Under the pieces are notes generated by a model, which was not told the DNA's origin, searched no databases, and saw only the letters and a program-made list of their open reading frames with translations. From Gemmatimonadota bacterium (GTDB lineage Bacteria > Gemmatimonadota > Gemmatimonadetes > Palauibacterales > Palauibacteraceae), in NCBI GenBank assembly GCA_039584685.1, contig JBDGXI010000003.1, positions 10,556-74,555 on the forward strand: a stretch of 64,000 nucleotides of DNA. The letters are read 5' to 3'. Position 1 is the stretch's first letter, and each line of letters starts with the position of its first letter. A program made the position numbers and the translations under genes. Positions 1 to 64,000 of this stretch are shown here, piece after piece.

Positions 1-1176
1 GCCGCCCGTCTCCTGGGTTCGCATCCGTCCGTACAGCGCCAGACCCGCGGCGGCCGAGAGGGATGGATCGCGCGTGGCCTCCACGAGGCCCTCCAGGCCA
101 GCTCCGGGTTGACCGAGGGCGACGGGCATGTTGAACACCGTCTGAGCCAGCTCGACGATCCCTTGGAGGCTGGACCCACCGCCCGTAAGCACCACGCCGC
201 CCGGGAGCACGTCCAGCATCTGCTTCTCCTCGAGTGCCTCGTATACCAGCCCGAACATCTCGTCCAGGCGCTGCTCGATGATGTGCGCCAGCAGTTCGCG
301 CGAGACCTCCCGCGTGCGACCAGGCGTCGGGCCCGGAATCTCGAGCTGCTCGTCACCGCCGACCCCACGGGTGCTGGCACTGCCTCTGTCTCTTTTCAGA
401 TCCTCCGCGTCGGCCAGCGGAATGCCGAGGCCTTTCACGATGTCGTTCGTGACGGTGAGCCCCCCCCAGGGAAAGGTGGCCACCACGTGGATCCGTCCGT
501 CGCGATACACCATCATCTCCGCGGCCACGGCCCCGATCTCGAGCAGGGCGACCCCGGCCTGTCTCTGTTCGTCCGACAGCACGGCCAGGCTGGTGGCGAG
601 CGGAGAAAACACGAGCTCCTCGGTACGGTAGCCAGCTCGATCGATCGCTTTCCGGAGATTCTGGCAGGCGGTCGATCCGGCCGTGACGACACATACTTCG
701 GATTCGAGTCGCGTCGCCTCCATGCCGCGCGGATCCTCGATTCCCGCCTGCCCGTCAACCAGATAGTCCTGGGGTATGGCGTGAAGCAGCTCGCGGTCCT
801 GGGGGATCGCGATCGCCCTCGCCACTTCGTGCACCCGCTCGAGATCCCGCTGGTCGACCTCGTCTCCGGATACGGCCACGACACCGGACGAGGACCCGAC
901 GAGGACGTGATCGCCCGCGATGCCCGCGTACACGACACCCGCCTCCATACCGGCCATTTCCTCGGCTTCTCGCATAGCTTCGCGCACCGACTCCGTCGCC
1001 GCCTCGATATGCGTGACGTTCCGGTTGCGTACTCCCTCCGTGTGCGCGATTCCCACACCCAGCACGCGGGCCGGACCGGACGCCGCTTCCCACGCGGAGC
1101 CCGTCTCTATGAGGACGGCGGTGGTGGCCGTCGAGCCGATGTCGAGGCCGACGAGGGAACGCGGCGCCCCGATCAC
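1..1176 (-). CDS. ftsA: cell division protein FtsA (partial; 3' end of gene lies beyond window start)
   Basis: Absent from the ORF track because its stop is outside the window. My minus-strand translation from GTG at 1174-1176 gives VIGAPRSLVGLDIGSTATTAVL..., GGLTVTNDIVKGL, VVLTGGGSSLQGIVELAQTVFNMPVALGQP (actin-like FtsA). GTGA overlap with the ftsQ stop. Last gene of the dcw order. Confidence 0.85.
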   Translation of the reverse strand, partial: MIGAPRSLVGLDIGSTATTAVLIETGSAWEAASGPARVLGVGIAHTEGVRNRNVTHIEAATESVREAMREAEEMAGMEAGVVYAGIAGDHVLVGSSSGVVAVSGDEVDQRDLERVHEVARAIAIPQDRELLHAIPQDYLVDGQAGIEDPRGMEATRLESEVCVVTAGSTACQNLRKAIDRAGYRTEELVFSPLATSLAVLSDEQRQAGVALLEIGAVAAEMMVYRDGRIHVVATFPWGGLTVTNDIVKGLGIPLADAEDLKRDRGSASTRGVGGDEQLEIPGPTPGRTREVSRELLAHIIEQRLDEMFGLVYEALEEKQMLDVLPGGVVLTGGGSSLQGIVELAQTVFNMPVALGQPGAGLEGLVEATRDPSLSAAAGLALYGRMRTQETGG

Positions 1177-1907
1177 GCGGCATCCTCCAGCTGGATCACG
1201 ATCCGATCGCGGAAGCGGGCGTCGACGGAGACGACGCGACCCCGCTCCGAACATTCTCCGATCGCGTGTTCCGCTCGCAGGAAGGCGACTTCCGCACCGT
1301 CGATGGGGAGAACGATCCTCTCGACGTGGCTTCCCTCGAGGAGCACGAGCTCGATGGCATCGCCTGCCGAGCGATGGATCTCGGAGACGCGATGGACGAA
1401 CCCGGGGTTCAGACCGTCCAGTCGCTCCAGCACGGCCAGCGCCCGCCGGGAGTCTTCGTCCGCCACCCGACCCACCTCGACCGTCGCCTGTAGCAGGATA
1501 GGTAGATCCAGGGAATGCGCCGCCGGATCCAGCGGCAGAATCGTACCGCGGCCGTCCACGGGCTCCAGCACGGGAGCGGAGACCAGCGCCACCGGGTGAA
1601 CCTCGCGCAGCTCGATCGTCAGGCGGTTGAACCCCTGGCGGCGCACACGCGCTTCCTCGATCAGAGGGTGGGTCTCCAGGCGCGCCTCGGCGTCGGCCTG
1701 GTCGTCCCAAACCGAAGCGTCCGGCAGGATCGCGGCCAGGGCTCGCGCCGAGTCGGCCGGGACGAAGCGCGCGCCGGCAACCTGGATACCCGCGACCCGA
1801 AAGGCCGGCACGGTCCTCATCACCGCGGGCCCCCACATGGGGCTCCACACGGCGAGGCCGGCGGCCGTCCCCACGGCGGCCAGGCGGCGGCGCGTCTGCC
1901 GGCTCAC
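1173..1907 (-). CDS. ftsQ: cell division protein FtsQ/DivIB (POTRA domain)
   Basis: ORF 1173..2141 (-). TM segment RRRLAAVGTAAGLAVW then a POTRA-like FRVAGIQVAGARFVPADSARALAAIL. I place the start at GTG 1905-1907 because it makes a GTGA overlap with the murB stop at 1904. Position between murB and ftsA. Confidence 0.75.
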   Translation of the reverse strand: MSRQTRRRLAAVGTAAGLAVWSPMWGPAVMRTVPAFRVAGIQVAGARFVPADSARALAAILPDASVWDDQADAEARLETHPLIEEARVRRQGFNRLTIELREVHPVALVSAPVLEPVDGRGTILPLDPAAHSLDLPILLQATVEVGRVADEDSRRALAVLERLDGLNPGFVHRVSEIHRSAGDAIELVLLEGSHVERIVLPIDGAEVAFLRAEHAIGECSERGRVVSVDARFRDRIVIQLEDAA

Positions 1908-2827
1908 GAGACGACTCCTACGGAATTCAGTTCCTCTGCCGTGAAGCCCCACAGACAGATCTCGGGCTGCAGCTGGATTCCTTCGCGATCGTTCACCCGG
2001 CGCCGCGTCTCTGCCATCAGCCACAGCACGTCCGCTGCCGTCGCACCACCGAGGTTGGCGATGAAGTTGGCGTGCCTCTCGGTGATCTGCGCTCCACCGC
2101 GTATGGCTCCGCGCATCCCGGCCCGATCCACCAGCTCCCACGCAGATCCGTGCGGCGGACCCGGGTTCTTCCAGATCGAGCCGCAGGAAGGAAGCTCGTA
2201 GACCTGCTCCTCGACCTTCCGGCGACGACGCTCGGCGTGCACGGAGTTGATCGTCGCGGGGTCACCGGCGGGTGCCGCGAGGGATGCCCCGATGAACACC
2301 CAGTCGTCAGGGACACCGACCCCCCTGTAGCGCGGCATGGCCTCGCTCGGGTCCATGCGGATGCAGTCGCCTGCGGCATTCACCGCCTCGGCCCACACCA
2401 CCCGGTCCCATATCCCGACTTCGGTCGAACCCGCGTTCATGCGAAGGCCGCCTCCGACGCTTCCGGGCACGGCCTCCAGGAAGTCCCAGCCCGCCCGCCC
2501 TTCCCGCCGGGCGTCTCCGACGAGTGCCGGCAGACCGGCCGCCCCGCCCACCTCGATGGCCTCATCCGACATGCGCAGGAAATCGAAATCTCCCGACAGC
2601 GAGATGACCGGCTCCGTTACGCCTCGATCGGAAACGAGCACATTGGCCCCCCATCCGAGCACGCGGAACGACGAGCCCTCCAGTGATTCGAGGACGCCAC
2701 CGAGGTCGCGCCGCGTCTCGATTCGGGCGAACCGGTTCGCCGGTCCTCCGATGCGGTATCGGGTCAGAGAGGCGAGAGACAAGTCAAACTCCCACACTGC
2801 TTGCCCCCTTTTCTTCCGCCACCGCAT
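1904..2827 (-). CDS. murB: UDP-N-acetylenolpyruvoylglucosamine reductase
   Basis: ORF 1904..2827 (-), 307 aa. LTRYRIGGPA N-terminus and ...GSIWKNPGPPHGSAWELVD... are typical of MurB. The start may be a few codons downstream (it overlaps the murC stop). Confidence 0.8.
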   Translation of the reverse strand: MRWRKKRGQAVWEFDLSLASLTRYRIGGPANRFARIETRRDLGGVLESLEGSSFRVLGWGANVLVSDRGVTEPVISLSGDFDFLRMSDEAIEVGGAAGLPALVGDARREGRAGWDFLEAVPGSVGGGLRMNAGSTEVGIWDRVVWAEAVNAAGDCIRMDPSEAMPRYRGVGVPDDWVFIGASLAAPAGDPATINSVHAERRRRKVEEQVYELPSCGSIWKNPGPPHGSAWELVDRAGMRGAIRGGAQITERHANFIANLGGATAADVLWLMAETRRRVNDREGIQLQPEICLWGFTAEELNSVGVVS

Positions 2828-4178
2828 GGGCCAGGCGCGTGATGTCGCCGGCGCCCATGAACAGCACCACCGAATCCGCCGGGAGCCCGTCCACCCACTC
2901 CGGCACCTCGGCCGCCGTCGCTGAACCGAGGAATCCGCCGGACGCCTCGGTCACGAGACCGGAAGTGACCCCTGGTATGAGAGTCTCTCGCGCGGGGTAG
3001 ATGGGGAGGACCACCGCTTCGTCCGCCCCGGCAAGCGATGCCGCGAACTCGACAGCCATCCGGCGCGTCCGACTGTACAGGTGCGGCTGGAATACGACGG
3101 CGAGCATCCGTCCAGGCCACGCTTCGCGGACGGCCGCGACCGATGCCTGGACTTCCGTGGGATGGTGCGCGTAGTCGTCGAGGATCACCCGGCCACCCCT
3201 CTTGCCAAGGAGCTGCAGCCGGCGGTCCACTCCGTGGAATTGCGCGAGCGCGCCGCTCAGAGTGTCCGAATCCAGTTGCAGCCTGACCCCCACCGCGAGG
3301 GCGGCTCCGGCGTTCTGCGCGTTGTGGTCCCCGGGCGTGCCGAGCTCGAAATCGAAGGCTCCCTCGTGCCACGTGAAGCGGCAGGTCTGCCTCGTTCCGC
3401 GCCGGTTGACGATCGCCACCCTGTAATCCGCCGCCGGATCCATTCCGTACGTCGCGACGGTTTCGAGCCCTTCGACCACTCCGGCGACCCCCGGACCTTC
3501 GGCGCACGCCAGGATCCCGTCCCGTCCGATTGCGCGGGCCGCGAAATCGCGAAACGACGACCGGAGGTGCTCGGGTCCCTCGTAACACTCGAGGTGTTCG
3601 GGCTCCACCGAAGTGATCACCGCGAGGCTGGGATCCAGCTCGAGGAACGACCGGTCGTACTCGTCGGCTTCGGCGATGGCCACCCCGTGTCCGGTACGCG
3701 CGTTTCCGTTCCACCGGTCGACCCGCCCGCCCACGAGGACGACGGGATCGAGGCCGCCGGCTTCTGCGACCTGCGCCGTCATGGCGGTTACGGTCGTCTT
3801 GCCGTGGGTGCCTGATATCGCCACCAGCCGCCGGTCGTTCAGGAGCGCGCCCATCGCCTGCGCCCGCCTCAGGATCGGTACGCCCGCCCGTCGCGCGGCG
3901 GCCAGCACCGGGTGGTCGGCCGCGGCCGCAGAGGTGTGCACGACCAGGCTCGCCTCGACGGCGGGGCGCGTATCCTCCTCACTGACGAAGCGAATACCAT
4001 GCGCTTCGAGCTGCCTCGCCTCCGCCGTGATCTGCAGATCGCAGCCCGTCACCCCGTATCCTTCCGAGGCCAGGAGGCGTGCCAGCCCGCTCATGCCGGC
4101 TCCTGCGATTCCGAGAAGGAACACGGGAGCGCCGGGAGGCGGCAGGAGGCTCCGATTGGGAGGACGGTGCTCAAGCAT
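2784..4178 (-). CDS. murC: UDP-N-acetylmuramate--L-alanine ligase
   Basis: ORF 2784..4331 (-). Mur ligase motifs VFLLGIAGAGMSGLA and ISGTHGKTTVTAM. I chose the internal Met (MLEHRPP...) at 4178, which gives an 8-nt overlap with the murG stop. The upstream 51 codons are Arg/Ser-rich and read antisense to murG. Confidence 0.85.
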   Translation of the reverse strand: MLEHRPPNRSLLPPPGAPVFLLGIAGAGMSGLARLLASEGYGVTGCDLQITAEARQLEAHGIRFVSEEDTRPAVEASLVVHTSAAAADHPVLAAARRAGVPILRRAQAMGALLNDRRLVAISGTHGKTTVTAMTAQVAEAGGLDPVVLVGGRVDRWNGNARTGHGVAIAEADEYDRSFLELDPSLAVITSVEPEHLECYEGPEHLRSSFRDFAARAIGRDGILACAEGPGVAGVVEGLETVATYGMDPAADYRVAIVNRRGTRQTCRFTWHEGAFDFELGTPGDHNAQNAGAALAVGVRLQLDSDTLSGALAQFHGVDRRLQLLGKRGGRVILDDYAHHPTEVQASVAAVREAWPGRMLAVVFQPHLYSRTRRMAVEFAASLAGADEAVVLPIYPARETLIPGVTSGLVTEASGGFLGSATAAEVPEWVDGLPADSVVLFMGAGDITRLAHAVAEEKGASSVGV

Positions 4179-5283
4179 CGGCCCTCCCGGCAGACCGCCC
4201 GGCCAGCTCGATGAGCTCGGCCGCGATCTGGTCCGCCGCGTGCGGGCGCCCGCGGCGCCGGCTCGCACCGGCCATGTCCGCGAGGCGCCCGGCGTCGCGC
4301 AGAAGCGTGAGAGCCTCGGTCCACAGCTCACGGCCGCTCACGACGGTCTCCTCGCGCATCAGGGCGGCGCCCGCCGATACCATGGCGCCCGCGTTGTACC
4401 GCTGGTGATCGCCCGCCGCTGTCGGAAGCGGGACGAGAATAGCCGGCACGCCCGCGGCCGTCAGCTCGGCGCAGGTCATGGCCCCCGACCGGCTGATGGC
4501 CAGCGCCACGCGGTCGAGCTGCCCGCCCAGGCCCTGAATGAAGGGCACGACGTGCACCCTGGCCGGACACGGGAGCGCCCGCACCCTCTCGGCCACCGCT
4601 ACATGGTGAGCCGGCCCGGCGATCCACACGACGGCTACGTCCGCCGGCCAGTCGTCCCCGCCGGCGAGCCCCTCGAGAAGGAGCTCGTTCAGCGCCCGGG
4701 CCCCCTGGCTGCCACCGAAAGCCAGGACGATCCGCCCCTCGGGCCACTCGAACGGCCGGGTTGCGGGGCCCACGGCCACCGGGTTTCCGAGCTCGAACAC
4801 CCGCGTGTTGCGGCCTGGCTGAATCCGGTTCCTGGCCTCGGGGTACCCGAGATGCACCTGATCGACTCGCCGGGCCAGAACCCGTGTCGCCAGGCCCGGC
4901 ATGGCATTCTGTTCCTGGATGGCGGCAGCGACCCCTGTCGCCACACCCCAGGCCACGGCCGGCCCGGAGGCGTACCCGCCGGTCCCGACGACCAGCTGCG
5001 GACGGAGCTCGGCATAGATTCGACTGAGCCCTCCGAGCACCGCGGGCGTACTCCGCAGCAGACGCCAGTTGCGCCAGGGCCGCGAGCGGTACAGAGGCTC
5101 CTGGGGCAGCAGTCGATACGGCCAGCCGGACTGCGGAAGCACGGCCGCCTCGATTCCCCGGCGTGCCCCGACCAGCATGAGTTGCACGTCCGGCTCCGCC
5201 CGCCGCAGGGCAGCGGCGAGATTGAGGGCCGGATACAGGTGCCCGCCCGTCCCGCCGCCAGAAAGGAGGATACGATGCGCCAC
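4171..5283 (-). CDS. murG: UDP-N-acetylglucosamine--N-acetylmuramyl-(pentapeptide) pyrophosphoryl-undecaprenol GlcNAc transferase
   Basis: ORF 4171..5283 (-), 370 aa. MAHRILLSGGGTGGHLYPAL N-terminus (GT28 glycine-rich loop). dcw position. Confidence 0.9.
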   Translation of the reverse strand: MAHRILLSGGGTGGHLYPALNLAAALRRAEPDVQLMLVGARRGIEAAVLPQSGWPYRLLPQEPLYRSRPWRNWRLLRSTPAVLGGLSRIYAELRPQLVVGTGGYASGPAVAWGVATGVAAAIQEQNAMPGLATRVLARRVDQVHLGYPEARNRIQPGRNTRVFELGNPVAVGPATRPFEWPEGRIVLAFGGSQGARALNELLLEGLAGGDDWPADVAVVWIAGPAHHVAVAERVRALPCPARVHVVPFIQGLGGQLDRVALAISRSGAMTCAELTAAGVPAILVPLPTAAGDHQRYNAGAMVSAGAALMREETVVSGRELWTEALTLLRDAGRLADMAGASRRRGRPHAADQIAAELIELAGRSAGRADA

Positions 5284-5286
5284 GAT

Positions 5287-6435
5287 TCAGGCTTTCCCTC
5301 CTTTCGAGACATTGAGCAGAATTCCGGTCGTGCCGAGCATGAGGATCAGGTTGGTCCCGCCGGCCGAGATGAACGGAAGGTTGATCCCGGTGGTGGGCAG
5401 CAGCCCGAGCGCCACGCCGATGTGCCCGAAGGCGGCGCACGCCACCAGGGCGGTGATACCCACGGCGACCAGACGTCCGAAGAGATCCGGGGCCGAGCGG
5501 GATATCCGCAGGCCGAGGAGCGCCCAGGCGAGAAACAGAATGATCACGGCGGCGGCGCCGACGAAGCCCCACTCTTCGGCGATGATCGAATAGATGAAGT
5601 CGTTCTGCGGCTCCGGCAGATACGACATCTTCAGACTGCTGCGACCGAATCCGACGCCGAACATTCCACCCGATCCGACGGCCATCAGCGACTGCTTGAG
5701 CTGGTAGCCGCCGGCAGCCGCCGTGGAATCAGGGTTCATGAAAGCCGCGACCCGGGCCATCCGGTAGCCGCTTCCCATGACCTGCACCCACAGGACGGGC
5801 AGGGCAGCCGCAACGATCAGGGCGAAGTGCCCGAGCCGGGCGCCGGCCGTAAACAGGACGATGGCCGCCACGGCCGCGATCAGTAACGTGGCCGAGAAGT
5901 GGGGCTCCACGAGCACGAGAAGGCACACCGGCCCCAGGACGAGGAGGAACGGCAGGAGGCCGTAGCGAAAGCTGTGCAGTCGGTCCTGCTTCTTCACTGC
6001 GACCGCCGCGGTCCACAGGACGACCGATATCTTCGCGAGCTCCGAAGGCTGGATGGTCACTCCGAGGTCGAGCCAGCGCCGCGCTCCGTTGATTCGCGGC
6101 GCGATCGACTCGGTGCCCGGCAGCAGCAGCACGATCAGCATCAGGACGGTGAGACCGAGCAATGGCCAGGCAAGCACCTGGTACAATCGGTAGTTGACGA
6201 CGCTCGCTATGGCCAGCGCCACGAGCCCGATGCCCGCCCGGCTCAATTGCTGGAACAGGTAGTGGCTGTCCTCGAGCCCCTGGGTCTGAGCGACATACGA
6301 GCTCGCGCTGTAGACCGAGATCAATCCGAAGGCGATCAGCGAGAGGGTCACGGCCAGGAGCGCGCGACCCGCAACAGAGGGACGGGAGCTCGCCGGCCGC
6401 ATCGGAAGCACGCTGAGAAGACGCGAGGCGCTCAC
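5287..6435 (-). CDS. ftsW: peptidoglycan glycosyltransferase FtsW (SEDS family)
   Basis: ORF 5287..6528 (-). Multi-TM, FtsW/RodA-like (GVALGLLPTTGINLPFISAGGTNLI). I place the start at GTG 6433-6435 because plus-strand tcac at 6432-6435 gives a GTGA overlap with the murD stop. The ORF-track start at 6528 would overlap murD by 97 nt. Confidence 0.8.
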   Translation of the reverse strand: MSASRLLSVLPMRPASSRPSVAGRALLAVTLSLIAFGLISVYSASSYVAQTQGLEDSHYLFQQLSRAGIGLVALAIASVVNYRLYQVLAWPLLGLTVLMLIVLLLPGTESIAPRINGARRWLDLGVTIQPSELAKISVVLWTAAVAVKKQDRLHSFRYGLLPFLLVLGPVCLLVLVEPHFSATLLIAAVAAIVLFTAGARLGHFALIVAAALPVLWVQVMGSGYRMARVAAFMNPDSTAAAGGYQLKQSLMAVGSGGMFGVGFGRSSLKMSYLPEPQNDFIYSIIAEEWGFVGAAAVIILFLAWALLGLRISRSAPDLFGRLVAVGITALVACAAFGHIGVALGLLPTTGINLPFISAGGTNLILMLGTTGILLNVSKGGKA

Positions 6436-7835
6436 GAGGCCCCTCCGTCTGCTGGCAGGGCCCGGAACGCGGCCTCGAACGCGCACCCGCGCTCGCGATA
6501 GTTCCGGAACATGTCGTAGCTGCTGCAAGCCGGAGACAGGAGCACGACATCGCCAGGCCGGGCCAGCTCGGCTGCGGCCCGGACTACGGCGTCGATTCCG
6601 CCGTGAACCTCCACGGTGTCCGCGACGCCTGCGAGATCGGATACGATGCGGGGAGCAGCTTCACCGTAGGCTACCGCAGCCCGCGCCCGCGCGCTCAGGT
6701 CTGCTGCCAGGCTCGAGTAAGGCTCTCCCTTGTGTTTGCCCCCGAGGATCAACACCACCGGGCGGTCGAAGGAGCGCAGCGCCACGGCCGTGGCGGAGAC
6801 GTTCGTGGCCTTCGAGTCGTTCACCCACAACACCTCATCCCGCTCGCCGATGGGCTGCAGCCGATGCGGGAGCGCCTCGAAGGTGGACAGGCCGGCGGCG
6901 ATCGCCTCGGGCTCGACACCGGCCAGGGCACAGGCGAGGCCCGCCGCCAGGGCGTTGGCCACGTTGTGTGGTCCCAGCAGCCGCAGATCCGCAGCCGGCA
7001 TCCACTCGACCTCGGTATCGAGTCGGCAGCGGAGAATTCCGTCGGATCCTGCCCACGCTCCCCGGTCAACCGGTCCGCGCATCGAAAAGACGTCGTGCTC
7101 GCCTTCGACGCCGGCCGCAAGCTCTAGGGAGTCGGGATCGTCTGCGTTCAAGACCCACCGTGAATCGGCGGAGGCCCCGTCGAACAGGCGCCGCTTGTCG
7201 GCGTAGTAGCTCTCGACGTCCGGATACCGGTCCAGGTGGTCGGGCGACAGATTGAGCAGGACCCCGATGTCCGGACTCACGGTCTCGTGATCCGCCAGTT
7301 GGAAACTGGACAGCTCGAGTGCCACCCACTCGGGCTGCCGGTCCTGCAGGACGATCTCGGACAGCGCGAGCCCGATGTTGCCGGCGGCGCTGGCCTGCAA
7401 ACCGCCAGCCTCGAGCACGTGAGCGACGAGTCCGGTCGTCGTGGTCTTGCCGTTGGTGCCGGTGATCGCGATCACCCGGCTCTCGAGGTAGCGCCAGGCC
7501 AACTCGACCTCCGCGATCGTCCGGATGCCGGCGTCGTCTATCCGACGCCTGATATCGGATTCCGGTCCGATCCCGGGACTCACGATCACCAGGTCCGCGG
7601 ACAGCACGCGCTGCACATCGTGCTGCCCCGTTTCCGCGTCGATCCCCACGGCTGCCAGCCGCGCAGCAGCTGCGGACGGACCCGGGTCCGTCGATACGTC
7701 ACTGGAGTACACGAGCCCGCCCTCGGCGGCCGCGAGGCGGGAGGCCGCCTCACCGGAAACGCCGAGCCCTAGCACCGCCACGGCGGAGCCAGCGGGGAAA
7801 GCCGGCAACCGGGTCCGAGCACGCGTCGCCCTCAT
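6432..7835 (-). CDS. murD: UDP-N-acetylmuramoylalanine--D-glutamate ligase
   Basis: ORF 6432..7919 (-). VAVLGLGVSGEAASRLAA, ITGTNGKTTTTGL. Internal Met at 7835 gives an ATGA overlap with the mraY stop (7832). Confidence 0.85.
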   Translation of the reverse strand: MRATRARTRLPAFPAGSAVAVLGLGVSGEAASRLAAAEGGLVYSSDVSTDPGPSAAAARLAAVGIDAETGQHDVQRVLSADLVIVSPGIGPESDIRRRIDDAGIRTIAEVELAWRYLESRVIAITGTNGKTTTTGLVAHVLEAGGLQASAAGNIGLALSEIVLQDRQPEWVALELSSFQLADHETVSPDIGVLLNLSPDHLDRYPDVESYYADKRRLFDGASADSRWVLNADDPDSLELAAGVEGEHDVFSMRGPVDRGAWAGSDGILRCRLDTEVEWMPAADLRLLGPHNVANALAAGLACALAGVEPEAIAAGLSTFEALPHRLQPIGERDEVLWVNDSKATNVSATAVALRSFDRPVVLILGGKHKGEPYSSLAADLSARARAAVAYGEAAPRIVSDLAGVADTVEVHGGIDAVVRAAAELARPGDVVLLSPACSSYDMFRNYRERGCAFEAAFRALPADGGAS

Positions 7836-8938
7836 CGCACCTTCATCGTGGCGATGCCGGTCAGAGCGAATATGATCGCGAGAATGTAGAACCGGATCAC
7901 CACCCGCGTCTCCGGCCACCCGAGCTGCTCGAAGTGGTGATGAAGAGGCGCCATGCGGAATACGCGTCGCCCAGTACCGGTTCGAATGCGCGTGTACCTG
8001 AACACGGAGGTCTGGAGGATCACTGACAGGACCTCGAGCACGAACATGCCGCCAACGATGAAGAGCAGCAGTTCGGACTTGAGAAGGACGGCCACCGTCC
8101 CGATCGCTCCGCCCAGGGCCAGCGACCCGGTATCACCCATGAACACTAGGGCTGGAGGCGCGTTGAACCACAGAAAGCCGATCGCCGATCCGGCCACGGC
8201 CACCGCAAACACCGTCAGCTCGCCGGCCCCCGGCAGGTAAGGCAGGCCCAGGTAGAACGACGTATCGACCCGACCCATCACGTAGGCGAACACGGCGAAC
8301 GCGAGGGCGGCTATGGCACTGAGGCCAGCCGCCAGGCCGTCCAGACCGTCCGTCAGGTTCACCGCGTTGGCGCTTCCCGCGACCACCAGGGCGACGAAGA
8401 GCGGAAACACCACCGGGAGCAGAGCCAGGTGCACGTTCTTGAAGAACGGCACCAGCCGGTGCGTGACATCGTGCGTGGACAGAGGCGCGAAGAGGAGCAG
8501 GGTGCCGAGAGCGAGGCCTGCGACCATCTGCCACAGGAATTTCTGACGCGCGATGAGACCGCGGGACTCGTGGCGCACCACCTTTAGGTAGTCGTCCCAG
8601 AAGCCGATCCCGCCCATCAACAGGGTCATCAGCAGCGCGATGTTGACGTAGGGATCGGAGACCCTGGCCCACAGCAGCGTCGAGACGACGATGGCGATCA
8701 GCATGATCACGCCCCCCATCGTCGGCGTCCCCGCCTTCTTGCGATGCGACTTGGGTCCTTCCACCCGGATGACCTGACCCACCCTGCCCCGCTCCAGTCG
8801 GCGAATGACCGGCGGGCCCACCAGGAAGGAGACGAGCAGGGCGGTGACCATGGCTCCGGCCGCCCTGAAGGAGATGTACTGAAACACGTTGAAGATGATG
8901 TGCCGGTCGGCGAGCGGGAACAGGAGCTCGTACAGCAT
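7832..8938 (-). CDS. mraY: phospho-N-acetylmuramoyl-pentapeptide-transferase
   Basis: ORF 7832..8938 (-), 368 aa. Polytopic membrane protein with a MraY-like N-terminus (MLYELLFPLADRH...FNVFQYISFRAAGA) and FWDDYLKV. Confidence 0.9.
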   Translation of the reverse strand: MLYELLFPLADRHIIFNVFQYISFRAAGAMVTALLVSFLVGPPVIRRLERGRVGQVIRVEGPKSHRKKAGTPTMGGVIMLIAIVVSTLLWARVSDPYVNIALLMTLLMGGIGFWDDYLKVVRHESRGLIARQKFLWQMVAGLALGTLLLFAPLSTHDVTHRLVPFFKNVHLALLPVVFPLFVALVVAGSANAVNLTDGLDGLAAGLSAIAALAFAVFAYVMGRVDTSFYLGLPYLPGAGELTVFAVAVAGSAIGFLWFNAPPALVFMGDTGSLALGGAIGTVAVLLKSELLLFIVGGMFVLEVLSVILQTSVFRYTRIRTGTGRRVFRMAPLHHHFEQLGWPETRVVIRFYILAIIFALTGIATMKVR

Positions 8939-10299
8939 CAGCCCTCTCCTCCGGTGAGCGAGTCGATCACCCGCTCGAGCTTCATCGCCCGGGAAGCCTT
9001 CACCAGCAGGACCTCGTCACCGTTCAGTCGGTCTGCCAACACTGCGGCTGCCACCTCCACGGACGGGGGGCACAGCACGGTCACCCCATCGGGGAGAGAC
9101 AGGTCCTGGAAGGCGGGCTGGAAGGCACCGAGGGCCACCACCAGAGAGAATCCCGATCGCAGCAGGTCGGCTGCCACCTGTGCGTGCGCCGGAGCCTCGG
9201 CCGATCCGAGCTCCAGCATGCTGCCGGTCACCGCAGCTAGTCGCCGGCCGGGAAACGCCTCGGAGCAGTAGCGGATCGCTGCTGCGAAAGACTCGGGGTT
9301 CGCGTTGTAGCAGTCCGCGACGATCGTGAGCGACCCGATCTCGACCAGCGCCCCCCGGAAGCCGATCGGGCGGTAACCGGCCAGTCCCTCGGCGACCCCT
9401 TGCGGACTCACGCCGAGTCCCTGTGCGGTCGCAGCGGCGATCAGAGCATCCCGGAGATGATGCTCTCCGCCCACCGAGACCGAGTAGTCCGTTCCCGCGT
9501 GCGTGAAGCGGGCCCACGTCGAGCCGACGTCCCACTCGGAGGGACGGAACTCGCAGTCGGGACCGAGCCCCGCGACGATCACATCGGACCGGACTTCCCT
9601 GGCCGCTCGCGGAAGGTCCTCGGGGAGTTCTCCGACCACGGCGCAGCCTGCGGTGGAGGCTCCGCGCAACAGGTCGAGCTTCTCCTCCAGTACCCCCGAC
9701 AAGTCTCCGAGACCCTCGAGGTGCGCCGCGCCCACGGTCGTGATCACCGCATCATCGGGCTCGGCGATCGACGTGAGGCGCCGGATCTCACCGGGCTCGC
9801 TCGTGCCCAGTTCGAGCACCCACACCTGCGAGCCTTCTTCCGCGCCGAGGATGGAAAGAGGAAGCCCTACCTGATTGTTCAGGTTGCCCTCGGTGGCGTG
9901 CACGTGCCTCTCCGACTCGAGGGCCCGCGCCAGCATTTCCTTCACCGTGGTCTTCCCGGATGACCCGGTCACGCCGACGACCCTCACACCGCACCGCCGA
10001 CGGTAGTAGCGAGCCAGGTCTCCGAGCGCGGCCGTCGTGTCTGCCACGGTGAATACGGGGAAACCGACCGCCGGTCCAGCCGCTGACACGGGGACTACCG
10101 CTCCAGCCGCACCCATGCGCTCGGCCTGTTCGACGAAATCGGTTCCATCGAAGCGCTCGCCCTGGAGCGCGACGAACAGCGCGCCGGGATGCAGATCACG
10201 CGTATCGGTCGATACCGACGAGAACTCGCGGGCCGGCCCGTCCTCGGGGAGGTCGAGAGCCCGACTGATCTCGGCTGCCGTGAACCGGGCGGCCATCAC
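8938..10299 (-). CDS. murF: UDP-N-acetylmuramoyl-tripeptide--D-alanyl-D-alanine ligase
   Basis: ORF 8938..10299 (-), 453 aa. VTGSSGKTTVKEM Mur ligase P-loop. The start overlaps the murE stop. Confidence 0.9.
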   Translation of the reverse strand: MMAARFTAAEISRALDLPEDGPAREFSSVSTDTRDLHPGALFVALQGERFDGTDFVEQAERMGAAGAVVPVSAAGPAVGFPVFTVADTTAALGDLARYYRRRCGVRVVGVTGSSGKTTVKEMLARALESERHVHATEGNLNNQVGLPLSILGAEEGSQVWVLELGTSEPGEIRRLTSIAEPDDAVITTVGAAHLEGLGDLSGVLEEKLDLLRGASTAGCAVVGELPEDLPRAAREVRSDVIVAGLGPDCEFRPSEWDVGSTWARFTHAGTDYSVSVGGEHHLRDALIAAATAQGLGVSPQGVAEGLAGYRPIGFRGALVEIGSLTIVADCYNANPESFAAAIRYCSEAFPGRRLAAVTGSMLELGSAEAPAHAQVAADLLRSGFSLVVALGAFQPAFQDLSLPDGVTVLCPPSVEVAAAVLADRLNGDEVLLVKASRAMKLERVIDSLTGGEG

Positions 10300-11825
10300 C
10301 GCGAGACTCCGGTCACGCGGGCTCTCACGATGGCCGCCTCGTCGAACGGTATCCGCTCACCGGCGATGTCCTGGTACGTCTCGTGTCCTTTCCCGGCCAG
10401 CACCACGACGTCGCCGGCACCGGCATCCCGCAAAGCAGCGTCGATCGCCTCTTCCCGGTCGAGTACCACCCGGTAGGAGCCGGGGGGCATGTCGCGTGTG
10501 ATGTCGGCGCAGATATCGGCCGGATCTTCGGACCTTGGATTGTCCGTCGTAATGAAGGCCAGGTCGGCGTAGCGCGCGGCTATCTGTCCCATCAGTGGGC
10601 GTTTGCCCCGATCCCTGTCCCCTCCGCACCCGAACACGATGTACAGGCCCCCGTCAGTCAATCCGGCCAGGGTCTCCAGCACCCTCGTGTACGCGTCCGG
10701 TGTGTGCATGTAGTCGCGGAGAACGAGTGCAGGTCGATCGCACAGCACTTCCATGCGGCCGGGAACCTGAGGCGCGGTAGCCAGTCGGTCGGCGGCCACA
10801 CCCGGCTCGACGCCCAGGGCGAGCGCCGCGGTCACTGCGGCCAGCGCGTTGTGAACGTTGAACTCGCCCAGCAGCGGCAACCGCACCGGCCACTTGCCCT
10901 CGCGAGTCACCAGGTCCCAGTCGCTCCCGGCCGCCGTATGGTGCACGGCCGTGGCACGGACCTCGGCCGAGCTTCCAAGTCCATATCGAACGACTCGTCG
11001 CCCGGCAAAGTCCGCCCCGGACCAGGCCTCGTCGTCGTCGTTCACGGCACACGTACCCTCGAGACGAACCTGGTCAGCGAGACGGAGCTTGGCCGTCCGG
11101 TACGCAGCCAGATCCGGATGATAGTCCAGGTGCTCCCGCGTGAGGTTCGTATATACGCCCACGTCGAACTCCAGGCCGGCGACCCGCCTCTGATCGAGAG
11201 CGTGCGACGATACTTCCATGGTCACGAAACGGGTGCCCTCATCCCGTAGCTCGCGGAGAGTCGCCATGAGATCGAGCGGGTCCGGCGTGGTAAGGCGGCC
11301 CGGATGCCGCTCGCCGGCCGTATCGAACCACCCGAGGGTTCCCAGGGCAGCCGAAGGTGCTTCCGCGGCCAGGATGTGTCGGGTGATCAGGGCGGTGGTC
11401 GTCTTGCCGTTGGTGCCGGTGATCCCCACGAGCGAGAGCCCGGTGGCCGGGTCGCCGTGCAGCATGGAAGCCGCGTGGGCCGTGGCGGCGCGCGTATCGG
11501 ACACCACCAGCTGGGGCAGATCCGTATCCGCCTGGGCCACATCGACCAGGGCCGCGACCGCTCCGGCGGTCGCGGCCCGTGCGACGAAAGCGTGTCCGTC
11601 GAACTCGGTCCCGCGCAGTGCGCAGAACAGGATACCGGGCTGCACCTCCCGGGAGTCCGTGACAACGCCGGCGAATCCGGGCGGAGGGGTTCCCTCCCAC
11701 CGCGGAGCCAGCCCGCGCTCCTGCAGTCTGCGTTCGAGGTCTCGTGTCTGTATCACACCCGGATTCGTTTCAGCATTCCTGTTGCTCGTGGCCTCGGCTA
11801 CGCCGACCGCAGGTTTTCGGCGCAT
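10296..11825 (-). CDS. murE: UDP-N-acetylmuramoyl-L-alanyl-D-glutamate--2,6-diaminopimelate ligase
   Basis: ORF 10296..11825 (-), 509 aa. ITGTNGKTTTALI, DNPRSEDP (MurE-specific motif). Confidence 0.9.
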   Translation of the reverse strand: MRRKPAVGVAEATSNRNAETNPGVIQTRDLERRLQERGLAPRWEGTPPPGFAGVVTDSREVQPGILFCALRGTEFDGHAFVARAATAGAVAALVDVAQADTDLPQLVVSDTRAATAHAASMLHGDPATGLSLVGITGTNGKTTTALITRHILAAEAPSAALGTLGWFDTAGERHPGRLTTPDPLDLMATLRELRDEGTRFVTMEVSSHALDQRRVAGLEFDVGVYTNLTREHLDYHPDLAAYRTAKLRLADQVRLEGTCAVNDDDEAWSGADFAGRRVVRYGLGSSAEVRATAVHHTAAGSDWDLVTREGKWPVRLPLLGEFNVHNALAAVTAALALGVEPGVAADRLATAPQVPGRMEVLCDRPALVLRDYMHTPDAYTRVLETLAGLTDGGLYIVFGCGGDRDRGKRPLMGQIAARYADLAFITTDNPRSEDPADICADITRDMPPGSYRVVLDREEAIDAALRDAGAGDVVVLAGKGHETYQDIAGERIPFDEAAIVRARVTGVSR

Positions 11826-11826
11826 G

Positions 11827-13809
11827 TCAACGCAGAAGGATGGTCGCGCCGCGCACTACTCGCGTTGCCGCCGCCGGCTCCTGCCGCGTCACCCGGCCGG
11901 AAGCCAGGAGCTCGACCCGCAGCCCCAACTCGTGAAGTCGGGCGACGGCGATTCGCGTCTCGAGTCCCTTCAGGTCTGGAAGCCTCAGCTTCCGCTCCAT
12001 GTCGCTCGCTCCGGCCGCTTGCTCGACGGCCGCCAGCCGATAGGGAGACTCCACATTCTGCTGCGCATCCCAATCGAGTCGGGCCCTGTTGCGAGCGGCC
12101 GCCCCCGTTTCGATCAGACCGAGCCCCCGCGTCGCGAGGATCGCCTGCACGACGGTACGCGTTACTGGAGCCGCCGTAAGACCCCCGTACACGGAACCCT
12201 GCGGATCCTCCAGCTTCGCCATGATCACGAGCCGGGGATCTTCCACCGGGGTGTAGCCGACGAAGGAATCTTCCACCGGGGTGTAGCCGACGAAGGACGC
12301 GGCGTAGCGTAGATTTGCATAGCCACCGTCCGACGCGATGCGGGCCGTCCCGGTCTTGCCCGCGATCTTGAGGGTCGCCAGGGAAGCCCCGGTGCCGGTC
12401 CCACCGTCCCCTACCGCGGCCTCCAACACGCCGGAGATCCGGCGCGCGGTGCTGCGGTCGATGACCCGACGAATCGGCTCAGGCTCGAGCCGCCAGCCCG
12501 ACGACTCCCCCTCGGTCCTGACTTCCCGCACCAGGGCCGGCTTCAGCAGGGTACCACCGTTGGCGAGCGCCCCGTACGCCATCACCAGTTGCAGGGAGGT
12601 CGTCAGCATCTCGTAGCCGATGGCGAGAGAGGCCTGGCTGAGGGCGGACCATCGATCCGGCCGACGGAGAAGGCCCGGAGACTCACCCGGAATCTCGATG
12701 CCGGTCGGCGTGCCGAAGCCGAAGTCGCGCAGATAGCGGTACTGTATGCCCGGTTGCAGACGATCCGAGAGCTTCGCCGCGCCGATATTGCTGGAGACCT
12801 GGATCACCTCGGCGACGCTGATCGTATCGTGCGGGTGCACGTCGGTGATCACCCTGTGCGCCGTCCGGTATTCGCCATGCTCCGCGTACACCCGGTCCTC
12901 GAGCCGGACGACACCCTCCCCGAGCAGGGTGGCGAGCAGAAACGGTTTGACCGTGGAGCCCGGCTCGTACGGCGACGTGAATGCAGGCACCGTTCCGGCG
13001 GCGCCCTCGCGGCGGGATGCGACCGCGAGGAGCTCTCCGGTCCTCGGATCGGCCATCAACACGTCCCCGCCGGACGACCCGGTCTGCTCCAACGCCACCT
13101 CCAGCGCCGCCTCGGCAATGGCCTGCAGGTTCGCATCGATAGTGAGATAGACGTCCCGACCGGACCTGGCGGGCGTCTGTGGACTCGCGGGAATCGGGTA
13201 CAGCTCGCCGCGGCCGTCGCGTCGCCCGACCAGCTCGCCGGGAGTGCCCCTGAGCAGTGTATCCAGGACGAGCTCGAGCCCCGATTGGCCTTGACCTTCA
13301 GTCGTCACCGTGCCCAGGAGGACTCGCGCCACCTCTCCTTCGGGATACACGCGCGTGAGGACCGGCTCGAATTCGACACCCGGGCCGACGGCCCGGGAAA
13401 GAGCCTCTCTCTGCCCCATCGAGACCTGCCCGATCGAGATCCAGCCGGTGGACCGGCTCGTCAATCGGCGCGCTTGCGAGCGTGACAGATCGAGAATCGC
13501 GGTAATGGCCTGGGCGTCGCGGCGGACATCAGCGGACTGTGCGGGAGCGAAGAACGCGCTGTATTCCTGTCGCGACAGGGCAAGGGCCTTACCGTTTCGA
13601 TCGTAGATCGCCCCCCGCACCGCAGGCAGCTCCACGGTCTCGGTCGTCTGGGTCCACGCCTGGGCCTGCCAGCGACCGCCCTGAACGATCTGGAGCTGAG
13701 CGGCGCGGCTTACGAACGCCGTGGCGAGAACGGCGAGCACGGCGGCGAACAACTGGGTCCGCCGCCCGTGGGTCTTCTTCGAGACCCTACGACGCTTGTT
13801 CGTTGCCAT
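11827..13809 (-). CDS. ftsI: peptidoglycan D,D-transpeptidase FtsI (PBP3)
   Basis: ORF 11827..13809 (-), 660 aa. N-terminal TM, transpeptidase motifs STVKP, SSN, KTGTA. Contains an in-frame 10-aa tandem duplication SFVGYTPVED x2 (see repeat feature). Confidence 0.9.
   Translation of the reverse strand: MATNKRRRVSKKTHGRRTQLFAAVLAVLATAFVSRAAQLQIVQGGRWQAQAWTQTTETVELPAVRGAIYDRNGKALALSRQEYSAFFAPAQSADVRRDAQAITAILDLSRSQARRLTSRSTGWISIGQVSMGQREALSRAVGPGVEFEPVLTRVYPEGEVARVLLGTVTTEGQGQSGLELVLDTLLRGTPGELVGRRDGRGELYPIPASPQTPARSGRDVYLTIDANLQAIAEAALEVALEQTGSSGGDVLMADPRTGELLAVASRREGAAGTVPAFTSPYEPGSTVKPFLLATLLGEGVVRLEDRVYAEHGEYRTAHRVITDVHPHDTISVAEVIQVSSNIGAAKLSDRLQPGIQYRYLRDFGFGTPTGIEIPGESPGLLRRPDRWSALSQASLAIGYEMLTTSLQLVMAYGALANGGTLLKPALVREVRTEGESSGWRLEPEPIRRVIDRSTARRISGVLEAAVGDGGTGTGASLATLKIAGKTGTARIASDGGYANLRYAASFVGYTPVEDSFVGYTPVEDPRLVIMAKLEDPQGSVYGGLTAAPVTRTVVQAILATRGLGLIETGAAARNRARLDWDAQQNVESPYRLAAVEQAAGASDMERKLRLPDLKGLETRIAVARLHELGLRVELLASGRVTRQEPAAATRVVRGATILLR
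12238..12297 (-). repeat. ftsI: perfect 30-bp direct tandem duplication (atcttccaccggggtgtagccgacgaagga x2) inside ftsI
   Basis: Two identical consecutive 30-mers read directly. In the ftsI frame they encode SFVGYTPVED twice. The region aligns with the conserved SF(I/V)G(F/Y)(A/T)P segment that follows the KTG motif of class B PBPs. Confidence 0.9.
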
Positions 13810-13829
13810 CCGTGTCGCCTCGCGTCATT

Positions 13830-14210
13830 TCACGGTCCGACGTCAGGAAGGTGCAGGACCTCATCATCCATGGCGGGCCGCATTCCGAAGCGGGCCGCCG
13901 CTACCAGGATTCGCTCTCGCGACGACAGCGAATCGACACGAACGAGCTCCTCGGACTGGCGAATCCTCAGCATCTCCTCTTCCCTCTGGAGCTCGTTGAT
14001 CGATTCGGCCAGTCTTCGCCCATCGGCCGTTCGATTCACCGATACGACCAGGGAGCCGATCACCGCGGACACGCAGCCCGCCACCAGCAGTTGCCGGCGC
14101 CTTGTTCCGGGCCTCGGGCGACGGCGCCCGTTGGAGCGGGACCGGCTGCCCCGCTTCGCGGATCCACTGCCGTCCCCGGAGCGGGGCTTTCGCGACCGCT
14201 TGCCCGTCAT
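13830..14210 (-). CDS. ftsL: cell division protein FtsL
   Basis: ORF 13830..14372 (-). Basic N-terminus, one TM (LLVAGCVSAVIGSLVVSV), coiled-coil LAESINELQREEEMLRIRQSEEL. I place the start at ATG 14208-14210 because it makes an ATGA overlap with the rsmH stop. The longer form would overlap rsmH by 165 nt. Confidence 0.7.
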   Translation of the reverse strand: MTGKRSRKPRSGDGSGSAKRGSRSRSNGRRRPRPGTRRRQLLVAGCVSAVIGSLVVSVNRTADGRRLAESINELQREEEMLRIRQSEELVRVDSLSSRERILVAAARFGMRPAMDDEVLHLPDVGP

Positions 14211-15145
14211 GCCCGAGCCCATCCGCGGAGCCTCGCGCTCCGCGCCCGTGGATTCGCGGCTACTTCCGCTTCCGACGGACGCAGAGGCTTCTTCGTCAGC
14301 CGGCGCCCCAGGGCCCGACCCCGGCACTTGCAGATCGGCCACTCCGGTGGGCAGACACATTCTCGACTCCACTCCCGGAACGTCTCTTTCACGATTCGAT
14401 CTTCCAGTGAGTGGTACGAGATGACGACCAGCCGCCCCTCCGTCGCGAGCAATTGCCCGATGGCTTCCAATCCCTCACGCAATGCTTCCAGCTCTTCGTT
14501 TACGGCGATCCGAACGGCCTGGAACAGGCGCGCCTTGTCCCTCTGGGCCAGGGGTCTCCGGAGCGCCGCCGAGGCAGCCGCGACGAGATCATCCGCGCTG
14601 CGCAGCGGTCGCTGCCCCCGGCGCCGGGCGATCTCCCGGGACATGGCCCGCCACTTCCTCTCCTCCCCGTAGTCCCGGAAGATCTTCCCCAGCTCTTCTT
14701 CAGACGCCGTGTTCAGCAAATCGGCCGCGGTTCTCCAACCACCGGTTGTCCCGCCCATCCGCATGTTTAACGGTGTGCCCCGGCGGAAGGAGAAACCGCG
14801 CGCCGTCGTGTCGATCTGGTGGGACGACACGCCCAGATCCAGCAGGGCTCCATCCAGACCGACGTCTATGTATTCCTCGACCAGCTCCGCAGCATCGCGG
14901 AAGTTCCCTGTCACCAAGCGTGCCCGATCTCCGAACACGGAGAGTCGCTTCCTGGCTGCGGCCACGGCTTCAGGATCCTGGTCCAGGCCGATCAGCGTCG
15001 CCGCTGGACTCGATTCCAGAATCCGTTCCGCGTGTCCCCCTCCGCCAACCGTGGCGTCGAGGAACTGCCCTCCCCGTTCTGGTTCGAGCAACCTCACCGT
15101 CTCATCCGCCATTACCGGGTGGTGCGAGAATGGCTGCCCACTCAT
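14207..15145 (-). CDS. rsmH: 16S rRNA (cytosine1402-N4)-methyltransferase
   Basis: ORF 14207..15145 (-), 312 aa. LDATVGGGGHAERIL (SAM-binding), DLGVSSHQID. The gene after mraZ. Confidence 0.9.
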   Translation of the reverse strand: MSGQPFSHHPVMADETVRLLEPERGGQFLDATVGGGGHAERILESSPAATLIGLDQDPEAVAAARKRLSVFGDRARLVTGNFRDAAELVEEYIDVGLDGALLDLGVSSHQIDTTARGFSFRRGTPLNMRMGGTTGGWRTAADLLNTASEEELGKIFRDYGEERKWRAMSREIARRRGQRPLRSADDLVAAASAALRRPLAQRDKARLFQAVRIAVNEELEALREGLEAIGQLLATEGRLVVISYHSLEDRIVKETFREWSRECVCPPEWPICKCRGRALGRRLTKKPLRPSEAEVAANPRARSARLRGWARA

Positions 15146-15175
15146 GTGTTCACCCCGGCCATTCCCGTCCGCCGA

Positions 15176-15607
15176 TCAGGCGAAGATGCCGGCCAGTCGA
15201 TCCCCGAAGTCGTCTCCCGTATCGGTCGTGACCTGAGCGAACCTCTCCGGATCCCAGATCTCGATCTTGTCTATCGCGCCCACTACCTGCGCCTCGTCGC
15301 GGATGCCGGCGCCGGTACGCAGTCGGTCAGGAATCAGAATGCGGCCTTGTTTGTCGGGTACGACCTCGATCGCGTTCGCGGTGAGGGCGAGCATGCGGTG
15401 CCGCGAGCGCGGAGCACTTCGCACGAGGGTGCGGAGGCGCTCCTGCACCTGGGTCCAGGTATCGTGCGGATACAGGGTGAGGGCATCGGGCTGAGCTTGA
15501 ATCAAGACGAACGACTGGGCCTCGCTGTCCCGGCGAAAAGCCGCCGGAAGCGTGACCCTGCCCTTCTCGTCTACCTGATACAGGTAGCTCCCGAGGTAGC
15601 CGCCCAA
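15176..15607 (-). CDS. mraZ: transcriptional regulator MraZ
   Basis: ORF 15176..15607 (-), 143 aa, TTG start. MGGYLGSYLYQVDEKGRVTLP and a second DKQGRILIP half, which is the duplicated MraZ fold. First gene of the dcw cluster. Confidence 0.9.
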   Translation of the reverse strand: MGGYLGSYLYQVDEKGRVTLPAAFRRDSEAQSFVLIQAQPDALTLYPHDTWTQVQERLRTLVRSAPRSRHRMLALTANAIEVVPDKQGRILIPDRLRTGAGIRDEAQVVGAIDKIEIWDPERFAQVTTDTGDDFGDRLAGIFA

Positions 15608-15640
15608 TTCGCACCGCCACTTTCACGCAGGAAGGAGATA

Positions 15641-15720
15641 TCCCCACAGTTCTCCACTTTTCCCCACAGGGCCCCATTTTATGTGTCCGATTCTCATAGC
15701 GCAACCCCGGTTCCCCACAG
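15641..15720 (-). promoter_or_regulatory. three identical TCCCCACAG 9-mers (CTGTGGGGA on the mraZ strand) in the mraZ leader; candidate MraZ operator
   Basis: Exact 9-mer at 15641-15649, 15661-15669 and 15712-15720 (spacings 20 and 51 bp). MraZ is known to bind direct GTGG(G)-containing repeats in its own promoter. No binding data are available for this lineage. Confidence 0.45.
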
Positions 15721-15739
15721 CGGCTCCCGGATGCCAGAA

Positions 15740-15768
15740 GCCCGGCGGAACACGTGGTTCCGCCGGGC
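15740..15768 (-). terminator. perfect 12-bp GC-rich hairpin (GCCCGGCGGAAC-acgtg-GTTCCGCCGGGC) downstream of the TPR gene
   Basis: Inverted repeat read directly. Lies between the TPR stop (15830) and the mraZ promoter region. U-tract weak (TTCTGG on the minus strand), so it is a hairpin-only terminator or an RNA structural element. Confidence 0.45.
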
Positions 15769-15786
15769 TTCACTTCGAGCGTCCCC

Positions 15787-15805
15787 GGGGGCCGAGGGCC
15801 CCCGT
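15787..15805 (-). terminator. 8-bp GC hairpin CGGGGGCC-gag-GGCCCCCG immediately after the TPR gene stop
   Basis: Perfect palindrome read directly. No U-tract. Confidence 0.3.
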
Positions 15806-15829
15806 CAGGTACCTACCGTCGGGGGGAGA

Positions 15830-17581
15830 TCAGCCTCCGCAGTTCTTTCGGATGATCTGCTCCTGCCGATAGATGTACACGTCAGTGCTCTCGCGGATCT
15901 GCGCCTGGCTCTGCGGCTGTTCGGCGCCGGCCCGGTCGAGGTTCGGGAGAACCTGCTGGAACTTCGACAGCGCGCGGCGGGCCGGCTGGCACGCCTCGTT
16001 CGCCTCGTTCGCCCCGTCGATCGATACCCCCTGCTGGTAGTAGCCGTAGGCCGTGAAGAAGTACAGCTGGTCTCTTACCCGGCCGGCGCTTGCCAGATCG
16101 GTGCCGACCTCGAACATCGCGAGCGCCTCGTCATACCGTCCGGTCTTGAAGAAGTCGTTGTAGCCGCGCGCCAGCAATTGGCCCGCCACCACCTCGACAT
16201 CCGCTCCCTGTGCGACCGCGGTTTCGAGGTCCGCCGTTCCTCCCTGCGAATCGCCGGAGCGAAGCTTCAGGAAGCCGCGCCTGAGATACGCGTTCGGGTA
16301 AGCCGGATCGAGTTCGAGCGTTCGATCCAAGGCCGCGACCGCGTCGTCGTACCTCTCCATGCGCCCGTAGATGTCGCTCCGGATCGACCACAGGCCGGCG
16401 TCCTCCGGCATCAGGGCCTGAGCCCGGTCCGCGAACGTGAGCGCAGCATCGAAGTCACCAAGTTCCAGGTTCGCGGCGATCACGTTGCGGAGAATCTCGG
16501 GATTCATGTCTTCTCCCTTGAGCTCCAGAACGTGGTCGTAGGCTTCGACCGCGAGTCGAACGGCCGCTTCGTCCGCTATGGCACCCGTATCCTCCATCGC
16601 GTCCTCCGCCGCCGTCGTGCCCTTCTTGAGCGCCACGTTGCCGAGGAACTCCCACAGCTCGGCGTTCGTCGAATCGATCGCGATACCTTCCTGCAGGAGA
16701 TCGATGGCCTCGTCCTCGCCGCCCGCCTGAGCGAGCTCGAAAGCGACCGTCATGCGAACGCTCGCATCCGCGGGATTGAAGTTCAGGTACTCCCGGTAGA
16801 GCTCGACCGCGCGCTCCATGTCGCCCATCTGGGCGTAGACGTACGCCAGGGCGTTCAGGGCATCTACCTCGGCCGGGTTCTTCTCGATCACGATCGCGAG
16901 GTCGTCCGCAGCCTCCGTCCAACTCTCCAGTCCCATGTACACGCGCCCGCGCAGGTAATGCCCGGTGGTGCTCTCGGCATTCGTGCTCAACGCCTCGTCG
17001 CAGTTGCGAAGAGCGTCGTCATACTGCTCGGCCGCGAGGTAGTCCTGGCAGAATAGAAGAGCACGCCGATAGTCCACCTGGTCGCTGAACGCGGTCACGA
17101 TCACGCCGGACGCCTGTCTCACGTCATCATTCCCGTCGCCGGGAACGATGAAGCCCGGCACGTCGACCTCGTCACCGCTCTTGGAATCTACGAAGCTGAC
17201 GCTGACCTCGTTCCCGCCCGCGGCAGAGGCGACACCGCCCGTCATCACGACATCCGCATTGAGACGTCCGGCGAGCTGTCTCCACTGGATGAGGCCGAGA
17301 TCCTCTTCCTTCAGCTTCAGCCGGCGCAGCTCATCCTTGACTTCGTTCCAGTCGATGGCGATGAGCGTCGGAATCTCCTCCAGGCCGTCCCGTACCTCTT
17401 CGGCGATCTTCTTGCCGAAGTCCTTTTTGACGGAACCGTCGACCTGCAGGGGAGCCACTAGCACCCGGGCTCGACCGCCCGCGCCGCCATCCTGTGCCAC
17501 GGCGGTGCCAGCGGCAAACACGAGTGAGGCAGCCGCAACGGCCAGGCCTTGCCCGCCCCAGTAACGAATCGCACGCTTCAT
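15830..17581 (-). CDS. secreted tetratricopeptide-repeat (TPR) protein
   Basis: ORF 15830..18031 (-), but the real start is the internal ATG at 17579-17581 (MKRAIRYWGGQGLAVAAASLVFAAGTAVAQ signal peptide, GAGGA SD 8 nt upstream). The upstream part of the ORF reads through the tRNA-Val gene. The body contains multiple TPR-like repeats (AEVDALNALAYVYAQMGDMERAVELYREYLNFNP...). Confidence 0.75.
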   Translation of the reverse strand: MKRAIRYWGGQGLAVAAASLVFAAGTAVAQDGGAGGRARVLVAPLQVDGSVKKDFGKKIAEEVRDGLEEIPTLIAIDWNEVKDELRRLKLKEEDLGLIQWRQLAGRLNADVVMTGGVASAAGGNEVSVSFVDSKSGDEVDVPGFIVPGDGNDDVRQASGVIVTAFSDQVDYRRALLFCQDYLAAEQYDDALRNCDEALSTNAESTTGHYLRGRVYMGLESWTEAADDLAIVIEKNPAEVDALNALAYVYAQMGDMERAVELYREYLNFNPADASVRMTVAFELAQAGGEDEAIDLLQEGIAIDSTNAELWEFLGNVALKKGTTAAEDAMEDTGAIADEAAVRLAVEAYDHVLELKGEDMNPEILRNVIAANLELGDFDAALTFADRAQALMPEDAGLWSIRSDIYGRMERYDDAVAALDRTLELDPAYPNAYLRRGFLKLRSGDSQGGTADLETAVAQGADVEVVAGQLLARGYNDFFKTGRYDEALAMFEVGTDLASAGRVRDQLYFFTAYGYYQQGVSIDGANEANEACQPARRALSKFQQVLPNLDRAGAEQPQSQAQIRESTDVYIYRQEQIIRKNCGG

Positions 17582-17603
17582 ATTTCGGTCCTCAGCTGTT
17601 CCA

Positions 17604-17634
17604 CTTCGAAAACGGGGCGCATTTTTCCCCGCGC
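17604..17634 (-). terminator. weak hairpin + T-tract after tRNA-Val (minus strand CGGGG-aaaaatgcg-CCCCG-TTTTCG)
   Basis: Read from the sequence. 5-bp stem only. Confidence 0.25.
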
Positions 17635-17692
17635 ACTCATTACGACACTCGATTGCGGCGGATTGTTCCTCGTTCCGCCGCCCCGTCACACA

Positions 17693-17767
17693 TGGGCGAA
17701 GCTGGATTCGAACCAGCGACCTCCTGCTTGTAAGGCAGGCGCTCTGGACCAACTGAGCTATTCGCCC
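17693..17767 (-). tRNA. tRNA-Val (anticodon TAC)
   Basis: Minus-strand 75-nt sequence GGGCGAATAGCTCAGTTGGTCCAGAGCGCCTGCCTTACAAGCAGGAGGTCGCTGGTTCGAATCCAGCTTCGCCCA folds as a cloverleaf. 7-bp acceptor stem GGGCGAA/TTCGCCC, D-stem GCTC/GAGC, anticodon stem CCTGC/GCAGG with loop CTTACAA (U33, anticodon TAC, A37), T-stem GCTGG/CCAGC with loop TTCGAAT. CCA is not encoded. Confidence 0.9.
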
Positions 17768-18042
17768 TCGCCGGCCCGGTCGCCTCGATCGGCGCGGAAT
17801 CCGAGAAGCAGTCCCGCGGGAATCAGTACCACGTATCCCGCGAACAGAAGAAGCGGCGCGAGGACGACCGAGCCTCGATCCAGGAGGAGATATCCAAACA
17901 AAATGACCACGGCTCCGACTGCAAGGAGAGCCGCGTTTCTTCTCCCCAGCAAGCCGAACAGCCGTGGACGGTGAGCGCCGTCGCCGGCTTCGCCTCCGCG
18001 GTTCCCGTTCATCGCGGAAGGATACCCCCAAATCGAATTCAA
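17758..18042 (-). CDS. small membrane protein (2 predicted TM helices), hypothetical
   Basis: ORF 17758..18042 (-), 94 aa. Two hydrophobic helices (LLAVGAVVILFGYLLL, VVLAPLLLFAGYVVLIPAGLLLGF). ATGA start overlap with the stop of the upstream HExxH protein. Its last codons overlap the 5' end of tRNA-Val by ~10 nt. Confidence 0.5.
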   Translation of the reverse strand: MNSIWGYPSAMNGNRGGEAGDGAHRPRLFGLLGRRNAALLAVGAVVILFGYLLLDRGSVVLAPLLLFAGYVVLIPAGLLLGFRADRGDRAGEGE

Positions 18043-19106
18043 GTCAATCTGGCACCACGGTCAGAATCGGGGCACTCAGGCCCGTCTTCCGGCCCCTGAA
18101 TGGCCGGCGGTCGTCCGCCTGCTTCCCCGCCCTGCGGAACCTCCGGAACCTCCGGAACCCGTAGGTCCTCGGCACGCAGCTCGTCGAGCCGCGTACGATC
18201 TGTTCGCGCTCTGCGAAGTGCCACGAAGAGAACGAGTCCGGATACTGCTATCCAGAAGACTCCGGCACGCGACAGCAGATACAGCCACCCGTATCGATCC
18301 ACGAGCGATCTCTTCCACCGCACCTCGAAGTCCCGGTCGGTGATCCCGTAGGTGCGACGGAGAGCCTCCTCGAACGAGGCGCCTTCACGCAATCGCCGGA
18401 ATACGGCTGCCAGACCCGCCTCACCGCCCAGGGCCGCGAGCTCGTGAACCGCCGTGTAGGACAGCAGGTATCCCATCCGCGCCTCGGTCGAGTGCCGGCG
18501 GAACCGCAGGTCGATCTCCCCCAGAGTCGTCGCCCCGCGGCGCAGAAAGGCTGACTGCAGATGCCACGCGTCTTCCCAGCTCCACTCTCCGGATGCGTAC
18601 TGCGCGTACCCTTCCGTCAGCCAGCGAGGGTAGTTGCCGCCGGTCGCTGCTCCGAGACCGATATGCGCGATCTCGTGCCGCAATACCGACCTGAGTCCCC
18701 GGGGGCCATTGAGTCCGGGCCCGGTCTTGAGGGCGATCCTGGCTTCTCCTGGGTTTGCCGTCCCCGCGACCCACGGCTCCGGGTGCCTCAGGCCCCGGGG
18801 CACGCCTTCGCTCAGGTCGGATGTAAGCCAGATTTGCAGCGAGTCGACTCCGACCTCGGGCAGTGTGCCGATACCCGGCAGGGGTTTCCACACCGCCGGG
18901 TCGGAGACGAGGCGAGACCCGAGTTCGGCGAGTTCCGGATCGCCCAGCACCTCGACGACGGCTGGTGCCCCCGGTACGCCCTGGGTGACCGTCGGGAAGC
19001 GCACTGCAGCCGTTGCGGCGATGACGAGCGCGGCGACAGCGGGGATCCAGGGATAGGCACGCCTCACACCGGCCCTCCCGAATCGGCTCCCGCGTTGCGT
19101 GCCCAC
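18039..19106 (-). CDS. membrane-anchored HExxH zinc-metallopeptidase-like protein (Peptidase_MA_2-like)
   Basis: ORF 18039..19106 (-), 355 aa. N-terminal signal/TM, LRHEIAHIGL (HExxH) then downstream EGYAQY (third-ligand Glu pattern of MA-clan/Peptidase_MA_2-like proteins), C-terminal TM (WLYLLSRAGVFWIAVSGLVLFVAL) and a VPEVPEVP repeat tail. The N-terminal 43 nt overlap rluD, so the true start may be downstream. Confidence 0.6.
   Translation of the reverse strand: MGTQRGSRFGRAGVRRAYPWIPAVAALVIAATAAVRFPTVTQGVPGAPAVVEVLGDPELAELGSRLVSDPAVWKPLPGIGTLPEVGVDSLQIWLTSDLSEGVPRGLRHPEPWVAGTANPGEARIALKTGPGLNGPRGLRSVLRHEIAHIGLGAATGGNYPRWLTEGYAQYASGEWSWEDAWHLQSAFLRRGATTLGEIDLRFRRHSTEARMGYLLSYTAVHELAALGGEAGLAAVFRRLREGASFEEALRRTYGITDRDFEVRWKRSLVDRYGWLYLLSRAGVFWIAVSGLVLFVALRRARTDRTRLDELRAEDLRVPEVPEVPQGGEAGGRPPAIQGPEDGPECPDSDRGARLT
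18135..18158 (-). repeat. short tandem repeat ggaacctcc x2.7, encoding a VPEVPEVP tail in the HExxH protein
   Basis: Read directly. 9-bp unit. Confidence 0.7.
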
Positions 19107-20059
19107 TCGACGGCACCCTGGAGTGGCTCGGGCAGCGGCGAGGTGAAACTCATCTCCTCGCCCGTAGCGGGATGGAGGAACGCCAACCTCGCGGCGTGGA
19201 GGAACAGTCGCCCTGCCCGTCTATCGAACTCATCGGCCCATCGCCCTCCGGCCCCGAGCAACCCCTTCTGCCACCGGGGTCCGTAGATCGGGTCGCCCAC
19301 GACCGGATGACCGAGGGATCGAAGGTGGACCCGGATCTGGTGGGTCCGCCCCGTATGGAGCCTGACGGCGAGCAGGTCGGCAGCCCTCCAGCGCTCGAGA
19401 CGCCTGAAGTGGGTCAACGACGGCCGCCCGGTCTCGACCACCGCCATCCGTTGCCGCTGTTTCGGGTCCCGCGCGATCGGCCGGTCCACGTCGAATTCGT
19501 CTTCCTCAACGTGCCCCCATGCGGCGGCCAGGTAGCCACGCCGGATCTCACGGCGCCCGATCGCCCGCGTCAACTCCCGATGTGCGTCGTCCGTACGGGC
19601 GACCACCATCAGACCGCTGGTGTCTTTGTCCAGTCGGTGTACGATGCCCGGTCGATCCGGCTCGCCGACGGACGACAGCCCCCCCAGGCGGTGCAGCAAG
19701 GCGTTCACCAGGGTACCGCTACGGTGTCCCACTGCCGGGTGAACGACCAGCCCGGCCGCCTTGTCCACAACCGCCAGGTGCTCGTCTTCGTACACGACTT
19801 CGATCGGAATCGGCTCGGGGACTACTGCGGTCGGAGGGGGCGCCGGTACCGTCACCTCCACCTGGTCTCCCTCGCGAAGGCGCCGGCTCTTCCTGACAGG
19901 AGATCCGTTGACGCGTACGAGACCGTCGGCCACCAGCTCGGCGACGCGACTTCGGCTCAGACGCAAACGATCGGCCAGGCGTGCATCCAGCCGATCGTCC
20001 GTTTCCTCGTCGACCCGAAAGCGGTGAACCTCAGCCGGTTGCCGGCTCCGGCTCGTCAC
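19064..20059 (-). CDS. rluD: RluA-family 23S rRNA pseudouridine synthase (RluD-like)
   Basis: ORF 19064..20059 (-), 331 aa. S4 domain N-terminus, HRLDKDTSGLMVVA catalytic motif, RTHQIRVHL. Confidence 0.85.
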   Translation of the reverse strand: MTSRSRQPAEVHRFRVDEETDDRLDARLADRLRLSRSRVAELVADGLVRVNGSPVRKSRRLREGDQVEVTVPAPPPTAVVPEPIPIEVVYEDEHLAVVDKAAGLVVHPAVGHRSGTLVNALLHRLGGLSSVGEPDRPGIVHRLDKDTSGLMVVARTDDAHRELTRAIGRREIRRGYLAAAWGHVEEDEFDVDRPIARDPKQRQRMAVVETGRPSLTHFRRLERWRAADLLAVRLHTGRTHQIRVHLRSLGHPVVGDPIYGPRWQKGLLGAGGRWADEFDRRAGRLFLHAARLAFLHPATGEEMSFTSPLPEPLQGAVEWARNAGADSGGPV

Positions 20060-20528
20060 CGTCCTTCTCCTCGAAGTAGAATGAGATCAGCAGCAGGACG
20101 GCCCCGATGCTTACGGCCATGTCGGCGACATTGAAGATCGGCCAGCGATGAGCGCCGATTCCGACATCCAGGAAGTCCACGACGCCCGCCTCGAAGCGGA
20201 AGCGATCGAGAATGTTGCCTATCGCTCCCGCACTCACCAGGGCCACGGCGAGGAGGCGAAGCCGGTCGCTCGCCGGAGTCGACCGATAGATCAGTCCCAG
20301 AACCACCAGGGCGACCAGCGAAAGGACGAGGAAGAACAGGCGGGACTGCGCACCGATGTTGATTCCGAACGCCGCCCCCGGGTTGTGCGTGTAGGTCAGC
20401 CGGAAGAACTCTCCCAGCACCGGAACCGGGTAGCCGAACGTCAGGGTGTTCATGGCCCACATCTTGGTGAGGAAATCCAGCCCCACCACGGTCCCCACGA
20501 TGCCGGCCAGGAGCGCCTTCTTGTTCAC
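20031..20528 (-). CDS. lspA: lipoprotein signal peptidase II
   Basis: ORF 20031..20882 (-). I used only the C-terminal 165 aa, starting at GTG ~20528 (VNKKALLAGIVGTVVGLDFLTKMWAM...NPGAAFGI...FNVADMAVSIGAVLL LspA motifs). The upstream part of the ORF runs through the dksA/traR gene in another frame. Start uncertain (alternative GTG at 20582). Confidence 0.75.
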   Translation of the reverse strand: MNKKALLAGIVGTVVGLDFLTKMWAMNTLTFGYPVPVLGEFFRLTYTHNPGAAFGINIGAQSRLFFLVLSLVALVVLGLIYRSTPASDRLRLLAVALVSAGAIGNILDRFRFEAGVVDFLDVGIGAHRWPIFNVADMAVSIGAVLLLISFYFEEKDGDEPEPATG

Positions 20529-20568
20529 TCCGGAAGACAGAGCTCCAGGCTCCGCCAGGGTGCCGGAG

Positions 20569-20952
20569 TCAGCGAGAGACACCTGTCTCTTCCTTCTCCT
20601 TGCACCTGATGCACATGGTGGTGTGCGGCAGCGCATCCATACGCTCGAACGAGATCGCGTCGCCGCAGTCCTCGCACACGCCGAACTGCTTGGGCGTCCG
20701 GTACAGGCGCCGCAGAGCCTCGTCGAGGTGATACAGGTAGCGCCCCTCCTTGCTGGCGAACAGGAAAGCCTTCTCTCGCTCCATGGCATCGGTACCCTGG
20801 TCCGCCATGTGGAAGCTGTACGCCGAAACGTCACCCTCGGATGCCTGCGAGTTGTTCGAGAAAGACTCGTCGTAGTGGCCAAGATCCTTCAGAGCCCGCT
20901 CCCTGAGCTGCAGCAGTCGCTTCTCGATGTGTTTCAGGTCCTTCTTCTTCAT
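20569..20952 (-). CDS. DksA/TraR-family C4-type zinc-finger protein
   Basis: ORF 20569..20952 (-), 127 aa. C-terminal CEDCGDAISFERMDALPHTTMCIRC (CxxC-x17-CxxC) and coiled-coil N-terminus. Confidence 0.8.
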   Translation of the reverse strand: MKKKDLKHIEKRLLQLRERALKDLGHYDESFSNNSQASEGDVSAYSFHMADQGTDAMEREKAFLFASKEGRYLYHLDEALRRLYRTPKQFGVCEDCGDAISFERMDALPHTTMCIRCKEKEETGVSR

Positions 20953-21008
20953 CCCATTGCCCCGATCTAGCCTCAGAGTGTCGTAGAATTCAGCAGTTAT
21001 CCCCCGTA

Positions 21009-24000
21009 TCAGCCGTCGCTGCGGCTGAAGCCGAGGGCAATGCTCTCCCCTTCGATCTCCACGCGGGTCGTGTACTTCAACGCCGCGGTCTGTTCCGCTT
21101 CCGTCGTCACGGCGACCGCCAGCGTCTCTCCCGCGATGTACTCGCGATGCGCTTCGACGGCATCGGCCAGACGACCCGATTCCGCAGCCATCCCCAGACG
21201 GATGCGGTCGCTCACATCCAGGCCGGATTCCCGACGCAGTCGCTGCACCCGGCTCACGACCTCCCGCGCCAGGCCTTCCGCCTCCAGGTCCGGCGTGATC
21301 GTCGTGTCCAGACCGACGAGGTATCCGTCCTGCGCCTGAACCATCAGATCTCCCGAAGCCTCCTCGAGCACCCGCGCGTCCCCGGGCAGTACCTCGAGAA
21401 CTTCGCCGTCCACGACCACGGACACGGCCTCGCCGACCCCCAGGGAACGGACCGATTCCGCATCCAGCTCTTCGATGGCCTTCGCCACGCGAGGCGTCTT
21501 CGGACCGAACCGGGGTCCCAGCCGGCCGAAGTCCGGCTTCGCAGACAGCCGCACAATATCGTCACTCTCGGCCAGGAATACAACTTCCTTTACATTCAGT
21601 TCCTGCCGCAGGATCGCCTCGAGCTCCGGCCCCGGGCGGCGACCGCCCGGAATCACGGCATGCAGCGACCCGAGAGGCTGCCGGACTCGCACTCCTGCCT
21701 CCTCGCGGACCGCCCGACCCAGGGTCGAGAGCCGTCGAACGTGTTCCATCCGCCGCTCCAGCTCCTCGTCACGGACGCCCGCCGGTTCCGGATACTCCGT
21801 GAGGTGCGCCGATCGACCCGTCAGCCGACGGTGCAGCCAGTCGGTCAGGAACGGCGAGATCGGGGCCAGGACGAGGGCCGTCGTGGCCAGCGCGCGATGC
21901 AGCGTCGAGAACGCATCGGCCGTACTCTGCGGCGCGTCGTCGCCCGCGTGTGCTCCCGTAGCCCAGAATCGGTCCCGGGTCTGCCGGACGTACCAGTTCG
22001 ACAGATCGTCGAGCACGAACGACGTGATGCGTCGAGCGGCCCGCGTGAGATCGTATGCCTCGAAGTCGGCCCTCACCGAGCCTGCCAGGGCATCGAGACG
22101 GCTGAGAAGCCAGCGGTCGATGGGTTCCCGACTCTCGACAGGCGATTCGCCGGATGACTCGTGATCCCAGCCCTCGAGCTCCGCGTACATCGCGAAGAAG
22201 CGATACGTGCTGCGCAGCGTGTCAAACAGCTTCCTATTCGTCTCCTTCAGGGCCTCGCCGTCCCATTTCTTGGACAGCCAGGGGTTGCTTGACGCGAGCA
22301 GGTAGAACCGGGTGGCGTCCGCCCCGAACTCCGACACGGTCTCCCATGGGTCCAATACGTTACCCCTCGACTTGGACATCTTCTGACCTTCTTCGTCGAG
22401 GACCAGGCCGTTGACGATGACGCTCCGGTATGAGGGGGCGTCGAACACGAGGGTGGAGATCGCCAGCAGCGAGTAGAACCAGCCGCGCGTCTGGTCCAAA
22501 CCTTCGGCGATGAAGTGAGCCGGAAAGTGCGACCCGAACTCCGCGTCGTTCTCGAACGGATAGTGCCACTGCGCGAACGGCATCGAGCCGGAATCGAACC
22601 ACGCATCCATCACCTGCGGGACCCTCTGCACGGTCCCGTCACAACCCTCCTCCGTACACGGCCAGGTCAGAGCGTCGATTTCAGGACGGTGCGGATCGAA
22701 ATCGTCCGGGAGTCCGCCTGCGAGACTCGCCAGATCGGACAGCGAACCGACGACCCGCACGTGCTCGGGGTCCGCGTCGCACACCCAGATAGGGAGCGGG
22801 GTCCCCCAGTACCGATCGCGAGACACCGCCCAGTCCACGTTGCCGGAGAGCCACTCCCCCATCCGGCCTGACCCGATTTCGGGTGGATGCCAGTCGAGCG
22901 AGGCGTTGTTCTCCAGGAGCCGACTCTGGACCGCCGTCGTACGGATATACCAGGAGTCCCGGGCCATGTAGAGCAGGGGGCTTTCGCAGCGCCAGCAGTG
23001 GGGATAGCTGTGCTCGTACATCTGTCTTCGATACAGCAGGTCCTCAGAGGCGAGCCCGTCGATGATCGCCCGATCGGTGTCGGGATCCTTGACGAAGCGA
23101 CCGGCCAGGCCGCCCGGCACCCGGTCCACGAACCTGCCATCCGGGTCCACCGTGTGCTGCATGGGGAGACCTTCACGGGTTCCGAGCTTGAAGTCGTCCT
23201 CACCGTACATCACGGCGGTGTGAACGACTCCCGTCCCATCCTCGGTGGTGACGAAATCCGCTGAAAGCACGGTCCACGCCGCGGGATTGCCGTCCGCCTC
23301 CACGGCGCCGGGAAACAGCGGGCGATAGCGCCGGCCCACCAGGTCGGAGCCCGGCACGACTTGCACGATGTCGTACGGATGTCGCAGAACGTCAGGGGCC
23401 AGGGCCGAAGCGACGATCAGCTCTTCACCCGGGCTCGCTCCTTTCGGGAAGCCGCCTTCGCCCTCCCCGGGTTCTCGAAGCCGGACGCGCAGGTAGTCGA
23501 TGTCCTCCCCGACGGCCAGCGCCACGTTGCCGGGAAGTGTCCACGGAGTAGTGGTCCAGCTCAGGATCGAGGCCCCGTCGTCATCGTCCTCCAGTCTGAA
23601 CTTCACGTACACGGAGGGCTCGGAGACGACGCGGTAGCCCTGTGCGACCTCGTGACTGGAAAGGCCGGTGCCGCAGCGGGGACAGTACGGAAGGACCTTG
23701 TAGCCCTTGTAGACGAGCCCCTTCCGATGGATCTCGGCCAGCGCCCACCACACCGACTCGATGTAATCGGGCGTGCACGTGACGTACGCGTTCTCGTAGT
23801 CGAGCCAGTAGCCGATCCGGCGCGACAGGCGCTCCCAGTCTTCCTTGTAGGTGAACAGGTTCTCTCGACATACCTGATTGAACCTGGCGATCCCCAGTTC
23901 TTCGATCTCGGGCTTCCCCGAGATTCCCAGCATCTTCTCGGCTTCGATCTCGACGGGGAGACCGTGAGTGTCCCACCCGGCCATCCGGGTGACGTGCCAC

Positions 24001-24224
24001 CCGGTCATGGCCCGGTATCTGGCCACGGTGTCCTTGATCGTGCGCGGCAGCAGGTGGTGGACTCCCGGTCTTCCGTTCGCCGTCGGGGGACCCTCGTAGA
24101 ATACGAACTCGGGGGCGTCGCGCCGAAGCTCGAGGCTCCGGTGAAACGTGTCCTCGAGTTCCCAGGCCTCCAGGACCTGCTCCTCCAGCTCGACGACGCT
24201 CTCGGGAAGCGGGCGATAGCTCAT
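21009..24224 (-). CDS. ileS: isoleucine--tRNA ligase
   Basis: ORF 21009..24224 (-), 1071 aa. PPTANGRPGVHH (HIGH region), KMSKSRGN, editing domain, C-terminal Zn-finger-less extension. Confidence 0.95.
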   Translation of the reverse strand: MSYRPLPESVVELEEQVLEAWELEDTFHRSLELRRDAPEFVFYEGPPTANGRPGVHHLLPRTIKDTVARYRAMTGWHVTRMAGWDTHGLPVEIEAEKMLGISGKPEIEELGIARFNQVCRENLFTYKEDWERLSRRIGYWLDYENAYVTCTPDYIESVWWALAEIHRKGLVYKGYKVLPYCPRCGTGLSSHEVAQGYRVVSEPSVYVKFRLEDDDDGASILSWTTTPWTLPGNVALAVGEDIDYLRVRLREPGEGEGGFPKGASPGEELIVASALAPDVLRHPYDIVQVVPGSDLVGRRYRPLFPGAVEADGNPAAWTVLSADFVTTEDGTGVVHTAVMYGEDDFKLGTREGLPMQHTVDPDGRFVDRVPGGLAGRFVKDPDTDRAIIDGLASEDLLYRRQMYEHSYPHCWRCESPLLYMARDSWYIRTTAVQSRLLENNASLDWHPPEIGSGRMGEWLSGNVDWAVSRDRYWGTPLPIWVCDADPEHVRVVGSLSDLASLAGGLPDDFDPHRPEIDALTWPCTEEGCDGTVQRVPQVMDAWFDSGSMPFAQWHYPFENDAEFGSHFPAHFIAEGLDQTRGWFYSLLAISTLVFDAPSYRSVIVNGLVLDEEGQKMSKSRGNVLDPWETVSEFGADATRFYLLASSNPWLSKKWDGEALKETNRKLFDTLRSTYRFFAMYAELEGWDHESSGESPVESREPIDRWLLSRLDALAGSVRADFEAYDLTRAARRITSFVLDDLSNWYVRQTRDRFWATGAHAGDDAPQSTADAFSTLHRALATTALVLAPISPFLTDWLHRRLTGRSAHLTEYPEPAGVRDEELERRMEHVRRLSTLGRAVREEAGVRVRQPLGSLHAVIPGGRRPGPELEAILRQELNVKEVVFLAESDDIVRLSAKPDFGRLGPRFGPKTPRVAKAIEELDAESVRSLGVGEAVSVVVDGEVLEVLPGDARVLEEASGDLMVQAQDGYLVGLDTTITPDLEAEGLAREVVSRVQRLRRESGLDVSDRIRLGMAAESGRLADAVEAHREYIAGETLAVAVTTEAEQTAALKYTTRVEIEGESIALGFSRSDG

Positions 24225-24267
24225 GCGCGGTCAGGCTCCCGTCTCGTGCCGGTCCCGATCAACCGGC

Positions 24268-24810
24268 TTACCCTTCGTCTTCCGGGGTCTGCAATTCGGT
24301 TTCGTCCGGTCGGTCAAGGTCCGAAGCCCCGGGAGAATCATCAGGCGACCCCGCCAGTCGGGCCTCCTCATAGTCCACGTCTTCGAGGAACCGCTCGAGA
24401 AGCGACCGCATCCCCCGCAGGAAGCTGGCCCGGTGCGCGTGCAGGTCGGCCAGCTTGTGTTCGGAGCCCTCCACCGCCCGTCTCGCTTCACCCACGATCT
24501 GCTCGGCCTGCTGACCCGCCTCCCGCAGCCTCAGCTCAGCTTGCTTCTCCGACTGCAAGCGGGCTTCCTCACGCAGCTCCTGAGCGGCGATCAACGCCTC
24601 GTTGAGGGCCCGCTCCCGCTCCTCGAAGTCCTTGAGGCGCTCGCGAAGCTGCGTCACCTGGTCCTTCAGCCGGACCTCCTCCTGTACGACCACGTCGAGA
24701 CGGTCCGCGACCAGGTCCAGGAACGTGTCCACCTGGGCGGAATCGTAACCACGTACCGTGCGGCGCAGGTCATCTTTCTTCTTCCGGATGTCCAGCGGCG
24801 TCAGATCCAT
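24268..24810 (-). CDS. divIVA: DivIVA-domain cell-division/polar scaffold protein
   Basis: ORF 24268..24810 (-), 180 aa. MDLTPLDIRKKKDDLRRTVRGYDSAQVDTFLD matches the DivIVA N-terminal lipid-binding domain, followed by a long coiled coil. Immediately upstream of ileS, as in Firmicutes. Confidence 0.85.
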   Translation of the reverse strand: MDLTPLDIRKKKDDLRRTVRGYDSAQVDTFLDLVADRLDVVVQEEVRLKDQVTQLRERLKDFEERERALNEALIAAQELREEARLQSEKQAELRLREAGQQAEQIVGEARRAVEGSEHKLADLHAHRASFLRGMRSLLERFLEDVDYEEARLAGSPDDSPGASDLDRPDETELQTPEDEG

Positions 24811-25514
24811 CGTTCCTCCGGTCTCTCTCCCAGCAGCACCGTCCCGAGGCGGACCTCCGTACTTCCCTCCTCAACGGCGATCACGAAGTCGTTGCTCATC
24901 CCCATCGAAAGCGTCTGCCCGTCGAAGCCGGACAGCTCGGCCCTGCATCGAGACAGACACTCCCGCACAAGCCCGAACGTGCGCCGCAACACGCGCTCGT
25001 CCGCCGTGAGCGGCGCCATAGCCATCAGCCCCCGAACGCTGACGCGTCCCAGGTCCAGCAGCGCCCCCACGGCGTCGACCGTCTCCGCCGGATCCAGGCC
25101 GCTCTTCTGCTCTTCCCCACCGGCGTTCACCTGCACCAGTATCGGCACCTCGGCGCGGTTCGCCCTCTCCGCCTCGAGCTGCAGGCGCTCACCGAGCCGC
25201 ACCGAATCGACGGATTCGATGACGTCGAACGTCGCGATCGCCCGGCGCGCCTTGTTGCGCTGCAGGTGCCCGATCATGTGCCACCGGAGCCCTGCCCGCC
25301 CCCGCGCTTCCATCTTCGCCTCGGCCTCGGCGACGCGGTTCTCCCCGATCGCCTCGAATCCCGCTTCGGCCACGGCTGCCACGACGGCAGGTGGATGCCC
25401 CTTGGTGACCGGAAGCACGAGCACGTCAGATCCCGGACGCCCGAACCGTTCGGCCGCCATCTCGATCGCCTCCCGGACCTCGAGGGCATTCTCCCGGATT
25501 CGGTCTTCGTTCAC
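24801..25514 (-). CDS. yggS: YggS/YlmE-family pyridoxal-phosphate homeostasis protein
   Basis: ORF 24801..25514 (-), 237 aa. Alanine-racemase-N-like fold, LVLPVTKGHPP...HMIGHLQRNKAR. Confidence 0.85.
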   Translation of the reverse strand: MNEDRIRENALEVREAIEMAAERFGRPGSDVLVLPVTKGHPPAVVAAVAEAGFEAIGENRVAEAEAKMEARGRAGLRWHMIGHLQRNKARRAIATFDVIESVDSVRLGERLQLEAERANRAEVPILVQVNAGGEEQKSGLDPAETVDAVGALLDLGRVSVRGLMAMAPLTADERVLRRTFGLVRECLSRCRAELSGFDGQTLSMGMSNDFVIAVEEGSTEVRLGTVLLGERPEERWI

Positions 25515-25584
25515 GGCGGGAGTCTATCGCGAGCCACCGGAAGCGGCAACGGAGGTGCCGCAGGCCATGTGTCCGGCGAACTCC

Positions 25585-25625
25585 GGGAAAAAGAAATGAG
25601 CCGCCCGCCGACAGGCGAGCGGCTC
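25585..25625 (-). terminator. rho-independent terminator downstream of tonB (minus strand GAGCCGCTCGCC-tgtc-GGCGGGCGGCTC then ATTTCTTTTTCCC)
   Basis: 11-bp stem (one mismatch) followed by a T-rich tract on the transcribed minus strand. Sits in the 138-nt gap between tonB and yggS. Confidence 0.6.
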
Positions 25626-25652
25626 ACGCTCTTCGCAAGCTGCTCGTGACGC

Positions 25653-26378
25653 TTATCGAGTAACGCTGAAGTCGATAGGCTGGGCAATCCACACACCGAC
25701 CGGCTTGTCCCGGTTCATGGCCGGTGAGAATTCCATCTGCTCCACGATCTGCGCAGCCGCGTTGTCGAGCGCCGGATACCCGCTGGACGTGTGGATCTGC
25801 GAGCGCGCTGCGTTGCCACGCTCGTCGACGAACACCCAGAGCAGGACGCGTCCGCCGATGCCCGCTTCCTTGAGCATCGAAGGATAGAGGCGCTCCAGCA
25901 GCTGCCGGATATCCCTGCCGTTCTTGAGCCTGGGCTCGACATCGCGGGCGATGTAGGACGGCGTCGCGGACGGATCCGCCCCAGCCGGCGGCGGGGGAAG
26001 CGACTCGACCGGGTTGTCCTCGAAGGTGGTCGGAGCGATCGTGATGTCCTCGCTCACCTCGGCAGCCGCCACGCGCGGCGTGGCCGGACGCGCGATCTGC
26101 TCCGGTGGCGGCGGAATCTTCACTTCAGGCGGCAACTCTATCGCCGAGAGCTCATCGCTCACGACGCCGAGATCTGCCGCCTGCAGCTGCGGGAAGAACT
26201 CGAACACCGCGAAATGGGCTACCGTAGCCAGGATGACGCACAGGTAAGTGAGCCCGGAGTAGCTCTGCTTGAACCGGTCATTGGCCGGGAGAAAGGCCGC
26301 GGCGCTGGCGCGCCTGGCGGCTCTTGCTTTCCTGCCCTCGTCCCGGGCAGTGATCTTCTGTTCGTCGTGTGGGTTCAT
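25653..26378 (-). CDS. tonB: energy transducer TonB
   Basis: ORF 25653..26426 (-). Internal ATG 26376-26378, preceded by GGAGG. TM anchor, Pro-rich spacer (PPEVKIPPPPEQ), TonB C-terminal domain (RVLLWVFVDERGNAARSQIHTSSGYPALDNAA). Confidence 0.8.
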   Translation of the reverse strand: MNPHDEQKITARDEGRKARAARRASAAAFLPANDRFKQSYSGLTYLCVILATVAHFAVFEFFPQLQAADLGVVSDELSAIELPPEVKIPPPPEQIARPATPRVAAAEVSEDITIAPTTFEDNPVESLPPPPAGADPSATPSYIARDVEPRLKNGRDIRQLLERLYPSMLKEAGIGGRVLLWVFVDERGNAARSQIHTSSGYPALDNAAAQIVEQMEFSPAMNRDKPVGVWIAQPIDFSVTR

Positions 26379-26382
26379 GAGA

Positions 26383-26826
26383 CTACCTCCTGGCTCTCTG
26401 GACCCGCTGCTCCACCCGCGTCGCAAACGTCACCCTAACGGCACCCGACGACTGGAGCTGTTCGGTGATCGTGTTGATCTGGCTGTAGGGCACGTCCCGG
26501 TCTCCCCGGATCGCCACCACCAGCTCGCGGTTCTCGGCATAGATCGGACGCACCAGATCCCCGATGTTCTCGTACGGGACGATCTGATCGTTGATGAACA
26601 CGGTCCCATCCGGCTCAACCCAGATGTGGAGGATGTTCTTCCGCTTCTCGTCGATCTTCTCCGTCGCCTCTGCCGTGGTCCACTCGATGTTCCGCTTCTT
26701 CTCCTTACGAAACACGGTCGAGACCATGAAGAAGATGAGAAGGAGAAAAGCGATATCGGCCATCGACGACGACGGGATGTCGCTGCTCGCACCCGACTTG
26801 CGCCTGAAGCCCTTCTTGGTGGCCAT
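26383..26826 (-). CDS. exbD: biopolymer transport protein ExbD/TolR (copy 2)
   Basis: ORF 26383..26826 (-), 147 aa. MADIAFLLLIFFMVSTVF TM and periplasmic ExbD domain. Confidence 0.85.
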   Translation of the reverse strand: MATKKGFRRKSGASSDIPSSSMADIAFLLLIFFMVSTVFRKEKKRNIEWTTAEATEKIDEKRKNILHIWVEPDGTVFINDQIVPYENIGDLVRPIYAENRELVVAIRGDRDVPYSQINTITEQLQSSGAVRVTFATRVEQRVQRARR

Positions 26827-26828
26827 GC

Positions 26829-27251
26829 CTACTCCTCGAGAATCTGCAGCGAGATGCGCTCGGCTCCCGCCTTCTTTATCTCGTCCAGCACGTTGACCAT
26901 GTGCCGGTACGCCGCGTTCGGATCCGTCTTCACCGCCGCGATCAGGTTGCTGTTCTGCGCCAGCTCCTGTCGGAGGATGATCTCGACCTGACGGTACTGA
27001 ACGACCTGCTCCTGCTCGCTCTCTCCTCGCTTCACGACGACCGAGCCGTCAGGGCGCACGATGAAGAAGATCAGGTTCTTGGCCGATACGTCCTGCTCCT
27101 CGGCCTGCTCCGGGAGGACGATCGGCAGGCCCTTCTCCTCGTTGAACACCGTGGTGGTCAAAAAGAAGACGAGAAGCAGGAAGGCGATGTCCGCCATCGA
27201 GGCCGTCGGAATCTCGTCCGACACCCGCTGCTTGCGATTCAGAATCGGCAT
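26829..27251 (-). CDS. exbD: biopolymer transport protein ExbD/TolR (copy 1)
   Basis: ORF 26829..27251 (-), 140 aa. MADIAFLLLVFFLTTTVF. A paralog of the adjacent exbD. Confidence 0.85.
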   Translation of the reverse strand: MPILNRKQRVSDEIPTASMADIAFLLLVFFLTTTVFNEEKGLPIVLPEQAEEQDVSAKNLIFFIVRPDGSVVVKRGESEQEQVVQYRQVEIILRQELAQNSNLIAAVKTDPNAAYRHMVNVLDEIKKAGAERISLQILEE

Positions 27252-27294
27252 GTTCCATCTACCTCGCTTTGCGGCGTGATCGCCGTCGGGTCCG

Positions 27295-27957
27295 CTACGC
27301 TCCGCTTGCTTCCGCGCGCTTACGAGCTTCGGCGTTCCAGATCAGGTCCAGGACCGCCTGCGCACCCTTCTCCATGTCCATGATCAGGGTGTCGATACGG
27401 CTGACGAACCAGTTGTAGAAGATGTTCACCGGAATGGCGATTGCCAGACCGGACGCGGTCGTGATCAGGGCCACCTTGATGCCGGAAGCCACCAGGGCCG
27501 GCTCCACCTGACCGGCAGCCTCGATGGCCGCAAAGGCCGCGATCATCCCGATCACCGTGCCGAGGAAGCCCAGCATGGGCGCCACGTTGGCGATGGTCGC
27601 CAGGACGTTCATCCCGCGCTCCAGAAAATCGAGCTCGATGCTTCCAGTCGTGGAGATCGCCTTCTCGATGTCCTTACCCGTCTGCTGGTCTTTCACCCGG
27701 GTCAGGCCCGACACGAGAATGGCGGCCACCGGGCCCCGCGTATCCCGGGCGGTCTGCATCGCATCGTCCAGCCGGCCCGTGGTACCCAGCTCCTCGATGT
27801 GCTTCAGAAGCTTCTGGGAATCCACGTGTGCCACGAGCAGGGTCCACCCCTTGGCGAGGATGACCCCAAGCGCCACCAGGGAGCAAAGGACGAGGGGAAT
27901 CATCATGAAACCCCCGTCGCGGAAGATCGTCAGCAGTTCGTAGCTGGTGTCTTGCAC
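27295..27957 (-). CDS. exbB: MotA/TolQ/ExbB proton-channel protein
   Basis: ORF 27295..27957 (-), 220 aa. Three TM helices, GTVIGMIAAFAAIE. Confidence 0.85.
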   Translation of the reverse strand: MQDTSYELLTIFRDGGFMMIPLVLCSLVALGVILAKGWTLLVAHVDSQKLLKHIEELGTTGRLDDAMQTARDTRGPVAAILVSGLTRVKDQQTGKDIEKAISTTGSIELDFLERGMNVLATIANVAPMLGFLGTVIGMIAAFAAIEAAGQVEPALVASGIKVALITTASGLAIAIPVNIFYNWFVSRIDTLIMDMEKGAQAVLDLIWNAEARKRAEASGA

Positions 27958-28015
27958 CCGACCGTCTCCGTTTATCCGTTGACGAAGCAGCCCATTCTAC
28001 CCAGGAGGACGTAGT

Positions 28016-28915
28016 CTACCGGGGCGCGGAGACTTCGTCAACGCGATTCAAAACGCCCGCTTCGCTTCCTTCCGGGACTACACCGGTTCGGGCCGCCGGG
28101 TCCAGGGTAGGTATCGCGTCCGACTCCTTCAGCAGAACCTCTTCCTCGCCCCCCGCCTCCAAGCGAGCCTGCAGATCGTCGGGCCGAAGCCCGCGATGCA
28201 GAATTCCTCTATGGGCCAGCGAGATCTGACCGGTCTCCTCGGAGATCACCACGACCAGGGAATCGGTCTCCTCGGACAGGCCGAGGGCCGCTCGGTGCCT
28301 GGTGCCGAGAGCCCGATCGAGGGCCGGAGATTCCGACAGCCTGAGGATCACGGACCCCGCGTACGCTACCTGGTCTCGCCGAACGATCACCGCGCCGTCG
28401 TGCAGCGGAGAGTACGGAGTGAAGATCGTGGTGAGGAGCTCGGCGGTGACCTGCGCGTTGATCGGTGTCCCGTGATCCACGTGATTCGCCAGGTCCACCT
28501 GGCGCTCGATCGCTATGATTCCGCCGATCTTGGCCTTCGCCAACCGATCCGAGGCCCGCACGATTTCCTCCACCACCTCCTGTTGCTCGCGACGCGCGAA
28601 CAGCTGGAACAGTCGGGAGCGGCCCAGGCGCGCCAATGCTGCCCGAATTTCCTGCTGGAAGATCACGATCAGCGCGAATGCGCCGTAGGTGAAGACCTGC
28701 GAGAGAATGTACGGAATGAGCCTGAGGCCAGCCGCCTGGGACAGTACGTATACCGAGACCAGGAATACGAAGCCGAGCAGTACCTGGAACGCCCTCGTTC
28801 CCGTGTACATGAGCAGGATGCGGTAAACCAACCACGCGACGATCAGGATCTCCGCAAGATCCTTCCACGCGAACTGGTCGAGCAGGAATCCCAGGTAGTC
28901 GAGTATCGCGCTCAT
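28016..28915 (-). CDS. cdaA: diadenylate cyclase CdaA (c-di-AMP synthase)
   Basis: ORF 28016..28960 (-). Internal Met at 28915 (MSAILDYLGFLLDQFAWKD...). Three N-terminal TM helices then the DAC domain (GAVIVRRDQVAYAGSVILRLSE, TRHRAALGLSEETDSLVVVISEETGQISLA). Follows folP as in the conserved ftsH-folP-cdaA cluster. Confidence 0.85.
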   Translation of the reverse strand: MSAILDYLGFLLDQFAWKDLAEILIVAWLVYRILLMYTGTRAFQVLLGFVFLVSVYVLSQAAGLRLIPYILSQVFTYGAFALIVIFQQEIRAALARLGRSRLFQLFARREQQEVVEEIVRASDRLAKAKIGGIIAIERQVDLANHVDHGTPINAQVTAELLTTIFTPYSPLHDGAVIVRRDQVAYAGSVILRLSESPALDRALGTRHRAALGLSEETDSLVVVISEETGQISLAHRGILHRGLRPDDLQARLEAGGEEEVLLKESDAIPTLDPAARTGVVPEGSEAGVLNRVDEVSAPR

Positions 28916-28925
28916 GCGAGGCCGC

Positions 28926-29798
28926 TCAGGTCCCGGCGCAGCGTATGGCCCACGCGACATCCAGGGCCCGGCGGACCTGCAGCACGTCGTGGACTCGGAA
29001 CAAACGGGCTCCCCTCTCCAGGGCGGAAAGGCACGCCGCGACCGTGCCCTCCAGCCTTTCCCCTGCGGGCACGCCCAGGAGCGTCCCGATGAAGGACTTC
29101 CGCGACGGTCCCACGAGAACCGGACGACCGAGATCGAGAAGCCGCCCGATCCCGGCGATCAGCTCGATATTGCCCTCGGTCGACTTCCCGAAGCCGATGC
29201 CGGGATCCACCACGAGCTGTGCGGGCGCGCAGCCGTGGTCATACGCGACACGCATGGACCGCCCCAGCTCGTCGCTCACTTCACCTACCAGGTCACCGTA
29301 ATCCACATCGTCCTGCATCGTGCGCGGCGTCCCCCGCATGTGCATCAGTATCAGGCCGGTCCCGGCCCGCGCGGCGACGTCAGCCAGGGCGGGATCGTTG
29401 CGGAGGCCCGAGACGTCATTGAGCACTGCGGCACCGCCGTCCACCGCACGCTCGGCCACACCGGCCTTCGACGTGTCGATGGATGTCCCGATCCCGCGGA
29501 GAGAGAGTCCCTCGACGACGGGGCCGATCCGTTTCCACTCCTCAGCCGCATCGACCGGGGCAGCGCCCGGCCGAGTGGACTCGCCCCCGACGTCGATGAG
29601 ATCCGCACCGGCCTCGACCATCTGCTCTGCCCGGGCGAGAGCCGCTCCGGAGTCGGCATATCTACCCCCATCCGAGAAGGAGTCGGGGGTGAGATTCAGC
29701 ACTCCGAGCACGATGGGCCGATCCGTGCGAATCTCGTGGTCCCGAATCATCCACCGATCGGGATCCGCTGCCACCAGAGCACCCGGGCCCGCTACCAC
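28926..29798 (-). CDS. folP: dihydropteroate synthase
   Basis: ORF 28926..29798 (-), 290 aa. LGVLNLTPDSFSDGG, DVGGESTRPGA, GIGFGK. The start could be the internal Met at 29750. Confidence 0.85.
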   Translation of the reverse strand: MVAGPGALVAADPDRWMIRDHEIRTDRPIVLGVLNLTPDSFSDGGRYADSGAALARAEQMVEAGADLIDVGGESTRPGAAPVDAAEEWKRIGPVVEGLSLRGIGTSIDTSKAGVAERAVDGGAAVLNDVSGLRNDPALADVAARAGTGLILMHMRGTPRTMQDDVDYGDLVGEVSDELGRSMRVAYDHGCAPAQLVVDPGIGFGKSTEGNIELIAGIGRLLDLGRPVLVGPSRKSFIGTLLGVPAGERLEGTVAACLSALERGARLFRVHDVLQVRRALDVAWAIRCAGT

Positions 29799-29803
29799 CG
29801 GAA

Positions 29804-31792
29804 TCAGGCCATCGCCGGTGATGGCTCTCCCCCCGTGTCCTCGAGGGGAGATTCACTCGATCGTCGGGCTTCAGGTGCGGGAGGAAGGACCGGTGCGGGC
29901 GCCGGCGTCATGTCCTTCAACGGCGGCAGTTCACCTCCGTCCTCAAGGATGCGAACATCCTCGAGGTCCAGCGTCTCACGCTCGAGCAGCGCCTCCGCGA
30001 TCGCGCCGAGCAGATCACTGTTCGCAGTGAGCACCTCCTCCGCCTTCGAGTACGCTTCATCCAGCATCCGCTTGATCTCGCTGTCCACCAGTTCCGCGGT
30101 CTTATCAGACACGTCGCGGCGCTGGCTTATCTCCCGGCCCAGGAAGATCTCGTGGTCCTGCTCACCCACCGCGATAGGACCGAGCACGTCCGACATGCCG
30201 AACTGAGTGACCATGCGCCGGGCGATCCCGGTCGCCCGCTCGATGTCGTTTCCGGCGCCTGTCGTGATCTTCGACGGTCCGAAGATCATCTCTTCCGCCA
30301 CCCGGCCGCCGAACAGCATGACCAGCTGCCCCTGCAGCCACCCCTTGGTGTAGTTGTGGCGGTCCTCCTCGGGCAGCGAGGCCGTGATGCCCAAAGCCCG
30401 TCCGCGCGGCATGATGCTGACCTTGTGGAGCGGATCCAGCCCTGGCACGCGCCGAGCGATCACCGCGTGACCCGCTTCGTGGTACGCCGTCACCCGTCGC
30501 TCTTCATCAGAAATGACCATGCTGCGCCGCTCGGCACCCAGCATGACCTTGTCCTTGGCGGAATCGAAGTCATCCATATACACCCGGTCCTTATCGTGCC
30601 GGGCGGCCAGAAGAGCGGCCTCGTTCACGATGTTGGCCAGGTCGGCCCCGGACAGGCCCGGCGTGCCTTTGGCCAGGACCTTCAGGTTGACGTCGTCCGA
30701 CAGCGGGATCTCTTTAGTGTGTACCCTCAGTATCCCCTCGCGTCCGTTCACATCGGGAAAGTCGACCACGATCTGGCGATCGAAACGCCCCGGGCGAAGG
30801 AGAGCCGGGTCCAGAACGTCTGGCCGGTTCGTCGCGGCCAGCAGGATGACACCCTCGTTGGATTCGAAGCCGTCCATCTCCACGAGGAGTTGATTCAGGG
30901 TCTGCTCCCTCTCGTCGTGCCCGCCGCCGAGCCCGGCGCCGCGGTGCCGACCGACCGCATCGATCTCATCGATGAAGATGATGCACGGCGCGTGCGACTT
31001 ACCCTGCTCGAACAGGTCCCGGACGCGGCTCGCTCCGACGCCCACGAACATCTCGACGAAATCCGATCCGCTCATCGAGAAGAAGGGGCGCCCCGCTTCG
31101 CCGGCCACGGCCCTGGCGAGCAGTGTCTTCCCAGTTCCAGGCGGCCCCACCAGCAGGGCTCCCTTGGGAAGCCGTCCTCCCAGGCGCCTGAACTTCGCCG
31201 GGTCCTTCAGAAACTCGATGATCTCCTCGAGCTCTTCCTTGGCCTCATCCGCGCCTGCCACGTCGACGAAAGTCACCTGCGGCGTATCACCGGTGAGCAG
31301 CTTGGCCTTGGACTTCCCGAAGCTGAACGCCCGCGAGCCGCCGGCCTGCATCTGCCGGAAGAAGAAGAACCACAGGCCTATGATCAGGATCCACGGTAGA
31401 ACCGAGATCAGGTAGTTGACCCAGTTCGCGCCCGTCTCCTCCGCCTTCACCTCGACGCCCGAGGCCTCGAGTCCATCGATCAGCTCCTGGCTCGCCTCCA
31501 AGGGCAGCAGCGTGTGGAACTGCTCGACCGGTTGGCCGTCGACCTGCATGGGGGTCCGCAGCTCGCCTTCGACCTTGCGAGCTTCGGAAAAGGTGACCGA
31601 GCGAACGTTGTCGCCCTCCAGCTGCTCACGGAATTCGGTGTACGTGAGCTCCCGCTCCAGCTGGCGGCTGGTCTCCATCACCTGAAATATGGCCAGCGGA
31701 ATAAGGATCACCAGCGCCCAGAAGGAAGCCGTGCGCAGAAAGCGACCCGTCTTCAGATCCTTGTTTCCGTCGTCCGGACTCGTCTTAGCCAC
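29804..31792 (-). CDS. ftsH: ATP-dependent zinc metalloprotease FtsH
   Basis: ORF 29804..31792 (-), 662 aa. Two TM helices, [18 protein letters not shown] (Walker A), SRF, HEAGHAV zinc motif. Confidence 0.95.
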
Positions 31793-31824
31793 TTCAGTCC
31801 TTCCTCTGCGTTTCCATCAGCCGC

Positions 31825-32409
31825 TCAGATGCTAGCCACGAAGGGGAGATGTCGGAAATCCTCGGCATGGTCAAGCCCGTAGCCGACCAGGAACTCCTCC
31901 GGGGCATCGAATCCGACCCACCGGGGCTCCAGAACGAGATCTTCCGCGATGTTCTTGTGCAGCAGGGCGCACAACTCGACCGAAGCGGGGGTGCGGCTCT
32001 CCAACGCCTGCGCCAGCCGGTTGATCGTGTTGCCGCTGTCGACGATGTCTTCCACGAGGATGATGTGACGTCCCTCGATCGGCGCCGTCGGGTCGTAGAG
32101 GAGCTTGACGTCTCCGGAGGTGGTGGTTCCCGCCCCATAGCTCGATGCCACGATGAAGTCCACGTGCAGCGGCCGAGCGATGTGCCGAACCAGGTCGCTC
32201 AAGAAGATGAACGAGCCCTTCAGAAGACCGAGGATGAGCACGTCGGCATCGGGGGTGTAGTGGCCGGTTATCTCGGCTCCCATCTCGCGAACGCGGGACT
32301 CGATGGCCTCGGCACCGAATACCACCCGCTTCAATTCGCGGCCACCGGTGCGTGCCAGAAGCCCCTCTTCGGTGAGGTAAGGCGCGCCGGCTCTCGCGTG
32401 GTCATTCAT
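31825..32409 (-). CDS. hpt: hypoxanthine phosphoribosyltransferase
   Basis: ORF 31825..32538 (-). Internal ATG 32407-32409 chosen (8-nt overlap with the tilS stop). IILVEDIVDSGNT PRPP-binding motif. Confidence 0.85.
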   Translation of the reverse strand: MNDHARAGAPYLTEEGLLARTGGRELKRVVFGAEAIESRVREMGAEITGHYTPDADVLILGLLKGSFIFLSDLVRHIARPLHVDFIVASSYGAGTTTSGDVKLLYDPTAPIEGRHIILVEDIVDSGNTINRLAQALESRTPASVELCALLHKNIAEDLVLEPRWVGFDAPEEFLVGYGLDHAEDFRHLPFVASI

Positions 32410-33826
32410 GTCGCAACTCGAACTCCAGCAGGGAAGTCGGGAAGGCGGGGCCGCGGTTCGTCTCGGCCGTGGCCAGTCCTTCGACCCATAGAATGTTGCC
32501 CAAGCGGTCCGCCAGCACCGGCAACCCGGCCCGTTCACTGACGGGAATTCGTCGGTCGCCGAACAGCTTCTTGAGCTTCCGTGTTCCCCCGGCGAGCCGA
32601 ATCCTGTCTCCCTCTCTCCAACCCCTGAACATCAAGGGATAATGACCCGGCGACACGGCCACGGCAATCCGCTCCGGGAGGGACGCTCCGGCCGATACGG
32701 GCCTCCAACTGACTTCCAACGCGCGTTCCCCGATCCGCATCGACCCGCTCCCGGCTCGCTCGTGCACGAGCAACTCGTCGGCAGGCGCCTGCGGCGCTTC
32801 CCGCGCGACGACAATGCGGTCGAACTCCCTCCAGACCTGCAGACCGCCTCCGACCATCACGCGTCCGCCGCTACGGCCCTCGCTGATAAACTCGACCCCG
32901 GCCCGGGTTCCTCCGGCGGTGAGCGAGACTCCCTGAGCGCGAGCCAACGCGCGCAGGGCGATGGCCAGCAGCTCGGGGCCTCCGCGGGCGATACGGTGTC
33001 GGTCCAGCTCGATTCGTCCCTGGCGCGCCTGCCGGGGCGCGGCTTCGAGCAGCAGGGCTGCGGCGGCCCGCTCGCCGAGCTCGTGCGCCCGGGCCGCCGC
33101 CTGGCCGAGCTGCACGAGATGACGCACCGTTTCCGGTTCGACGCTCTCCAGGGCGGGGATGGCTTCGGTCCGGAGACGGACCCGGGCCCAGCGTCGATCC
33201 GTGTTGGAAGGATCATCGATCCACCGCACCCCGCGGCCTTCCAGGTACTGGCTAAGCTCCCGGCGCCGAAACGGCAGAAGCGGGCGGACGATCGGCCCTC
33301 TCCGGGCGGGGACACCGGCGAGCCCCCTGAGATCAGCGCCCCGCATGATTCGAAACAACACGGTCTCGGCCTGGTCATCCGCGTGGTGCCCGACGGCCAG
33401 GCGGTCCGCTCCTGTGCCGCGCACAACCGTGTCCAACCACCGGTAGCGGACGCGGCGCAGGGTAGCCTGACTCACCTTCGGGGGGATTCGCGGTCTTCCG
33501 ACGTGGCAGGGGACGCCCACATCGGCCGCGAGCTCGCGCGTTCGTGAGGCATCGCGCTCGGAACCGACGCGGACTCGGTGATCGAAGTGGGCCGCTTCGA
33601 GCCGCAGGTCCAGATCGGACGAGAGATCGGAGAGCAAGTGCAACAGCGCGGTCGAGTCGGGACCGCCCGACAGCCCCACGATGACCTTCGACCCCGGCGG
33701 AATCAATTCGGGCTCGGCTGCAAGATGGGAGTGCAGGACGCCCGGAAGTCCCTGGCGAACGACGGTGCGCCGCGGGGTCAGGTTGACGGTCCTTCCTCCC
33801 TCGACGAACCCCGGCCATCGCGCCAT
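32402..33826 (-). CDS. tilS: tRNA(Ile)-lysidine synthetase
   Basis: ORF 32402..33925 (-). VIVGLSGGPDSTALLHLL PP-loop. Start uncertain. I chose the internal Met (MARWPGF...) ~25 aa before the PP-loop. Confidence 0.8.
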   Translation of the reverse strand: MARWPGFVEGGRTVNLTPRRTVVRQGLPGVLHSHLAAEPELIPPGSKVIVGLSGGPDSTALLHLLSDLSSDLDLRLEAAHFDHRVRVGSERDASRTRELAADVGVPCHVGRPRIPPKVSQATLRRVRYRWLDTVVRGTGADRLAVGHHADDQAETVLFRIMRGADLRGLAGVPARRGPIVRPLLPFRRRELSQYLEGRGVRWIDDPSNTDRRWARVRLRTEAIPALESVEPETVRHLVQLGQAAARAHELGERAAAALLLEAAPRQARQGRIELDRHRIARGGPELLAIALRALARAQGVSLTAGGTRAGVEFISEGRSGGRVMVGGGLQVWREFDRIVVAREAPQAPADELLVHERAGSGSMRIGERALEVSWRPVSAGASLPERIAVAVSPGHYPLMFRGWREGDRIRLAGGTRKLKKLFGDRRIPVSERAGLPVLADRLGNILWVEGLATAETNRGPAFPTSLLEFELRHE

Positions 33827-34103
33827 GTGCCCGCGTTCCGGTCGAATCGAAGCTCGTTCGGAACCGGGACCTCCAGGGCACGGATCGGCGGAATCGCGGC
33901 AGGTTCCTGCGCCGGGTCCACGCAAGGTAACTCGGCCGTGCCTCCCACCACGCGTCCCTTCTCTGCCGGTCCCAGTTTTCTGCTGCGCCCGAACACGTAG
34001 ATGTCGAAAGCCCGTCGCATGTCCAAGCGACCTGGAATACCTACGTCGGGTGCCACGACGGCAGCCCGGCCGTCCATCTCGTCCTGGGTGGTCCCCGACT
34101 CGG

Positions 34104-34661
34104 TCATACCTCCATCACTTCCTGTTCCTTGTGCTCGAGCATGGAATCGAGTTTCGCGATGTGGCCGTCCGTCAGCTCCTGGAGCTTGTCGAGCTCGCGG
34201 CGCATCTCGTCCTCCCCGATCACACCTTCCTTCTTCTGACGCTCGACCTCGGCCTTCGCCTTGTGACGGGCGTGGCGCACCGCCACCCGACCTTCCTCCG
34301 TCATCCGGTGAAGCACCTTCACCATCTCCCGACGCCGTTCTTCCGTCAGCGCCGGGATGCTCACCCGGATCACGTTGCCATCCACCGACGGATTGAGGCC
34401 GAGGTCGGCTGCCTGGATGGCCTTGGCCACCGTGCCGACCAGACTCGTATCCCACGGCTGTACGACCAGCATCTGAGGCTCCGGAGCGGTGACCGTCGCC
34501 GTTTGCTTGAGAGGCATCTTGGAGCCGTACGCGTCCACCTGCACCGTATCCAGCAGACCCGGCGACGCCTTGCCGGTGCGCACGCCCGCGAACTCGCGCG
34601 AGATAGCCTCCAGGTTCCTGTCCATCTGCAGGGAGGCTTCCTTCAGTGTCGGGCTGACCAT
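34104..34661 (-). CDS. frr: ribosome recycling factor
   Basis: ORF 34104..34661 (-), 185 aa. Typical RRF sequence throughout (VRTGKASPGLLDTVQVDAYGS...). Confidence 0.9.
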   Translation of the reverse strand: MVSPTLKEASLQMDRNLEAISREFAGVRTGKASPGLLDTVQVDAYGSKMPLKQTATVTAPEPQMLVVQPWDTSLVGTVAKAIQAADLGLNPSVDGNVIRVSIPALTEERRREMVKVLHRMTEEGRVAVRHARHKAKAEVERQKKEGVIGEDEMRRELDKLQELTDGHIAKLDSMLEHKEQEVMEV

Positions 34662-34674
34662 CTGATCTCCCCCT

Positions 34675-35388
34675 TCACGTTACGAGTGTACCGATTCTCT
34701 CGCCCTGCAGCGCCGCGAGAATCGCCCCCGGCTTGCGGATGTTCAGGACGATCACCGGCAAGTCGTTGTCCCGGCATAGCGATACGGCTGCGGCATCCAT
34801 CACGGCAAGCTCATCGTTGATGATCTCCCGGTACGTGAGGTCGGGGAGGAACTTGGCGTCCGGCTCGTGAGCCGGATCCGCGGAATAGACACCGTCCACC
34901 TTGGTTGCCTTCAGGATCACGTCAGCTTCCATCTCGATGGCGCGGAGAACGGCAGCCGTATCGGTAGAAAAATACGGATTCCCCGTGCCGCCGGCGAAGA
35001 TCACGACCCGGCCTTTCTCGATGTGGCGCAGCGCCCTTCTCCGAATGTAGGGCTCGGCCAGCTGCTCCATTCGGATCGCGGTCATGACGCGCGACTCGAT
35101 TCCATGCCGCTCGAGAGCGTCCTGGAGCGCCAGGGCGTTGATCACCGTGGCGAGCATGCCCATGTAATCCGCCGACACCCGGTCCATGCCTCGCTGGCTG
35201 GCCACCGCTCCTCGCACGATGTTGCCGCCGCCCACCACCAGACCCAGGCGTACCCCGGCCTCGTAGACCTTCTCGATCTCCAGGACGAGACGATCCACCA
35301 CCTGTGGCTCGATTCCGAACCCCTGGTCACCCGCGAGCGACTCGCCCGAGATCTTGACCAGGGCCCGGGGGTATTTCAGTTCCGGCAA
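34675..35388 (-). CDS. pyrH: UMP kinase
   Basis: ORF 34675..35388 (-), 237 aa. [17 protein letters not shown]. Confidence 0.9.
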
Positions 35389-35398
35389 TGGTACCTCC

Positions 35399-36247
35399 CT
35401 AACCTCCGATCGCGAAGCGCACGAACCGCCGAACGCTCACATCGGAGCCTTGGCTGGCGACGAGATCCTCGATCGTCGTGTCAGGATCCTTGACGAAAGC
35501 CTGCTTGAGGAGCGTGTTCTCCTCGAAGTACTTCCTCATCCGACCTTCCACGATCTTCTCGGCGATGTGGTCCGGCTTGCCCTCGGCCTTCGCCTGCTCG
35601 ACGAGGAAGGCTCTCTCGCGCTCGCGATCTTGTGCCGGAATGTCTTCCGGAGAGACCCCCATCGGGTTGGTCGCCGCCACGTGCATGGCGAGGTCCTTCG
35701 CCAGCTCGGACCCCTCGCCTGCCCCACCGCTGAGCTCCATCAGGACGCCGATCCGGCCGCCGAAGTGCAGGTACGAACCGACCTCCCCGCCCTCCGGAGC
35801 TGCATACCGTACGGCCTTTCGCACCTCGAGGTTTTCGCCGATGGTCGCCCGCAGGGTTGTGAGTTCTCCGGCCAGGGCCTCGAATCCCTCGGTCTCCAGA
35901 AGTGCCGCCCCCGTCAGGACCTCGCCGTCCGGCAAATCGGATTCTGCTACGCTCGCCGCGAGGCGGGACGCGAAATCCAGGAAGTCCTGGTTGCGGGCCA
36001 CGAAATCGGTTTCACTGGATACGGCCACCATGCCGGTGGCGGACTCGCCACTCGCGATCGCCACCACACCCTCGGCCATCTCGCGCTCCGCCCGCTTCGC
36101 GGCCTTCGCTGCACCCCACTGCCGGAGAAGGTCGATCGCCTGCTCCTCGTCGCCCCCGGTCTCGAGCAGGGCCTTCTTGCAGTCCATCATTCCCGCCCCC
36201 GTCCGGTCACGCAAGGATTTGACCGCACTCGCCGTGATCGCTGACAT
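35399..36247 (-). CDS. tsf: translation elongation factor Ts
   Basis: ORF 35399..36349 (-). Internal ATG at 36245-36247 gives [27 protein letters not shown], the canonical EF-Ts N-terminus. Confidence 0.85.
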
Positions 36248-36375
36248 TTCTCTATCCCTTCTCTTTCTCTGCTTCTGTTCCGTTTCAAGTCTCGCCGGCG
36301 CGCGTCCGGCCTTTCCAACGATGTCGTTCCCCCCAAAAAAATGGGCCACCGAAGTGGCCCACCGTTTCGCGTCGC

Positions 36376-37410
36376 TCAGGGTGAGCCGGGGTCTTTACCG
36401 TCCCCGTCTTCGCCCGGAACCGCCTCCGCGGTAACCGCCACTTCCTCGACCTCGGCGGGATCATCCGGCTGCGCCTCCACAGCTTCCGCCAGCGATATCT
36501 CGACGTCGAGGATCTCATCGCCGATGCTCTCGGACTCGCCGTCGGCGTCATCGCCCTCGGGCACGCCAGCCTCGGGATCGGACGCGTGCCGGCGGCGCTT
36601 GATGAGCTCCGGTCGAGGTCTGCGCTTCGGCCTCTTCTTGCGTTTTCCATCCACGGGCTCGGTTCCGCCGGCGTCCGACGAGTACGTCAGGGCCGTGCCC
36701 TCGTCCCTGTCGCCCGCGGCGTCCGGCGCCTCCCGCCTGGCCATCAGGATCTCGTCGGCCATCACCCCGGTGATCAGGGAAACGGACCGGATTGCATCGT
36801 CATTCCCAGCGATCGCGATGGTCAGCATGTCAGGATCGGCGTTCGTGTCGGCAATGGCCACGACCGGAATGCCAAGCCGATTCGCCTCGCGGACCGCTAT
36901 CTCTTCCTTGTTAGCGTCGACCACGAAGACCAGCCCCGGCAACCGGGTCATGTCCTTGATCCCGGACAGATAGCGCTCGAGCTTCTCGCGCTCCCGATCG
37001 AGAAGCAGACGCTCCTTCTTCGTGTAGAACTCGAAGGCGCCCTCCTCGACCCCGCGCTCGAGGTCCTTGAGTCGCCGGATGTTCTTCTTGATCGTCTGGA
37101 AGTTCGTCAGCAACCCGCCGAGCCAGCGTTCGGTGACATAGAATGCCCCGGCGCGCTCTGCTTCAGCCCGCACCAGTCCCTTGAGCTGCGGCTTCGTGCA
37201 CACGAACAGGACGTTGCCACCACCTCGCACGACACCATTCACCAGATCGCGCGCCCGATTCAACTCCCGGAGGGTCTTCTTCAGGTCGATCAGGTAAATC
37301 CCGCCCCGCTCCGCGAAGATGAACCTGCGCATCTTCGGGTTCCAGCGGTGCGTCTGGTGGCCGAAGTGGACGCCTGCCTGTAGCAGATCCTTCAGACCGA
37401 CTTCTGACAT
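36376..37410 (-). CDS. rpsB: 30S ribosomal protein S2 (with long acidic/basic C-terminal extension)
   Basis: ORF 36376..37410 (-), 344 aa. LLQAGVHFGHQTHRWNPKM canonical S2 N-terminus. The last ~95 aa are a low-complexity D/E/K/R/P-rich tail. Confidence 0.9.
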   Translation of the reverse strand: MSEVGLKDLLQAGVHFGHQTHRWNPKMRRFIFAERGGIYLIDLKKTLRELNRARDLVNGVVRGGGNVLFVCTKPQLKGLVRAEAERAGAFYVTERWLGGLLTNFQTIKKNIRRLKDLERGVEEGAFEFYTKKERLLLDREREKLERYLSGIKDMTRLPGLVFVVDANKEEIAVREANRLGIPVVAIADTNADPDMLTIAIAGNDDAIRSVSLITGVMADEILMARREAPDAAGDRDEGTALTYSSDAGGTEPVDGKRKKRPKRRPRPELIKRRRHASDPEAGVPEGDDADGESESIGDEILDVEISLAEAVEAQPDDPAEVEEVAVTAEAVPGEDGDGKDPGSP

Positions 37411-37456
37411 GCTATCGATAACTCGCTGCTCGGGTTCAGCTTCGCCGCGGCCTGTT

Positions 37457-37852
37457 CTACCGCTTGGAGAATTGGAAGCGCTTGCGGGCCTTCGGTTGGC
37501 CGGGTTTCTTGCGCTCGACGACTCTCGGATCGCGCGTCAGCAGATCGTGCGAACGCAACGTGGGGCGCATGTCCTCATCCGCCACCAGAATGGCGCGCGC
37601 CACGGCCAGCTGGATCGCCTCCGCCTGGCCGGACGGGCCTCCGCCCGCCACCCTGGCGAACACGCCGTACTGACCTTCCGTGCCGGTCACTTCAAAGGGC
37701 TTGCCCGCCGCCGTGCGGTGCCGCGCGAGTGGGAAATAGTCTTCGATGCCTCGGCCGTTGATGCTCCAGGAGCCCTCCCCGGGCCGGAGCCATACGCGCG
37801 CGACCGCCGACTTGCGGCGGCCCACCGCCTGGTATGTCGTACTGTCCGCCAA
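37457..37852 (-). CDS. rpsI: 30S ribosomal protein S9
   Basis: ORF 37457..37852 (-), 131 aa, ending ...KARKRFQFSKR. Confidence 0.9.
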   Translation of the reverse strand: MADSTTYQAVGRRKSAVARVWLRPGEGSWSINGRGIEDYFPLARHRTAAGKPFEVTGTEGQYGVFARVAGGGPSGQAEAIQLAVARAILVADEDMRPTLRSHDLLTRDPRVVERKKPGQPKARKRFQFSKR

Positions 37853-37883
37853 GCTTCCTCCGTGTCGTGTGTCGCCCTGTCAG

Positions 37884-38312
37884 TCAGACGTCCAGGGGCT
37901 GCGGCTGCTGCGCCGCGTGCGGGTGCTCCGCCCCCGGGTATACCTTCAGCTTCTGAGCCATCTGGCGCCCGAGACTGTTCTTCGGGAGCATCCCCTTCAC
38001 AGCCCTCTCGATCACGCGCTCGGGATGTCGCTTGATCATCGTCTCAAACGGGATCATGCGCTCGCCGCCCATGTAACCACTGTGGCGGAAGTACTCCTTC
38101 TGCTCGGCCTTCCGGCCCGTGAGGCGCACGTTCCGCGCGTTCACCACCACCACGTAGTCGCCCACGTCGAGGTGCGGACTGAACGTCGGCTTGTGCTTGC
38201 CTCTCAGTACGGTGGCCAGGCGCGTGGCCAGGCGCCCCAGGACCTGGTCCGTAGCGTCGACGACGAACCAGTCTCGCTGGATCTCACCTGCCTTGACCGA
38301 ATACGTCTTCAT
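37884..38312 (-). CDS. rplM: 50S ribosomal protein L13
   Basis: ORF 37884..38312 (-), 142 aa. [30 protein letters not shown]. Confidence 0.9.
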
Positions 38313-38361
38313 TCCCGAATCGCCCCACTCGCTCGGGCGCCGGAAGCGCCTTCACATGTTC

Positions 38362-38395
38362 ACATACATCTGGGAGAAAAAGCGAGCCGCCCCGC
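38362..38395 (-). terminator. rho-independent terminator after the sigma-factor gene (minus strand GCCGCC-atgtgcgg-GGCGGC then TCGCTTTTTCTCCC)
   Basis: 6-bp GC stem + T-tract on the minus strand, 90 nt downstream of the sigma gene stop and upstream of the rplM start. Confidence 0.5.
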
Positions 38396-38484
38396 ACATG
38401 GCGGCAGCGGCCGAAATCACCCCGCTAGCAGCCCTAAAAGCTAAAGGGCGCGTATGCAAGTGTCAAGACACGAGACGCTCGGGT

Positions 38485-39336
38485 TCAGCGGTCCCGAAAT
38501 GACTCCAGAACCCGGCCCGTGGCGCCCAGCCTCAGGCGGACGAGCGCCCGGTCCTTAATCTGACGGATTCTCTCGCGACTGACCGAGAACTTCCTCCCGA
38601 TTTGCTCCAGTGTGTGCGCCTCATGGCCGTCCAGGCCGAAGTACATCTTGAGGATGCGGGCCTCCCGCTCCGGAAGGTGCATGAGGCTCGCTTCCAGGAC
38701 CTCGCGAAGAGCCTCCCGCTGGGTTCGCTCATCCGGTTCCTCTCCTTCGCGGTCGGGGATGAGTTCCAGCATCGACGTATCTTCCGTGTCCGGGACCGGC
38801 GCATCGAGCGAGATGTACCCGCCCTGCATGCCGAGGGCTCGCTGAACGGCCTCCGGAGAGAGCCCAACCTCGATCCCCACTTCCTCCGGAGTGGCCCGAC
38901 GGCCGAGCTGCTGGCTCAGACGCCTCGAGGCTCGAACCACCTTGTTGGCCTCGTCCATCCGCCCCACGGGAACCCGGACAATCCTGGATTGCTCGGCGAT
39001 CGCCTGCATCATGGCCTGACGAATCCACCAAACGGCGTACGAAATGAAGCGCACCCCCTTGGTTTCGTCGAATCGCCGGGCCGCGCGCATCAGGCCGAGA
39101 TTCCCTTCGTTCACCAGATCAGCGAACGCTACCCCGTGGTTGCGATAGCGTTTGGCGACCGTGACCACGAATCGGAGGTTGGAAGCCACGAGCCGGTTCA
39201 GAGCCCCTTCGTCACCCTCCCGGATCGCCTCGGCCAGACGCACCTCTTCTTCCCGCTCGAGGATCGGGTGACCCGCGATCTCTCTGAGATACAGATCCAG
39301 AGAGCTGCCTCCCGTGCCGTCGACCTTTCGCGCCAT
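38485..39336 (-). CDS. RNA polymerase sigma factor, sigma-70 family (short, group 2/3-like, no region 1.1)
   Basis: ORF 38485..39336 (-), 283 aa. Region 2 (LVASNLRFVVTVAKRY...ADLVNEGNLGLMRAARRFD...ISYAVWWIRQAMMQAI), region 3, region 4.2 (TLEQIGRKFSVSRERIRQIKDRALVRLR). Confidence 0.8.
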   Translation of the reverse strand: MARKVDGTGGSSLDLYLREIAGHPILEREEEVRLAEAIREGDEGALNRLVASNLRFVVTVAKRYRNHGVAFADLVNEGNLGLMRAARRFDETKGVRFISYAVWWIRQAMMQAIAEQSRIVRVPVGRMDEANKVVRASRRLSQQLGRRATPEEVGIEVGLSPEAVQRALGMQGGYISLDAPVPDTEDTSMLELIPDREGEEPDERTQREALREVLEASLMHLPEREARILKMYFGLDGHEAHTLEQIGRKFSVSRERIRQIKDRALVRLRLGATGRVLESFRDR

Positions 39337-39402
39337 TCTCTTCGCGTTCCAGGGGATCGAATGGGATTCAGCCCGCCACGCCCGTCGGGCCGTCCGCCGG
39401 CT

Positions 39403-40149
39403 TCACTTAATAGGATCGAACAAGCGGCTCCATCGGATTTCCGTGAGCCACGGAAACGGAGCGATCTTGTTTCTGTCGTACGAGAAATAGATGATCCACG
39501 GTCGCCCTTTGATGGACTCGTCCGGCACGAACCCCCAGTACCGGGAGTCCTCCGAGTTGTCGCGGTTATCACCCATCACGAAGAAGCTGTCCGACGGAAC
39601 CGTGATCGGGCCCCAGTTGTCGCGCGTCGGCCGGTATTCGTTGAGCCGGCGCCCATTCTCCACCAGGTGCGTGCGTTGCCAGTCGAATTGAGGGCTTCGC
39701 GGGTCTTCGTACGGACGGGTGTGCCGCGCATACGGCTCGGCGACCTGGCTCCCGTTGCGGTACAGCACGCCCTCGACCATGAGAAGGGTGTCGCCGGGAA
39801 GACCGACGATTCGCTTCACGTAGTTGGTGTTCGCGGTCTGGCGCGCCGCCGGAGGCGGAGAAAACACGACGATGTCTCCGCGGGCAGGCGGATCGAATGC
39901 GGGGAGCCTGACTCCCGTGCCGGGCAGCTCCGCGCCGTAGACCATCTTGTTGACGAGGAGGAAGTCTCCCACCAGCAGCGTCTGCTCCATCGACCCGGTG
40001 GGAATCTGGAACGCCTCCACCACGAAGGTCCGCACAAGAATGAACAGAAGGAAGGCCACCGCGATGGACTTGGTCCATTCCCACAGCCAGCGACCGACCG
40101 AGCCCTCTGCGTCCTGTTTCGGCTTCGCCCTCTTGGTGCTCTTGCTCAT
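39403..40149 (-). CDS. lepB: signal peptidase I
   Basis: ORF 39403..40230 (-). IPTGSMEQTL (Ser nucleophile), GDNRDNSEDSRYWG. I chose the internal Met at 40149 because the first 27 codons of the ORF contain three rare AGA codons. Confidence 0.8.
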   Translation of the reverse strand: MSKSTKRAKPKQDAEGSVGRWLWEWTKSIAVAFLLFILVRTFVVEAFQIPTGSMEQTLLVGDFLLVNKMVYGAELPGTGVRLPAFDPPARGDIVVFSPPPAARQTANTNYVKRIVGLPGDTLLMVEGVLYRNGSQVAEPYARHTRPYEDPRSPQFDWQRTHLVENGRRLNEYRPTRDNWGPITVPSDSFFVMGDNRDNSEDSRYWGFVPDESIKGRPWIIYFSYDRNKIAPFPWLTEIRWSRLFDPIK

Positions 40150-40364
40150 TCTCGTGTACGCCTGTCTGAATGTGCCCGCTCTCGAAACTCCGTTCGCGGC
40201 CCGCCACAATCGCGGCAGGGCCCGCACCATACCGTCGGGTGGAAACCTACCCCCTGATTCGATCGCGCGTTCCCCGCGTCCACCGCCCTGCCAGGGACAC
40301 TACAATACGTAGGCAAGGTGGGCCGCGCACTCAACTCCGCGTCAACTGGCGGCGTCGTCGGAGC

Positions 40365-41012
40365 CTAGTCTTCGATTCGATCGGCCATCTCGAGAACGAG
40401 CGACCCGGCGTCGACGTCGAACCGCTCCACCCGCCCCGGGATCGGAAGCAGAACCGTAACCCCCGTCGTCTCGACCCCCGGCATCTCGATGCTTTCCAGG
40501 ATCCACGGAACCATCATCGAGGGCACTACGATGGATCCCGCCTGCAGTGTCACCACCTCGACCCGGGCGACCCCCGGCTCCACCACCCCGGGCCACAACT
40601 CTACGACGACGCTGGCCGAATCGGAGAGCAGCCTCTCGACCACCTCCGGAGAGGCCAGTCCCTGCAGACCTCTCGGGTCCACCCGCGCCGACAGCAGGAA
40701 CGTGCTGTCCCTGACCTCCACGAGCGGCTCGCTGATCCCCTCCGGAAGCAGCGGCGCGGCCCGATACGTGAGCAGGCTCTGGATCTCCGCCTGGCTCAAT
40801 CTGAGGTCCGTCGGGCGATCCGCCGAGGCCATTCCCCGGAGCTTGTCGGCTGCGCGCCGGGCGAGGTCCTCGCTGGGCTCCGACGAGGCGGTGATCTCGA
40901 GCTGCCTCCACCATCCCGCGATATCCTCGCGAAACCACCACCCGCCCCCGACGACGACCACGATCAGAGTGAGACAGCCGATCCGTGCTAGACAGTTCTT
41001 GATCATCTCCAC
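40365..41012 (-). CDS. hypothetical membrane-anchored protein (N-terminal signal anchor, periplasmic domain)
   Basis: ORF 40365..41012 (-), 215 aa. CLTLIVVVVGGGWW anchor. No recognisable motif. High-GC3 coding frame between thpR and lepB. Confidence 0.55.
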   Translation of the reverse strand: MEMIKNCLARIGCLTLIVVVVGGGWWFREDIAGWWRQLEITASSEPSEDLARRAADKLRGMASADRPTDLRLSQAEIQSLLTYRAAPLLPEGISEPLVEVRDSTFLLSARVDPRGLQGLASPEVVERLLSDSASVVVELWPGVVEPGVARVEVVTLQAGSIVVPSMMVPWILESIEMPGVETTGVTVLLPIPGRVERFDVDAGSLVLEMADRIED

Positions 41013-41035
41013 CCCCGGGCGAGCGCTCCGAACGC

Positions 41036-41602
41036 TCAGCTGCGCGGCCCCATCCGGGCCGCGACCAGCCTGGTGTGCAGGGCGCCCGCGGCTCCCAGCT
41101 GACTCTTCATGAGATCAATGTGCGTGACCCGGTACGTGTCCGTTATCTTGAGCGATCTGGCCACTTCCTCCAACCGCCGGAACTCACCCGCTTCGGCCTC
41201 GCGTGGCGCCCGGCCAAGAGTGACGTGCGGCTGATACGGCCTTTCCTCGCGCGGGATCCCGAGTTCGGCCAGGCGCCGCTCCAGGTCGTCCTTGATGAAT
41301 CGAAGCTCCGGAGTCGGCTCGACCCCGAGCCACACCACGCGCGGGCGTCGCGGAGAGGGGAAGGCGCCGATCGGCCCGAACCTCAGTTCGAACGGACGGA
41401 ATCTGCCGGCCACTTCCTCCAGCGCCTCCGAGATCGGCTCGACCTCGATCGCCGGAACCTCGCCGATGAACTTGAACGTGAGGTGCACCTTGTCCGGCTC
41501 GGTCCACCGTGCGGGCACTCCCGCTTCCTGAAGCGGGCCGCACAGCCTGGCGATCTTCTGCCGTAATCGAGCCGGAAAATTCACGGCAACGAAGAGGCGC
41601 AT
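41036..41602 (-). CDS. thpR: RNA 2',3'-cyclic phosphodiesterase (2H phosphoesterase, ThpR/LigT)
   Basis: C-terminal 188 aa of ORF 41036..42691 (-), starting at MRLFVAVNF. Two H-x-T-x motifs (HLTFKFIG and HVTLGR). The upstream 360 codons of the ORF are antisense to queD/pabB and are not coding. Confidence 0.8.
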   Translation of the reverse strand: MRLFVAVNFPARLRQKIARLCGPLQEAGVPARWTEPDKVHLTFKFIGEVPAIEVEPISEALEEVAGRFRPFELRFGPIGAFPSPRRPRVVWLGVEPTPELRFIKDDLERRLAELGIPREERPYQPHVTLGRAPREAEAGEFRRLEEVARSLKITDTYRVTHIDLMKSQLGAAGALHTRLVAARMGPRS

Positions 41603-41782
41603 GAAACCTCGCTTCCGTTTGCTTCGGTCGTTCCCGCCTGCAGAGACATTCCCTCCTCCGACAAGCTGGCCCACGGCCCGCGGGGGCGGCAAGACCGCCA
41701 CGCGAACGTGACGGGATGCGCCTCCGTCCGAAGACCTGTACGATGGGGGAGATCCCGGAGTGTCTGACCCCGAGAAGCGCAG

Positions 41783-42280
41783 GTGTCGATGACCGATTAC
41801 AGAGTCGCAGTGGGCAAGGAGGCGCTGGTGTTCGCGGCGGCCCATTTCATCACGTTCGGCCGCGGCGGATGCGAGCCGCTGCACGGACACAACTACCGCG
41901 TAGGGGTGACTCTGGCCGGAGACCTGGACCGCCACTCCATGGTGTACGACTTCGTGGCGCTCCGAAGGGACATGCAGGCGATTCTCGCGGAACTCGACCA
42001 TCGGGTCATCCTGCCGCAATCCAACCCGGACCTGGAGGTGGAGTCGTCGGACGAGCAGGTGGAAGTGCGGCACGCCTCCCGGCGCTACGTGTTTCCCCGC
42101 TCGGACGCAGTCCTCCTCCCCGTCCCCAATACGACAGCCGAGAAGCTTGCCGAGTACCTGGGCGGTCGTCTGGAAACTCACCTTCGGCGAATCCGGACGG
42201 GCGAGCTTCAGCACCTCGAGGTGGAGGTGGAGGAGACGCCCGGCCAATCCGCCTTCTGGATCAGGGAACCGGGTCCCTGA
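41783..42280 (+). CDS. 6-pyruvoyl-tetrahydropterin synthase family protein (COG0720; QueD/PTPS-III-like)
   Basis: ORF 41783..42280 (+), 165 aa. Zinc/active-site motif GGCEPLHGHNYRV with adjacent Cys and Glu. Followed directly by pabB-pabA. Confidence 0.8.
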   Translation: MSMTDYRVAVGKEALVFAAAHFITFGRGGCEPLHGHNYRVGVTLAGDLDRHSMVYDFVALRRDMQAILAELDHRVILPQSNPDLEVESSDEQVEVRHASRRYVFPRSDAVLLPVPNTTAEKLAEYLGGRLETHLRRIRTGELQHLEVEVEETPGQSAFWIREPGP

Positions 42281-42299
42281 AGATCGGCTCCGTGACCCC

Positions 42300-43772
42300 G
42301 TGAACGGTGACAGAAACTTGCCGCTCGTGAAGGAAGTGAGCGAAGCGCCTTCCCCGGAAGACCTGTTCACCGGCCTGGCGGGTGAGCCGTGGGTCCTGTG
42401 GCTCGATACGGCTCTCCCGGGCCGGGAGTGGGGCCGGTTCTCGTTCCTCGCCGTGGACCCGTTCCGGGTGTTGCGCGGGCGTGCCGGGCGCTCGGAGTGG
42501 ATCGGGCCGAGCGGGGTTCGGTCGGCGCCCGGCGATCCCATCACGGAGCTCCAGAGCGCCCTGGCCCGCCACCGTCTCCCGCCGCGTGAGGACCTGCCTC
42601 CGTTCTGTGGCGGAGCGGGCGGCATGTTCGGATACGAGCTCTCCGGCGATCTGGAAGCGATCCCGGTGGCGGCCTGCCGGGACCTCCGCACTCCGGACCT
42701 CGAGCTGGGTCTTTACGACCTCGTGGTGGGGTGGGACAGGCAGGAGGACCGGTGCTGGATCGCCTCGACCGGCGCATCGGATGGGAGCGTCGCCGCCTAC
42801 GAGAGCGCCGCCTGCCGCCTGGCGCGAGCCGAGACCTGGTTGCAGGGGGGTCCAGCGCCCGCCGACCATCGTGTGCCCGGCGGGTCGGGGCTTCGACTCG
42901 ACGCTACGCCCCCACCTTCTACGTACCCGGTGCCCGGCTCGCCCGGGTTCCGCTCCACGTTCTCGCCGGCCGGGTATCGCGGCGCCGTGCGACGCGCCAT
43001 CGAGTGGATCCGTGCCGGGGACGTCTATCAGGTCAATCTGTCACAGCGCTTCGAGACCCGGTCCGAGGAAAGTCCGGCGGACCTGTACCGCAGACTTCGC
43101 GTCGCCAGCCCCGCCCCGTTCGGCGCCTATTTCGCGGGAAACGGCTTCTCCGTCCTCAGCACGTCGCCCGAGCGCTTTCTGCGACTGACTTCCTCGGGGG
43201 AAGCACAGACGAGGCCGATCAAGGGGACGCGGCCGCGGAGTGATGATCCGCTCGAAGATCGACGGCTCGCCATCGAGCTCGAGGCGAGTGTCAAGGACCG
43301 CGCCGAGAACCTGATGATCGTCGATCTCCTCCGCAACGACCTGTCTCGCGTGTGCCGGCCGAGCTCGGTGCGCGCCGTCGATCTGTTCAGGGTCGAGTCC
43401 TACCGGACCGTGCATCATCTCGTATCCACGGTCGAAGGCCGGCTGCGGGAGGGACGGGTGGCAGCGCATCTGCTCAGGGCGACGTTCCCGTGCGGCTCGG
43501 TCACCGGCGCCCCCAAGATCCGGGCCATGCAGATCATCTCGGAGCTCGAGCCCGTGGCCCGTGGTCCCTACTGCGGCGCCCTGGGGTACATGGGTTTCGG
43601 CGGTGACATGGACACGAGCGTCTCGATTCGGATTGCGGTCGCCACGGAAGGCCGGATCGTCTTTCACGCCGGTGGCGGCATCGTGGCGGATTCGGACCCG
43701 GAGGCGGAGTACGAGGAAACCCTGGACAAGGCGCGGGCCATCGTCACGGCCGTCTCCGGGACTCGGGCATGA
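42300..43772 (+). CDS. pabB: aminodeoxychorismate synthase component I (chorismate-binding enzyme; PabB/TrpE family)
   Basis: ORF 42147..43772 (+). I chose the GTG at 42300 just after the queD-like stop. Chorismate-binding domain (SPERFLRL, GAPKIRAMQIISELE, GGGIVADS). Lacks the TrpE LLES feedback motif and is followed only by a glutamine amidotransferase, so pabB is favoured over trpE. Confidence 0.75.
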   Translation: MNGDRNLPLVKEVSEAPSPEDLFTGLAGEPWVLWLDTALPGREWGRFSFLAVDPFRVLRGRAGRSEWIGPSGVRSAPGDPITELQSALARHRLPPREDLPPFCGGAGGMFGYELSGDLEAIPVAACRDLRTPDLELGLYDLVVGWDRQEDRCWIASTGASDGSVAAYESAACRLARAETWLQGGPAPADHRVPGGSGLRLDATPPPSTYPVPGSPGFRSTFSPAGYRGAVRRAIEWIRAGDVYQVNLSQRFETRSEESPADLYRRLRVASPAPFGAYFAGNGFSVLSTSPERFLRLTSSGEAQTRPIKGTRPRSDDPLEDRRLAIELEASVKDRAENLMIVDLLRNDLSRVCRPSSVRAVDLFRVESYRTVHHLVSTVEGRLREGRVAAHLLRATFPCGSVTGAPKIRAMQIISELEPVARGPYCGALGYMGFGGDMDTSVSIRIAVATEGRIVFHAGGGIVADSDPEAEYEETLDKARAIVTAVSGTRA

Positions 43773-44416
43773 TCGTCCTGCTCGACAATTACGACTCGTT
43801 CGGTCACAACCTGGCCCGGTACCTCGAGCAGCTCGGCGAGCGAGTCGAGGTAGTCCGCAACGACGCCACCGATGTGGAGGGCCTCCTGTCACTGACCCCG
43901 ACGCACGTCGTCATTTCGCCCGGCCCGTGCACTCCCGCGGAGGCGGGGATCGCCGTGGACCTCGTTCGCGCCTGCTCTTCAGGGATTCCGGTGCTCGGCG
44001 TGTGTCTCGGGCACCAGTGCATCGGGGCTGCCTTCGGCGCCCGGATCGTGCGAGGCGATCCCGTGCACGGAAAGATCTCACGCATCCGGCACGAGGAGCA
44101 GGACCTGTTCGCCGGGCTGCCGTCGCCGCTCGCCGTCACGCGGTACCACTCGCTGGTCATCGATCCGGAGACGCTGTCGCCCCACTTGACTCCCACGGCC
44201 TGGACCGCGGGTGGCGTGCTGATGGCTCTCCGGCACCGGACACTGCCCATGTGGGGCGTCCAGTTTCACCCGGAGGCGGTCCTCACCGCGTGCGGCCACG
44301 CCCTGCTCCGCAACTTCCTCGCCCTGGGCAGGAGCGCGCCGCCTCCGGGGCTCGCTCCCGGGCTGCCTGCGCCCGAGTCACCCATCATGTCCTCCGTCGG
44401 CCCGCCGGAGGCCTGA
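43769..44416 (+). CDS. pabA: aminodeoxychorismate/anthranilate synthase component II (class I glutamine amidotransferase)
   Basis: ORF 43769..44416 (+), 215 aa. ATGA overlap with pabB. GVCLGHQ catalytic Cys, HS...FHPE. Confidence 0.85.
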   Translation: MIVLLDNYDSFGHNLARYLEQLGERVEVVRNDATDVEGLLSLTPTHVVISPGPCTPAEAGIAVDLVRACSSGIPVLGVCLGHQCIGAAFGARIVRGDPVHGKISRIRHEEQDLFAGLPSPLAVTRYHSLVIDPETLSPHLTPTAWTAGGVLMALRHRTLPMWGVQFHPEAVLTACGHALLRNFLALGRSAPPPGLAPGLPAPESPIMSSVGPPEA

Positions 44417-44460
44417 CCGCGCGAAGTCGGGAGACCGTCATCTGGCCTGGCCGGCGGCGG

Positions 44461-45996
44461 TCAGGGCGCGCGGTCCCGCACGCGGAACTGCAGGGCTTCA
44501 GCGACGTGCTCACAACGGATACGGTCCTCACAGGCCAGGTCGGCGATCGTACGCGAGACCCGAAGCACCCGGTGACACGCTCGCGCGCTGAGGCGGAATG
44601 CTGACGATCCCCTGTGCAGAATGGTGTCCGCCTCGGGACCCAGTTGACAGTGGTCGCGGATCGCCCGGGGCGGCAGTCGGGCGTTCAGCAGAGCCGGCCG
44701 GCCGGATCGTCGGTTCGCTCTCCTGCGGGCAGCGCGCACGCGCTGCTGCATGGCCGGACTCTCGAGAGCGCCCGGACCCGCCCGAAGCACGCTCCACTCG
44801 ACAGTCGGAACGTCCACGTGCATGTCGATTCGGTCCAGGAGAGGAGCGCTGAGTCGCGCAGCATGACGCCGCACGGAAGCAGGATCGCAATCGCAGGATC
44901 GATCGACTTCGGTCAGCCGGCCGCAGCGGCAGGGATTCATGGCGCCCACCAGCAGGAAGCACGCCGGGTAGCAGACCTGGGCTCCGGCCCTGGTGATCCG
45001 CACCTTGCCTTCTTCCAGCGGCTGTCGCAGCGCCTCCAGCGCGGAGGCCCGGAACTCGGTGAGCTCGTCGAGGAACAGGACGCCGTGATGCGCGAGCGAG
45101 ATCTCTCCTGGCTGGACGGGAGCTCCACCCCCGACCAGGCCGACACGGGTAATCGAATGGTGCGGCGCCCGGAACGGTCGGTTCTCGAGCAATCCGGCTC
45201 CAGCCGGCAGTCGGCCCGCTACGCTGTGCACCGCGGTGACCTCGAGCGCCTCCTGCCGTGTGAGGGGAGGCAGAATGGTAGAGAGGGCCCGCGCCAGCAT
45301 CGTCTTGCCGACCCCGGGGGCACCGCGGAGCAAGACGTTGTGGCCACCCGCCGCGGCGATCTCCAGGGCGCGCTTGGCCGCCCGCTGACCGGCTACCTCA
45401 GCGAAGTCGTGCGAGTTGCCGCCCGGCGATGCGGACGGCCCCGGTCCGGTACCCACCGCCACGAGATCCTCTTCGCCGCGCAAGAACTCCAGGACCTGCT
45501 TCAGGCTGCCGGCGCCCAGCACTCGCAGATCGTGCGCCGCGCGGGTCTCTCCCAGGTTGGCCTCGGGCACGATCAGTCCGTCGAGTTCGTCCATCCGCCC
45601 GAATCGCAGTGCAATGGGCAGAGCGCCGCGAACAGGACGGATGGTCCCGTCGAGCCCGAGCTCTCCCACGAAGCCCCACCGGCTCACTCTCTCTCCGGGA
45701 ACGTGGCCAGCGCCCGCGAGAATGGCTATGGCGACCGGCAGGTCGAACGCCGCCCCCTCCTTTCGCAGATCCGCCGGGGCCAGATTGACGGTGATCCGCA
45801 GTCCAGGCACGCGCAGACCGAGCTGAGCGGCCGCCGAGCGGAATCTCTCCCGGCACTCGCGTGCGGCGGACGGCGCGAGGCCCACGATCCCGATCATGGG
45901 GGTGCCCCGCCGAATTGCCACTTCGACCCGAACCGGAATCGCCTCCAGGCCGAGCAACGCCGCGCTGAATGCCGTCTGAACCGTGCCCTGGACCAT
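44461..45996 (-). CDS. comM: YifB/ComM-family Mg-chelatase-like AAA+ ATPase
   Basis: ORF 44461..46023 (-), 520 aa. N-terminal Lon-like domain, LLRGAPGVGKTMLARAL Walker A, HGVLFLDEL Walker B, C-terminal Mg-chelatase domain. Start at Met10 assumed. Confidence 0.85.
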   Translation of the reverse strand: MVQGTVQTAFSAALLGLEAIPVRVEVAIRRGTPMIGIVGLAPSAARECRERFRSAAAQLGLRVPGLRITVNLAPADLRKEGAAFDLPVAIAILAGAGHVPGERVSRWGFVGELGLDGTIRPVRGALPIALRFGRMDELDGLIVPEANLGETRAAHDLRVLGAGSLKQVLEFLRGEEDLVAVGTGPGPSASPGGNSHDFAEVAGQRAAKRALEIAAAGGHNVLLRGAPGVGKTMLARALSTILPPLTRQEALEVTAVHSVAGRLPAGAGLLENRPFRAPHHSITRVGLVGGGAPVQPGEISLAHHGVLFLDELTEFRASALEALRQPLEEGKVRITRAGAQVCYPACFLLVGAMNPCRCGRLTEVDRSCDCDPASVRRHAARLSAPLLDRIDMHVDVPTVEWSVLRAGPGALESPAMQQRVRAARRRANRRSGRPALLNARLPPRAIRDHCQLGPEADTILHRGSSAFRLSARACHRVLRVSRTIADLACEDRIRCEHVAEALQFRVRDRAP

Positions 45997-46064
45997 GCCG
46001 CAGAGAATGCCACACAGTCTCAACGATTCCTCACCATCGGCGGACCATCGCGCCGGCCGGAGAG

Positions 46065-46730
46065 TCAGACGAACGTCGCGATCTCTTCCAGCGGCTTTCG
46101 AACCAGGGACGGGACCAGCGCCTCCTCCGCAGGGTGTCCGACGACGAGGATGAGGAACGGGCGCTCGCGGTCCGAACGGCCCAGCAGGTCGCCGAGGAAC
46201 CGCATGGGGCTCGGAGTATGCGTGAGGGTCGCCAGGCCCGCGGCGTGGGCGGCCGAGATCAGCACTCCCGTGGCGATTCCGACGGACTCCTGCACGTAGT
46301 AGTTCTTGACGCGCTGTCCCGTGTCATCCTCACCGTAGCTCTCGGCGAACACCACGATCAGCCAGGGTGCGACCTCGAGGAAGGGCTTGCTCGCGTCGGT
46401 CCCGAGCGGGGCGAGGGCCTCGAGCCAGTCGTCGGGGGCTCGCTGCCCGTAAAACTCTCTCTCCTCCTTCTCGGCCGCCTCCCTGATCCGCCTCTTCGTG
46501 CCCGGGTCGGACACGGCGACGAAGTGCCATGGCTGCCGGTGCGCACCGCTGGGAGCCGTTCCCGCCGCCCGAATGCAGTCTTCGATTATCGACCTTGGCA
46601 CGCCCTGGTCCGAGAAATGACGCACGGTACGCCTGCGGGACGCTTGGCCGAGAAAGGCGCGGGCGCGGCTTGCCATTTCTTCATCGCCGATCGGGTCCCA
46701 TTCCAGCGCCTCGAACCGGGCTTCGCTCAT
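46065..46730 (-). CDS. nitroreductase-family flavoprotein
   Basis: ORF 46065..46886 (-). Internal Met ([11 protein letters not shown]) chosen. [41 protein letters not shown] matches the nitroreductase FMN-binding N-terminus. The upstream 52 codons are P/R/S-rich and low complexity. Confidence 0.75.
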
Positions 46731-46884
46731 TTCGTCCTCCGTGGATCCGACCGGCGGCACCTCGCCACGCGGCATCGTGGCACAACGTCTCATCGGGGTG
46801 GCGGTCCGGCAATCCGGTTTTGTCGGCGGGAACCGCGGGCCTATACTCGGTCGCGAAGACGACACGCCCGGCACAGGAGGTGAC

Positions 46885-47847
46885 ATGGAAGCGCCGCCGA
46901 AGGGACTCCCGGCCTCCTCGGGCCGCCCCGTGCGACTCCTGGGCTACGCCGCAGCCGTGGGCGCGGGGGCACTGTGGGGAACCACGGGACCGCTGAGCAC
47001 GGCACTGTACGCGGAAGGCGCCGCCCTGACCGGGGTCGGCTTCTGGCGCATCGCGGTCGCCACGGCGGGCCTCCTGGCCATCGGCCTCGTGCGCCGGGAT
47101 CTACTGCGCGTGGACCGCGCCGGCCTGCTGGCGATCGGACTCGGCGGGGGCGCCCTGGTGGCCCTGTTCGAGGTCGCGTACCAGTACGCCATCGCCGGTG
47201 CCGGCGTGGCCGGCGCGGCGACCCTCCTGTATACGGCTCCCCTGCTCGTAGCCCTCCTGGGGCGTATGCTGCTCAAAGAGAGACTGACCGCAGCTCGGAT
47301 CGTCCTCGCCCTGGTAGTCCTCTTCGGCGTGTACTTGACCGTCCGGGGCGGAGAGGGCGTGGAAACTCTGTTCGAGTCGCGCGAGGCCGGATTGGCTGCC
47401 GGAGTGACGGGTGGTCTCCTGGCGGCCCTCGCATACGCCGGCACGACTCTGCTCGCTCGCTGGGCCGTCCCGCGGTACGGCTCGGCACGAGTGCTCTTCC
47501 TGGAACTCGCCGGCGGGACGTTCATCCTGGGTATGTTCCTGCCGGCGATCGGCAGGCCGCCGGCGCTCCCCGATACGCAGAGTGCCTGGATCTATGTGGG
47601 ACTGCTGTCGCTGGGCGCGGTCGTGGGAGCCAACCTCCTGTTCTTCGGAGCCCTGAAGCGCATCGAGGCCGCCCCGGCGGCAGTGGCGGCCAGCATCGAG
47701 CCGGTGATCGCCACGGTCATGGCCCTGATCCTGTTTGGCCAGGCACTCAGTGCAAGCGGTTGGAGCGGGCTGGTGCTGGTGGTGGCGGGAGTCGCGGCTG
47801 GCTACATGATCGAGGCCCGTCAGTCGAAGATGCACGGCACGGGCTAG
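46885..47847 (+). CDS. EamA/DMT-family transporter (10 TM)
   Basis: ORF 46741..47847 (+). ATG at 46885 is preceded by GGAGG. Two EamA-like halves with glycine-rich TM helices. Confidence 0.75.
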
Positions 47848-47924
47848 CTCTGGCAGGTGCAGCGAACGCGGCTGGAACCGGCGGTACCGTTTCCTCGCCG
47901 GCACCAGCGCGTAGATTGGTTCGT

Positions 47925-48644
47925 ATGCCACTGAGCACAGAAGCTCCGTTCGTCGCGCGCCTGGATCGCCTCACCTGGCCCGAAGCAGCGGCCTGGTTCC
48001 GACGCGATCCGCGGCTCCTCCTGCCGGTCGGGACGTGCCTGCAGCACGGTCCCCATCTTCCCCTGGGTTCCGACACGATCGTGGTCGAGCGCCTCGCGGA
48101 GGCCGTATCGGAGCGAACCGGTATCCTGGTTGCCCCGACCCTCGCGTACGGCGTCAGCTCCGACCTGGAGCAGGACTACGCCGGAACTGCGGCCCTGGAG
48201 CGAAAGACGCTCCACCGGGTATTGAACGAACTGGTGGATTCGTGGGAGCGGCAGGGCCTGGAGGAGATCATCCTCATCACGGCTCATGGATATGGCCCTC
48301 ACATCCAGGCCATGGCAGCAGTCGTGGCGGATTTCGTGCGCGTGCGGGCGGTGGATATCCACGCGATCGATCTTGCGGCGTTTCTCCAGGGGGGGGCCGG
48401 CCCCGAGCACGCTGGCGAAATGGACACGGCGATTCTGCTCCACCTGGCCCCGGAGCTGGTCCGGAGTGACCTGGTGGCGGACGGCGAACCGCGCGAGAGG
48501 GTGCGATCGGCGATCCGGGACGAGCCGGTGCCGCCGCCCGGGTCGCCTGGCGTGGTGGGGCGACCGAGTCTGGCGACACGGGAGAACGGCAGGCGCATAT
48601 GCGAGTATCTCGTTGACTACATCTCGAGGCGGCTGGATGCGTAG
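47925..48644 (+). CDS. creatininase-family amidohydrolase
   Basis: C-terminal 239 aa of ORF 46974..48644 (+), starting at ATG 47925 (MPLSTEAPFVARLDRLTWPEA...LLLPVGTCLQHGPHLPLGSDT...ITAHGYGP...). Conserved metal-ligand pattern of the creatinine amidohydrolase fold. The upstream 317 codons are antisense to eamA and are not coding. Confidence 0.75.
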   Translation: MPLSTEAPFVARLDRLTWPEAAAWFRRDPRLLLPVGTCLQHGPHLPLGSDTIVVERLAEAVSERTGILVAPTLAYGVSSDLEQDYAGTAALERKTLHRVLNELVDSWERQGLEEIILITAHGYGPHIQAMAAVVADFVRVRAVDIHAIDLAAFLQGGAGPEHAGEMDTAILLHLAPELVRSDLVADGEPRERVRSAIRDEPVPPPGSPGVVGRPSLATRENGRRICEYLVDYISRRLDA

Positions 48645-49365
48645 GATCACAGGTGTGCAAATGGCGGGCGCAGTCCTGTGGGCCGTGTGCGCGCTCGGCG
48701 CACCAGGATCGGCAGCTGCTCAGCAGGACCGGATCGAGGGACAGCTCGGCGGAGGTACGTTCGAGCATTCGGTGAACGGCGGGTTCGCGGGGACCGAGAC
48801 CTTCGCCGTCCGCCGCCGTGGCGAGGACGTGGTGGCCGTGGGCCGCGTCACGCGAGAGGGCGGACCGGAGGCGCTGATGGCCTTCGAGGTGGGCGTGAGG
48901 CTCGACGGGTCCGGAAGGCCTGTGAGATACGAACTGCGGACTCGGGAAGGCCCCGCACTTCACGTCGTGGTCAATCGCACCGGAAGCCGGCTGCGGGTCA
49001 CGACTGCGGCCGAGGATGGCGAGCGATTCACGGAGTTTCTGGCCACCGACAGGCTCCTGATTCTCGAGCAGGAAATCGCGCACGACTACTACAGTTTGGC
49101 CCGCTTGCTCCGGACCGCTCCCGACGCGCGATCTCTGGACCTGGAGGTGCTGATTCCGTCGCAGAGCCGCACGGTCCCGCTGCGCGTGCGGGGACTATCT
49201 CGCGACACGCTGGCGCTCGGGGGCGCGAGCGTGTCCACTACGAGGTACGAGCTGAGCGTAGGGACCGACGACACACTGCTGTGGCTCGCGTCCGCCGACG
49301 GAAGGATCATGCGGGTGGCCATCCCGGATCGTCGGTGGGAGGCGAGTCGGGTCGCCCGGCCCTGA
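48637..49365 (+). CDS. hypothetical secreted protein
   Basis: C-terminal 242 aa of ORF 48286..49365 (+), from MRRITGVQMAGAVLWAVCALGAPGSAAAQ (signal peptide). Beta-rich composition, no recognisable motif. Followed by an intrinsic terminator. Confidence 0.55.
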   Translation: MRRITGVQMAGAVLWAVCALGAPGSAAAQQDRIEGQLGGGTFEHSVNGGFAGTETFAVRRRGEDVVAVGRVTREGGPEALMAFEVGVRLDGSGRPVRYELRTREGPALHVVVNRTGSRLRVTTAAEDGERFTEFLATDRLLILEQEIAHDYYSLARLLRTAPDARSLDLEVLIPSQSRTVPLRVRGLSRDTLALGGASVSTTRYELSVGTDDTLLWLASADGRIMRVAIPDRRWEASRVARP

Positions 49366-49410
49366 GCCCCGGACGGGACAACAATCAGGCCGTTTCACGT
49401 GTTCCAAGTG

Positions 49411-49445
49411 CGGGCCGGAGGATGAAACCGCCGGCCTGTTTTGAA
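49411..49445 (+). terminator. rho-independent terminator after the secreted hypothetical gene (GGCCGG-aggatgaaaccg-CCGGCC-TGTTTTGAA)
   Basis: Stem-loop + T-tract on the plus strand, between 49365 and the macA-like start at 49501. Confidence 0.55.
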
Positions 49446-49500
49446 CGTATGTAGGGCGAGTTCGGGGAGAGTCCGCTAATCAGTTGTCAAGGATAGAGAT

Positions 49501-50823
49501 ATGTCTCGCAAGCGCAAGATCGCGATCGGGGCCGTCGTTCTGGTCGTGCTGGCGGTGGTGGTTGGTTCCCTCGGCGGCGGTGGCGGTGACGAAGTCGGGG
49601 TGCGGGTGGAGGATGTGGCACGGCACGATCTCGTGGCGCGGGTCACGGCCACCGGACACGTCGAGCCCAAGACCTCCATCGACATCAGTGCGGATGTATC
49701 CGGGCGCATCGTCCAGCTCACGGTCGAGGAGGGCGACGACGTCGAGGAGGGGCAGCTCCTCCTGGTGATCGATCCGGCCCGGTTCGAGGCCGCGGTGGAT
49801 CGTGCCGAGGCGGCGCTTTCCGACGCGCAGGCGCGCGAAGCGCAGGCCCGCGGCAACTACCAGCAGGCGCAGCGCGACTGGGACAGGATCCGCCAGCTGA
49901 AGGAAGCGGCGGAAGGAATGATCACCGATACGGAGTTCGAGCAGGCGAGGACGCAGGCCGAGGTCCAGAAGGCCCTTTCCGAGTCGGCGCGGCATGGCGT
50001 CAACATGGCGCGAGCCAGCGTACGCGAAGCCCGTGACAATCTGGCCAAGACGGTCATCGAGGCGCCGATGAGCGGCCGCGTGACGCGGCTCAACGTCGAG
50101 CGTGGGGAGACGGCCGTGGTGGGCACGATGAACAACCCGGGAAGCCTGTTGCTGACGATCGCCGATCTGTCGGTGATGGAGGCCGTCATCGAGGTGGACG
50201 AAACGGACGTTCCCGAAATAGCGATCGGTGATTCGACAGTGGTGACGATCGACGCCTTCCGTGGACAGGAGTTCACCGGACGGGTCACCAAGATCGGCAA
50301 CAGCTCGATTCGGCCGCGCAACCAGCTGCAGAGCAGCTCGGAACAGGCCATCGACTTCGAGGTGCGGATCACCCTCGAGAACCCGGCGGTGGATCTCCGG
50401 ACGGATCTTTCGGCCACGGCCGATGTGGTCACGGCCGTCCGGCCCGACGTACTGGCCATTCCGATTATCGCGCTCACACTCATGGAGTCGTCGGAGTTCG
50501 AGCGGATTCCCATGGAGGGTGAGGAGGTCCAACCGGAAGAAGACGACGCCTCGACCGAGGAGGAGGCGCCTTCTTCCGATGAGGCGTCCGAGCCCATCGA
50601 AGGGGTGTACGTCCTGGATGGCGATCGGGTGCGATTCAGGCCCGTCGAGATCGGGATCGCGGGAGACAACTACTTCGAGGTCCTGTCGGGACTCGAAGAG
50701 GGCGAGACGGTGGTCTCGGGAACCTACCAGGCCATCCGAGAGCTGGAAGACGGCGCGCTGGTAAGCGTGGAGGCCAGAGGAGATTCAGAAGGCCCGCCGG
50801 GGGCCGAAGACAGCGAGGGATAG
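49501..50823 (+). CDS. efflux transporter periplasmic adaptor subunit (HlyD/MacA-like membrane fusion protein)
   Basis: ORF 49501..50823 (+), 440 aa. N-terminal TM, coiled-coil hairpin, lipoyl/beta-barrel domains (VIEAPMSGRVTRLNVERGE). Acidic insertion PEEDDASTEEEAPSSDEASEP near the C-terminus. Confidence 0.85.
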   Translation: MSRKRKIAIGAVVLVVLAVVVGSLGGGGGDEVGVRVEDVARHDLVARVTATGHVEPKTSIDISADVSGRIVQLTVEEGDDVEEGQLLLVIDPARFEAAVDRAEAALSDAQAREAQARGNYQQAQRDWDRIRQLKEAAEGMITDTEFEQARTQAEVQKALSESARHGVNMARASVREARDNLAKTVIEAPMSGRVTRLNVERGETAVVGTMNNPGSLLLTIADLSVMEAVIEVDETDVPEIAIGDSTVVTIDAFRGQEFTGRVTKIGNSSIRPRNQLQSSSEQAIDFEVRITLENPAVDLRTDLSATADVVTAVRPDVLAIPIIALTLMESSEFERIPMEGEEVQPEEDDASTEEEAPSSDEASEPIEGVYVLDGDRVRFRPVEIGIAGDNYFEVLSGLEEGETVVSGTYQAIRELEDGALVSVEARGDSEGPPGAEDSEG

Positions 50824-51543
50824 ATGAGCGTGGCAAACGATGTCGTGATTCAGACTCACGACCTCAAGAAGCACTACGTGATGGGGACGGAGACCGTTCG
50901 TGCCCTCAGGGGAGTGGACGTGAGCATTCGGAGGAACGAGTACATCGCGATCATGGGGCCGTCCGGCTCCGGGAAGTCCACACTCATGAACTTGATCGGG
51001 TGTCTCGACACGCCTACGTCAGGGGAGTACGTGCTGAACGGTCAGCCCGTGCAGGACCTGGATGACGACGAGTTGGCGCGGATACGAAACCGCGAGATCG
51101 GGTTCGTCTTCCAGACTTTCAATCTCCTGCCGCGGGCGAGCGCGCTGCACAATGTGGAGCTGCCCCTGATCTACGCCGGGGTGGGTTCCCGGGAGCGTAT
51201 CGAGCGGGCTAAGACGGCCCTGGGGCAGGTGGACCTGGCCGACCGCATGGATCACAAACCCAACGAGCTTTCCGGAGGCCAGCGGCAGAGGGTGGCCATC
51301 GCTCGGGCGCTCGTGAATCAGCCGTCCATCATCCTGGCCGACGAACCCACAGGGAATCTCGATTCGGTCACGTCGGAGGAGATCATGACCGTGTTCGACG
51401 GGCTCCACGACTCCGGGCAGACGATCATCATGGTGACGCACGAGCCGCACATCACAGCACACGCCGAGCGGGTGATTACGCTCAGGGACGGGATGATCGA
51501 ATCACACGACGCGCCACGCGTCCCGCCCGCGCAGCCCCTCTGA
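50824..51543 (+). CDS. ABC transporter ATP-binding protein (MacB/LolD-type)
   Basis: ORF 50824..51543 (+), 239 aa. GPSGSGKST Walker [16 protein letters not shown] signature, [11 protein letters not shown] Walker B. Confidence 0.9.
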
Positions 51544-51564
51544 CGATCGAATCGGGAGAACCGG

Positions 51565-52809
51565 GTGAGGATCCTCGAAGGCATCAGAATCGCGCTGCAG
51601 CAGATCTGGGCGCATAAGCTCAAGTCCGTGTTCACACTGATCGGGGTGATCATCGGAATCACGTTCCTCATCGCCGTGATTACGGTGGTCGAGGGTATGA
51701 ACCGCTACGTCCAGGACGACTTCGCCGGCGCGATCTTCGGAGTGAACACGTTCTCGGTCGTGCGGCGCAACCAGGTCCAGACGGGTTCCGAGAGCCAGGA
51801 GCGGCGACGGCGGCAGGCGAGGAACCCGTACCTCACCATGCACGACGTGGAAGTGGTCCGGCAGGCCGTGCCGGACGCCTGGCGTTTCGCCTACAACGTC
51901 GATCGCGGCTTCCGGCAGGTCTCCTACAACGAGCGCAGCCGGAAGAACATTAGGGTGATCGGCGCGTCGGACGGCTACGAGACCATGCAGGGCTGGGACA
52001 TCGCGGAGGGGCGGGGGATGTCCCCCCTGGACGAGCGGAAATCGCTCAAAGTGGCCGTCATTGGGGCCGACATAGCGGAGAAGCTGTTTCCACAGGTGAG
52101 CCCGATCGGCAAGCGCATTCGCCTCGGATCGACACGACTCGAGGTCATAGGCGTGTGGGAGAGGCAGGGAGGCCTTCTCGGAGTGATCCGGGATGCATCG
52201 GTGCTCGTGCCCATCTCCACGTTCCGCGAGACCATGGCCTGGCAGCGCAACCGCATCGGCGAGATCACGGTGAAGGCGCGCACCACGGAGGAGATGCAGG
52301 CCGCGATGCTGGAGGTGGAAGCCGCCTTGAGGCGCGATCGTCTGCTTCGCCCCGGGGAGGAAAACAACTTCTGGCTCCAGACGTCCAGTGATCTCCTGAG
52401 CACGTGGGAGACCATCAACAGGATTCTGTTCGCTGCGATCCCGGGACTGGTGTCCGTCTCCCTGGTCGTGGGCGGCATCGTGATCATGAATATCATGTTG
52501 CTGTCGGTGGCCGGACGAATCCGGGAAATCGGGGTGCGAAAGGCCCTGGGTGCGAGGCGGAGGGATATTCTGTTCCAGTTCCTAGCCGAGTCGTCGACTC
52601 TGTCGGTTGCCGGTGCCGCCATCGGCATCGGCCTCGGAATCGGACTGGGTAAGACGGTAGACGCGCTCACGCCGCTGCCTGCGTCGGTGCCCTTGTGGTC
52701 GATCGTGGTGTCGCTGATCCTCGGACTCGTCGTGGGCGTCGGCTCTGGAATCTACCCGGCATACAGGGCGGCGAAGCAGGACCCGATCGTGGCGCTGCGC
52801 TATGAGTAG
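51565..52809 (+). CDS. ABC transporter permease (FtsX/MacB-type, with periplasmic domain)
   Basis: ORF 51565..52809 (+), 414 aa. MacB_PCD-like periplasmic region then a 4-TM FtsX domain (IREIGVRKALGARRRDIL). Confidence 0.85.
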   Translation: MRILEGIRIALQQIWAHKLKSVFTLIGVIIGITFLIAVITVVEGMNRYVQDDFAGAIFGVNTFSVVRRNQVQTGSESQERRRRQARNPYLTMHDVEVVRQAVPDAWRFAYNVDRGFRQVSYNERSRKNIRVIGASDGYETMQGWDIAEGRGMSPLDERKSLKVAVIGADIAEKLFPQVSPIGKRIRLGSTRLEVIGVWERQGGLLGVIRDASVLVPISTFRETMAWQRNRIGEITVKARTTEEMQAAMLEVEAALRRDRLLRPGEENNFWLQTSSDLLSTWETINRILFAAIPGLVSVSLVVGGIVIMNIMLLSVAGRIREIGVRKALGARRRDILFQFLAESSTLSVAGAAIGIGLGIGLGKTVDALTPLPASVPLWSIVVSLILGLVVGVGSGIYPAYRAAKQDPIVALRYE

Positions 52810-54097
52810 ACGACTGCGGGGCGGTATGGGCGTGTGGGCGACGCTCAAGGAGGGGCTGCTGGTGGCCTTCGACTCCCTGCGCGCCAACAAGGTGCGGAGC
52901 GGACTCACGATTCTCGGAGTGACGATAGGCGTGATGGTCGTGCTGGTGATGGCCGCCATGGTGCAGGGCATCAACGCGAGTTTCAAGGACATCATCGCAT
53001 CGGCCGGCCCCACGACGTTCTACGTCTTCCACGCCCCGGTCGGGGGCGGCGGCGGCATATCCACCGGCCTGGAAGAGGAGGAGAACGAGTTCATGCGGAA
53101 TCCGCCCCTGGACCCGAGCTGGGTGCAGGAGCTGGCCCGTCTGGATGTGATCCGGATGGTGGCCCCGGGCGCCGACCTGGGCGAGTGGGGCTTTCACGCC
53201 CAGACCGGTGACACCGACGTCCGCATCTCCCTGTACGCGGTGAACGCCGAATACATGGACATGGACGGCGGTGACCTGGTGGACGGGCGGTTCTTCACGG
53301 CCGCGGAGGATAGCCGGCGCAGGCCGGTGGCCGTGATCGACTCCGCGACGGCGGCCGACCTGTTCGGCGGCCTGGACCCCCTGGGCAAGCGCTTCAACAT
53401 CGGTATGCCCGGCCGCCGCCAGGCTCCGTTCGAGGTAGTCGGCGTGTACCGACCGCCCGACAATCTCTTCATGGGCTTTCAGTCCCACTACGTGTTCGCC
53501 CCGTTTGGTGCGCTCAAGAAGTCGGTGGGCATCTGGGACCGCATGGTGTACTTCGTGGTCAAGCCACATGACGGGATCGAGCTCGAAGCGGCGCTGGAGG
53601 CCGTCAGAACGCGTATGCGGCAGCTCCGCGGCCTCGAGCCCGGTCAGGACGACAACTTCAATCTGATCACTCAGGACCAGGTGATGGACTGGTGGAACGA
53701 TTTCACCGGGGTGTTCTTTGCCGTCATGGTGGCGCTGTCCGGTGTCGGACTCCTGGTAGGAGGCGTCGGCGTGATCGGAATCATGATGATCTCCGTGACC
53801 GAGCGCACGAGGGAGATCGGCCTGCGGAAATCGCTCGGCGCGCGGCGGAGGGACCTGCTGTGGCAGTTCCTGGTGGAGGCGGCCACCCTCACGTTGCTCG
53901 GAGGGGCAATCGGAATGGCGCTCGGGGGACTCGTCGTATGGGCGGTGGCATCGCTCACTCCGGTGCCGGCGGAGGTTCCGCTGTGGTCGATCGGCGTCGC
54001 CCTTCTCGCGTCGATCCTCACTGGGGTCGGCTTCGGTCTCTACCCGGCGGCGCGCGGCGCCGGGCTGGACCCGGTCGAGGCCCTGCGCTATGAGTGA
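52802..54097 (+). CDS. ABC transporter permease (FtsX/MacB-type), second paralog
   Basis: ORF 52802..54097 (+), 431 aa. TREIGLRKSLGARRRDLL. Overlaps the preceding permease by 8 nt. Confidence 0.85.
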   Translation: MSRRLRGGMGVWATLKEGLLVAFDSLRANKVRSGLTILGVTIGVMVVLVMAAMVQGINASFKDIIASAGPTTFYVFHAPVGGGGGISTGLEEEENEFMRNPPLDPSWVQELARLDVIRMVAPGADLGEWGFHAQTGDTDVRISLYAVNAEYMDMDGGDLVDGRFFTAAEDSRRRPVAVIDSATAADLFGGLDPLGKRFNIGMPGRRQAPFEVVGVYRPPDNLFMGFQSHYVFAPFGALKKSVGIWDRMVYFVVKPHDGIELEAALEAVRTRMRQLRGLEPGQDDNFNLITQDQVMDWWNDFTGVFFAVMVALSGVGLLVGGVGVIGIMMISVTERTREIGLRKSLGARRRDLLWQFLVEAATLTLLGGAIGMALGGLVVWAVASLTPVPAEVPLWSIGVALLASILTGVGFGLYPAARGAGLDPVEALRYE

Positions 54098-54146
54098 CTC
54101 TTCCTTAGCTTCCCGCCTGCCCGCCAACACCTGACGGAAGGACGGC

Positions 54147-54869
54147 ATGACGGATCACGCGGTCGACGTTCTGGCCATCGGCCCTCATCCTGACGATGCG
54201 GAGCTGCTGTGCGGCGGCACCCTCGCCCATTGCGCGGACCAGGGATACCGGACGGGGATCCTCGACCTGACACGGGGCGAGATGGGCACCCGCGGGACCC
54301 CTGAACTGCGTGCCGCCGAGGCGGCCGCGGCGGGCGAGATACTCGGCCTGGCCGTTCGGCTCAACGCGGGACTTCCGGACGCCGGGATCACGAATGACAG
54401 GGAGTCTCGCGAACACATCGTCGAGCTCCTCCGCAACCTCACACCCCGGGTCGTGATTCTACCGTTCGTTCGCGGGCGGCATCCCGATCACCGGCTGGCG
54501 GCCGAGCTGTGCCGGGACGCTTGCTTTCTTTCCGGCCTCGCCAGGTACGGCTCCGGATCGGTCCATCGGCCCCACAAGGTCCTCTATTCCCTGGCGTTCA
54601 GGGAAGATCCGGTGAAGCCGACCTTCGTGGTGGACGTCACCGACCAGTTTGCGCGAAAGATGGCAGCGATCCGCTGCTATTCCTCCCAGTTTGAAGGCGT
54701 GATTCAGGCCGGCGAAGCGTTTCCCACGGGGCAGTCGATGTACGACCTGGTGGAGACGCAGAGCAGGCACTACGGAAGCCTGATCCGCAAAGGTTACGGC
54801 GAACCGTTCTTCACGGAGGAGACCCTGGAGATCGACGACGTGGCTGGACTGCCCGTCCATTCCCTGTGA
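54147..54869 (+). CDS. PIG-L/LmbE-family N-acetylglucosaminyl deacetylase (BshB1-like)
   Basis: ORF 54147..54869 (+), 240 aa. VLAIGPHPDDAELLCGGTLA and HPDH metal-binding motifs. Confidence 0.8.
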   Translation: MTDHAVDVLAIGPHPDDAELLCGGTLAHCADQGYRTGILDLTRGEMGTRGTPELRAAEAAAAGEILGLAVRLNAGLPDAGITNDRESREHIVELLRNLTPRVVILPFVRGRHPDHRLAAELCRDACFLSGLARYGSGSVHRPHKVLYSLAFREDPVKPTFVVDVTDQFARKMAAIRCYSSQFEGVIQAGEAFPTGQSMYDLVETQSRHYGSLIRKGYGEPFFTEETLEIDDVAGLPVHSL

Positions 54870-54882
54870 AATCGGCCGCACC

Positions 54883-56034
54883 ATGATCTACCTCGACCAC
54901 GCGGCCACGTGTCCCATGCGCCCTCCCGTGTGGGAGGTCATGCAGCGGCTCGTCGGTGAGGCAGACTTCAACCCGGCATCGGTACATTCTCCCGGCGGCC
55001 GCGCCGCCGCCGTCCTCGAGCAGGCGCGGAAGGAGATCGCCACCGCGCTTCACACGTCCCGGTCGGACCTCGTGTTCACCGGCGGCGGCACCCAGTCCGA
55101 CAACCTCGCGGTGCTTGGATTCGCACGGGCGCACGGGGGGCAAGCTCGCATCCTGGTCTCCGCGATCGAGCACAAGGCCGTGCTGGAAGCGGCCCGGCGT
55201 GCCGCCAGCGAGGGCAGTTCGGTGGAAGTGCTTCCGGTCGACTCGACCGGCGCGCTCGACCCGCAACTTCTGGAAGGCCGACTGTCGGCGGGGACGGGGC
55301 GCCCGACGCTCGTATCGGTCATGTGGGCCAACAGCGAGGTGGGTTGTGTTCAGCCGGTCCGCGACCTGTGCGACATCGCCCATCGACGCGGGGCAATATT
55401 CCACACGGACGCGGTTCAGGCAGTCGGAAAACTGGCGGTGTTCCTCGACGAGGTCCCCGCCGATCTCCTGACGGCTACGGCCCACAAGCTGGGCGGGCCC
55501 GTGGGGATCGGTCTTCTCGTTCGCCGCGGGGACGTGCGCCTCGAACCACTTGCGTACGGCGGATCGCAGGAAAAGTCGTTGTGGCCGGGCACTCAGAACC
55601 CGATCGGAGCCGCGGGCTTCGCCGAGGCCATTCGGTTGGCCGCTTCCGAGCTGCCGCACTCTGCCGATCGGTGGACAGGACTTCGTGACGGCCTGGAGGC
55701 GCGACTGCGAGGCGCGATCCCCGACCTGGTGGTCCACGGCGCAGGAGCCGCACAGCGCCTTCCACACCTCCTCAGCGTCGGCGTGCCCGGCTGTGACCAG
55801 GCCGCTCTGCTTACGACCCTCGACCTGGAAGGTGTGGCCGTGTCCGCCGGCTCGGCTTGCGCGAGCGGGACCTCCACCGGCTCGCACGTCCTCGAGGCCA
55901 TCGGAGTGCATCCGAAGGGAACATACGCGGTGCTGAGGTTCAGCTTCGGCCCGTCCACATCGGCGGACGATGTGGAGACGGCGGCCAGCGCGGTGACGAA
56001 GTCTGTCGCCCGGCTTCGCGGATCGGACGCGTGA
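54883..56034 (+). CDS. cysteine desulfurase (class I aminotransferase-V, NifS/IscS/YrvO-like)
   Basis: ORF 54883..56034 (+), 383 aa. PLP-Lys motif TATAHKLGGPVGIG, active-site loop SAGSACASGTS. Directly coupled to mnmA. Confidence 0.85.
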   Translation: MIYLDHAATCPMRPPVWEVMQRLVGEADFNPASVHSPGGRAAAVLEQARKEIATALHTSRSDLVFTGGGTQSDNLAVLGFARAHGGQARILVSAIEHKAVLEAARRAASEGSSVEVLPVDSTGALDPQLLEGRLSAGTGRPTLVSVMWANSEVGCVQPVRDLCDIAHRRGAIFHTDAVQAVGKLAVFLDEVPADLLTATAHKLGGPVGIGLLVRRGDVRLEPLAYGGSQEKSLWPGTQNPIGAAGFAEAIRLAASELPHSADRWTGLRDGLEARLRGAIPDLVVHGAGAAQRLPHLLSVGVPGCDQAALLTTLDLEGVAVSAGSACASGTSTGSHVLEAIGVHPKGTYAVLRFSFGPSTSADDVETAASAVTKSVARLRGSDA

Positions 56035-57119
56035 CCGGATCCTCGGTTCTCGTTGCCATGTCGGGTGGGGTGGACTCGAGCGTCGCCGCCGCATTCCTTG
56101 TGCGCGAGGGATACCGGGTCGTCGGCGCCACCATGAAGACCTTCTGCTACTCGGACGCCAAGGGCCCGGCCCAGAAGTGCTGCGGCCTCGAAGGGATCGC
56201 CGACGCCCGGGCGGTGGCGGCGGCTTTGCACGTGCCGCACCGGGTGTTCGACCTGGAGAAGGAGTTCACTGACGACGTCATCCGCGACTTCGTCCACGAG
56301 TATGCCGCCGGAAGGACGCCGATTCCGTGCGTGCGCTGCAACAGCTTCACCAAGTTTCGGGACCTGGTGCGACGAGCGGACGAGCTCGGGTGCGGGTTCG
56401 TGGCCACCGGACACTACGCGCGGGTATCGCGCCGGCGCGGCACGTCGCTGCTGTGCCGCGCCGAGGACGACCGGAAGGATCAAACGTACTTTCTGTGGGG
56501 CATCCCCCGGACGGTACTCGATCGGCTGCTGCTTCCGGTGGGCGACCTGCCCAAGAGCTCCGTCCGGGAAGCGGCGCGATCGCTGGGGCTTCTCACGGCG
56601 GACAAGCCCGAGTCGTTCGAGATCTGCTTCGTTCCGGACGATGACTACGCCGGCGTTCTGCGAGATCACCTGGGGGAGGCTCATCCCGCGCTATCTCCCG
56701 GACCGATCGTTCGGGAGGACGGGATCCCGGTGGGCGAGCACACGGGGTACGCCCGGTTCACGATCGGCCAACGCAAGGGACTCCCGGGAGGGTTCGATGA
56801 GCCCATGTTCGTCATACAGATCCGGCCCGAGTCCCGCACGGTCGTCATCGGGCCACGCGGAACGCTCACTTCGGTCGGCCTCACGGCTGCAGGGGCCAAC
56901 TGGTTGGCGGACCCGCCTCAACCCGGGGAGAGCGTAGGAGCGAGGATTCGCCACGGCGCACCGATCGTCGACGCGACCGTGCTGCGGATCCATGCGGGAG
57001 GTTTCACCCTGAAGCTCGGAGTGGCCCAGGACGCGGTGACGCCGGGACAGAGCGCGGTGCTGTACCGGGAGGAGGTCGTGCTCGGAGGCGGCGTCATCAT
57101 GGAGTCGGACAAGAGCTGA
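56031..57119 (+). CDS. mnmA: tRNA-specific 2-thiouridylase
   Basis: C-terminal 362 aa of ORF 55857..57119 (+), from GTG 56031 overlapping the desulfurase TGA (gcGTGA). VAMSGGVDSSV PP-loop, catalytic Cys pair (CYSDAKGPAQKCCG ... CFV). Confidence 0.85.
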   Translation: MTGSSVLVAMSGGVDSSVAAAFLVREGYRVVGATMKTFCYSDAKGPAQKCCGLEGIADARAVAAALHVPHRVFDLEKEFTDDVIRDFVHEYAAGRTPIPCVRCNSFTKFRDLVRRADELGCGFVATGHYARVSRRRGTSLLCRAEDDRKDQTYFLWGIPRTVLDRLLLPVGDLPKSSVREAARSLGLLTADKPESFEICFVPDDDYAGVLRDHLGEAHPALSPGPIVREDGIPVGEHTGYARFTIGQRKGLPGGFDEPMFVIQIRPESRTVVIGPRGTLTSVGLTAAGANWLADPPQPGESVGARIRHGAPIVDATVLRIHAGGFTLKLGVAQDAVTPGQSAVLYREEVVLGGGVIMESDKS

Positions 57120-57137
57120 CTGCGGACCGACCGACGC

Positions 57138-58247
57138 TCAGTGGCGAAGGCCTTCCGCCTGCGCGAGCCGCTCTGCAGCCTCGCGTCCTTCGTCCGACAG
57201 CTCGTCCGGCAAGCCGACTACGACCCGCACGAGTTGATCGCCCGTGCGCTCGCCCTTCTCCACGCCCTGGCCCTTGATCCGGAAGGTCGTGCCGGACTGC
57301 GTGCCCGGTGGGATCTTCAGGACGATCTTCTTGTTGTCCACGGTCCGCACGCGGATCCGCGAGCCCAGCAGAGCCTGGGCCACGTTGATCGGAACCTCGC
57401 ACACCAGGTCAAGACCGTCGCGCGAGAAGAACCGGTCCTCGTGCACCTTGAACTTCACGATCAGGTCGCCCGGGCGGCCACCTCCGGGCCCGCGTTCGCC
57501 CTGCCCGGGGATGCGGAGCCGCGATCCGTCGTCGACCCCCGCGGGGACGGTGACTGCTATGCGACGCCGGGACGAAACGTCTCCCCGGCCACCGCAAGCG
57601 TTGCAGGTCTCCCGTGGAATCTGGCCCCGCCCCATGCACGCGGGGCACGGCCGCGGAACCGAGAACGTGCCCTGTCCGAAGGTGACCGTACCTCTGCCGT
57701 CGCATTCTCCGCACGCATCCGAGCCGGCCCCTGGAGCCGCACCCGTCCCGTCGCAGGTGGCGCACTCCTCGGAAATGGGCACGTTGATCGTGACCTTGCC
57801 TCCGCGAACGGCCGTGCGGAACGGGACCTCGATCAGGTACTCGACGTCGTGCCCGCGAACCGGCCCTTTCCTCCGATCCGCGGTAGTCCGCTTACCGGCG
57901 TCGAATATGGAGCTGAAGATGTCACCTATTCCGCCCAGGTCCTCGAACCGGAAGCCGCGTCCTGTCTCCGGCCCCGACTGCTGTGAGGGGCCGGGGCCCG
58001 GCCGGAATCCACCGAGTCCGCCAAATCGACGAAGCTGGTCGTACTTCTTCCTGCTCTCGGGGTCTGACAGGACCGCGTAGGCCTCTGAGATTCCCTTGAA
58101 ACGCTCGCCGACGCCTGGATTGTCCGGGTTCGCGTCGGGGTGATACTTCTTGGCGAGAGACCGGTACGCCTTCTTGATCTCCTCGGCCGAGGCGCTCGGA
58201 GTTACCCCGAGCTGCTGGTAGTAGTCCTTCGTCCGCGTGGGCATCAC
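57138..58247 (-). CDS. dnaJ: molecular chaperone DnaJ
   Basis: ORF 57138..58247 (-), 369 aa. J domain with HPD (KKYHPDAN), G/F region, four CxxCxGxG zinc-finger repeats. Confidence 0.95.
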
Positions 58248-58813
58248 TCGTCCTCGGCGCCTTCGGGCGAGTAGTTCAGCACCTCTACCTGCGCCGGACG
58301 CACGAGGCGGCCATTGAACGTATAGCCGTCGACGAACACCCTCGAGATCGTCTCGTCGAGTTCGCGATCCGACGTATCCGCCGTCATCATCGCCTGATGC
58401 AACTCCGGATCGAATCGCTCGCCCATGGCCTCGATGCGAGCGAGCCCCCCTTCCTCGAGCTCCTTTCGGAGATTACGGAGAATGAGGTCGAGGCCCTTGT
58501 CGAGCGCTTCGACCGTGGTGGTCTCGGGCGGGATGGATGACACGCGTGCCAGATCGTCCAGCGTCGGCAGGAGACGGCGAGCGAGGTTCGCCTGGGCCAC
58601 TACGGAGAGCTCGGCCTGCTCTCGACGCGTGCGCTTGCGGAAGTTCTCGAACTCGGCCGCCAGTCGAAGGTACCTATCGTTGACGAACTCCAGCTCCTCC
58701 GCCAAACGCTGCGCCGGGTCGTCCAGCGACTCCTCACGTTCGATCTGCTCTTCCCCGGTCGGCTCCTCGGAGGCCTCCGCTGGATCGGCGAACCCAGTTT
58801 CGCCTTCCGGCAT
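58244..58813 (-). CDS. grpE: nucleotide exchange factor GrpE
   Basis: ORF 58244..58963 (-, GTG). GrpE core ([17 protein letters not shown]...[17 protein letters not shown]). Start uncertain. I chose the internal Met ~58813, which leaves a 100-nt gap to the upstream hydrolase. The GTG at 58963 would overlap it by 50 nt. Confidence 0.8.
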
Positions 58814-58913
58814 TGTATCGTCATTGGAGACTACTTCGTCCGCCCGGTCACCTGTGCGTCCCAACAAGTCTACCTCCTGTCGTCCTTTCGAATGCCTACA
58901 TCCGGGCCCGACA

Positions 58914-59783
58914 CTATACGATGACGTCGCCTGCCGCGCTCCCCGCGTCCCCCAGTCTCTCACCCAGCCACTGCACCAGGTCCGCTGTCGCCCGCTCGGC
59001 GACGGGATCGCGGTACAGGTCGTGATACGCGTCCTCGTACAGGATTACGTGTGCGTTTCCCGGCAGCCGAGCCGCCAGGTCCCGGCCGGCGAGCGTGCTG
59101 ACGACCAGGTCGTCGCCTGCCAGCTGGATCAGGAAGGGCGTGCGGCTCTGCTCCGCCCGACGCACCAGGATTCCCGCCTGTCGCCGCATCTCGCCCCACA
59201 GGCGGGCGCTGATCCGATGGTGCACCAGGGGATCGGACTCGTGCGCGGCCTGCTCCTCGGTCGTCCTGAACAACATGCCGGGACTGATTTCGTTGTCCAG
59301 CGTGAGTGACGGAAGCAACCGATCGGCCAGGTCGCCGAGCCTGAGCTTCCAGGTCGGGAGACTCATCGCGCTGCCCACGAAAGGCGTCACGAGGACGGCG
59401 CCCGCGAGACTCGGGAAACCGTATTCCTGCACGTACCGGCCCACGACCAATGCGCCCAGTGAGTGGCCCAGGAGCACGGTCGGGAGCTCCGACTCGTGGT
59501 CTCCGGTGTGACGCCGGAAGAGGTCGAGGTCCGAAAGGAGCTCGTCGAACGACCTCGCGTGCCCTCTACGTCCTTGGGATCTGCCGTGCCCCCGCAGGTC
59601 CAAACCATAGAAGTCGAACCCGGCGGCCACCACCCGGCTCGCGACCCTATCGAAGCGGCCGGAATGATCTCCTAGTCCGTGCACGGCCAGCAGCCTTCCG
59701 CGCGAGCCCTTCCGCGCCCGGCTCGTGTAGAAGAGCCGCACACCTCCGGCACCCTCGAGCGTGCCACTGCGGTCAGCCATCAC
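58914..59783 (-). CDS. alpha/beta-fold hydrolase (lysophospholipase/monoacylglycerol-lipase-like)
   Basis: ORF 58914..59783 (-), 289 aa. [15 protein letters not shown] nucleophile elbow, C-terminal DAYHDL. Confidence 0.75.
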
Positions 59784-60255
59784 TGCGACTCGCCAGGGCC
59801 TCCTGGAGCAACTCGAGCGCCCTGTCCACGGCCTGCCTGCGCACGTCCTCCCGGTCTCCCGGGAGCAGATAGGTGCCGTGCAGTGGCGTCGGCCCCGCCA
59901 CAGCCACGCAGACGGTGCCTACCGGCTTGTCCGCCGTGCCTCCGCCGGGACCGGCCACTCCGGTGATCGCCACGGCCCACGTCGCGCCAGACAGCGTCCC
60001 GACACCTGACGCCATCTCCACAGCCGTCCGCTCAGACACGGCGCCGTGGGATTCGAGGGTTTCCGGTGACACCGAGAGCAGGCTCAACTTTGCCGCGTCG
60101 TCATAGGCGATGACACCCCCCCAGAAGGAATTGGAGGCCCCCGGAATCGAAGTGATCTCCCTGCCCAGCCAGCCGCCGGTGCAGCTCTCGGCCACCGCGA
60201 GCGTCTCGCCGGCGGACCGGAGCAACTGGACGACTACAGAGGCCGGTTTCCGCAC
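59773..60255 (-). CDS. cinA: CinA-family protein (nicotinamide-nucleotide amidohydrolase PncC-like C-terminal domain)
   Basis: ORF 59773..60315 (-). [13 protein letters not shown] hallmark. I chose the GTG at 60253-60255, 8 nt after the pgsA stop. The pgsA-cinA pairing is common. Confidence 0.75.
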
Positions 60256-60262
60256 GGCCAGC

Positions 60263-60946
60263 TCAGACGTTCCTCGTCTGCTCCGCCGAGTCCTTCGCCT
60301 TGCTCCCCAGAACACGGCGAAAGGCGACGACGTATACGAAAAGCGACACGATCGTGAGGGCCAGGGCCACGATGAGACTGACCGCAGTGAACCACCCGTG
60401 CAGCCCCGCCCAAAAGCGATTCAAGGGGCCCGTCCATCCCTCCGCGACCACTGCCGTGCGATACGCGAGCCACAAAATCATCGAACCGATGAAGACGTTC
60501 TGGGCGAGCGCCTTCCGTTTGCCCAGGGTGGTGGCAGGCACCACGATGCCTCGTCTGGCCGCAGCCGTGCGAAGCCAGGTGATCAGTAACTCCCGACCGA
60601 AGAACACGACGAGAACCCACAGGCCGATCCCCCCGAACAACGGCAACCGGCCCAGGTCAGGCACGCGCAGAGTGAGCAGATAGAACGGAATGAGCGTTGC
60701 GACGAGCAGCAGCTTGTCGGCCAACGGATCGACCAGCTTCCCGAAATCAGTGACCTCCGCTCGATGGCGGGCCAGGGCGCCGTCCACCAGATCCGAGAGA
60801 GCGGCGACCAGGAACACAGCGAACGCTACGAGCCTGACCGAGGCACTCGCCTCGAACAGCAGTACCGTGACCACCGGAGCGAGCAGCACCCTCAGTGTCG
60901 TGATGGCGTTGGGAAGATTGACGTCGTTGGACACGCTCTCACGCAC
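60263..60946 (-). CDS. pgsA: CDP-diacylglycerol--glycerol-3-phosphate 3-phosphatidyltransferase
   Basis: ORF 60263..60946 (-), 227 aa. [12 protein letters not shown]...DLVDGALAR...G...D...D CDP-alcohol phosphatidyltransferase motif. Confidence 0.85.
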
Positions 60947-61523
60947 GGTTCAGGCTCTTGATTACCTGTCGGGAGATCGCCGTGAGAGACTCCAGAACGC
61001 CCGTTCCGTTGATCGCCACGGCCTCGAACACCTGGTGCTCGTCCGAATTGAGCTGCGCCTGCAGCTCATCGATCGAAGTGGCACCGGCCAGGTCTCGCTT
61101 GTTGTACTGGATTACCATGGGTACGCTGGTGATCTCCAGTCCGGCGTCCGCCAGGTTGTGCTCGAGATCGACGAGGGACTCCCTATTCGCCGCCATCCTC
61201 TGTGGATGGCTGTCGGCCACGAACACCAGGCCGTCCACCCCCCGGAGCACTAGCCGGCGGCTTTCCTTCTGCGGAGTCTGCCCGGGCACGGTGCACAGGT
61301 GAAAGCGCGTGCGCACCCCTTCAATGACACCCATGTCCACCGGCAGGAAGTCGAAGAACAGGGTGCGCTCGGGACCATCGGTCGGGGTAATGAGCTTCCC
61401 CCTCGCCCCCGGGTCGAGCCGCTCGTACAAGTACTTCAGGTTGGTCGTCTTGCCGCTCGCGGCCGGGCCGTAGTAGACGACCTTGCAGCCCAGCTCACCG
61501 GAAACAGGGTGGGTGATCGGCAT
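60939..61523 (-). CDS. mglA: MglA-like Ras-superfamily small GTPase
   Basis: ORF 60939..61523 (-), 194 aa. CKVVYYGPAASGKTTNLKYLY (P-loop), RTLFFDFLP, TVPGQ, VIQYNKRD (NKxD). Near-colinear with Myxococcus MglA. Confidence 0.85.
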   Translation of the reverse strand: MPITHPVSGELGCKVVYYGPAASGKTTNLKYLYERLDPGARGKLITPTDGPERTLFFDFLPVDMGVIEGVRTRFHLCTVPGQTPQKESRRLVLRGVDGLVFVADSHPQRMAANRESLVDLEHNLADAGLEITSVPMVIQYNKRDLAGATSIDELQAQLNSDEHQVFEAVAINGTGVLESLTAISRQVIKSLNRA

Positions 61524-61527
61524 GCGG

Positions 61528-61869
61528 TCAGGCCCTCTCGATACTCTCCTCGGCCGCCAGATACTCTTCCATCCCGGCCAGGATCAATGTCGCCCGCTTG
61601 CGAAGCATCGGCCGCTCCTCCCACGCCAGGTAGTCCCGCAGCAACAGGACGTTGTCGACGTCCGGATGGGCACGGAGGAAGCCCAGTGCCGCCAGGCGAC
61701 GCAGCGGATGGGGGCTGAACAATTCGCTCTGGTGGCGCGCCATCTGGTCCCGGGCCAGCAACACCCCGGCGCTGCCAACAGCCGCCAGCCCGATCAGGCC
61801 GATGGCCGTTATCTTCACGGCCTTCCACGCTGCGGACTCCTCCCGCACCACAATCACTTTGTCCGACAT
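61528..61869 (-). CDS. small TM protein with HEAT/PBS-lyase-like repeat, hypothetical
   Basis: ORF 61528..61869 (-), 113 aa. One TM helix (ITAIGLIGLAAVGSAGVLLA) then LRRLAALGFLRAHPDVDNVLLLRDYLAWEERPMLRKRATLILAGM, which resembles HEAT_PBS repeats. Tightly packed between recR and mglA. Confidence 0.55.
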   Translation of the reverse strand: MSDKVIVVREESAAWKAVKITAIGLIGLAAVGSAGVLLARDQMARHQSELFSPHPLRRLAALGFLRAHPDVDNVLLLRDYLAWEERPMLRKRATLILAGMEEYLAAEESIERA

Positions 61870-62457
61870 CTACATCTCCCGGCGTCCGCTGAACGCCTCC
61901 GCTATGGTCACTCCGTCCGCATACTCCAGATCACCACCTACGGGCAGACCCCGTGCCAGTCTCGTCACGCGAAGGCCTGAGAAACGTGAAGCGGCCCGGT
62001 GCAGGTAGGCAGCCGTGGCCTCGCCTTCCACGCTCGGATTCGTCGCCACGATCAACTCTGCGACGCCGTCTTCGAGACGATGCATGAGCCGCGCGACGTT
62101 CAACTCGTCCGGCCCCACCCCATCCAGCGGCGACAGATGACCGCCCAGGACATGATATCTCCCGCGAAATCTGCCCGATGCTTCGATGGCGGTGATGTCG
62201 GACGCCTCTTCCACGACGCAGATCTGCGACGCGTCACGCCTCGAATTGCGACAGTATTCGCAGGGCGCCTCGCTGCTCAGGTTTCCGCACTCGTCGCACG
62301 GCTTCACCTCCGCCAATACCCTCTCGATGGCCCCCGCTAGCCGGCGGGCATCCTCGGGCCTGCCCTTGAGGAGATGGTAGGTCAGTCGCTGCGCCGTCTT
62401 GCGACCGATACCGGGAAGCCGTCCAAACTCGCCGATGAGCGCCTCGATCGCCGACAC
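61870..62457 (-). CDS. recR: recombination protein RecR
   Basis: ORF 61870..62457 (-), 195 aa. HhH (LPGIGRKTAQRL), C4 zinc finger CDECGNLS...CEYC, Toprim. Confidence 0.9.
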   Translation of the reverse strand: MSAIEALIGEFGRLPGIGRKTAQRLTYHLLKGRPEDARRLAGAIERVLAEVKPCDECGNLSSEAPCEYCRNSRRDASQICVVEEASDITAIEASGRFRGRYHVLGGHLSPLDGVGPDELNVARLMHRLEDGVAELIVATNPSVEGEATAAYLHRAASRFSGLRVTRLARGLPVGGDLEYADGVTIAEAFSGRREM

Positions 62458-62793
62458 TCAACCACCCAACAACGAGCCCAGGTCCGGCAGCGGCATCCCT
62501 CCCGTAGCCTGCCGCATCTCCGTTTCGAGCTGCTCACGCGCCTTGCCCTGAGCCTGTGAAATCGCGGCCAGTATCAGGTCCTCCAACATTTCCAGGTCCT
62601 CCGGGTCCACGGCTGCCGGATCGATGCGCAGCGACCGGACCGCTCCCTTGCCGTCGGCCGTGACCTCGACCAGCCCTCCACCCGCGGAAGCCGAGAACGT
62701 CTCGTTCTCGAGCCTCTCCTGGATCTCGTTCAGCCGCGACTGCATCTGCTGCCCGAGCTGCATCAGCTGCTGCAATTGATTCAGATTCTCCAA
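62458..62793 (-). CDS. ybaB: nucleoid-associated protein YbaB/EbfC
   Basis: ORF 62458..62793 (-), 111 aa. MENLNQLQQLMQLGQQMQSRL..., canonical YbaB. Confidence 0.9.
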   Translation of the reverse strand: MENLNQLQQLMQLGQQMQSRLNEIQERLENETFSASAGGGLVEVTADGKGAVRSLRIDPAAVDPEDLEMLEDLILAAISQAQGKAREQLETEMRQATGGMPLPDLGSLLGG

Positions 62794-62799
62794 GGGCCG

Positions 62800-64000
62800 T
62801 CACTCCTCAGTCAGTTTCAAGTCCAGTGCTTCTACCGCATCCCGGAGCCGGGGATCCGTCTCCACGAGGCGCTGGAGCTTCAGGTCCCTGGCGGATTCGG
62901 CCGTGATGCGCTGCCGGGATCCTTCGTCGCCCACACGAAACCGGAGTCCGGCGGGATCGATCCCGAGCCTGACCCCGAGTTCCTTGCGCAAGGCGGCCGA
63001 ACGCCTGGCGTCGGCGAGGAACTTCTCCAGATCACCGGCCAGACCAGCCGGCAGCTCCAGGGAGAGCTCCCCGTCCTCGAGCCCGGAAACCGTGGCGCCG
63101 CGTAAGCCGACCAGTCGGCCCCCCGGCGCTGATCCTCTCGCTGCCTCGAGTGCCTCGGCCCACGCGACGCGAACGTCCACCGTCCCGGCCAACGGCTGCG
63201 GCTCGTCTGAAGCCGCTTGTGCTTCTGGACCACCGTCCGAGCCGGGCGGGGACCCGCCGCGCAGACCTGGAGTCGCACCGTCCGCCAGCGGACTCGCCTG
63301 ACGCTTCCCCCTACCCGGGACCGCCCCCCGCGCCGGCGGTGTCGGACCCTCAGGGCGTGGGGGCGGCGCGCCACCCCTCCTGGAAGCCGTTCTGTCCCCC
63401 GCACCGAGCGCCTGGAGCAGTTCGCCCAGCTCTACGCTGCTGTCCAGACTGGCGAGCCGGAGGAGAAGCACTTCGACCTGAATTCGGGGCTGCGCGCTAC
63501 GCCGGAAGCGGCCCACCGACTCGAAATCGGCCGTGGCCACCAGCAGGCGAAGCAGATCTTCGGCAGTGAAGCGCTGGCCGATCGCCGCCAGTGAATGCCT
63601 GGCCTCTGCGCTCAGCTCGGTCGCGTCGGAATCAGGATCGAGCCGAAGCGCGAGGACTGCACGCAGGGTGTCTCCGAGCCCCTGGACGAACTCCGCCAGG
63701 TCGTACCCCTCATCCAGGAGCGCCTGCACGAAGGGAAACACGGCGGCGCGGTCCCCGTTTTGCACGATCTCGAGCAGCTCGATGAACCGCTCCTCCTCCA
63801 CCAGGCCGAGCATCTTGCGCACGTCGTCGGCCGACACCGTGTCGCCGCTGAATGAGAGAACCTGATCCAGCAGCGAAAGAGCATCCCGGACTCCTCCCTC
63901 CGCGCGGCGCGCGATCGGAAGAAGAGCGTCGGATTCCGCGGTCACACCTTCGAGATCGAGCACTTCTCTCAGCCGCGCTACCAGGTCGGTGACACTGACA
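62800..64000 (-). CDS. dnaX: DNA polymerase III subunit gamma/tau (partial; 5' ATPase part beyond window end)
   Basis: ORF 62800..63963 (-) is an internal fragment. Domain III-V region (GGVRDALSLLDQ), Pro/Gly-rich linker and tau C-terminal region. The dnaX-ybaB-recR order is canonical. Confidence 0.85.
   Translation of the reverse strand, partial: VSVTDLVARLREVLDLEGVTAESDALLPIARRAEGGVRDALSLLDQVLSFSGDTVSADDVRKMLGLVEEERFIELLEIVQNGDRAAVFPFVQALLDEGYDLAEFVQGLGDTLRAVLALRLDPDSDATELSAEARHSLAAIGQRFTAEDLLRLLVATADFESVGRFRRSAQPRIQVEVLLLRLASLDSSVELGELLQALGAGDRTASRRGGAPPPRPEGPTPPARGAVPGRGKRQASPLADGATPGLRGGSPPGSDGGPEAQAASDEPQPLAGTVDVRVAWAEALEAARGSAPGGRLVGLRGATVSGLEDGELSLELPAGLAGDLEKFLADARRSAALRKELGVRLGIDPAGLRFRVGDEGSRQRITAESARDLKLQRLVETDPRLRDAVEALDLKLTEE

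Follow-up and report, generated by a model that had tools for sequence, protein, structure and literature searches.

An ftsI-type gene in DNA from an uncultured marine Gemmatimonadota bacterium of coastal sediment carried a perfect 30-bp in-frame tandem duplication, which very probably arose as a local assembly error of IDBA-UD at a strain-variant branch point, as judged from sequence comparisons. The observations behind this reading were that the duplication occurred in one record only, similar events were present in sibling assemblies, the repeat lay directly beside a strain SNP, and the siblings had been assembled with IDBA-UD. The 64,000-nt stretch analysed is referred to as the window, and all positions are those of the window unless stated otherwise. 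Features around the repeat and the related duplications in tilS are listed in Table 1.

Table 1. Coordinates of the ftsI-type gene, its tandem repeat and related features
Feature	Position	Strand	Basis or remark
ftsI-type class B PBP gene (660 aa deposited, 650 aa in all sibling assemblies)	11827..13809	-	ORF, Pfam, context, fold
KTG motif, K485-T486-G487, start of strand beta3	12349..12357	-	reverse complement of cccggtctt = AAG ACC GGG
Strain SNP site abutting the repeat	12298	.	C in window and most siblings, A in L005; synonymous, Ala504 GCG->GCT
Upstream-in-gene copy, residues 505-514, SFVGYTPVED	12268..12297	-	sequence, TRF, alignment
Downstream-in-gene copy, residues 515-524	12238..12267	-	sequence, TRF, alignment, AF2 model
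tilS duplications	L015 1494-1587 (47 bp) and 1755-1816 (30 bp); window ~32655 and ~32441		private to L015

The 660-aa protein predicted for this gene contained, according to Pfam, an N-terminal PBP dimerisation (pedestal) domain (PBP_dimer, PF03717, residues 61-202, E 1e-15), a C-terminal transpeptidase domain (PF00905, residues 250-554, E 3.9e-57) and a PASTA domain (residues 610-659). The active-site motifs SxxK (S285-T-V-K288), SxN (S339-S-N341) and KTG fell in alignment columns that were invariant or nearly so, those of K485 and G487 being invariant. Sibling loci had, by Pfam labels, the dcw order mraZ-rsmH-ftsL-PBP-murE-murF-mraY-murD-ftsW-murG-murC-murB, and the PBP gene was flanked in sibling contigs by a small ftsL-like ORF and murE. 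Compared with the NCBIfam equivalog and subfamily models for FtsI, SpoVD and PenA, the protein reached no curated cut-off (SpoVD, 300.9 bits versus 688; FtsI PRK15105, 184.8 versus 737). Named by architecture and context, the product is classed as a divergent FtsI-type class B PBP that lies outside the narrow NCBIfam models. The best Foldseek matches of its AlphaFold2 (AF2) model were structures of Pseudomonas aeruginosa PBP3 (TMt 0.82-0.85), and the closest solved homolog by sequence was Neisseria gonorrhoeae PBP2 (3EQU, E 4e-64).

Class B PBPs with a PASTA domain are typically those of Firmicutes and Actinobacteria. The PASTA domain of this Gemmatimonadota protein, encoded at 11827-12010, was kept in 113 of 113 relatives, and SpoVD was the best NCBIfam match, below the cut-off. 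The start of the adjoining murE differed by gene caller (L001 12135 versus L027 18205; window 11825-12010): the JGI annotation gave a 449-aa product starting 180 bp past the PBP stop, and that of NCBI a 509-aa product with its start adjoining the PBP stop (window ORF 10296-11825).

The duplication had been noticed in a sequence-only reading of the window, and TRF, direct reading and the ORF all bore it out. TRF reported a period of 30 with 2.0 copies, 100% matches and 0 indels at 12238..12297; the unit, also read directly from the window, was ATCTTCCACCGGGGTGTAGCCGACGAAGGA, and the junction between copy 1 and copy 2 read ...CGACGAAGGA / ATCTTCCACC..., or, given otherwise, ...GTAGCCGACGAAGGA / ATCTTCCACCGGGGT... 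The repeat was in frame within the minus-strand ORF, so that SFVGYTPVED was encoded twice. It could not be slid by one base in either direction and therefore had no microhomology at its ends. Perfect period-30 duplications are expected by chance about 1e-12 times in 64 kb at the 66.5% GC composition, and a chance origin is excluded; it was also the sole perfect tandem duplication of at least 13 bp within the window. The window was free of Ns, hence no scaffold join was marked in this way, and the two copies were directly adjacent. The exact 660-aa product was public (P0121, in NCBI and JGI/IMG) on a single contig of 89,872 bp; thus, the duplication belongs to the deposited record and not to the preparation of the window. 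A perfect 12-bp tandem repeat of two copies, GCGCCTGGCCAC, was present at 38212-38235 in rplM, encoding ribosomal protein L13. This repeat was found in all sibling assemblies and is thus a natural feature, in contrast to the private repeat in ftsI.

The repeat had also been placed just past the KTGTA motif, in the strand corresponding to SFIGFAP of class B PBPs, and both the alignment with 3EQU and the AF2 model agreed with this position. It began 15 residues past KTGTA (K485-A489) and spanned the conserved SF[VI]G[FY]xP strand beta4 and the beta4-beta5 turn; in the alignment, the repeated peptide corresponded to T517-N526 of gonococcal PBP2, which form strand beta4 and the beta4-beta5 turn.

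The best database match, P0001, was a 650-aa protein identical to the 660-aa form minus 10 residues and was encoded on contigs from seven JGI samples (3300041074, -78, -79, -81, -83, -84 and -87) and one Logan assembly. The 60-bp form was not found in any other assembly of the population, a single copy being present in L001-L007, L013, L027, L028 and L030; the duplicated form occurred in one of at least nine population assemblies, as a single record. Relatives at 98, 92, 88, 85 and down to 50% identity had one copy each. In a 114-sequence alignment, none of the 113 homologs (50-98% identity) had a residue in the insert columns, and the spacing between R490 and P525 was 24 aa in 112 of the 113, a spacing of 34 aa being seen only in the window protein. 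The downstream-in-gene copy aligned with the single copy of all homologs, while the upstream-in-gene copy was without counterpart in any homolog alignment. Such strict conservation of length, as seen in the alignment, argues against tolerance of a variant of this kind. Whether the 10-aa insert was lineage-wide had been raised as a check in the sequence-only reading, and the comparison answered it in the negative. That the insert is old and belongs to the ordinary FtsI of the Gemmatimonadota clade is excluded: nothing was found in favour, it was missing in the closest relatives and in all homologs aligned as well as in the siblings, and the two copies were 100% identical at the DNA level.

Sibling contigs from independent assemblies of the population, about 273 kb in total, were compared with the window over 1.8-56 kb. 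They shared 99.75-100% DNA identity with the window, the SNPs forming a mosaic. Within the range compared, the ftsI duplication was the only indel private to the window, and no other difference was seen within about 800 bp on one side of the repeat. SNPs private to the window were present in rluD, and these were synonymous. Five indels of at least 30 bp were present in the total, each private to one assembly; three were perfect tandem duplications (30, 47 and 30 bp) and two were deletions (84 and 96 bp). Two of the duplications lay in tilS of L015 (JGI sample 3300041087), with 47 bp x 2.0 and 30 bp x 2.1 copies, of which the 47-bp duplication shifted the reading frame of TilS and led to a premature stop, the gene being called as products of 413 and 86 aa. 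Both are very likely to have entered the deposited MAG scaffold through misassembly. In L003 (sample 3300041078), a private 96-bp deletion in murD (at 17062/17063, window 6622-6717) created an in-frame TAG and removed the C-terminus of MurD (363 aa called versus 449); it is probably a local assembly error as well. The private 84-bp deletion in L005 (sample 3300041074; at 472/473, window 14279-14362) was in frame, removed 28 conserved C-terminal residues of RsmH at the 3' end of the gene, and lay 472 bp from the contig end. Another contig from the same sample, L014, ended inside rsmH, indicating that this region was a break point of the assembly graph in that sample. Neither deletion had microhomology at its ends.

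Since tilS and murD are core genes, their broken forms cannot be the dominant genotype; it is not credible that the main scaffold of an abundant population should bear disrupted core genes. The implausibility of these forms indicates that local errors recur in the assembly series at a background rate of roughly one in 55 kb, and that some of them take the form of perfect tandem duplications tens of bases long. A 1-bp (T) indel at 40362 was of another kind: it was common to L017 and L026, absent from the window and L016, and located in the intergenic spacer just past a 213-aa ORF, and it looks like a genuine population polymorphism. Three ENA contigs, L020, L021 and L022 (ERZ6864078, ERZ6863978 and ERZ6863929), had the frr-tilS core in common with the window and diverged strongly toward one end, being either chimeric contigs or from a more distant strain; these contigs were excluded when indels were counted, as MAFFT forced large spurious gaps there.

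SNP sites are branch points of the de Bruijn graph when strains co-occur, and concatenation of overlapping pieces without trimming of the overlap duplicates the bases adjoining the branch. The duplicated unit in the window was exactly the 30 nt preceding the SNP at 12298 (plus strand), its copy at 12268..12297 being the one that adjoined this site. L005 had an alternative haplotype of three SNPs, all synonymous (12298 C>A, 12316 T>C and 12355 C>T), of which that at 12298 came first; on the other side of the repeat, the next SNP was about 800 bp off, at 11496. A similar placement was seen in L015, where the two tilS duplications bracketed a block of seven SNPs (window 32439-32540): the 30-bp unit started right past the last SNP of the block, at 32439, and the 47-bp unit lay on the opposite side, 68 nt before the first SNP. 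The same seven-SNP block was also present in L017 and L021, there without the duplications. For a random 30-bp unit, the probability of abutting an SNP column was p = 0.0048, and about 2e-5 for two such events. The 47-bp duplication and both deletions abutted no known SNP. Because the assemblies were SNP mosaics, a haplotype switch at the junction could not serve as a sign of a chimeric join.

The sibling contigs also figure in NCBI as scaffolds of MAGs (GCA_039585215.1 and others), named in the manner of M3-2_Bin_396_scaffold_455. They belong to the Bohai Sea sediment metagenomes (GOLD Gs0149406; BioProject PRJNA743900; IMG taxon ids around 3300041074-3300041088), which comprise 15 samples from stations BHB10, M3 and M8, with about 930 million reads per sample; they were assembled with IDBA-UD v1.0.9, and scaffolds of at least 2 kb were submitted to IMG (PMC12345210). 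Gemmatimonadota MAGs of the series are described in PMC11316326. From the 99.87% identity and the NCBI and JGI sources, we infer that the contig of the window came from the same IDBA-UD series, presumably from one of the 15 samples other than the seven with single-copy contigs. Local assembly errors of IDBA-UD are known to include duplicate sequence at scaffold joins with overlapping flanks, and 13 such errors were found in a 1.13-Mb genome (Chen, Anantharaman, Shaiber, Eren and Banfield 2020, Genome Res; PMC7111523). Such errors are defined by a lack of read support. The errors described there resemble the present case in the assembler (that of the sibling series), in being private to one assembly, in the duplication of sequence at a join, and in being associated with mixtures of strains, which confound de Bruijn graphs; the rates are also comparable in magnitude, at 13 per 1.13 Mb versus about 5 per 273 kb here. 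They differ in having Ns between the duplicated flanks, whereas the copies in ftsI are directly adjacent.

The duplication could thus have been produced as follows. Two closely related strains of one Gemmatimonadota population would have coexisted in the source sample and differed at 12298 and two nearby sites, so that the assembly graph would have branched exactly at 12298. A piece ending at the branch and a piece running through it would have had the 30 nt just before the SNP in common, and if both pieces were joined end to end with the overlap kept, these 30 nt would be written twice. The real ftsI of the organism would then be the 650-aa, single-copy gene of every other assembly. As regards the overlap of exactly 30 nt, the default seed k-mer of IDBA-UD is 30, and during local assembly k is raised in steps of five. 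An untrimmed overlap of k-1 at k = 31 fits both 30-bp events, but it does not fit the 47-bp duplication, nor is 31 a default main k of IDBA-UD; the model is kept as a lead only.

The sequence-only reading had left three origins side by side, namely an assembly artefact, a very recent event and an adaptive insertion. An artefact is favoured because the siblings were single-copy, other private indels occurred in the series, the repeat was placed exactly at an SNP, and the sibling assemblies came from IDBA-UD; a recent event stays as its rival, and nothing in the comparison of siblings and homologs pointed to a role that is adaptive or related to beta-lactams. Some features count against an artefact. 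The duplication was in frame, which an artefact would achieve by chance in one case out of three; a PBP could plausibly tolerate extra residues at this position, the model keeping its fold; and no Ns marked the join, while the 47-bp duplication and both deletions were away from known SNPs. The rival reading, that of a real and very recent 30-bp duplication for which the population is polymorphic and which prevails in a single sediment sample, likewise draws on the in-frame position, on the zero divergence between the copies, and on the fact that a de Bruijn assembler normally requires read-derived junction k-mers to write a tandem repeat. FtsI would then have gained 10 residues, with one copy serving as beta4 and the other lengthening the beta3-beta4 loop or the beta4-beta5 hairpin near the active site, and the effect could be neutral, mildly harmful or adaptive through altered substrate or beta-lactam acylation. 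It is nevertheless unlikely: the form was seen in one of at least nine assemblies and in 0 of 113 homologs of a family in which the length of the segment is almost invariant, the exact adjacency to an SNP (p about 0.005) has no biological rationale, and identical-looking private duplications break tilS in a sibling assembly. The absence of microhomology leaves nothing at the repeat ends to drive slippage, and slippage at microhomology was rejected as a mechanism. A chimera formed in the library or during sequencing, for instance by PCR or ligation, and taken up into the assembly where coverage was low, would also be expected to give private duplications and deletions without microhomology. However, it leaves unexplained both the exact placement of the two 30-bp duplications at SNP branches and the bracketing of a haplotype block by the two duplications of L015, and with about 930 million reads per sample (PMC12345210) a single chimeric read would be unlikely to win; such an origin is very improbable.

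The structural evidence for a real duplication came from the AF2 model built with the 114-sequence alignment (mean pLDDT 80.7, pTM 0.78), which retained the PBP3-like fold. Strands beta3, beta4 and beta5 were predicted at residues 483-490, 512-520 and 527-534, respectively, beta4 being formed by copy 2 and the tail of copy 1, and residues 493-509, comprising the native loop and most of copy 1, formed a flexible loop with pLDDT below 50. According to the model, the fold could survive with a beta3-beta4 loop of about 24 residues in place of 14. Modelling of the insert had been proposed in the sequence-only reading; it was informative on the fold, but not on which copy forms beta4, a choice that was dictated by the input alignment and is not independent evidence. 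In gonococcal PBP2, the beta3-beta4 loop 501-514 undergoes a conformational switch that governs cephalosporin acylation (PMC8503634), and the segment duplicated here begins 3 residues past this loop; by analogy, an effect of the lengthened loop on acylation is conceivable. The resistance determinants of PenA are point substitutions (such as F504L, N512Y and G545S), whereas the change here is one of length, and no length variant of the beta4 segment in the form of an insert was found among the 113 homologs.

Short in-frame duplications in E. coli PBP3 had been cited as known to alter beta-lactam susceptibility, and the literature supports this: 12-nt duplications in ftsI (YRIN/YRIK/YRIP), which are under selection, lower susceptibility to aztreonam-avibactam (PMC9674307). 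Like the repeat in the window, they are short, in-frame and perfect tandem duplications in the region for the transpeptidase domain. They differ in site (past residue 333, at 333-336, versus the beta4 strand past KTG), in length (4 versus 10 aa) and in recurrence, the E. coli insertions having come up under drug selection in numerous independent clinical isolates and the present one on a single metagenome scaffold, absent from at least seven sibling assemblies and the 113 homologs. The likeness, as far as the sequences go, is one of form only. A real gain of a beta4 duplication by a coastal-sediment strain, changing substrate or beta-lactam acylation of an essential divisome transpeptidase, would by analogy match the clinical E. 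coli insertions in an environmental setting and at a new position, but it appears quite improbable.

With an assembly error as the preferred reading, the biological weight of the duplication is small, since the FtsI of the organism is almost certainly an ordinary one of 650 aa, and the consequences lie in data quality. Through its entries in NCBI and IMG, the 660-aa protein will be propagated as a 'variant PBP3', and in about 270 kb the same assembly series contains no fewer than four other local errors affecting core genes (tilS, murD and rsmH). In MAGs assembled with IDBA-UD, perfect tandem duplications that are tens of bases long and show zero divergence are suspect until confirmed by reads, above all where they directly adjoin strain SNPs. 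Comparison of sibling assemblies, combined with the test for SNP adjacency, provides a read-free screen for such errors.

Follow-up and report, generated by a model that had tools for sequence, protein, structure and literature searches.

A PTPS-family gene upstream of pabB and pabA

The 64-kb stretch of Gemmatimonadota DNA analysed here (the window) carries a PTPS-family (COG0720) gene directly upstream of pabB and pabA. Does this gene serve folate synthesis, or does it encode a QueD enzyme? The longest reading of the ORF (41783..42280, + strand) initiates at a GTG (41783) and gives 165 amino acids. Initiation at the ATG at 41789 yields a protein of 163 amino acids, and this is the likelier start since nearly all homologues have that same length. 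The gene was thus placed at 41789..42280 (+), its TGA stop codon occupying positions 42278-42280. The product matches Pfam family PF01242 (PTPS) with an E value of 6.4e-24 (84.7 bits, cut-off 22.4).

The two downstream genes specify aminodeoxychorismate (ADC) synthase. pabB (42300..43772, +; component I, 490 amino acids) contains the Pfam domains Chorismate_bind and Anth_synt_I_N. Among NCBIfam models it passes TIGR00553 (pabB) alone (348.9 against a cut-off of 328.4); all trpE models remain under their cut-offs (376 against 517.7 for trpE_most), and the translation carries the PIKGT lysine. pabA (43769..44416, +; glutamine amidotransferase component II, 215 amino acids) scores 1e-54 with Pfam GATase and 210 bits with TIGR00566 (trpG_papA; cut-off 121). 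The pabA start and the pabB stop share 4 nt (ATGA). The preliminary description had placed the PTPS stop 20 nt before the pabB GTG; the gene order and the GTG start are as it stated, but with the in-frame GTG at 42300 the spacer is 19 nt. The operonic layout that it proposed is borne out and recurs independently in other lineages (see below). Elsewhere, pabB orthologues adjoin or are fused to pabC, as in the PabB-Aminotran_4 fusion of locus L074 and the pabB-pabA-pabC array of locus L011.

On its other side, the PTPS gene is divergent from thpR (41036..41602, - strand; RNA 2',3'-cyclic phosphodiesterase, TIGR02258, 144.9 bits against a cut-off of 65.7) across a 180-bp shared intergenic region, as had been described. 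thpR was rejected as a functional partner: it adjoins the PTPS gene solely in the window's own syntenic clade, which is indicative of lineage synteny only. By-eye alignment of seven related loci revealed short conserved blocks in the intergenic region (41603..41788) of this clade. A -10-like TACGAT at 41739..41744 might be part of a promoter and is offered as a lead only; a scan of positions 41000..44700 with consensus sequences of the E. coli type yielded neither promoter nor terminator. Comparison of the 180-bp region with Rfam returned no family at E<=1, and a riboswitch or leader RNA upstream of PTPS was rejected on this basis. In the whole window, the sole gathering-level Rfam match is a tRNA at 17693..17767.

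A conserved Cys-Glu motif and relatedness to Plasmodium PTPS

The translation includes GGCEPLHGHNYRV and carries the sequence GGCEPLHGH. In CEPLHGH, the Cys and Glu residues lie four and three positions, respectively, ahead of the first His of HGH, so that Cx3HGH and Ex2HGH combine into CExxHGH, the published signature of PTPS-I/III enzymes (PMC5041015). The adjacent Cys and Glu pointed out in the preliminary description are thus readily seen, and they are retained among orthologues. In an alignment of 86 bacterial orthologues, representing 80 species-level loci, the Cys-Glu pair is found in 85 sequences (79 of the 80 loci); the Glu is present in all 86, the single exception reading Ser-Glu. 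This degree of conservation indicates that CExxHGH did not arise by chance. At the same position, the top 120 database homologues include a few with Ala-Glu or Leu-Glu and one with Cys-Asp. The zinc-binding triad (H19, H32 and H34 in the 163-residue numbering) is invariant or nearly so among orthologues.

The best relatives in the PDB are eukaryotic. A phmmer search retrieved the PTPS proteins of Plasmodium vivax (E 1e-20) and Plasmodium falciparum (E 1.5e-18), matched over residues 15-158, whereas QueD proteins, the E. coli enzyme among them, were matched at E 1e-4 to 1e-3. An AF2 model (pLDDT 91.3) gave a consistent picture: in Foldseek it superimposed on Plasmodium PTPS with TM scores of 0.87 (2A0S) and 0.83 over 163 columns, against TMq values of 0.52-0.57 for E. 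coli QueD, with FolB matched at E about 5e-3. In a neighbor-joining tree, all 80+ orthologues form one clade with Plasmodium PTPS, far from QueD. The Plasmodium proteins (1Y13, 2A0S), the founding members of PTPS-III, are 27-29% identical to the window protein, belong to the same 163-residue length class, align with it end to end, and share the His triad, the LDH motif and the C-terminal Glu. The Glu of the motif is in register with the catalytic Glu38/Glu37 of these proteins, Glu38 being the P. falciparum residue. Wild-type P. falciparum PTPS makes 6-hydroxymethyl-7,8-dihydropterin (6-HMDP), a product lost in the E38C mutant; the enzyme also produces 6-pyruvoyl-tetrahydropterin (PMC2229834). 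Two features set the window protein apart: it is a bacterial protein encoded in an operon with pabB-pabA, and it has a Cys before the Glu where Plasmodium has an Arg. The near-invariance of this Cys is therefore not explained by a pure PTPS-III mechanism.

Similarities extend to the bacterial PTPS-III and I/III enzymes, which likewise carry CExxHGH and cluster with folate-pathway genes (PMC5041015, PMC3223725). PTPS-III has been validated as a replacement for FolB in one eukaryote and eight prokaryotes (PMC3223725), and I/III hybrids are reported to be active in both the folate and the queuosine pathways (PMC5041015). Many Chloroflexi and Planctomycetes are reported to lack folB (PMC4674097), and both phyla carry the orthologous group of the window gene. 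Gemmatimonadota is not among the phyla named in PMC5041015 and PMC3223725; the pabBA partnership and the island context described below were found in the present analysis. With E. coli QueD (PTPS-I; 4NTK) the window protein shares the superfamily, the zinc-binding HGH and the Cys at the Cx3HGH position. It differs in being some 40 residues longer (163 against about 120), in having the Plasmodium-type insertion and in its additional Glu; with the NCBIfam QueD equivalog model, TIGR03367, it scores 70.4 bits, below the cut-off of 89.25.

From the motif, the Plasmodium match in sequence and fold, the failure to reach the QueD threshold and the multi-phylum gene context presented below, assignment to PTPS-III or to the dual I/III class, rather than to plain QueD, is well supported, in agreement with the original proposal.

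Gene context in other lineages

In close relatives, the whole 20-kb neighborhood is conserved and synteny was therefore discounted as evidence of functional coupling; context evidence was drawn from distant lineages instead. Neighbors were counted with tblastn probes over the 80 species-level loci, and selected loci were confirmed by Pfam. pabB lies within 500 nt downstream of PTPS in eight loci, in three arrangements: that of the window's clade, a PTPS-PCD-pabB-pabA order (L064, L076 and L086; PCD, pterin-4a-carbinolamine dehydratase) and the pabB-pabC fusion of a Rokubacteria locus (L074). folK is directly downstream of PTPS in ten loci and is followed by folP in six of these; the Chloroflexota orthologues are among those linked to folK-folP. 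In 16 of the 80 loci, mostly from Gemmatimonadaceae and Gemmatimonadales, a Pterin_4a (PCD) gene is no more than 100 nt away from the orthologue; in Gemmatimonadaceae, the PTPS neighbor is this dehydratase gene rather than a folate gene.

A further context was found at seven loci from four phyla (L011, L039, L052, L065, L066, L070 and L074), where the orthologue resides inside a tetrahydromethanopterin (H4MPT)/methylofuran C1 island. Such islands, with the same orthologous group and pabB, pabA or pabC, occur in Rokubacteria, NC10, Planctomycetota and some Gemmatimonadota (L011 and L039), the L011 island also holding pabB-pabA-pabC. The island orthologues (45-50% identity) are flanked by CitG-like/Orf7 and HisA-like/Orf17 genes; further neighbors comprise mch, fhcC, RimK-like and ATP-grasp ligase genes and a hydantoinase-like gene. 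Pfam identified MCH, CitG, ATP-grasp_3, Hydantoinase_A, SDR, Pterin_4a, DUF6513+Pterin_bind, PabB, Aminotran_4 and DUF447 in L011; RimK, the PabB-PabC fusion, SDR and DUF6513/PterinBD in L074; and HPPK directly after PTPS in L052. An SDR-PCD pair is present in L011 and L074. A CitG-like gene is immediately upstream of PTPS in 24 of the 80 loci, mostly from Pirellulales. Within islands, the CE-type PTPS travels with PCD, SDR and a DUF6513/pterin-binding DHPS-like protein. The island genes correspond to a recognized "archaeal-like" cluster (PMC8141765), and our literature search returned no report linking COG0720 to bacterial H4MPT islands.

Folate genes in and around the window

Dihydropteroate synthase is encoded in the window by folP (28926..29798, - strand), identified from its translation and by a probe check: used as a probe, it recovers the FolP halves of Pfam-confirmed FolK-FolP proteins. 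The gene is 12 kb from PTPS and is flanked by ftsH and a gene for diadenylate cyclase; neither folB nor folk is beside it. No second COG0720 gene, queC, folB or folK was found in the 64-kb window, nor did any appear among the Pfam-annotated genes that flank PTPS in close relatives. Neither the window nor the flanks of the 86 loci gave a match to an E. coli FolB probe. An E. coli QueC probe was equally negative in the window and in about 1.4 Mb of flanking sequence from these loci, and the Pfam-annotated neighbors of close relatives include no que genes, in keeping with the earlier remark that queuosine genes are not found nearby.

Proposed function and alternative roles

We consider it likely that the window gene encodes an enzyme of the PTPS-III branch that converts 7,8-dihydroneopterin triphosphate (DHNTP) to 6-HMDP, is co-expressed with ADC synthase and feeds the window's FolP. 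In this scheme, a zinc-dependent T-fold enzyme would take DHNTP from GTP cyclohydrolase I, and the Glu of CExxHGH would act as the catalytic base in cleaving the side chain to release 6-HMDP. FolB yields the same product after dephosphorylation of the substrate. The two proteins would share this product, the pathway position and a distant T-fold kinship; they belong to separate families, and the window enzyme is predicted to be zinc-dependent and to use the triphosphate in place of dephosphorylated dihydroneopterin. PTPS would be transcribed together with pabB-pabA, and the layout thus suggests that a single operon delivers the pterin precursor along with the first committed step toward the pABA precursor. 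The two branches would be joined into dihydropteroate by FolK followed by the window FolP, the latter being the expected consumer of both 6-HMDP (after FolK) and pABA. Replacement of FolB, as put forward in the preliminary description, presupposes a genome devoid of folB. PTPS might be the cell's only source of 6-HMDP, with no FolB, and folate the probable end product; a canonical folB may also lie elsewhere in the genome, in which case PTPS would be redundant. Given the conserved Cys, the protein might have a QueD-type activity as well, of the kind reported for I/III hybrids.

Two alternatives would give the protein a role in neither folate nor methanopterin synthesis. As a plain QueD (6-carboxy-tetrahydropterin synthase) acting toward queuosine/preQ0, it would use the Cys of Cx3HGH in catalysis, the Glu and the pabBA adjacency being incidental. 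This would account for the conservation of the Cys in 85 of 86 bacterial orthologues and agrees with the label "6-carboxytetrahydropterin synthase" given to a homologue by one public source, and the dual activity of I/III hybrids (PMC5041015) lends it some plausibility. However, the sub-threshold equivalog score, the length and Plasmodium-type insertion with the low TMq values against QueD, the failure to find queC in the window and in the flanks of the 86 loci, and the recurrence of pterin and pABA genes as neighbors in at least four phyla all speak against it; a QueD-only role is unlikely, and we give it little weight. Less probable still is a conventional PTPS whose product, 6-pyruvoyl-tetrahydropterin, would go toward a biopterin-like cofactor that PCD recycles. 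The PCD genes close to 16 orthologues and the SDR-PCD pairs would fit such a role, as would the ability of P. falciparum PTPS to make both products. Yet no PCD or SDR gene adjoins PTPS in the window's clade, and the Cx3HGH spacing of the window protein differs from the PTPS-II motif, Cx5HGH (PMC5041015). Moreover, pabB-pabA often comes next after a PCD gene (L064, L076 and L086), and COG2154 PCDs are also known in roles unrelated to biopterin (PMC3223725).

The third alternative, a real rival and more probable than these two, concerns the destination of the products. 6-HMDP-PP and pABA are precursors common to folate and methanopterin, and the operon could supply them for dH4MPT instead of, or besides, folate, as a fragment separated from an archaeal-like C1 island: 6-HMDP from PTPS would go to a methanopterin-type DHPS-like enzyme, and pABA from PabBA to RFAP synthase. 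The seven island loci, L011 in particular with its pabB-pabA-pabC genes, make it conceivable that the module serves methanopterin. Also in favor are the Pfam-confirmed island genes of L011 and L074, the HPPK gene after PTPS in L052 and the 24 upstream CitG-like genes, members of the "archaeal-like" cluster (PMC8141765). Against this, no mch, fhcC, CitG-like, RimK-like, hydantoinase-like, HisA-like or DHPS-like genes were found in the 64-kb window, and the window's clade shows no island genes within +/-10 kb. The window does contain an ordinary folP, whose product needs exactly these two precursors, and in Chloroflexota the orthologues are tied to folK-folP with island genes absent nearby. It seems doubtful that PTPS-pabB-pabA is a detached remnant or working part of a bacterial tetrahydromethanopterin module, with the CE-type clade as the islands' dedicated 6-HMDP synthase. 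If it were, the window's lineage would make methanopterin-type cofactors, or would have had ancestors that did, and Gemmatimonadota, which a 2016 list (PMC5020050) does not include, would be added to the phyla with H4MPT-linked C1 metabolism. The folate and dH4MPT roles are not mutually exclusive since one enzyme can feed both pathways. The occurrence of the same orthologous group in H4MPT/methylofuran islands nevertheless means that a PTPS-pabBA module, taken alone, is no proof of a role confined to folate. The preliminary description took the operon as support for a role in folate synthesis; the operon and its recurrent context uphold this view, whereas its restriction to folate does not follow.

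Implications

The PTPS-III family was already described between 2008 and 2012, with bacterial PTPS-III and I/III hybrids reportedly covered by Pribat et al. 2009 and Phillips et al. 2012; the window gene is an ordinary added case that leaves knowledge of the enzyme family unchanged. Its assignment to the PTPS-III branch would correct a likely mis-annotation, as public sources call such proteins QueD or generic PTPS, and would provide an enzyme for the FolB step when the folate pathway is reconstructed for Gemmatimonadota, a phylum common in soil but poorly represented in culture. At this locus, moreover, the pterin and pABA branches are cleanly joined at the level of an operon. Finally, members of a single orthologous group keep company with folK-folP in some phyla, whereas in others they belong to methanopterin/methylofuran islands, a duality that matters for metabolic models inferring C1 cofactor use from gene presence.

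The PTPS gene and the pabB-pabA operon

The window has a G+C content of 66% and its closest relatives are Gemmatimonadota MAGs. Its COG0720 gene (the PTPS gene; 41783..42280, plus strand) is a real ORF with a Pfam PTPS domain (E 6.4e-24); homologues are almost all 163 aa long, which favours the ATG at 41789 as its start. The stop codon ends at 42280, and an in-frame GTG at 42300 starts a 490-aa chorismate-binding protein. Of the NCBIfam equivalogs, this protein passes pabB alone (TIGR00553, 348.9 against a cut-off of 328.4), every trpE model staying under its cut-off, and the PIKGT lysine can be read from the translation. The pabB stop overlaps by 4 nt with pabA (43769..44416; GATase at 1e-54), while thpR (41036..41602, minus strand) diverges from the PTPS gene over 180 bp. 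ORFs, motif and family models confirm the layout in the preliminary description, PTPS-pabB-pabA with a divergent thpR, apart from two details: the protein, given there as 165 aa, is more likely 163 aa, and the spacer before pabB is 19 nt rather than 20.

Short blocks within the divergent intergenic region (41603-41788), namely ACAAGCTGGCC, GGCAAG, GTACGATGG and GGAGTGTCAGAC, are kept across the window's clade and probably represent two promoters and a leader. Searches for a regulatory RNA upstream of the PTPS gene were negative, and the region has no match in Rfam. A creatininase-family gene (PF02633, E 1.5e-52; 47922-48644, plus strand) follows the operon at a distance of 3.5 kb, a position kept in relatives; this family includes pterin/riboflavin-related deformylases. 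Elsewhere in the window, the only Rfam gathering-level match is a tRNA at 17693-17767 (minus strand). It sits inside the provisional ORF 15830..18031, whose N-terminal portion is therefore spurious. The division/cell-wall (dcw) cluster at 1904-15607 on the minus strand, identified from translations only, is complete (murB, murC, murG, ftsW, murD, mraY, murF, murE, ftsI, a small ftsL-like gene and mraZ).

Subfamily assignment

COG0720 proteins are distinguished by the signatures CxxxHGH (PTPS-I/QueD), CxxxxxHGH (PTPS-II), ExxHGH (PTPS-III) and CExxHGH (I/III hybrid), the hybrid being reported active in both the folate and Q pathways (Zallot et al., PMC5041015). The window protein contains AAAHFITFGRGGCEPLHGHNYR, with a Cys four and a Glu three residues ahead of the first HGH His, and so fits the hybrid signature. 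Placement in the PTPS-III branch is supported independently of the motif. In a phmmer search of all PDB sequences, the Plasmodium vivax and P. falciparum enzymes matched residues 15-158 at 1e-20 and 1.5e-18, and QueD and animal PTPS matched the N-terminal half only, at 1e-6 to 1e-3. The Glu aligns with that of GFRETLHGH, PfGlu38; the P. vivax entries 3M0N and 3LZE, labelled "catalytic residue mutant", number it Glu37. PfPTPS converts 7,8-dihydroneopterin triphosphate (DHNTP) to 6-hydroxymethyl-7,8-dihydropterin (6-HMDP), a product lost in the E38C mutant (Dittrich et al., PMC2229834). An AlphaFold2 model built with 39 homologues as input (mean pLDDT 91.3) superimposed on the Plasmodium enzymes over all 163 residues (Foldseek TM 0.87 and 0.83), as against a TMq of 0.52-0.57 with E. 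coli QueD. Finally, the protein scores 70.4 bits against the QueD equivalog, short of the 89.25-bit cut-off. The PTPS-III or I/III class, proposed earlier as a candidate, is thus well supported; in Gemmatimonadota it seems to have gone undiscussed so far.

Nearly all of the top 120 database homologues, which extend to about 52% identity, carry CExLHGH, the exceptions being AE or LE in a few and CD in one. Among 86 aligned bacterial orthologues (the fetched GTDB loci plus the window) the motif has CE in 85 and SE in one, making the Glu a constant feature; AAHF(I/V)T, HGHNY, LDH(R/K)xLLP and VEExxGQ are almost invariant. The Cys is a family trait, retained even in lineages with a plainly folate context.

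Gene context across lineages

Close relatives (57-91% identity) keep the thpR<>PTPS-pabB-pabA arrangement, which says little because the entire 20-kb neighbourhood is also kept. A survey of 80 species-level loci from GTDB genomes, with neighbours found by tblastn probes and checked with Pfam, distinguished five contexts (A-E). The window's clade has PTPS-pabB-pabA (A). Other Gemmatimonadales and Gemmatimonadaceae (B) have PTPS followed within 100 nt by pterin-4a-carbinolamine dehydratase (PCD, PF01329) in 16 loci (L012, L017, L019-L021, L023, L025, L027, L030, L032, L037, L064, L067, L069, L076 and L086), with pabB-pabA after PCD in L064 and L086 and pabB in L076. Chloroflexota (C) have PTPS-folK(-folP): they account for seven of the ten loci with folK directly downstream, the other three being island loci of context E (L052, L065, L070), and folP follows folK in six of the ten. 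Pirellulales and relatives (D) have a CitG-like gene immediately upstream; with the island loci counted in, this arrangement holds for 24 of the 80 loci. A neighbour-joining tree of the orthologues tracks taxonomy, not context, so that a single group of orthologues, inherited vertically, has been connected to different downstream users.

A conserved 181-aa Cys-rich protein of no Pfam family is encoded directly 3' of PTPS in L022 (10579-11124), L058, L059, L060, L077 and L081, and one gene further in L038, all Dehalococcoidia/Chloroflexota loci without an adjacent folK. This protein is a candidate for an uncharacterised pterin-pathway partner.

In context E the PTPS gene lies within an archaeal-like C1 island, found in seven loci: Rokubacteria L065, L070 and L074, NC10 L052, a Planctomycetales MAG (L066), and the Gemmatimonadota MAGs L011 and L039. 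The order is fhcC, mch, RimK-like/Orf5, CitG-like/Orf7, PTPS, HPPK in some, HisA-like/Orf17, an ATP-grasp ligase and a hydantoinase-like gene. These are followed in L011 by SDR, PCD, DUF6513+Pterin_bind, pabB, pabA, a class-IV aminotransferase (pabC) and DUF447; in L074 a pabB-pabC fusion directly follows PTPS. The relevant spans are L011:2810-16204 and L074:285-11420, and in the other five loci the region around the PTPS match. Such genes form the recognised tetrahydromethanopterin (H4MPT)/methylofuran cluster (PMC8141765; PMC5020050), and Gemmatimonadota are absent from a 2016 list of phyla carrying them (PMC5020050).

Role of the PTPS protein

All informative contexts concern making or using 6-HMDP and pABA, precursors common to folate and methanopterin. 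The simplest reading for the window is that the PTPS protein would convert DHNTP to 6-HMDP and be co-expressed with ADC synthase, the pterin and pABA products converging at FolK and FolP. The window has its own ordinary folP (28926..29798, minus strand), flanked by ftsH and a diadenylate cyclase (CdaA-like) gene within a tilS-hpt-ftsH-folP arrangement (28016-31792), with no folB or folK alongside. Nor was any island gene, PCD, folK, folB, queC or second COG0720 gene found within the 64 kb. PTPS-III has been validated as a FolB replacement in one eukaryote and eight prokaryotes (PMC3223725), and many Chloroflexi and Planctomycetes, which carry the same orthologous group, reportedly lack folB (PMC4674097). 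The window protein is a candidate FolB replacement.

The score, architecture and context make a role in queuosine synthesis only unlikely. The conserved Cys would allow a secondary QueD-type activity beside the PTPS-III one. A biopterin-type role is suggested by a single hint, the PCD neighbour in other Gemmatimonadota, which is not present in the window. The lineage might also carry an H4MPT island elsewhere in its genome, in which case the operon would feed both folate and H4MPT; the 64-kb window itself, however, contains no island gene.

The island loci show this PTPS clade to be an integral component of methanopterin islands in bacteria, alongside PCD, SDR and the DUF6513 pterin-binding protein. 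A literature search found no papers describing it there, and we regard island membership as a more interesting lead than the window's own PTPS gene with its pabBA operon.
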